Origin: a virus
Virus record (IMG/VR): IMGVR_UViG_3300002054_000060
Direction: 5' to 3' (one strand)
DNA: 26,242 nucleotides
The translations under genes were made by a program, and so were the position numbers. Below the pieces are notes generated by a model. The model made no database searches, was not told where the DNA came from, and saw nothing but the letters and a program-made list of their open reading frames with translations. Of the stretch, positions 1 through 26,242 are shown piece after piece. Positions within the stretch are counted from its first letter, which is position 1. Every line of letters starts with the position of its first letter.

Positions 1-894
1 CTAAGTGGCGCCGTCGTCTTCACAACAGGTTTGTAGACAAGGCAGCCGAGCAAAACGAAAGCGCGGCCGATGCCGCGACAGCACCTCTGCCACATTGGTT
101 ACATGCTCACCGGCAGACTCCAACAGACTCTCGCACTCAAAGGCATTATCAGTCTGACCCTGTCCGTCCTCATCCAGACGAGTGATATGCCAAGCCTGTT
201 CATGAACGCGACGATGGCAGTCAGGGCACAGCATGCAGCCGTTATTCACGGAGGTCTCACCGCCGTGTGCCCAGTGAACAATATGGTGCGCCTGCAGCCA
301 GCGTGTCGCTGTGCAGCCCGGGAATTGGCAACACTCGTCTCTCGCGCGCAGAGCACGCAGCATGGGCTCTGGCCACACGCGCGTTTTGCGACCTATTGAC
401 AGCGGCTCGCCGCGCTCGGAGATCACAGTCACCAGACTCGAATCACACGCGATGCGTTGTGCGGTGGCGGCAGTAACAGCGCCGCTACCTTGTATGAACG
501 CTCGTACCTCTTCCGCGCGCTCGATACAGCGCAAAAATTGCGCTGCTGTGTCCGGTGGCAGAGTCAACTTGAAGACCGTGTTGCCATCACCGCTACGCGA
601 CCAGATCAGGCCACGCCGTTCATGGCGGATTTGATCAGCCTCATTTTCTGCATCAATGTCTGACAGCGTACGCCTCCATCGATACTGGCTGACCATGCGT
701 ACAACATCGCCTGCCGTCATGTCCAGCGAGGTGGCTGCCAGCGCATGTTCGTTGTCAGCTGTTGCCACACGAGTGAGTGCACGCACTTTGGACCATCCCA
801 GACGGCCAGAGCGGAACAAGCTTTGTGTCTGGCGCTTGCTCTGGTTGCCGTGGCGCAGTCTCCTGCTCAGCTTCCCGCGACATCTCGATCGCAA
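1..894 (-). CDS. DUF222/HNH endonuclease-family protein, probably N-terminally truncated and internally deleted (host side)
   Basis: C-terminal HNH module RDECCQFPGC...AHHIVHWAHGGETSVNNGCMLCPDCHRRVH; DUF222-type segments FRSGRLGWSKVRALTRVAT and TAQRIACD...PLSIGRKTR. Stop TAG at 3..1. The N-terminus does not look like a normal DUF222 start, so the start is uncertain and it may be a pseudogene. Confidence 0.75.
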   Translation of the reverse strand: MRSRCRGKLSRRLRHGNQSKRQTQSLFRSGRLGWSKVRALTRVATADNEHALAATSLDMTAGDVVRMVSQYRWRRTLSDIDAENEADQIRHERRGLIWSRSGDGNTVFKLTLPPDTAAQFLRCIERAEEVRAFIQGSGAVTAATAQRIACDSSLVTVISERGEPLSIGRKTRVWPEPMLRALRARDECCQFPGCTATRWLQAHHIVHWAHGGETSVNNGCMLCPDCHRRVHEQAWHITRLDEDGQGQTDNAFECESLLESAGEHVTNVAEVLSRHRPRFRFARLPCLQTCCEDDGAT

Positions 895-1224
895 TTCGCA
901 GACGCTGATTCCTGTCGCGCTCTGTTAGGTGAGGGAAGGGGATGCCACCTGTGGGGTCAGATTTTCTTGCGCGTGGCAGCGCCTATCGTTGATTCGACCT
1001 CGGCCATGCTCATGCCGATGCGCACGCCTTTCTCTTGCGGAGACGCGCATGCGGCGAGTAGCGCTGCGCAAGTCGCAATCACGATGAGTTTGAATGAGCG
1101 CATTGACGTGAGATCCCTGGAGCGCTGCTTGAGCGAGATATTCCAAGGTGCAAAGACAATGCCGCGCGGCGCTCCAGCCGGAGGTTGAGCCCGTATACTT
1201 TCTGCGAGCTATGTGCGCCCTACC

Positions 1225-1246
1225 AGAACCCCTTTCAAGAGATTCT
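1225..1246 (-). terminator. Hairpin directly 3' of the tRNA-like CCA end (possible tRNA terminator or trailer stem)
   Basis: Minus strand AGAATCTCTT-GA-AAGGGGTTCT forms a stem with G-U pairs that only work on the minus strand. No clear U-tract. Confidence 0.4.
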
Positions 1247-1260
1247 TGGTACCGAGGGGG
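1247..1260 (-). other. Candidate prophage att core: displaced tRNA 3' end (tRNA-Leu(GAG)-like, ...CCTCGGTACCA)
   Basis: Plus strand TGGTACCGAGGGGG = minus CCCCCTCGGTACCA, an acceptor-stem 3' half plus discriminator and CCA. It lies ~220 bp upstream of a tyrosine integrase at the host/phage gene boundary. The rest of the tRNA is absent. Confidence 0.6.
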
Positions 1261-1478
1261 CAATTTTGTACCCATGTGGACACAGCCATTGCAGGCTAGT
1301 GTGCGTGAGAAGCGATAAGCGTCCACTTAGAAACAGGGTGCAAGCGCTTACTTAGTATTCAAGGTGCTTTCAGAGGAAAAAATATCGGGTGCGTTGTAGC
1401 GCTCTATAAGGCACGCTTGAAAGTGCTCTTTGCGTGTGGTTGTATAAGGTTTCACAAACCCAAAACGACCACGACGGT

Positions 1479-2654
1479 ATGGCGCAAAGACGCAGAAGAA
1501 AGCAGCTACCTCCGGGCTGCGAACTCATGGCTAATGGCAAGATTCGAGCACGCGGAATAGCCCCTGGAGCTCCGGCTCGACAACGCACAGGCGCCATGTT
1601 CGACAGCGTGCTTGAAGCCGAAGAGTGGCTCTACAAACTACGTGCCGGCGAGTTGATCGTCTGCCCCGAAACATGGAAGGTCTTGGGGGAGAAAACAGAG
1701 GAGTACAGGACCCCGCCACTGCGCGAAATCATGGAGCGCTACCGGGATGAAATCACTCCGTTGCGGTGCAAAAATCCGAAGCACCAAAACGACATGATCG
1801 ACCGCATGATTCGTGACTACCCCGGGTTTGTCAGTGAGCCCATCGGTCAGATCGATGCCGAGTTCATTCAGACCGAGTGGGTCAACAAAAGACTGGTCGC
1901 TCGCAAGCTCTCAAAGACGGGCAGGGATCTCGGCCAGATCAGTAGCGACACAGTACGGCGTGAGTACGGCTGTCTGTCTGGCATCTTCACTCAGGCTCGC
2001 AAATGGAAGCACATCAAGAGCAGGGACTTCATGGAGGATGTCGAGCTGCCACCCAAAGGGGAGGGTAGACGGCGTGGCGTCACGCCAGAGGAGCTGCAGG
2101 CGATGTTTCAGTATCTGCACTTCGACCCCGAGCGTCCGGAGATCAGTCAATCCAGGCAGAAGATCGGCGCGTGCGCACGGGTGGCGATGGGATCAGCGAT
2201 GCGCCTCAAAGAGTGCGTACTCATGCAATGGGGCTGGCTCTCGGCTGACTGCGCCATAGTTGAGCTACCGGTGGGATTCGCCAAGACATCAAAAAGCCGG
2301 CTGGTACCTCTCTCGAGCGGCGCTGCCGAGATGCTGCGCAAGATCAGGCCCGAACATGTGAACTACGCAGACCGGGTGTTCCCAGGGCTCAGCCCAGATA
2401 CCGCGAGCTCAACCTGGCGCGATGGCCGTGATCATGTGTGTGGTCACTTGCCGCTGGAGAAGCGCTTTCGCTTCCACGACCTGCGTGGCACGTCAGCCAC
2501 CGGAATGCTGCGCCACATGGATTCAGCCAACGTCATGCACATCACAGGGCACACAGACCCCAAGATGTTGGCAGCTCACTACAACGGGGTGGACGTGGAG
2601 TATCTGCGCAAGGGGCTAGACAAAATGGAGAGCGACTACTTTGGCGGTGAGTGA
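1479..2654 (+). CDS. int: Tyrosine recombinase / phage integrase
   Basis: Catalytic residues in order: SAMRLKE (R), KTSKSR (K), FHDLR (HxxR), TGHTD (H), HYNG (Y). ATG at 1479 preferred over GTG 1434. Confidence 0.92.
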   Translation: MAQRRRRKQLPPGCELMANGKIRARGIAPGAPARQRTGAMFDSVLEAEEWLYKLRAGELIVCPETWKVLGEKTEEYRTPPLREIMERYRDEITPLRCKNPKHQNDMIDRMIRDYPGFVSEPIGQIDAEFIQTEWVNKRLVARKLSKTGRDLGQISSDTVRREYGCLSGIFTQARKWKHIKSRDFMEDVELPPKGEGRRRGVTPEELQAMFQYLHFDPERPEISQSRQKIGACARVAMGSAMRLKECVLMQWGWLSADCAIVELPVGFAKTSKSRLVPLSSGAAEMLRKIRPEHVNYADRVFPGLSPDTASSTWRDGRDHVCGHLPLEKRFRFHDLRGTSATGMLRHMDSANVMHITGHTDPKMLAAHYNGVDVEYLRKGLDKMESDYFGGE

Positions 2655-2911
2655 CGCTCATACCACGCCATGATCTCTGAGGGCTTGTAGCGCTTGCCAG
2701 CCTGACCATTGGCTGTGTACGGCTTGGGAAAGTCCTTGCAGGTGATGATGTGCGTTTTCACGCTGGACTTTTCGTAGTTCGTGTACAGGGCGATCTCATC
2801 AAGGCCCCACAGTTGAAACTCCGCGACCTGACTCTTCCGCAGCAACTCTTCGAGCAGTAAGTTGGCGCGGCGCAGCTCGATAAGCTCAGGGGATTCAGTG
2901 TTGACTAGCAT
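2636..2911 (-). CDS. Excisionase/AlpA-like small winged-HTH protein
   Basis: 91 aa with LWGLDEIALY...IITCKDFPKP...RYKPSEIMAW, the typical AlpA/Xis pattern (FPKP, W near the C-terminus). Adjacent to the integrase, 3' ends overlap by 19 bp. Confidence 0.75.
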   Translation of the reverse strand: MLVNTESPELIELRRANLLLEELLRKSQVAEFQLWGLDEIALYTNYEKSSVKTHIITCKDFPKPYTANGQAGKRYKPSEIMAWYERHSPPK

Positions 2912-3012
2912 GTAAGTGTAACGATTCGTGAGTGAATCGCCATTCTACACAGTAAGTACCTACTTAGCGCACGCAGTAGAACATAGGGAGTTAATCACCT
3001 ATGTTTTGATGG

Positions 3013-3459
3013 TCAGTCAACCGGCCAGTTTCTGATTACTTGTCGCAGCTCATCCATATCGGCGCGAGACTTCGGAGTGATGTTGGCGCCCTTGGCAGTG
3101 CTGCGCATAGTGCGCACCACTTTCATTTCGCCCTTGCTGAGTATCATCTGGTTATCAGGCAAAAACACCGATCGCAACGTCTTGGCAAACTCAGGTTGAT
3201 ATTCATCAAGGCATTGCATGATGAACACAGCAGGATCAAGGCCAAGGACTTCTGCAATCTCTTCCGCCCGTTCCATCGGCACTCGAGATCTCCCTTTTCT
3301 GAGCAAGGTTAGAAAATTGGAGTTTTTGTAGCCAAGTTCGTCGGCAATCTCCACCAGGGTCTTGCCGGTGAGGTTGATCGCTCTGTCTATGGTCTCTCGC
3401 ACGGTGTTGCCCTTCCTGCTCGACGACCCTTTGGATTTCGCGGTTGCTTCTCTCATCAT
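3013..3459 (-). CDS. XRE-family HTH transcriptional regulator (probable prophage repressor)
   Basis: KTLVEIADELGYKNSNFLTLLRKGRSRVPMERAEEIAEVLGLDP is an XRE HTH. ATG at 3459 has a GAGG SD upstream. Divergent from the replication operon. Confidence 0.8.
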   Translation of the reverse strand: MMREATAKSKGSSSRKGNTVRETIDRAINLTGKTLVEIADELGYKNSNFLTLLRKGRSRVPMERAEEIAEVLGLDPAVFIMQCLDEYQPEFAKTLRSVFLPDNQMILSKGEMKVVRTMRSTAKGANITPKSRADMDELRQVIRNWPVD

Positions 3460-3686
3460 TGTTGTTGCGCCTCTCATAAGCTGTTGAATCGGCCTGCGCT
3501 TCGTCAATTTGCTGACTGCAGGTGCATTAAATTGCAGTAACAATTAGTAACTCATTGTAACTTAATGTACCTGTGTAATAGAGCACTTACTTACTGTTAG
3601 AAGTCTCACTTTCGTCAAATACTCGCCAGTCCACTCCCCGATAGATTGGGGGTACAGTAAGCGCTCACTCACTGACAACGTTACTC

Positions 3687-5810
3687 ATGAACACACACGT
3701 AGGTTCAGCCCACCAGCTTGCTCGGGTGGTACTACTCAGAAAGGCTGTCAAGGATATTGTCAATATCCTTGCTGGCGAGGGCATCAAAGTTCAAAGCTCT
3801 GGCCTTACAGCGTATGTCGAGGTGGATCCCAGCACAGGCATACCCACTCTGGTTAACATTCCGATGTTGCCCGATGATTGCAGCCAGCAGACGCTCGATA
3901 CCGTGATTGGTTTCATGGACCGAGAGGTTGCTAAATTGCTGTTTTCAGACTTCAAGGTGCGCCAGCTTGCGCATGGCAACGGCAAGACGTTTGGGCAGTT
4001 GTTTGATGTCATCGACGCGATCCAGACCGACGAGCGCTTTCAGCATCGATACCGTGGCGCTGTGACCACGATGCGCAGCATGTTTGATTTCTATTTGACG
4101 CGCCACGTTGATGATCGCCTGAAAATAGCCATTGAGGACGAGAACACGCAGGGCGCCGTCACTGCGTTGTTTGTGCCGATGTTCCGCGCCCTGGCTGGTC
4201 GCCCCCAGGCGCAGGCATACATGGACGCAGGTGACAAATGGCAACACGTCAACGGGTTCTTGTTTCACATCCCTGATGAACTCAAGGCACGCATCAAGAC
4301 GGTCAACAACAGTCTGGCAGCGTTCGATCTGACCCGCGACATTCTGGAATGCTTCCAGGGTGACGAGAGCGGCGAGGATTCAGACGGAAAGGGTGACAGC
4401 TCCTCTGACTCCGGCGACAGTGACACTGGCAGTGAGGATGACAGTGGCGAACCCAGCGGTGATGACGCCAGCGCGCCGAGCAAATCAGACCCCAAGCCTG
4501 AATCTGACACGCCAGATAGCGAAGAGTCTGAGCCTGAGTCCAGCGATGACGACGAGAACGATGGCGATACCGAGTCAGCGCCAGAAACGGGTGACGAGTC
4601 CAGCGATGACGACGAATCAGGTGACGATAGTGCCAGCTCCGAGGCTGAGACCAAGCCAGAGGGCCATGACGACGAGAACGATGGCGATACCGAGTCAGCG
4701 CCAGACGCAGCGCCAGAAACGGGTGACGAGTCCAGCGATGACGAAGGCTCTGGCGCGAGCATGGAGCTCGCCGAAATGCCCGATGCCAAAGCGGAGAAGA
4801 GCGACGAGCCACCGCCAGCTTTCGATGGATTCTTCAACACGGGCGAGTTCGATATGAGCGCCAGTCAGTGCCTGAGTCGAGAGCTTACGTCCGGCTCAGG
4901 CGATGCCAAATACTTGCCCTACTCAACAGACTTTGATGTCGAGCGTATGCACAAGTTATCGCCGCGATTCAAGCAGCATTGCCTGGATCGCATGGATAGC
5001 GCCGTGTCCGATATGGTGGGGCCAATGTCAACCACGCTACAGCGTGTGTTTACCGCACGTTCGCAGACACGCTGGCGCTCCGGCATGAAGTCTGGGCGCT
5101 ACCATCAGAAGAAAGCCACCCGTGTGCTCATGGGCGACGACAAAGTGATGCGGCGGCGTCAGTCCTCAGAGATCACCAATAACGTGGCCGTGTCACTGGT
5201 GGTTGATCTGTCGGGATCCATGACTGGCGCTCCCATCCAGATAGCGATGACCGCTGCGATGGGCTTGGCTCGCGTGCTTGAGCGCCTCAAGGTCAAGTGC
5301 GAAGTGTCAGGGTTTACCACTTACAGGAACGGCGAGCTCGAAAAGATGATTAGCCAGCACGAGAGTGGGTCTGACAGTCACCGTAATTGGCGCCGTGAAG
5401 CGCTGAATTTGCCGATATTCAAGTCATTTCAGGACAGGCTCACTCACGTACAGGAGGAACTGATGGCCGATGCTGCGTTTGGTGGCGTTCGCCTTGCCAA
5501 CAACGTCGATGGTGAATCAGTGCAGCGTGCAGCGATACGCCTTGTGGCGCAAAACCCCAAGGCTGACAAGCACATGATGATTGTGCTCTCAGACGGTGAA
5601 CCAGCAGCGCACGGTGACATGCACGCGATGGAAGAGCACCTCAAGGAAGTGGTGCAAGCGTCAATGGCAGCCGGCATCCACACGGTTGGCATTGGCATCC
5701 AGACAGAAGCCGTGCGTCACTTCTACCCGAACCATGTTGTGCTCGAAGACATTGACAAGCTGCCTGAAGTGGTAGTGGGCGAGCTGCGCTCGATGCTGTT
5801 AGCCCCTTGA
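3687..5810 (+). CDS. cobT: CobT-like VWA-domain protein (phage type) with long acidic linker
   Basis: MIDAS motif VVDLSGSM and VLSDGEP; D/E/S-rich linker; paired with a downstream AAA+ ATPase. Confidence 0.85.
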   Translation: MNTHVGSAHQLARVVLLRKAVKDIVNILAGEGIKVQSSGLTAYVEVDPSTGIPTLVNIPMLPDDCSQQTLDTVIGFMDREVAKLLFSDFKVRQLAHGNGKTFGQLFDVIDAIQTDERFQHRYRGAVTTMRSMFDFYLTRHVDDRLKIAIEDENTQGAVTALFVPMFRALAGRPQAQAYMDAGDKWQHVNGFLFHIPDELKARIKTVNNSLAAFDLTRDILECFQGDESGEDSDGKGDSSSDSGDSDTGSEDDSGEPSGDDASAPSKSDPKPESDTPDSEESEPESSDDDENDGDTESAPETGDESSDDDESGDDSASSEAETKPEGHDDENDGDTESAPDAAPETGDESSDDEGSGASMELAEMPDAKAEKSDEPPPAFDGFFNTGEFDMSASQCLSRELTSGSGDAKYLPYSTDFDVERMHKLSPRFKQHCLDRMDSAVSDMVGPMSTTLQRVFTARSQTRWRSGMKSGRYHQKKATRVLMGDDKVMRRRQSSEITNNVAVSLVVDLSGSMTGAPIQIAMTAAMGLARVLERLKVKCEVSGFTTYRNGELEKMISQHESGSDSHRNWRREALNLPIFKSFQDRLTHVQEELMADAAFGGVRLANNVDGESVQRAAIRLVAQNPKADKHMMIVLSDGEPAAHGDMHAMEEHLKEVVQASMAAGIHTVGIGIQTEAVRHFYPNHVVLEDIDKLPEVVVGELRSMLLAP
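4546..4744 (+). repeat. Direct duplication inside the acidic linker (4546-4612 and 4666-4744; second copy has a 12-bp insertion)
   Basis: ATGACGACGAGAACGATGGCGATACCGAGTCAGCGCCAGA...AACGGGTGACGAGTCCAGCGATGACGA occurs twice, 120 bp apart, encoding DDENDGDTESAP(DAAP)ETGDESSDD. Confidence 0.9.
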
Positions 5811-5890
5811 AGCAAGTAACTAAGTAAGTACACACTGCCCGCAGTGCTTTGGTTAAAGTATCTGCTCACTCACACTGGAAATCTAATCTC

Positions 5891-6931
5891 GTGACCAACT
5901 CTGAAAACCTTGTCAGCATGATGGCCGCTGACCTCTCCGCAATGGCTCAACCTGGGCCGTACACCATCAAGCCACAGGCGATGAACAAAGCGTTTCGCCT
6001 GAAAGATTCGGAATCCAAGCCGTTCATGTCCGCGGTGTCTGGCAAGCCCATACCCATCGGCGTCATGGGCGATACGCCCTTCGAGCAGATGATCCCCGCG
6101 TTCGATGATGACTATGTGATGGATGCAGAGCTGTTGAAAAACCTCTCTGTCGCTGTTGGCGAGAACATGCCTGTCCTGATGTACGGATTTCATGGCACGG
6201 GCAAGTCCTCTCTGTTCAAGCAATACTGCGCAGCGACGCGACGCCCGTATGTGCGTGTGCAGCACACCGGCAACACAGAAGAGCAGGATTTGCTCGGCAC
6301 CACGCTGGCTCGTGACGGCGCGACGTACTTCGCCCCGGGTGTGCTCGCTATGGCGATGCGATTCGGGTGGTTTCTGAACCTCGATGAGTACGACATGGCT
6401 GATCCATCCGTGACCGCTGTGTACCAGCCGGTACTCGAGGGTGAGCCGCTGTTCATCAAGGAAGCTCCACCCGAGTGGCGCTTTGTGCAACCACACCCTG
6501 ACTTTCGGATTGGCGCTACTGCCAACACCAACGGCTCTGGCGACGAGACAGGACTCTACCAGGGCACCAACTTGGGTAACGCCGCCAACTACTCACGGTT
6601 CTCCGTAGCGTGTCGCGTTGACTACATGGACAAGGATCAGGAAGCCCGCATTGTCATGCAGAAAGCTGGCGTGCGTGAGGAGGATGCCCGGAACTTTGTC
6701 GAGTTCGCCACGATGGTGCGCTCTGCCTTTATCAGCAAGAAAATCACCAACACGATCGGGCAGCGCGAGCTGATCGCCGCTGCCAAGTTGGGCGTGGCGC
6801 GAGTGAGCTGGACCAAGGGCTTGCAGTTAGCATTCGTCAACCGTCTGTCCGAGCAGGATCGCGCCGTCGTTGACATGATGCTCAACACCGTGTTCGCCAG
6901 TGAGTCCGAAAAGCTCGCCGCTGTTGTTTGA
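5891..6931 (+). CDS. cobS: CobS/MoxR-like AAA+ ATPase
   Basis: Walker A GFHGTGKSS, Walker B LNLDEYD, sensor ATANTNGSGD, arginine finger SRF. Start uncertain (GTG 5891 or ATG 5918; the track's TTG 5849 overlaps regulatory motifs). Confidence 0.88.
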   Translation: MTNSENLVSMMAADLSAMAQPGPYTIKPQAMNKAFRLKDSESKPFMSAVSGKPIPIGVMGDTPFEQMIPAFDDDYVMDAELLKNLSVAVGENMPVLMYGFHGTGKSSLFKQYCAATRRPYVRVQHTGNTEEQDLLGTTLARDGATYFAPGVLAMAMRFGWFLNLDEYDMADPSVTAVYQPVLEGEPLFIKEAPPEWRFVQPHPDFRIGATANTNGSGDETGLYQGTNLGNAANYSRFSVACRVDYMDKDQEARIVMQKAGVREEDARNFVEFATMVRSAFISKKITNTIGQRELIAAAKLGVARVSWTKGLQLAFVNRLSEQDRAVVDMMLNTVFASESEKLAAVV

Positions 6932-9900
6932 TGCTAGCGCTACTGGATAACGAGAGCCACTTCGGTCTGGGGCGAGCACTACTGACCCCGGACGATGTGG
7001 TGGCCCACGCAGCGGCGCAAGGATGCGCTGCTGTGGGCCTGGCCGATTACATGTCGGTTGATGGCGTGGTGAGCTTCACTGCCGCGGCAAAAAAGCACGG
7101 CGTCAAGCCCATCATCGGATGCCGGCTGGCAGTCCACCTGATGAAAGACACTGCTGGCGAGACTGCCACCAAGTCCTATGGCGTGGGCAGCATCATTGCC
7201 TACCCCAAGAACGCTGCGGGGTTCACTGAGCTACTCCAACTACTCTCACTGGCTCACTGTGAGCCCAGAGCGCATCGAGGAGTGGGGCGTATTTGGCCTA
7301 GCGACTTGCTGGCACTGGCAGCCAGTGGCAACCACCTGTTTTTGCTATCGCCAGATGAACCGATGTACCGCTGGCCTGAGTTTGAGGATGTACTGCTCAC
7401 GCTGGCACGCATGAGCCGCGAGCGTGGTGAGCCTGTGCTGTCATTGCCAGTTCTGCAGGGCAAGACGCCGCTGCATGTGCGCATCAATACCGACACGATG
7501 GAGTGGAGTGACCGCTTGCTTGATTCATACGACTACGCAGCGCCTCTAATTTACTGCGGCGCTGCCAAGTACAAGCACGCAGATGAGGCGCACGCGAGCG
7601 CCTATGACACCTTCCGGGCTTCCGCCACGCAGAGCTTCATACGCTCCACCGGCAAACTGATCTACCGACGCTACGCACGCGACGACGCGCCGGTGAGTGT
7701 CGATGTAGCATCGACAGCGCTGGAGTGTACCGGCATCGTGGCCGCCGATATGAGCGAGGACGTGCTGGAGCACCTTGAGTATGTGTGGGAGCCCATGCCG
7801 GTATCGCTGCCGCGCACGCTCGATACGATCACTGACGACGATTCTGAATATGAGCATCTGGTTGACCTTGTGCTCATGGGCATTGAGACGCGCTTGGGGC
7901 AGTCGGTATTGGGCTACCAACCATCGGACGAGGACATAGTTACCCGCTACCAGCCTCGCATCCGCTACGAGCTGGAGGTGCTCAAGAGCATGGGGTTCTG
8001 CCGCTACTTTCTGGTGGTGGCTGATCTGGTGAACTACGCGAAGAACAGGGGCATCTTGGTGGGGCCTGGCCGTGGCTCTGTGGGTGGCTCCATCGTGGCG
8101 TACCTGATGGGCATTACCGATGTGGACCCCATTCGATTTGACCTGCTCTTTGAGCGCTTCATTAACCCTGAGCGTCTGGATTTACCGGATGCTGACATCG
8201 ACTTTGAATCTGCCCGGCGCCACGAGGTCCATGAGTATCTGGTCGAGCGCTACGGGGCAGACTGCGTGGCGAACGTCACCAACTATGTGACCGCACAGCC
8301 TTCGAGCGCATTCAGGCGAGCTGCGATGGTGCATGGCTTGCCACCGGGTCAGCAAAACCTGTCCGTGCAGATACAAGCAGGTGTTGATCTTGAGTCAGCG
8401 GCGGCCAACATCCCTGCCATTGCTGTCTACAAGGCAGAAAACCCAAGGGCATTCTCCGATGCCGTGCTGATGACAGGATTCAATGCCGGGTTCTCCGTCC
8501 ACGCAGGCGGCGTCATCGTTACTGACAGCGCTCCGGGTGAGCGTCTGGCTGATCGCTCGACAGTGGTGGTCAGGAAGGAAACCCCGTGCGTGTCATGGGA
8601 CAAACACAGCGTTGAAGGATTTGGCCTGGTCAAGATTGACATGCTCTCGATCAGCACGCTTGATGGCTTGTCGGTCGCACTCAAGCTGTTGGGCGACAAG
8701 GTGGATCTGACGCAACTACCGCTCGATGATGAGCTGACGCTCAAGGGCTTCGAGCAAGGCGAGACGATCGGGGTGTTCCAGTTCGAGAGTCGCGGTATGC
8801 GCCGGCTGCTTGTGGACATGGCACGCAAAGTGTCGCGCACACCGGGCTCGCTTGATGAAGTTGTTGAGCGCAACCCGCTCAACTTCATGGACTTGGCGGT
8901 AGCAACAGCGCTCTATCGCCCTGGCCCGATGGAATCAGGAATGATGGCGGAGTATGTCGCCAATCGGCAAGTAGGCGCAGAGGTGTCCGTGATTCACCCG
9001 GACATGAAGCCGATCTTGAGCAAGACGATTGGCGCGATGGTGTTTCAAGAGCAGGTCATGGAGGTGGCTAGAGTGATCGCGGGCTTTTCACTCGCGGAAG
9101 CTGACTTACTGCGTCGGGCGATTGGTAAGAAAGACGCTGACAAAATGGCTGCTTTGCGTGATGATTTTGTGAGCCGTTGCGTCAGCTACAAAGGATTGGC
9201 TGCGCATGATGCTACGCACCTGTTCGACAACATAGAAAAGTTCGCGTCGTACTCGTTCAATGCGAGTCACTCAGTCGCTTATAGCCTCATTTCGTATCAA
9301 TGTATGTACCTCAAGCAGCATCATCCTGTTGAGTTCTACTGCGGGCTGATGAACTCAGCGACTGCCAAGGGTGACTTCCGGCTGCGCACGTTGATAGCCG
9401 ATGCGAAAGCCAACGGCATCATGGTGCTGCCACCCGACATCAACCAGTCACAGCTTGCGTTCGCCCCTAGTGAGCACGAGGGCAAGCGCTGCATCGTGGC
9501 ACCACTGTCCGTTATGAGAGGCTTGGCAGAGAAGGGCGCCACTAAGGCCATTCACGCACGCGAATCACTCCCCGGCGCTGTGTTCACCAGCCGTGAGCAT
9601 TTCAGTGCCAGCGTGGACAGGCGCTCGATCAACAAGACGGTGGTGGCAGCGCTCGAAGCTGTCGGTGGTTTCCGCAGTCTGGATGATCCGAGTGACCCCG
9701 AGTACGTGTCGGTGATGGATGAATCCAGACGCGGTGCGCAGCTTGAGAGCTGCCCCGGCATCATCGTGGATTTTGTCAGGGCTGATCGCGTACTGGATGT
9801 CGTCGGTGCGAAGGACGGCCTGATCGATATGCACACACGGATCAACAAGTGCGACCGCTGTGCGCTGGCGTGTGGCAAGCACTACAACCCGGCGAACACG

Positions 9901-10398
9901 CCACCGAGCATCGTGCCCATGCCGAGCTTTGGTAAGCGGCCAATGGTTATGGTAGTGCTTGAAGATCCCGCGCCCAAGGAAGTGGGGTATGGCCGCATGA
10001 TGGCCCCGCGCTGCCGAGAGGAGGTGCTGCGTGCGCTGCGTGCGAGTGACTTGTCACCGAACGACTGCTACTTCACCACGACACAAAAAGCGCGGCGAGC
10101 GGAGAAGCAGCCCATTAACCCGGACCATGTATCGCAGTGCTTGCCCTATCTGCTCGAAGAGATCGAGCTGCTGAAGCCTGCGGTGATTTTGGCACTGGGC
10201 ACAAAGACGTTAAGGGCGATCAATCCAGACTTGAAAGGCAACGCGCAGGACTTGAACGGGCAGATTGTCTGGATGCCCAAGCTCAACGCGGCACTGGTGT
10301 GTGGTATCTCCCCGGGGATGATCTACTTCAATCCCGAAGCCCAAGAGGAGCTGGATCACGCTTTTGAGGTCACTGCCTCGTTGTGCCCCACTCACTAG
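6931..10398 (+). CDS. dnaE: DNA polymerase III alpha-like (family C) polymerase with C-terminal UDG family-4-like domain
   Basis: GPGRGSVGGS, DPIRFDLLFERFINPER, catalytic PDADIDF and KIDML, GVFQFES, ALYRPGP, FQEQVM, YSFNASH. C-terminal ~185 aa resemble UDG4. TGATG overlap with cobS. Confidence 0.95.
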   Translation: MLALLDNESHFGLGRALLTPDDVVAHAAAQGCAAVGLADYMSVDGVVSFTAAAKKHGVKPIIGCRLAVHLMKDTAGETATKSYGVGSIIAYPKNAAGFTELLQLLSLAHCEPRAHRGVGRIWPSDLLALAASGNHLFLLSPDEPMYRWPEFEDVLLTLARMSRERGEPVLSLPVLQGKTPLHVRINTDTMEWSDRLLDSYDYAAPLIYCGAAKYKHADEAHASAYDTFRASATQSFIRSTGKLIYRRYARDDAPVSVDVASTALECTGIVAADMSEDVLEHLEYVWEPMPVSLPRTLDTITDDDSEYEHLVDLVLMGIETRLGQSVLGYQPSDEDIVTRYQPRIRYELEVLKSMGFCRYFLVVADLVNYAKNRGILVGPGRGSVGGSIVAYLMGITDVDPIRFDLLFERFINPERLDLPDADIDFESARRHEVHEYLVERYGADCVANVTNYVTAQPSSAFRRAAMVHGLPPGQQNLSVQIQAGVDLESAAANIPAIAVYKAENPRAFSDAVLMTGFNAGFSVHAGGVIVTDSAPGERLADRSTVVVRKETPCVSWDKHSVEGFGLVKIDMLSISTLDGLSVALKLLGDKVDLTQLPLDDELTLKGFEQGETIGVFQFESRGMRRLLVDMARKVSRTPGSLDEVVERNPLNFMDLAVATALYRPGPMESGMMAEYVANRQVGAEVSVIHPDMKPILSKTIGAMVFQEQVMEVARVIAGFSLAEADLLRRAIGKKDADKMAALRDDFVSRCVSYKGLAAHDATHLFDNIEKFASYSFNASHSVAYSLISYQCMYLKQHHPVEFYCGLMNSATAKGDFRLRTLIADAKANGIMVLPPDINQSQLAFAPSEHEGKRCIVAPLSVMRGLAEKGATKAIHARESLPGAVFTSREHFSASVDRRSINKTVVAALEAVGGFRSLDDPSDPEYVSVMDESRRGAQLESCPGIIVDFVRADRVLDVVGAKDGLIDMHTRINKCDRCALACGKHYNPANTPPSIVPMPSFGKRPMVMVVLEDPAPKEVGYGRMMAPRCREEVLRALRASDLSPNDCYFTTTQKARRAEKQPINPDHVSQCLPYLLEEIELLKPAVILALGTKTLRAINPDLKGNAQDLNGQIVWMPKLNAALVCGISPGMIYFNPEAQEELDHAFEVTASLCPTH

Positions 10399-10486
10399 AT
10401 TTCACGATGGCCGCGCTCAGTGCGCGATCATTTCACTCGCTGGACGATCAACGTCCAGCCCCTTCACGACGACACAGGAGCACTAT

Positions 10487-11014
10487 ATGAGCGAATACGC
10501 AGCAACGGCGCAAACGCACGATACTCTGTTTGAGAATTGCAAGCCCATTGATGAGGGCCAAATTCAAAGAGACGTAGCATTCGGTGAGTTCGACACAATG
10601 GTGCGCAACCAGGCGGCCATGCGGAGTCACTACGGGGTGCAGCACGCCCGGTACTACCACGCCATGAAAAAGGCCAAGTCTAATCTGGACTTCGTTGAGG
10701 CGCGGCTGGATATGGCAATACGCACACAGGCGGAGCAAGAGGGTGAGAAAGTCACAGAAGGCAAGATTGGCTCTCGCATCAAGTCGCACGACATGTACCG
10801 CGCAGCAAAGGAGCTGCTGGAGGAGGCAGAGATGCACGCCAAAACCCTTGAGCATGTGATAGCTGCTCTGGATTCCAAGCGTGATATGCTTATACAGCAC
10901 AGTAAGCACTTACTCATAGAGCAAGGCGGCGACATGCGCATTCACGGAGACCGTGGTGCGGAGGCCGCAGCCTTGAATTCTCTGCGAGAAGCTGGGACTG
11001 CGGCAGCGGCGTAA
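10487..11014 (+). CDS. Helical protein, probably UvsY-like recombination mediator
   Basis: AGGAG SD then ATG 10487. Coiled-coil pattern EKVTEGKIGSRIKSHDMY...ALDSKRDML. Sits between the polymerase and ssb; function inferred. Confidence 0.55.
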   Translation: MSEYAATAQTHDTLFENCKPIDEGQIQRDVAFGEFDTMVRNQAAMRSHYGVQHARYYHAMKKAKSNLDFVEARLDMAIRTQAEQEGEKVTEGKIGSRIKSHDMYRAAKELLEEAEMHAKTLEHVIAALDSKRDMLIQHSKHLLIEQGGDMRIHGDRGAEAAALNSLREAGTAAAA

Positions 11015-11049
11015 AACATCACCCGAATCCGACAGTCAATACTGAGCTT

Positions 11050-11075
11050 GGCATGGGTACTCGCGTACCCATGCC
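11050..11075 (+). promoter_or_regulatory. Perfect 11-bp stem hairpin in the ssb leader
   Basis: GGCATGGGTAC-TCGC-GTACCCATGCC, no U-tract. Confidence 0.6.
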
Positions 11076-11132
11076 GTTCCACTGTCAAGTAACTACTTAC
11101 CTACTAACTACCGACAAGAGACTACAAACCAA

Positions 11133-12098
11133 ATGTCTGCATTACTCGACCTCGTAAACAAAAAACGCAAGCAACTGTCCAACAGCCAGCGGCACGCCAA
11201 CCTCTCCAGCAAGAACCAGCACATCGTGCGGCTCCTGCCCTCATGGCATGGCGTAGGCAGCGACCAAGCCTTCTGGCATGACTGGGGTATTCACTGGGTT
11301 AAGTCACCCGGTCAGGCCAAAGCCAGCGCCGTCCACATGTGCATGGCAAAGACCTTTGGCAAAGAGTGCCCCATCTGCGAAGCTATCGCAGCCGGCTCTC
11401 GCAGCACCGCTGATGACATCGAAATCAACGCGCTCAAAGAGTCAGGCAGCTCGCAGCGAATGTTGTTCAACGCCCTGATGCTCTCTGGCGACACACCCGA
11501 TGAGCCTGTTGTGCTCGAAGTGCCAGGCGGCGTTGCCAATATGATCTTTGAGATCATCGGGCAGTGGGGTGACATTTCTCATCCTGAAACCGGTCGCCCC
11601 ATCATCATCAACAAGACCGGCACTGGCTTGACCACCAAGTACACGGTGCAGCCGGCAGCGGAAGTGACGCAGGTACCCGCCTCGATCTATGAGAACGTAG
11701 TCAATCTTGAAGAGCATGTACAGCAAGAGGACGTTGCCAAGCTCAGCGCGGCTGTAGCTGCCGTCAATGCCATTACAGGCGTTGTTGGGTCATCCGCTCC
11801 GATCATGGGTGCTGCCAGTGCTACGCCTGCTATGGCACACGCAGCGCCTGCTGCGCTGGCTGCTGGTGGCTCACCAGCGGGTGCTGTGTTCGATGATGGC
11901 CTTGCCATGAACGAAGCAGCCCCAACGCCTGCAGTGGCACCTGCGGCAGCACAAGCACCAGCCGCCGCTATGGCTGCTGCCCCTGCTGCTGTAACGCCAG
12001 TGGCTGCTGCCCCTGCTGCAGTAGCACCAGCGGGTGACATCGACGCCCAACGCGCCGACTTTCGCAACTCGTTACTCGCTGGCGGCGACGCTGCGTAA
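11133..12098 (+). CDS. ssb: T4 gp32-like single-stranded DNA-binding protein
   Basis: IVRLLPSW, FWHDWGIHW, Zn-type CMAKTFGKECPICE, GRPIIINKTGTGLTTKYTV; Ala/Pro-rich flexible tail. Confidence 0.75.
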   Translation: MSALLDLVNKKRKQLSNSQRHANLSSKNQHIVRLLPSWHGVGSDQAFWHDWGIHWVKSPGQAKASAVHMCMAKTFGKECPICEAIAAGSRSTADDIEINALKESGSSQRMLFNALMLSGDTPDEPVVLEVPGGVANMIFEIIGQWGDISHPETGRPIIINKTGTGLTTKYTVQPAAEVTQVPASIYENVVNLEEHVQQEDVAKLSAAVAAVNAITGVVGSSAPIMGAASATPAMAHAAPAALAAGGSPAGAVFDDGLAMNEAAPTPAVAPAAAQAPAAAMAAAPAAVTPVAAAPAAVAPAGDIDAQRADFRNSLLAGGDAA

Positions 12099-12122
12099 GT
12101 AACCACACGGTACGTCAGTAAC

Positions 12123-12144
12123 GGGGCCACTTACGAGTGGCCCC
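12123..12144 (+). terminator. GC-rich hairpin after ssb (stabiliser or weak terminator)
   Basis: GGGGCCACT-TACG-AGTGGCCCC, 9-bp stem with UNCG-type loop, no U-tract. Confidence 0.5.
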
Positions 12145-12161
12145 TAGCTGCACTCACCCTT

Positions 12162-13118
12162 GTGAAAATCCTACTGATTGATGCGAACAACATCGGTTAC
12201 CGAGCGCACCACAGAAGCGCAGAGGTCGTTGATGGTGTCGAAGTACAAGCGATCCGCGGCGTCATAGACGCACTGCGCAGCCAGCTATCACAACTCAAGC
12301 GCTACCGCGCTGTGATGCTCTACGATGGCAACCCGCGTTTTCGTTACGCGATGTGCGATCACTACAAGGCGCAGCGTGACGCCAGCCCCAAAAGGGCCGC
12401 CATACGCCAGCGTTACCGGCAGCAGTTGCCGTTCATCAAGAAAATATCAACCGCGCTGGGGGTGGATAGCCTTTACCACCCATCGGCGGAAGCTGACGAT
12501 GTGGCCGCCTGGATGGTGCGCACGCACCCCGATGCTGAGTTCTATCTGCTCAGCGACGACGAGGATTGGCGGCAGCTCATTAACGACAGAGTTACCGTCA
12601 TTGATGCGAAGTACAAGCACTGGACGCCACAGGTTGTCTTTGAACAGTTTGGGTACGGCGTCGATCGCATTGTCCATGTGAAGGCGATGATGGGTGATTC
12701 GAGCGACAACCTCTCAGGCGTTGGGGGCTTTGGCAAAACGCACGCTCGCACGTTCATCCGAGACAACGGCTCGCTGGATGACTTCCTGCTCACAGCGTCG
12801 GGGATAAGCAAAGAAGCTCTGGCGAAGCTGCCACGCAGGATGCAGAACCTCGTGCAGAACGACCTCAGCGCTGACAAGTTCGGCATCACCATGCGACCCA
12901 CAGAGCGCTACGAGCTGAACCTCAAGATGATGGACCTGACGATGGACCACGGCATCAATTGGCGTCGGCTGGAATACACCCCCGGTGTTTACTGCCCCAC
13001 GCGCATTTTGGCCGGGCTCGAGACCATCGAGCACAACAGCGCATTGATGCGCCTAGAGACCTTCCCCCAACCGTTTGCACACCACTACGAACAGCACACC
13101 TCGGTGCCGCTGTGGTGA
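12162..13118 (+). CDS. 5'-3' exonuclease / flap endonuclease (PolA N-terminal domain, T5 D15/T4 RNase H-like)
   Basis: LLIDANN, YKAQR, EADDV, SDDEDWRQL, MGDSSDNLSGVGGFGKTHA (H3TH motif). Confidence 0.9.
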   Translation: MKILLIDANNIGYRAHHRSAEVVDGVEVQAIRGVIDALRSQLSQLKRYRAVMLYDGNPRFRYAMCDHYKAQRDASPKRAAIRQRYRQQLPFIKKISTALGVDSLYHPSAEADDVAAWMVRTHPDAEFYLLSDDEDWRQLINDRVTVIDAKYKHWTPQVVFEQFGYGVDRIVHVKAMMGDSSDNLSGVGGFGKTHARTFIRDNGSLDDFLLTASGISKEALAKLPRRMQNLVQNDLSADKFGITMRPTERYELNLKMMDLTMDHGINWRRLEYTPGVYCPTRILAGLETIEHNSALMRLETFPQPFAHHYEQHTSVPLW

Positions 13119-13138
13119 CACCTACTGATACCAAAACT

Positions 13139-15289
13139 ATGAGCAAGGCCAATCTCCTCAAGAACATCGGCAACATCGTTGGCGATCAAGCGAAGTCGCT
13201 TGAGATAAAGACCTGGATTAACACGGGGCTCCCCCCATTGAATTACTGCCTGTCTGGTCACTACGACAGAGGCTACGCACTGGGCAGGCTGTATGAAATG
13301 TTCGGCCCCAGCAGCAGCGGCAAAACCCTTTGCGCCACCAAGGCCATGATTGCAGCGCAAGAGCAGGGTGGTTGCGCCATTTTCATCGACTACGAGCAGA
13401 GCTTTGACCTGTCCCTGGCGATGGAGCTGGGCATGACGGACGAAGCGCCTTACTTCATTTACGTCGCGCCACGCACATGGGAGGAAGGCAACCAAAAGGC
13501 GATTGAATTGGCCGCTGCGATACGAGAGTCAGAGGTCATCGCCGGCACGGCTCCCATCATGATAGTGCAGGACTCGATTGCAGCGGCAGTGCCTGCCAGT
13601 CAAGTAGCCAAGGGCCACGACTTCAACGCACTGAACATGAATGACACCACGGCACTGGCGCGTGTGACCAGCACAACGCTCAAGTCGATCAAGGCATACG
13701 CCACTGACTTGCAGTTTACGTGCTTGTTCCTGAATCAAATCAGAGTCAGCCCTGGTGTTTGCTTGCGAGGAGATGTCAAGATCCCGTTCGTTGATGGCAC
13801 CTACGCGACGATGCAAGAGATCGTCAGGGGAAAAATCGCTAAGGACGTTTGGTCATTCAACCAAGAGACGGGCGAGTTTGAGGCGAAACCTATTGTTGGC
13901 TGGATGGACAATGGAAAGGTCGAGTCAAATGACGAGTGGGTGCATATCAAGTCCACCGGTCATGGCACCAAGAACGGAGTGAAAGCCGTCACAGCAACAC
14001 GCGATCACCAAATACTAACGGTGGGTGAAAACAACGAGCCAGTTTGGAAAGAGGCTCAGGACATAAAGGTGGGGGACAAGCTGTATGCGCAAGACACCCA
14101 TCAACTCAGAGATGAAGACCGAGACATATTCGCCGGCATGATACTGGGTGATGTGTCCATAAAAGAAGGTCACTCAGAGCGTGCGATAACCGCAAATCTG
14201 ACGTTTCAGGACAGTGTAGACCCCGACTATCCCGTATGGAAAACAGAACTGCTGGCCCCCATATTTGGTCGCTTCAACAGTGTCAAGTACAAATTTAACG
14301 GTAAGAATCTTGAGAAGTGGGTGGGGCAATACAGGAATGAAATCTATAGGTACAGAGAGCTTCGCAAGAATCCGTTAGAGACTTTTGAGACGTTCGGGTT
14401 GACCATGCGTGGGTTCCTTATATGGATCATGGATGATGGTCACATGGCCGACAGGGATAGATACTTCCTATCCATAGGTAGGATCAAGGATGACGTTGTG
14501 CTGGATGAGATCGCTGACTGGCTGTACTACAACCTCGGACTTCGATCAAGAGTTCGGCATCGACAAGGGCAGCTTGTATTCGACGCTGAATCTTCACGAA
14601 AAATATCAAGGGCCCTGGCAGAGTACGAAATACCCAAGTGCATGAGACGCAAAATTCTTCCCGCAGACAGGGGTAGGAGGCCGACTAAGCAATACTCAAT
14701 GAAGCCCGCCAACAAGTCAGTTGTTGTTCTTGAAACCGTCACTTGTGTGTGTGCAGCAGGAAATAAGAATAGGGGTGACCTCTCAAACACAAAATTCGAC
14801 ATAGAGGTGGCTGACAACCACAACTTTCTGGCCGGCAGTAAAGACGCGGGTTTTGTGGTTCACAACAGCTTCGGGAACCCCACTGTAACTCCGGGCGGAA
14901 AAGCTACCGAGTTCTACGCCAGCGGTCGCATATCACTGGGTCGCAAGACAAGCGTGGATAAAGTAGCGGGTCTTGAGGAGCAGGAGATCACCGCCAAGGT
15001 GGTGAAAACAAAACACACACGCCCCTTGAAAAAGTGCAGTTGGAAATTGAAGTTCCGTGACGACGGCATGGCGTGGTTTGACACCGAGCTGTCAACCATA
15101 GAGTTCGCCAAGACCAACGGGCTACTGGAAACCGCTGGCAACTACATCGTCTGGGAAGGCAAGAAATACTACGCCGTGCAGCTCGCGGAACACTTGCGCA
15201 ACACTGGCACATCGGACGCATTCACCGCATGGCTTGTGGAGAATGGTAAGGACGTTATCGCAGAGAAAGAAGAAGAGCTAGAGGCGTAG
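13139..15289 (+). CDS. recA: RecA/UvsX recombinase interrupted by an intein
   Basis: Walker A GPSSSGKT, FIDYEQSFD, DSIAA, FLNQIR...FGNPTVTPGGKATEFYASGRI. Exteins of 207 + 140 aa give 347 aa. Start ATG 13139 (GTG 13115 possible). Confidence 0.93.
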   Translation: MSKANLLKNIGNIVGDQAKSLEIKTWINTGLPPLNYCLSGHYDRGYALGRLYEMFGPSSSGKTLCATKAMIAAQEQGGCAIFIDYEQSFDLSLAMELGMTDEAPYFIYVAPRTWEEGNQKAIELAAAIRESEVIAGTAPIMIVQDSIAAAVPASQVAKGHDFNALNMNDTTALARVTSTTLKSIKAYATDLQFTCLFLNQIRVSPGVCLRGDVKIPFVDGTYATMQEIVRGKIAKDVWSFNQETGEFEAKPIVGWMDNGKVESNDEWVHIKSTGHGTKNGVKAVTATRDHQILTVGENNEPVWKEAQDIKVGDKLYAQDTHQLRDEDRDIFAGMILGDVSIKEGHSERAITANLTFQDSVDPDYPVWKTELLAPIFGRFNSVKYKFNGKNLEKWVGQYRNEIYRYRELRKNPLETFETFGLTMRGFLIWIMDDGHMADRDRYFLSIGRIKDDVVLDEIADWLYYNLGLRSRVRHRQGQLVFDAESSRKISRALAEYEIPKCMRRKILPADRGRRPTKQYSMKPANKSVVVLETVTCVCAAGNKNRGDLSNTKFDIEVADNHNFLAGSKDAGFVVHNSFGNPTVTPGGKATEFYASGRISLGRKTSVDKVAGLEEQEITAKVVKTKHTRPLKKCSWKLKFRDDGMAWFDTELSTIEFAKTNGLLETAGNYIVWEGKKYYAVQLAEHLRNTGTSDAFTAWLVENGKDVIAEKEEELEA
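13760..14866 (+). mobile_element. Intein with LAGLIDADG homing endonuclease in recA (369 aa)
   Basis: Begins CLRGDVKI, block B TATRDHQI, LAGLIDADG blocks AGMILGDVS and IWIMDDG, block F FDIEVADNHNF, ends VVHN followed by Ser. DNA is visibly more A/T-rich than the flanks. Confidence 0.93.
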
Positions 15290-15348
15290 CTGACGGCTGT
15301 AACCAACCACTCACACACTAGAGGTAACACGACAATGAGCAAGATCAA

Positions 15349-15663
15349 ATGACTAAATCAATCGAGCACGACGAGGCGGAAATCACTCGTATTATCAACA
15401 CGATGGCGTTGCCGTTCGCTGTTGATCCAGAAATCTTGGACGATTTCGCCGCGACTGTGAAGCAGGGAATGCGTGACTACAGCAGCCACATGGCAAAAAG
15501 GGGTGGCGCAGCTCACGATGAAAAGGCCCTGCGTTCCATAACCCACCCGATGCTTAGAAGCATGGTCAGTCGCGGAGAGGCGGCTACCATGTGCAAGGCG
15601 TATGCAGAAAGCCTTGGATGTGTTCGCACGTCAGCACAGCAGGGCGATGAGGGTGGGTCGTGA
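15349..15663 (+). CDS. Hypothetical protein
   Basis: 104-aa ORF in operon orientation, preceded by a coupled 5-codon ORF with GAGGT SD. Confidence 0.55.
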   Translation: MTKSIEHDEAEITRIINTMALPFAVDPEILDDFAATVKQGMRDYSSHMAKRGGAAHDEKALRSITHPMLRSMVSRGEAATMCKAYAESLGCVRTSAQQGDEGGS

Positions 15664-15818
15664 ACCTACTGCCCGTCAACAGAGTCGAGCTGTTCAAGGG
15701 CTGGCTGAACGCTGCCGGCGCAGATGTTCTTTCGCCAACGAACCCCTACGAGCTGGTACGTTTCGATTGCCCACACGGCATCGGCGTGCTCTACACCGGT
15801 AAGCGCTCAACGAGGTGA
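15660..15818 (+). CDS. Small hypothetical phage protein (52 aa), not in the ORF track
   Basis: GTGA overlap with the upstream stop. Translates MNLLPVNRVELFKGWLNAAGADVLSPTNPYELVRFDCPHGIGVLYTGKRSTR and fills the gap to the next ATG. Confidence 0.55.
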   Translation: MNLLPVNRVELFKGWLNAAGADVLSPTNPYELVRFDCPHGIGVLYTGKRSTR

Positions 15819-15821
15819 ACG

Positions 15822-16403
15822 ATGACCACTAAGCCCCCCAAGCGCCCTGTCGTCAAGCGCGACGACTACGGTTACTTCACCACGTCACCTGCCACCTCCA
15901 TGAAGATGGCCGAGAAGCAGACGCTGTGCGGTAGTTGTGGCCGGCAATCAAGCTGCAACTTGCCGGGCATCCAGCGCGAAGGGCGCACACGCGACCACTG
16001 GGCCGTCATCGATGTGGTGGCGTGCGACATCTTTGTGCCGCAGATCATTTTCTACAACCCTCACATGCCAGAGGGTCGCTGGAACACACTTAGGCTCGGC
16101 GATCGATCCTCGTTTCTCCAAAAGGGCCAGCAAGTACAGATCATTGACCCCAGTGGCGCTCACCTGAGCTTCGCCCGTGTCACGAGCGTTATCGTTGGCG
16201 ACAAGGACATCATCATCGAAGAGCACGCACGGTTCAACCACTCTGTAAAGGATATGAACCTCAAAAAGCAAGAGAAAACCGATTACATCAAGCGCAAGTT
16301 GCCGCAGCACTACCACAGCCACCTGTGGGCACGCACGACGCAAGTGACAGCGGTGTACTTGAAAGCCATCCCTGAACTCACACAAACCGAATACAAGAGC
16401 TGA
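15822..16403 (+). CDS. Hypothetical protein with Cys cluster and possible ASCH/PUA-like domain
   Basis: GAGGT SD. CGSC...C...C, followed by WNTLRLG...LQKGQQVQII...ARVTSVIVG...HARFN, which resembles the ASCH pattern. Confidence 0.6.
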   Translation: MTTKPPKRPVVKRDDYGYFTTSPATSMKMAEKQTLCGSCGRQSSCNLPGIQREGRTRDHWAVIDVVACDIFVPQIIFYNPHMPEGRWNTLRLGDRSSFLQKGQQVQIIDPSGAHLSFARVTSVIVGDKDIIIEEHARFNHSVKDMNLKKQEKTDYIKRKLPQHYHSHLWARTTQVTAVYLKAIPELTQTEYKS

Positions 16404-17473
16404 TGAAACCCATGCAACCCTTTGTGCTGGTAAGCGACATACACCTGCACAACTTCACCCAGTTTGACCGCCCCACTGAGCACGGCCACGGCACACGAGT
16501 CGAGCACACGCTGCAAGCTCTGCTAGAAGCGGCCCAGGCAGCGCGCACAGTGAACATCAACCGCATGGTCATAGCGGGAGACATCTTTCACGTCCGCGGC
16601 AAGCTGTCGCCCTCTGTTGTCAATCCATTCCGCGACACGCTGGACCTTTTGGTGAAATCAGGCTTCACCATCGAGATGATCCCTGGCAATCATGACCTTG
16701 AGACAGAGAACTCCTATGAGCACTCAAGTGCAATTCAGTTTTTGCGCACCGAGAATCTGGTGAAGGTGTATTCACACCCAACCATCACCGGTGATGATAT
16801 CTACTTCATTCCTTGGACGCCAGACCTGAACGAACTCAAAGAGCTACTGCAAGCGCCACCGGATACGGAGCGCTGCGATTTGGCAGTGGTCATGCACGCG
16901 CCGGTCAATGGCGTGATCCCGGGTCTGCCAGATACGGGGTTAGACCCCGCATGGCTGACAAAACTGGGCTACAAGGCCATATTTTCCGGGCACTACCACC
17001 GCCACGTTGATTTCAGCAACAACGTCTACTCGATTGGCGCGCTGAACCACCATAACTTCGGGGATGTGGGCACCAAGGCGGGTTACATGATCGTGCGGGA
17101 CAGTGGCGTTCTGAGCATCGAGCAACATGAGACGCAAGCGCCGAGATTTGTGGACCACCACCCTGATTTGCCCCATGGCGAGTACGCAGGTCACTACGTT
17201 CGCGCAACGCTGACCGACTCAACGATCACAGAGCGCGAGCGCTTTAGGGACGAACTACTGAATGACGGAGCGCTCGGCGTCATGGTGCGCAATGTCAAGA
17301 CGGCGCCCGAGTACCGCACCGGGGAATCCAGCGAGCGAGCTGCCAGTAGTGAGGGACTGCTCGACATTGCCAAGAGCTACATCAACGAGCGCTACCCAGA
17401 GGGCGTGCAAGCGGAGCGCGTCTACAAACAGGTTGAGCGCTTGCTTACCAAAGCAGAGGAGGCAACACCATGA
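16403..17473 (+). CDS. sbcD: SbcD/Mre11-like metallophosphoesterase nuclease
   Basis: SDIH, GDIFH, GNHD, MH, GHYH motifs; upstream of an SMC-like ATPase. Confidence 0.92.
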   Translation: MKPMQPFVLVSDIHLHNFTQFDRPTEHGHGTRVEHTLQALLEAAQAARTVNINRMVIAGDIFHVRGKLSPSVVNPFRDTLDLLVKSGFTIEMIPGNHDLETENSYEHSSAIQFLRTENLVKVYSHPTITGDDIYFIPWTPDLNELKELLQAPPDTERCDLAVVMHAPVNGVIPGLPDTGLDPAWLTKLGYKAIFSGHYHRHVDFSNNVYSIGALNHHNFGDVGTKAGYMIVRDSGVLSIEQHETQAPRFVDHHPDLPHGEYAGHYVRATLTDSTITERERFRDELLNDGALGVMVRNVKTAPEYRTGESSERAASSEGLLDIAKSYINERYPEGVQAERVYKQVERLLTKAEEATP

Positions 17474-19485
17474 TCATTGACCGGCTCGACATAGAACACT
17501 TCATGGCGATAGGGCACGCATCGCTCTCGCTCAACGATAAAGGCTTGGTGCTCCTCCAGGGCGAGAACACAGATGACCCATCAGCGCTCTCCAACGGCGC
17601 AGGCAAAAGCTCTATCGCCGATGCTTTCATGTGGTGCCTGACCGGAGAGACGGCGCGCAAGCTCTCCTCAGATGGCGTTATCAACAGAGAGGCCAAGTAC
17701 TGCTACGTCGGCATGACGCTGCGCGATGGCGCTCACTTGTGGCAGATCGACCGGTATCGCAAGCATCCTAAGCACAAAAGCGTGCTACGGCTGACACACA
17801 CCGGCGCAGAGGGCACATCTGCTGACTTGACGCTCGGCACCAACAAGCTCACGCAGGACAAAATTTACTCGGTGCTTGGCGCGGAGCGCGATGTATTGCT
17901 GGCATCAGTGTACGCAGCACAGGACGGCATGGTGGATCTGCCGGCAATGGCTGACAAGTCACTCAAGCAGATCGTAGAGCACGCCGCTGGCATGGAGCGT
18001 TTGGCAACCGCAGATGAACTTGCCAAGGGGGAACTGAGTGATGCCAAGCGGGCACTCGAGTCGGCGCAGCAAGCGTGCGAATCCTCACGAGGCACACTCG
18101 TTATGGCACAGAGCAACATGGATACCACCCTGGCATCACAGGCTCAATGGATTGAAGAACGCCAAAATCGGCGCAAAAAATTGGAAGAGGAGCTCAAGCC
18201 CTTATACAAGCAGCGCGACGCACTCGATGCGGAGGCTGCTCGACTGGTTGGCGCGATCGGGGAAAAACCCACGGAAATGCTGGACGCCATGAATGAGGTG
18301 CACACCCTGCGTAAAGCCATCAGCGACCAAAGCCAGGCGTTGTTGAAGCACAACGAGGAAGCGCAGCGGGCTCGCCATCTTGCAGAGGAGGTGCAAAATT
18401 CTCTCAAAGACGTGGTGACATCGCAACAGTTGGCACGCAATGCCATTGAGGCAATAGAAGCAGAGGCTGCTGACACCTGCCCCCATTGCAAGAGTGCTTT
18501 TGACAATAGCGCTTCCAAAGCAGAGCGCATCGCGGCGCATCAACAAAAGCTGGAGGCTCTGCAGAAATCCCACGATGGATTTTCAGAGAAAGCTGTAGCG
18601 GCCCAGGAGAGCCACGCAGCGCTGTTGGCTACCATGCCAGTGGTGTCACACGACGACAGCGCTTTGCAAGCCGCAGAGGAGCGCCTAGCGGGCCTCACTG
18701 CAAAACGCGAGGCATACGACGCAAGAGTGGCCGTCCATACCAAGCACACCGAAATACAGAGCGCCATACTTGGCAAGATTCATAGCCTGCAAAGCACAGT
18801 CGCCGCCATCGTTGAGGATTTGGACGGACCTTCGCCTTTTGCGCTACAGATTGCGCAATCAGAGCAACAGATCAAAGACTTCAAGCAGGCTTTGTTTGAG
18901 AACGAGGCACATGTTGCGGAACTGACCGATGCGCTGCACGTTGCCACCGATGTGGCTGCTTGCCTAGCAGCCAAGGGGATCCGTGCCCGGGTGTTGGATA
19001 CCGTGACGCCATACCTGAACGAACGCACCAGTGACTATCTAGCGACGCTATCTGATGACAGTTTGCACGCGCAGTGGCACACGCTCGACGTTAAAGCGGA
19101 CGGGGAGCTGCGCGAGAACTTCCACATCGAGATTGGTGGCGACTCAGCCTCTGAGTCCTACGCAGGACTCTCCGGTGGCGAGAAGCGCAAGGTGAAGCTC
19201 GCGTGTTGTCTGGCCCTGCAGGATTTGATTGCGGAGCGTGCGAGCCAACATATCAGTCTGTTCATTGCAGACGAGATTGACGACGCGCTAGACACTGCGG
19301 GACTGGAGCGACTCATGCAACTGCTGGAGCTACGAGCCCGTGAGCGTGGCACGCTGCTGATTATCTCTCATAATGACCTGCAGGATTGGGTACGGCAGAC
19401 AACGACTGTCACCAAGCACGGTGGCGTCTCAACCATTAGTGGCACACTGGCAATTGAGCCAACAACAGAGAGTAAGGCAGCATGA
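17470..19485 (+). CDS. sbcC: SbcC/Rad50-like SMC ATPase
   Basis: Walker A NGAGKSS, coiled coils with zinc hook CPHC, signature LSGGEK, Walker B IADEIDDALD, H-loop ISH. Confidence 0.93.
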   Translation: MIIDRLDIEHFMAIGHASLSLNDKGLVLLQGENTDDPSALSNGAGKSSIADAFMWCLTGETARKLSSDGVINREAKYCYVGMTLRDGAHLWQIDRYRKHPKHKSVLRLTHTGAEGTSADLTLGTNKLTQDKIYSVLGAERDVLLASVYAAQDGMVDLPAMADKSLKQIVEHAAGMERLATADELAKGELSDAKRALESAQQACESSRGTLVMAQSNMDTTLASQAQWIEERQNRRKKLEEELKPLYKQRDALDAEAARLVGAIGEKPTEMLDAMNEVHTLRKAISDQSQALLKHNEEAQRARHLAEEVQNSLKDVVTSQQLARNAIEAIEAEAADTCPHCKSAFDNSASKAERIAAHQQKLEALQKSHDGFSEKAVAAQESHAALLATMPVVSHDDSALQAAEERLAGLTAKREAYDARVAVHTKHTEIQSAILGKIHSLQSTVAAIVEDLDGPSPFALQIAQSEQQIKDFKQALFENEAHVAELTDALHVATDVAACLAAKGIRARVLDTVTPYLNERTSDYLATLSDDSLHAQWHTLDVKADGELRENFHIEIGGDSASESYAGLSGGEKRKVKLACCLALQDLIAERASQHISLFIADEIDDALDTAGLERLMQLLELRARERGTLLIISHNDLQDWVRQTTTVTKHGGVSTISGTLAIEPTTESKAA

Positions 19486-19913
19486 AAAGAACCCCCGAGT
19501 GCGACACATTTGGCGGCACCGAAGATGTTGAAATGATTGACCAGGTGGCAGACCTGATCTTCGACGCCGGCAAGGAAGGCGATGCGGATTTCATCAATGG
19601 TTTGGCAGCCACGCTGTACGCCAATTCAGTAAGTAAGGGCTTCTGGGAGGAGGATCGCTCAGACGGCGAAAGTATCGTTCTTATGCACTCAGAATTATCT
19701 GAGGCGCTTGAGGCACTGCGCGACCAGAGGGGCGACAAGCGCATACCCTCCAAGAAAATTGAGGGGTTCTCTCTGCTGGAAGAAGAGATGGCTGATCTGA
19801 TGATTCGAGTGCTCGACTACGCCGGGAGAAACTCGCTTGATGTCGGCGGTGCACTGATCCATAAGGCTCGATACAACCGCAGCCGGCCCCACAAGCATGG
19901 CAAAGCGTTTTAG
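19482..19913 (+). CDS. MazG-like nucleotide pyrophosphohydrolase
   Basis: LMHSELSEALEALR...EEEMADLMIRVLD...KARYNRSRPHKHGK, the all-alpha NTP-PPase pattern. Confidence 0.8.
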   Translation: MKRTPECDTFGGTEDVEMIDQVADLIFDAGKEGDADFINGLAATLYANSVSKGFWEEDRSDGESIVLMHSELSEALEALRDQRGDKRIPSKKIEGFSLLEEEMADLMIRVLDYAGRNSLDVGGALIHKARYNRSRPHKHGKAF

Positions 19914-19975
19914 CGCTGCCCTCGCTTCAACACTTATAGTAACCACTCACATAGCCAACACGCAGGAGCACAACC

Positions 19976-20671
19976 ATGAGCGCCGACCCACCTTCGCACT
20001 CGATCAGCGACATGCTGGCAGACGCAGCAGTTGTCATAGGTGAGGGCAAACGCCGCAACGTCGAGGCCACTTATGAGCGCGGCTCAATCGAGTGGACGTA
20101 CCACAGGCTCAACGGAGGTGATCTAAACAGCGCCATCACCGATGAGTTCGATTACTTTCGCCACATGATCGCCCACGGCATCATTGATATTGACGAAAAA
20201 GGTTTGGGTGGGGCCATTTGGGGCCTCAATGTGCGCACTTTTGAAACACTGACGGCTTGCGATGTACATGCCAAATCACATCGCTTCAAGTTTGATTACT
20301 TCGGTTGTTGCGTGGATGCTGACGGCATTGATGTCAAAGAGAGCTGGCGCTACACGCCGGTTGATATCTGGCAGTCACAGCGCGCCGTTGAGTTTGGTGG
20401 GGAAGCTGATGGCGAAATTAAGCCCGTGACCACCGTGGCTTGCCTGATACATGGCACAGATGAGCCTGGGTTTTTCGTTTGCATACTTGAAGATCTGATT
20501 AGTTGGTGTAAACCACTGCAGGCGGCTTTGCTGGATTGCATTGACAGTGAGCTGTATGAGCTTTACACGGGCCACAAGGCGCGTGAGCTTGAGAAGGAGC
20601 AAGCCAAGCTGCTCGAAGCAGACGCCGCCACTGAGGAGCACTACGGCGACAGTTGGGGCGCGTATGCCTGA
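19976..20671 (+). CDS. Hypothetical protein, paralogue 1 (ends HYGDSWGAYA)
   Basis: AGGAG SD; 231 aa; shares motifs with the next two ORFs. Confidence 0.75.
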   Translation: MSADPPSHSISDMLADAAVVIGEGKRRNVEATYERGSIEWTYHRLNGGDLNSAITDEFDYFRHMIAHGIIDIDEKGLGGAIWGLNVRTFETLTACDVHAKSHRFKFDYFGCCVDADGIDVKESWRYTPVDIWQSQRAVEFGGEADGEIKPVTTVACLIHGTDEPGFFVCILEDLISWCKPLQAALLDCIDSELYELYTGHKARELEKEQAKLLEADAATEEHYGDSWGAYA

Positions 20672-21224
20672 CGCTTTCCCCAACCTGGAGCTCGCCAGGC
20701 GATTGTTCATAGATGAGGCGAAACACATGCAGGCGCTGTTCGATGACGGCGTGCTGGATCATATAAGCACAGTCAACACTGGCGAAGGGCGCCGGTGTAT
20801 TGGCCCTAGAACATTGAGAGACCCGAATAGCTCCCTACAACAGCTACTGGAGGACGATATAAATCACGAGGGCGCGATTGACTACGAAAATTTGTACTCG
20901 AGCCGCACGCCTCGCTTTCGAGTGACTAGGGTAATTGGCTTCCTCAATGTCGATGTTGTCGGTGTCGATGAAAGTGGAGAGGCATCAGGTTGGGAGGAGG
21001 TGCTGATCTGCATCAGAAGAGACGGCGAAGCCGTATACGGGCATTATCTTTTGACGCTGAAAGTCGCCTGTAACGGATTGGGTGGTTTCAACAAACTACT
21101 GGAGTTTGCCTCTAAGGAGATTGACGAGTGCGTGTTGCAAGCTGCCCGAAAAAAGAAGCAGGCGGTCAAAAAGGCCAAAGATGACGCTCTGCACTACGGC
21201 AGTCGCTGGGGTACGTATGCCTGA
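20664..21224 (+). CDS. Hypothetical protein, paralogue 2 (ends HYGSRWGTYA)
   Basis: ATG 20664 overlaps the upstream stop by 8 bp; starts MPD. Confidence 0.72.
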   Translation: MPDAFPNLELARRLFIDEAKHMQALFDDGVLDHISTVNTGEGRRCIGPRTLRDPNSSLQQLLEDDINHEGAIDYENLYSSRTPRFRVTRVIGFLNVDVVGVDESGEASGWEEVLICIRRDGEAVYGHYLLTLKVACNGLGGFNKLLEFASKEIDECVLQAARKKKQAVKKAKDDALHYGSRWGTYA

Positions 21225-21843
21225 CAAGAAATCAATACGAGGGCGATTTGAACGCCGGCTGGCAACCAATGGCCGCGGCGGCATCGAGGATGCGCTAGAG
21301 CAGGCCGTCACGGAGAACCTGGATTACTTTCGGTACGCCCTGAAAAACGCAGACGTGGAGTGGGGCGTTTTCCCCGAGTGTGTGAACCCAAATCTCAGGG
21401 CGCGTGCTGCGCAAACTGGCCCTTCATTGAGTGCGATGATTGAGGGCATTAGCGAGCCTCGGCACGCCACACTACTGCCCCGCCTGTGTTTGAAGCCGGT
21501 CGATGTCACGCTTTGCCACAACATCTCAAAGGACGACTACTGCACGGGTGACTTAGACGTGAGTGAAGCCTTCTCGGCGCCATCACTCATGGTGTTGTGC
21601 GAAATACAAGGGCTGCATATCCAGCATGACCACAAAGGTAGTAACGTTGAATTTGTTGCCATCCCGTTTCGCGAGGCCATGCGTGGCATTTCAGGCATTA
21701 CAGAAGTCTTTGATACCTTCACAGATGACGATATGCTGGATCGGGTACGACAACGCATAGCCCAGTCTCACAAGGACGTTGCCGAGGACGAGCAGCGCAA
21801 GGCTAAAGCTCACTATAAGGATAGATGGGGAAAATACGCTTGA
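21217..21843 (+). CDS. Hypothetical protein, paralogue 3 (ends HYKDRWGKYA)
   Basis: ATG 21217 overlaps the upstream stop by 8 bp; starts MPD; AVTENLDYFRY resembles AITDEFDYFRH of paralogue 1. Confidence 0.72.
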   Translation: MPDKKSIRGRFERRLATNGRGGIEDALEQAVTENLDYFRYALKNADVEWGVFPECVNPNLRARAAQTGPSLSAMIEGISEPRHATLLPRLCLKPVDVTLCHNISKDDYCTGDLDVSEAFSAPSLMVLCEIQGLHIQHDHKGSNVEFVAIPFREAMRGISGITEVFDTFTDDDMLDRVRQRIAQSHKDVAEDEQRKAKAHYKDRWGKYA

Positions 21844-22409
21844 AAACAGAAGCAACAGCGCAAGCCAATGAGGTTATGGTGCTGGGGTGTGACCCCGGCT
21901 TTGCCAAGTTTGGCATGGCTCTAACCGCGGTGAATCTCGACACCATGACGGTCAGGCCCATCCGAATTGATCTGGCTGTATCCAAGAAAAACAGTAGTAA
22001 ACAGGTGCTGGTATCAAGCGACGACGTGCGGCGCATCTCTGACGTGCGCAATCAGGTGGTTGCAATGGCAACTCAGGCAGACTTGATCATGAGCGAGGTG
22101 CCCAGTGGTGGTGCAAAGAGTCATGCAGCCGCCAAAGCAATGGCGTATGCAACGGCCATACTCGCCTCAGTGCAGTTACCCCTGATTCAAGTCACGCCAC
22201 TGCAGGTGAAATTCGCCGCTACGGGTGATAAGCACGCGAGCAAAGCCGAAATGATTGCGTGGGCCCGTGAAAAGCACGGTGCGCTCAACTGGACGAAAAC
22301 GCTGAAAGATGAGCACATGGCCGATGCGCTAGCGGCTGTCTACGCCGGTATTGAATCCGAGCAGTTTTTGACCTCCACGGTGATGATGCGATCCTTGAAA
22401 ACTGCTTAA
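21840..22409 (+). CDS. ruvC: RuvC-like Holliday junction resolvase
   Basis: VLGCDPG, MSEVP, VTPLQVKFAATGDKHASKAEM, EHMADALA. Start uncertain (ATG 21825, TTG 21840 or ATG 21876). Confidence 0.88.
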   Translation: MKTEATAQANEVMVLGCDPGFAKFGMALTAVNLDTMTVRPIRIDLAVSKKNSSKQVLVSSDDVRRISDVRNQVVAMATQADLIMSEVPSGGAKSHAAAKAMAYATAILASVQLPLIQVTPLQVKFAATGDKHASKAEMIAWAREKHGALNWTKTLKDEHMADALAAVYAGIESEQFLTSTVMMRSLKTA

Positions 22410-22412
22410 TAG

Positions 22413-22439
22413 TTAACAAAGTAAGTACACACCTATAAT
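22413..22439 (+). promoter_or_regulatory. Candidate sigma70 promoter overlapped by an operator-like site
   Basis: Perfect TATAAT at 22434-22439 directly after AGTAAGTACACACC (22420-22433); weak -35. Confidence 0.5.
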
Positions 22440-22606
22440 TCTTTGTTACTGTACTTTCTTCCAATTGCAACTATGCTTATTTACCTTGAGCGTAGTTGTA
22501 AGGGAACACGGCGACGCTACAAGCTTGCCCTTGAGTCGCCAATCTTCACTCACTGCCTGAAGTAGCGCCAATCACGGCGATACTGGGCAAAAGCGGCGTC
22601 AATTCC

Positions 22607-23095
22607 ATGAGTAACCCCGTTGTCCATCTGGACCTCATCAGCTTAAAGTCATTCTCTTATAGTCTGAGCTACAGTGGCGATCACCTCGATGTATTGTGCT
22701 CAGTGCCCGCACTCGTTGTGTTACTGCATCCCCACCTGAGCTTTAGAAATCCTGAATTAAGGCCAGACATGACACTACTCTGCCTGCCGCAAAGCGCAGA
22801 CGAGGCTCGTGTCATTCAGATTGGCATGAATGCCGTCAGATCAACCTCTGACAGCTACGATGAACTCACGCAAGGGCACGACGTATGTGACCAGCGCGCC
22901 GCCTTGTGCTTGTCGATGGGCACCTACGTAACGGCCACTGTTGATAAGTGCCAGCCAATGAATTGGTTGAAAGTCGTGCAGAGCGTTGCTGACATCGGCG
23001 CGCTGAAAAAAGAAGAGGTTGATTTGGTCATGGAGCGCTGTATGCAGGCCATTGATGCAGCTAGAGAGGAATCTCTGGTGCGTGAAATGGCGTAA
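22607..23095 (+). CDS. Hypothetical protein
   Basis: 162-aa ORF in operon orientation; no recognised motif. Confidence 0.6.
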   Translation: MSNPVVHLDLISLKSFSYSLSYSGDHLDVLCSVPALVVLLHPHLSFRNPELRPDMTLLCLPQSADEARVIQIGMNAVRSTSDSYDELTQGHDVCDQRAALCLSMGTYVTATVDKCQPMNWLKVVQSVADIGALKKEEVDLVMERCMQAIDAAREESLVREMA

Positions 23096-23127
23096 CCTTG
23101 GCGCCTCTTAAAGAGGAGATTTGATTG

Positions 23128-23529
23128 ATGCCCGCTATTGGAATTTACAGCCGCCGCAAAAACCTTACGTCGAGCAAAAGCTCATTGGTTGAACTGCACT
23201 ACGGTGGTGCGCGCAGCACTGCGATCATGCCAGGCCAAACACTTGAGTTGCCGAGCGATGTGCAAATCACCGAGCTGCCGGAGGGTGCGGAGCTTTATCT
23301 GGAAGCTGCACTGTCGGATAAATATGGCCTGATACTGGGTACTGATCCAGTCTCTGTGAGTGTGGGAGAGGCTGTCATGTTCACACTGACCAACACAGGC
23401 CATGCACGCCGCACCATCTCTCGAGGCTTGTGTTACGCCAAGCTCGGTTACAAAAGCTCAGGTGAGGAGGCGCCGGAGGACGAGCCAGAAAGCGCAGAGC
23501 TGCCCGCAGAGACCCCTGATACTGAATAG
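23128..23529 (+). CDS. dUTPase-fold-like protein lacking catalytic motifs
   Basis: GAGGAG SD. IMPGQTLELPSDVQITELPEG...KYGLIL...LTNTG...ISRG...AKL follows the trimeric dUTPase beta pattern but has no RSG or GxIDxDY motif. Confidence 0.5.
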   Translation: MPAIGIYSRRKNLTSSKSSLVELHYGGARSTAIMPGQTLELPSDVQITELPEGAELYLEAALSDKYGLILGTDPVSVSVGEAVMFTLTNTGHARRTISRGLCYAKLGYKSSGEEAPEDEPESAELPAETPDTE

Positions 23530-23602
23530 CCACAGCACCCGCGCTCTGGGGGTTATGTTATCTGCTGTATAAGTAAGCACATACACAACCCCGGAGTGCG
23601 AT

Positions 23603-23854
23603 ATGGAAGTCCCCTCGTTTGAAGATGAAATTGAGCGCAAGGCGGCGGACACGCTGGCGACTGTGATTAGCAGCTACGAACAGCAGCGCATCAGCACCGA
23701 AGTGGCGGCGGCTGCGATACGCACGCTCTACCTCACCGTGTCTGGCCTGGTAAGCACGGAGCTGATGTCGCTGATCGTCGCGGCTGACACGGAGCTGCGT
23801 GGTAGGTTGACAAAAGAAGGCGTTGTGGTTGACAAAAATGCGTTCCACGGTTGA
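23603..23854 (+). CDS. Hypothetical protein
   Basis: GGAG SD, 83-aa helical ORF. Confidence 0.6.
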   Translation: MEVPSFEDEIERKAADTLATVISSYEQQRISTEVAAAAIRTLYLTVSGLVSTELMSLIVAADTELRGRLTKEGVVVDKNAFHG

Positions 23855-23866
23855 CAAAGAATCCCC

Positions 23867-24451
23867 ATGAAAGCTCTGGTGCTAGACATTGAAACGACCG
23901 GCTTCATGAAGAAGTCGAACAAGGCTGACGTGGTGGAGTTCGCTTCGCAGTTGATTGACACAACCACCGGTGATCGTCTCGGAGCGATTGAAAAGAGATT
24001 TCGCCCCACCGCCCCCATTGAGCCTGACGCAGAGGCTGTGCATGGCATCAGCGCGGAGATGGTGTCAGGCTGCCAGCCCTTTGAGAAGTTCATCGCTCCC
24101 CTGGTGGAGCTAATCAACCTGCAGGTTGATGTGTTGGTCGCACACAACGCGAGCTTTGACGTGCCGTTCTTGAAGCAGGTCATTCAGCGCTTCAAGCCTG
24201 AATGCGATCTGGAGCTGGTGCCGACGTTCTGCACGATGGAAGAGGGGCGCTGGGCTACTTATGACGGCAAATCACCCACGCTGGGTGAGCTGTGCTACGC
24301 CTGCTCAGTGGATTATGACCGAGATGCTGCCCACGCGGCGCTCTATGATGTTGAAAAGACGGTGGAGTGCCTGAATTTTGGCAGACACGCTGGATTCTAC
24401 GATCTGTCGAGCCTCAAACCACACACCGTCAGCGTCAGCAAGGCGGCGTAG
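23867..24451 (+). CDS. dnaQ: DEDDh 3'-5' exonuclease (DNA Pol III epsilon-like)
   Basis: ExoI LDIETTG, VHGIS, ExoII VAHNASFDVPFL, ExoIII HAALYDV. Confidence 0.9.
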   Translation: MKALVLDIETTGFMKKSNKADVVEFASQLIDTTTGDRLGAIEKRFRPTAPIEPDAEAVHGISAEMVSGCQPFEKFIAPLVELINLQVDVLVAHNASFDVPFLKQVIQRFKPECDLELVPTFCTMEEGRWATYDGKSPTLGELCYACSVDYDRDAAHAALYDVEKTVECLNFGRHAGFYDLSSLKPHTVSVSKAA

Positions 24452-24495
24452 CGCCTCATCACCACGTTTTTTCACCAAAAGAGGGGGTAGTGTTT

Positions 24496-24615
24496 ATGGA
24501 TTTTCTGCTTGGATTGATCGCCGGGATGGCCGTTGGCGTGGTTTTCCGGTCACAAGTCATCAAGCTGTACGAGGTGACACTCAAAAAATGGATGTCAGGC
24601 ACGACTGGTAAGTGA
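24496..24615 (+). CDS. Small single-pass membrane protein (39 aa)
   Basis: GAGGGGG SD then MDFLLGLIAGMAVGVVFRSQVIKLYEVTLKKWMSGTTGK: hydrophobic N-terminal helix plus basic tail. Confidence 0.65.
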   Translation: MDFLLGLIAGMAVGVVFRSQVIKLYEVTLKKWMSGTTGK

Positions 24616-24653
24616 CTCACACACGCAGGCTTATAGTGTGCTAACCTATTGAT

Positions 24654-24749
24654 TCGTTGGGGGTAGTGCCTCAACGGCACGTTGTAGAGGTATTTCCTCG
24701 TAATGTGTGAGTGAAGAGCGTCAGGCTTCGGCCTGGCGCTTTTTTTTTT
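24654..24749 (+). ncRNA. Candidate small regulatory RNA
   Basis: Extended -10-like TGcTAACCT (24639-24647), hairpins at 24655-24676 and 24687-24699, a single-stranded segment, then a strong intrinsic terminator. No plausible ORF. Confidence 0.45.
24717..24749 (+). terminator. Rho-independent terminator
   Basis: AGCGTCAGGC-TTCG-GCCTGGCGCT followed by T9; C(UUCG)G tetraloop. Confidence 0.9.
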
Positions 24750-24789
24750 GGCTGTTGAAAACCCCTGAGATTGTGCGCCATGCTTTGCA

Positions 24790-24818
24790 TTGCGCAGCTC
24801 AGAGTAAGCGCTTACTAT
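24790..24818 (+). promoter_or_regulatory. Candidate sigma70 promoter overlapped by the perfect palindrome AGTAAGCGCTTACT (24803-24816)
   Basis: TTGCGC-17 bp-TACTAT, directly after the terminator. Confidence 0.6.
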
Positions 24819-24845
24819 AAGACACACAGGGGCAGACGGCACGCC

Positions 24846-25325
24846 ATGATGAAAGACACCGCAGCGACCAGGGGCAACTGGCTTTACACCGAGTTGCTGG
24901 AAATGCCGGCTGATGAGGCGCTAGCGCTACTGACGCGAGTTGTTAAAGAGCGCCAAGTAGGCACGGCTACGCTACGCAACTTGCTGCGTGGCGAAACCCC
25001 CGTTGTCAGCGTCAGTTGGGCATTGAAGCCCAACGGCATGGGCCCTGATGAATTTGACATCGTGGCTCACATCGGCGCCCAGCAAGTCTGTTTCATCCGA
25101 GAATGCAACTTGCCCCGCTATGGCAAGTACATGATGAAGCTGGACTGTCACGCTGGCCCCTTGTTTGGCAATGACAAGGAAAAACTAAAGCGATCGGCGG
25201 AGCGCAAACTCAAGCGTTACGTGGAGTCGCTACTGACTGCACCGCCCACACTCACACGCTCACGGACTCACCATGATCTATCGAGACAAAAACGAAAGGC
25301 AGATAACCCGAGAAAAGTGGCTTGA
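24846..25325 (+). CDS. Hypothetical protein
   Basis: ATG 24846 downstream of the predicted promoter; the track start 24771 would overlap it. Confidence 0.55.
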   Translation: MMKDTAATRGNWLYTELLEMPADEALALLTRVVKERQVGTATLRNLLRGETPVVSVSWALKPNGMGPDEFDIVAHIGAQQVCFIRECNLPRYGKYMMKLDCHAGPLFGNDKEKLKRSAERKLKRYVESLLTAPPTLTRSRTHHDLSRQKRKADNPRKVA

Positions 25326-25707
25326 GCTGCAAGCCAAGCCTCATTACACCGAAGTAGAGCGCTTCGAGCGCCGTGGATTTGCTGTGGTGCTGTCATGGGT
25401 GGGCACCGACGAGCGCTCTGCCAAGTTTGATGCGAACCCAGAGATGCAGTACCGGCTTTTTGGCGTCGAGGCGATGAGCACAGATGACGGCCTTCGATTG
25501 CCCCGCTTGCAGGACGAGCGCTACACGTTCGCCACGCTGGAGGAGGCGCAAGTGCGCTACCGGGAGCTTGTCGCGAGGCACTGTCACACCACCGATGAAT
25601 CCATGAACGAGTATGAGGAGCCGTTGGAGCGGCGCCACGCGGAGTTGGCTGATGACCCGACACGACCTGACTTGGGTGCTTACGGTGACGCTGGTGCTTA
25701 CGCATAG
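25273..25707 (+). CDS. Hypothetical protein (ends AYGDAGAYA)
   Basis: 144-aa ORF with a C-terminus similar to the paralogue trio. Confidence 0.65.
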   Translation: MIYRDKNERQITREKWLELQAKPHYTEVERFERRGFAVVLSWVGTDERSAKFDANPEMQYRLFGVEAMSTDDGLRLPRLQDERYTFATLEEAQVRYRELVARHCHTTDESMNEYEEPLERRHAELADDPTRPDLGAYGDAGAYA

Positions 25708-25770
25708 CGTAACAACCCCCGCAATCAGGAGTGCATAGTGGCTGCTCACACACCAGAGGAAGCATTGACT

Positions 25771-26242
25771 ATGCACACCGCACACACCGTTGGCATTGCG
25801 CCACCCAACCCCGTCGCACTGGCGGACCCACCCAAACCCGCTGTGACGGAAAAAAGCGCGGAAGAAGTGCTCGAGGGCCGCTCAGTCAGTCCGGGCGTCG
25901 TTGACGTTGTTGGGGGATCCATCGCAGCGCGTGACGCCAAGAGTCCGAAGCGCAAGCCTAAGGCAGAGCCAAAGGTGCTGTCGGCTTTGATCAAAGAGGT
26001 GTTGACGGATGAACAGCGCGCCGTACTGCCGGAGAGCTTGTTCAGCCAGGGAGACGCGGCGCCCAAGAAAATACAGGCCACGCTGCGAAATATCTTCACA
26101 GCGATCGGTGGGCTATGTCCGATGTCACTGTACGTGCCATTAGTGCTGCAAGGGGCGCGCAAGCGGCCCAAAAGTGAGTTCACGTTTGAGCATATCGTGC
26201 GTCACCTGATTGACGAGCGCAGAAACGGTGTCAAGAGCTACA
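25771..26242 (+). CDS. Hypothetical protein, truncated by the window end
   Basis: GAGGA SD at 25756-25760, ATG 25771, frame open to the end (MHTAHTVGIAPPNP...DERRNGVKSY). Confidence 0.6.
   Translation, partial: MHTAHTVGIAPPNPVALADPPKPAVTEKSAEEVLEGRSVSPGVVDVVGGSIAARDAKSPKRKPKAEPKVLSALIKEVLTDEQRAVLPESLFSQGDAAPKKIQATLRNIFTAIGGLCPMSLYVPLVLQGARKRPKSEFTFEHIVRHLIDERRNGVKSY

Follow-up and report, generated by a model that had tools for sequence, protein, structure and literature searches.

The window, which is the whole 26,242-nt stretch of viral DNA analysed here (IMG/VR record IMGVR_UViG_3300002054_000060), carries downstream of its dnaQ-like gene a unit with hairpins and an intrinsic terminator, one segment of which is complementary to a tag in the leaders of the element's own early genes. 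The complementarity is one-sided, and the layout recurs in relatives with changed seeds. Judging from sequence, we consider it probable that positions 24644-24749 encode a trans-acting anti-leader RNA, which would repress translation of these genes.

The window appears to be the left part of an integrated temperate phage, and the content and order of its replication module place it with the SSU5/nickie-like phages. The integrase gene is followed by a small reverse gene and a gene for an HTH protein, then by CobT-like, CobS-like, DnaE, SSB, exonuclease and RecA-like genes onward, and after the RecA-like gene by SbcD, SbcC, pyrophosphatase, RuvC and dnaQ. This is the order in Pseudomonas phage nickie and Salmonella phage SSU5, and the series CobT-CobS-DnaE-SSB-exonuclease-RecA-SbcD-SbcC-RuvC-dnaQ is common to SSU5/nickie-like phages and phage-plasmids. 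Related palindromic promoter motifs are also held in common with these phages. Unlike them, the window element has an integrase adjoining a host-type HNH gene and appears integrated. The following genes are referred to below:

1434..2654, + strand: tyrosine integrase (int); leader without the tag
2636..2911, - strand: small gene beside int, of the function-less family phrog_4996; read as xis (excisionase) from position only
3013..3459, - strand: HTH protein, likely an operator-binding repressor; leader without the tag
23867..24451, + strand: dnaQ-like 3'-5' exonuclease; used as synteny marker for finding relatives

The candidate RNA unit is neighboured by dnaQ, a 39-aa ORF and ORFs without assigned role, and no antirepressor family was matched among the window proteins scanned. 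Two features of other genes were recorded in passing. A segment of ∼370 aa splits the RecA-like gene (13139-15289); its GC is lower, and its ends look intein-like by eye (C...HN/S). At 19976-21843, three adjacent ORFs with overlapping stop and start codons have similar C-termini (...HY.D.WG.YA) and no PHROG or Pfam match.

In the collections searched, the best dnaQ homologues were ∼45% identical and no close relative of the window was found. Viral contigs searched with the single proteins dnaQ and SbcD yielded no relatives, and BLAST of the RNA unit against phage records gave short chance matches only. Three public runs matched the window DNA, all of them DNA runs (none RNA) from one algal metagenome study; the two that were compared with the window showed only its probable source DNA, free of variants.

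The predicted RNA unit and its leader matches

The unit was divided into the following features, all on the + strand:

24615..24623: sense copy of the tag, 9 nt, just past the upstream stop codon
24632..24637: -10-like hexamer TATAGT, 5/6 match, resembling the early promoters in type; predicted +1 at ∼24644
24639..24647: alternative extended -10, TG-C-TAACCT, weak (3/6); +1 would be at ∼24654
24644..24749: predicted small RNA, ∼95-105 nt depending on the start chosen, with hairpin 1, hairpin 2, toehold and terminator
24655..24676: hairpin 1, 8 bp, with the loop GUAGUG
24677..24708: hairpin 2, with a G-U-rich lower stem, a UA/G internal loop and a GAGG/CCUC upper stem
24696..24699: anti-Shine-Dalgarno (anti-SD) CCUC, able to pair with GAGG/GGAG behind the tag in the 15334, 19976 and 25771 leaders
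24704..24717: antisense seed, called the linker in the sequence-only reading; toehold GAGU at 24709-24712
24713..24749: intrinsic terminator with UUCG loop, 14-pair stem (24713-24744) and 10-T run to 24749

The start of the predicted RNA was placed by -10 spacing. The sequence-only reading had described hairpins and a strong terminator, and both are borne out: the + strand of the unit folds at z -6.5 to -7.7 (-49.9 kcal/mol at z -6.5), and the - strand far more weakly (z = -3.0). Its extended -10-like element is present but scores below the plain TATAGT upstream, which is itself without a good -35. The unit had been described as free of ORFs, but a 127-aa ORF without Pfam match spans it on the - strand. 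The linker had been taken as unpaired, and this holds for a small part only. Positions 24709-24712 (GAGU) are mostly open in the predicted fold, but 24704-24708 make up hairpin 2's 3' arm and the U-tail is a potential partner for 24713-24717, which leaves a toehold of ∼4-9 nt and requires strand displacement for pairing of the remaining seed bases. The 3' arm of hairpin 2 holds the anti-SD and half of the seed.

A search of Rfam 15 (c4 and GcvB models included) assigned the unit to no family at gathering score; the best score was 22 bits against a threshold of 43, reflecting likeness to terminators only. The Rfam covariance models likewise gave 0 matches at gathering score on seven relatives' loci. 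Note also that the window (9 nt) and the G006 unit at L276:6350 (-) (8 nt) each have a sense copy of the tag ∼100 nt before the terminator. In a longer transcript, 24615-24623 and 24704-24712 are predicted to form a perfect 9-bp helix, and a read-through transcript would sequester its own seed, a possible off-switch.

Ten leader matches to the reverse complement of 24704-24717 had been listed before this analysis, and all ten proved exact in coordinates and length:

2928..2936, - strand: leader of the xis-like gene; 9 nt, 5 nt after TAGAAT
3665..3672, + strand: CobT-like leader; 8 nt, the right half of an operator-like palindrome (3654-3671)
5866..5875, + strand: CobS-like leader; 10 nt, the right half of such a palindrome (5855-5872)
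12151..12157, + strand: before the 5'-3' exonuclease gene; 7 nt
15308..15325, + strand: 15334 leader, the best target; 10-nt tag plus GAGG
16376..16384, + strand: before sbcD; 9 nt, inside the tail of the upstream ORF
19944..19951, + strand: 19976 leader; 8 nt, following TATAGT, the right half of such a palindrome (19936-19953)
22543..22553, + strand: before ATG 22607; 11 nt, 54 nt upstream, without a full operator
25249..25257, + strand: before ATG 25273; 9 nt, without a full operator
25745..25761, + strand: 25771 leader; 8 nt, following CATAGT, plus GAGGAA

That list leaves out some matches: one of 10 nt in int (1984), one of 8 nt in the CobT-like gene (∼5440), that of 9 nt at 24615-24623, and three located within genes on the - strand. 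The tag is CTCAC-based and lies 5-54 nt before start codons. In five targets it starts exactly 5 nt past a -10-like hexamer, at the predicted +1, so that operator, start site and tag overlap. Two tags lie well away from the Shine-Dalgarno sequence (SD), at 43-54 nt upstream of the start codon, and two sit within upstream reading frames and not at a 5' end. Separately, a five-codon ORF (15334-15351) was seen right behind the SD of the best target; it overlaps the start of the 15349 gene, to which it is possibly coupled in translation.

Leaders were defined as the 70 nt upstream of the start codon. An antisense match of at least 8 nt was present in 9/28 leaders, and a sense match of at least 7 nt in 0/28. 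With leaders shortened to 50 nt, 8/29 were matched against 0.21-0.27 expected. As a look-elsewhere control, 50,471 14-nt segments from both strands, none overlapping a matched leader, were scored in the same manner. Eight matched six or more leaders; seven were the linker itself (24700-24719), and the eighth was the reverse complement of the sense copy (24615-24628).

Predicted pairing energies were compared with those of shuffled sequences. The mean duplex energy for the 10 best leaders was -22.4, versus -18.4 ± 1.1 for shuffled segments (0/300 shuffles as good). Predicted net binding was strongest for the 15334 leader (-14.6 kcal/mol; 0/60 shuffles as good), followed by the 25771 and xis leaders (-10.5 and -10.1 kcal/mol; 3/60 each), and was modest for cobT, cobS and 19976 (-7.8 to -9.0 kcal/mol; 2-9/60). 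Predicted binding of the int and HTH leaders was no better than that of shuffles. The number of leaders below -13 kcal/mol (23, versus 22.1 in shuffles) did not discriminate. For the 15334, 19976 and 25771 leaders, complementarity runs past the seed into the CCUC anti-SD; the cobT, cobS and 22607 matches cover the predicted 5' end only and stop short of the SD.

Seeds and leaders in related elements

Alignment of dnaQ retrieved 150 loci, of which 93 remained after dereplication. Counts of ACTCAC were not raised in 80 relative loci, showing that the window's seed itself is not conserved, and tests independent of the seed were therefore used. The flank upstream of each non-coding terminator was scored for mirroring the leaders of its own locus. 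In this test, the window ranked first and L164, with an unrelated seed, ranked second. The first non-coding terminator within 3 kb after dnaQ reached p<0.05 in 6/23 loci, as compared with 4/95 other terminators (Fisher p 0.004; 5/22 and p 0.011 without the window); for seven of the loci, whole-record leader sets were obtained after the first screen, which raised power.

A fixed 22-nt pre-terminator stretch missed L126 and L157, in which the seed lies further upstream, and was replaced by sliding windows. Units were then paired with leaders in a 22 x 22 matrix, in which -log10 p was at least 4 for 9/22 own pairs versus 7/462 cross pairs, the strongest cross pairs being those between elements with a common tag. 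Some of these units were hand-picked, and the screen preceded the selection of some units and of the whole genomes they come from. The 13/22 units that fell below threshold for their own leaders include the structurally closest ones (L160, L202 and L255), for which only 12-45 leaders could be tested. In a scan blind to terminators, the same units were best genome-wide in the window, G006, G008 and G015. Antisense matches peaked in the 50 nt before starts (84 and 119, versus 22-45 in other bins), a peak partly built in by the selection of units, and sense matches were flat at 22-36. In 15 further genomes, picked without regard to score, 2/105 units passed as compared with 10/3255 cross pairs, a result that alone is not significant; one passing unit is a palindromic operator, and the other, from G025, is clean and has the full layout. 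The system is either uncommon or often missed by exact 8-mer matching and by the simple gene caller and terminator finder.

Covariation of seed and target had been proposed as a check on the regulon idea, and several distant relatives supply it: their seeds differ, and each has matches in the leaders of its own genome but not in those of unrelated ones. Elements with their own seed/tag pairs have dnaQ proteins 38-47% identical to that of the window, and because differing seeds match differing tags across lineages this far apart, the matches amount to natural compensatory evidence. The proposed trans-acting regulon is partly supported and gains from this covariation; the linker is mostly paired, and strict exact matching located the system in a minority of relatives only.

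The relatives' promoter-hairpin-terminator units lie mostly just downstream of dnaQ. A sigma-70-like -10 is present in most, accompanied in several by TTGACN or TG, and in several relatives the promoter is near consensus and stronger than that of the window. The dnaQ-linked unit of G006 matches 27/135 leaders, 26 of them on the early strand; one of the matches spans 21 nt and runs through the SD. Another G006 unit reaches 24/135 by way of a seed and an SD-proximal segment. Among the proteins of this genome submitted for annotation (49/131), the matched genes include RecA-like, CobS-like, ParA and ligase; its major head, portal, terminase and tail-fibre genes are unmatched, and one uncharacterised gene of the structural region is matched. 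The G006 tag begins at the predicted +1, mostly outside the palindrome. G015 has two units (13/175 and 15/175 leaders) with matches centred on the SD. Other units match 11/133 leaders by up to 14 nt (G008), 8/131 by up to 15 nt, with matches of 14-15 nt (G009), 11/132 with the full layout (G025), 8/173 (G001) and 7/25 (L209). G008, G009, G015, G001 and L209 repeat the G006 pattern, each with sequences of its own. Matches in the AT-rich G007 are weak. Units that lie far from dnaQ or resemble that of the window in structure are:

L274:18150-18290: second anti-leader unit of G006, far from dnaQ; bipartite, with a hairpin between the complementary segments
L330:12790-12900: second anti-leader unit of G015, far from dnaQ
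L202:4040-4115 and L255:7555-7630: short units with TG-n-TACAAT, a hairpin with the GUAGUG loop of hairpin 1, a GUUAGUGUG linker and a terminator
L160:11065-11178: unit with a UA/G internal-loop hairpin like hairpin 2 of the window

In L255, two leaders have 7-nt matches after a -10 box, and in L160 the match of one leader (∼12175-12210) to the unit is split into two segments and takes in 11 nt over the SD. Seven aligned units showed 44% column identity and local likeness only, and do not form one sequence family; the case for common descent therefore relies on location behind dnaQ and on motifs of local extent. In SSU5 and nickie, 50 kb of each were read and yielded no antisense unit. The leaders of SSU5 (L339) contain a recurring palindromic AAACAATTTGTTT-type motif and AAGGAAAAAACACATG. 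Matches with equal sense and antisense scores or with palindromic operators were discarded (G002 L286, G015 L330:18506, G016 and G007). A scan for a seed-plus-U-run pattern was uninformative: it returned 120 loci, 11 with a hairpin and none with nearby motif enrichment. The L128-type version of the unit is present in 27 Acinetobacter baumannii plasmid records (87% identity), so that RNA-seq already available could reveal whether it is transcribed.

Proposed mechanism and alternatives

As we envisage it, transcription would start at ∼24644 from TATAGT, and the open GAGU(GAAG) toehold beside the terminator would catch the CUCAC tag at the 5' end of an mRNA. Pairing would then spread into hairpin 2, along its wobble-rich 3' arm, and free CCUC, which in the best targets could cover the SD; in other targets a C/A-rich, enhancer-like stretch would be masked instead. 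Translation of early, replication and excision genes would be lowered together. On balance we lean slightly toward a role in the lysogen, where the RNA would back up the repressor as a second lock, over an early-to-late lytic timer. A lock is suggested by the RNA's own promoter, which is without a full operator (best 7/16 near 24615), by the untagged repressor and integrase leaders, and by the near-consensus sigma-70 promoters of several relatives. A timer is favoured by the location of the unit inside the early region and by the ParA target in G006, which fits a pure lysogeny lock poorly. More tentatively, and with slightly more doubt than confidence, we suggest that a branch of the SSU5/nickie-like temperate phages built an RNA address system, in which early mRNAs carry a lineage-specific tag in their first bases and one or two small mirror RNAs silence the early programme as a whole. 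Because tag and seed diverge together, they could set superinfection-immunity groups independently of the protein repressor.

The sequence-only reading had itself named a reversed DNA operator half-site as the alternative to an RNA. An operator is indeed present as a family of 18-bp palindromes, several of which overlap -10 boxes:

1337, 2949, 3576, 3654, 5821, 5855, 11086, 15300, 19936, 22418, 23570 and 24801 (within 1337..24818): twelve non-coding operator-like sites, TAAGTAAG-NN-CTTACTTA

An additional site scoring 13/16 lies within a coding region (10899-10916) upstream of the SSB gene. Relatives have palindromes of the form TAAGTCA-N4-TGACTTA or TAAGTAAG-NN-CTTACTTA near -10 boxes, and across the family such palindromes could define its regulon. 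In an account confined to DNA or acting only in cis, the tag would be a drifted right half of the operator and the linker a reversed half-site or the partner of 24615-24623, with pairing inside the 3' end structure of the dnaQ operon transcript. The predicted 9-bp helix fits this account, as do the ten window sites scoring at least 12/16 (0.19 expected), the ACTCAC variants of the half-site that occur in relatives, and four of the ten targets (3665, 5866, 15308 and 19944), which are right halves of palindromes scoring at least 10/16. The other six targets, however, have no full operator, and the linker is not a full 18-bp palindrome and is without a second half-site (best 8/16, versus 10-13/16 at promoter sites). 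The T-to-C drift that turns a half-site into a perfect seed partner is oriented with transcription, being found in the downstream halves of 7/12 sites, with the mirror change in the upstream halves of 0/12 (4 versus 2 at the second position). Matches in G006, G015 and G025 lie beyond the palindrome or over the SD, which a DNA half-site would not explain, and an upstream sense copy of at least 8 nt is present in only 2/9 units examined and absent from the 7 others. The operator is real but insufficient as an explanation, and we regard the DNA-level or cis-only account as rather unlikely.

Pairing could also act on transcription, if the RNA bound nascent early RNAs over their first 10 nt, or bound the open promoter, and caused premature termination, as the CI RNA of phage P4 does. 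Five window tags as well as that of G006 begin at the predicted +1, and two window tags are far from the SD. In three window leaders and in G006, G015 and G025, complementarity extends to the SD or centres on it, and two window tags are inside upstream reading frames; we judge this mode of action unlikely. Compositional coincidence between C/A-rich leaders and a G/U-rich terminator flank would agree with the weak G007 matches and with the often A/C-rich leaders of phages. For the window it is largely refuted by the one-sided leader counts and the look-elsewhere control; in relatives, backgrounds were drawn from other genomes' leaders, and each of the differing seeds has matches only among its own leaders or closely related ones. 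As an explanation of the whole, coincidence is very improbable. We also consider it improbable that the RNA stimulates its targets by shielding mRNA 5' ends from decay or by opening leader structure. The cobT, cobS and 22607 matches, which stop before the SD, would suit such a role, but anti-SD extensions recur, and an sRNA can silence the enhancers formed by C/A-rich stretches before the SD, as described for GcvB (PMC3879156).

Comparison with known phage and host RNAs

If the trans-acting reading is correct, a phage RNA addressing 10-27 of the phage's own early genes through a leader tag would constitute a genome-wide post-transcriptional switch. The phage antisense RNAs compared here, as their sources describe them, are each directed at a single operon, and seed RNAs with multiple targets are known in hosts. 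A literature search, covering main texts and incomplete in coverage, returned no report of an anti-leader RNA in SSU5/nickie-like phages, and no validated early sRNA is described in the available text of the phiKZ dRNA-seq study (PMC8244752).

C4 of phage P1 is described as completing the repression of ant (PMC8198154). Like C4, the candidate would be an antisense RNA encoded by the phage and would reinforce the repressor's control of lytic functions as a second layer (PMC8198154). Unlike C4, which is directed at the icd-ant operon, it mirrors a tag in 9 leaders, and in up to 27 in a relative; the window unit neither lies inside nor targets an icd-ant antirepressor operon. Phage RNAs described as repressing phage genes by pairing, some of them tied to lysogeny or superinfection exclusion, include P22 sar, lambda OOP and aQ, and BTP1 STnc6030 (PMC12197685). 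By the same account each acts on one transcript, and none is said to target a shared leader tag, as the window candidate would (PMC12197685).

The closest functional parallel considered outside phages is GcvB, which is described as silencing ACA enhancer motifs upstream of the SD (PMC3879156). Both have a G/U-rich seed, C/A-rich pre-SD stretches of many mRNAs as partners, predicted ones for the candidate, and a small RNA that ends in a terminator (PMC3879156). As in GcvB-like RNAs, the window seed is complementary to several leaders beyond chance, and seed and target change together, in a minority of relatives only. No sequence likeness to GcvB was found in the Rfam 15 search. Unlike GcvB, a host RNA acting on genes for amino-acid transport and metabolism (PMC3879156), the candidate and its targets are both phage-encoded, the tag coincides with the predicted +1 of promoters under operator control, and tag and seed change jointly from lineage to lineage.

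The start-associated sequences (SAS and ESAS) of Cluster K mycobacteriophages offer a parallel for the tag. SAS is a 13-bp sequence, GGGATAGGAGCCC, located 3-7 nt before start codons; it is non-palindromic, stands in one orientation before non-structural genes and has an upstream inverted repeat in about half of cases, and its function is left open in the account available (PMC3203893). Four Cluster K phages have a single, oppositely oriented copy with no tie to a start (PMC3203893). An oriented, start-associated tag with a single reversed copy is thus common to both systems (PMC3203893). Sequence and phage group differ, the window tag being CTCAC-based and 5-54 nt upstream and therefore no member of the Cluster K SAS, and the reversed SAS copy is not treated as an RNA gene in the available text (PMC3203893). 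An anti-leader RNA of the kind proposed here would suggest a function for unexplained start-associated tags that have a single reversed copy, such as the SAS of Cluster K.
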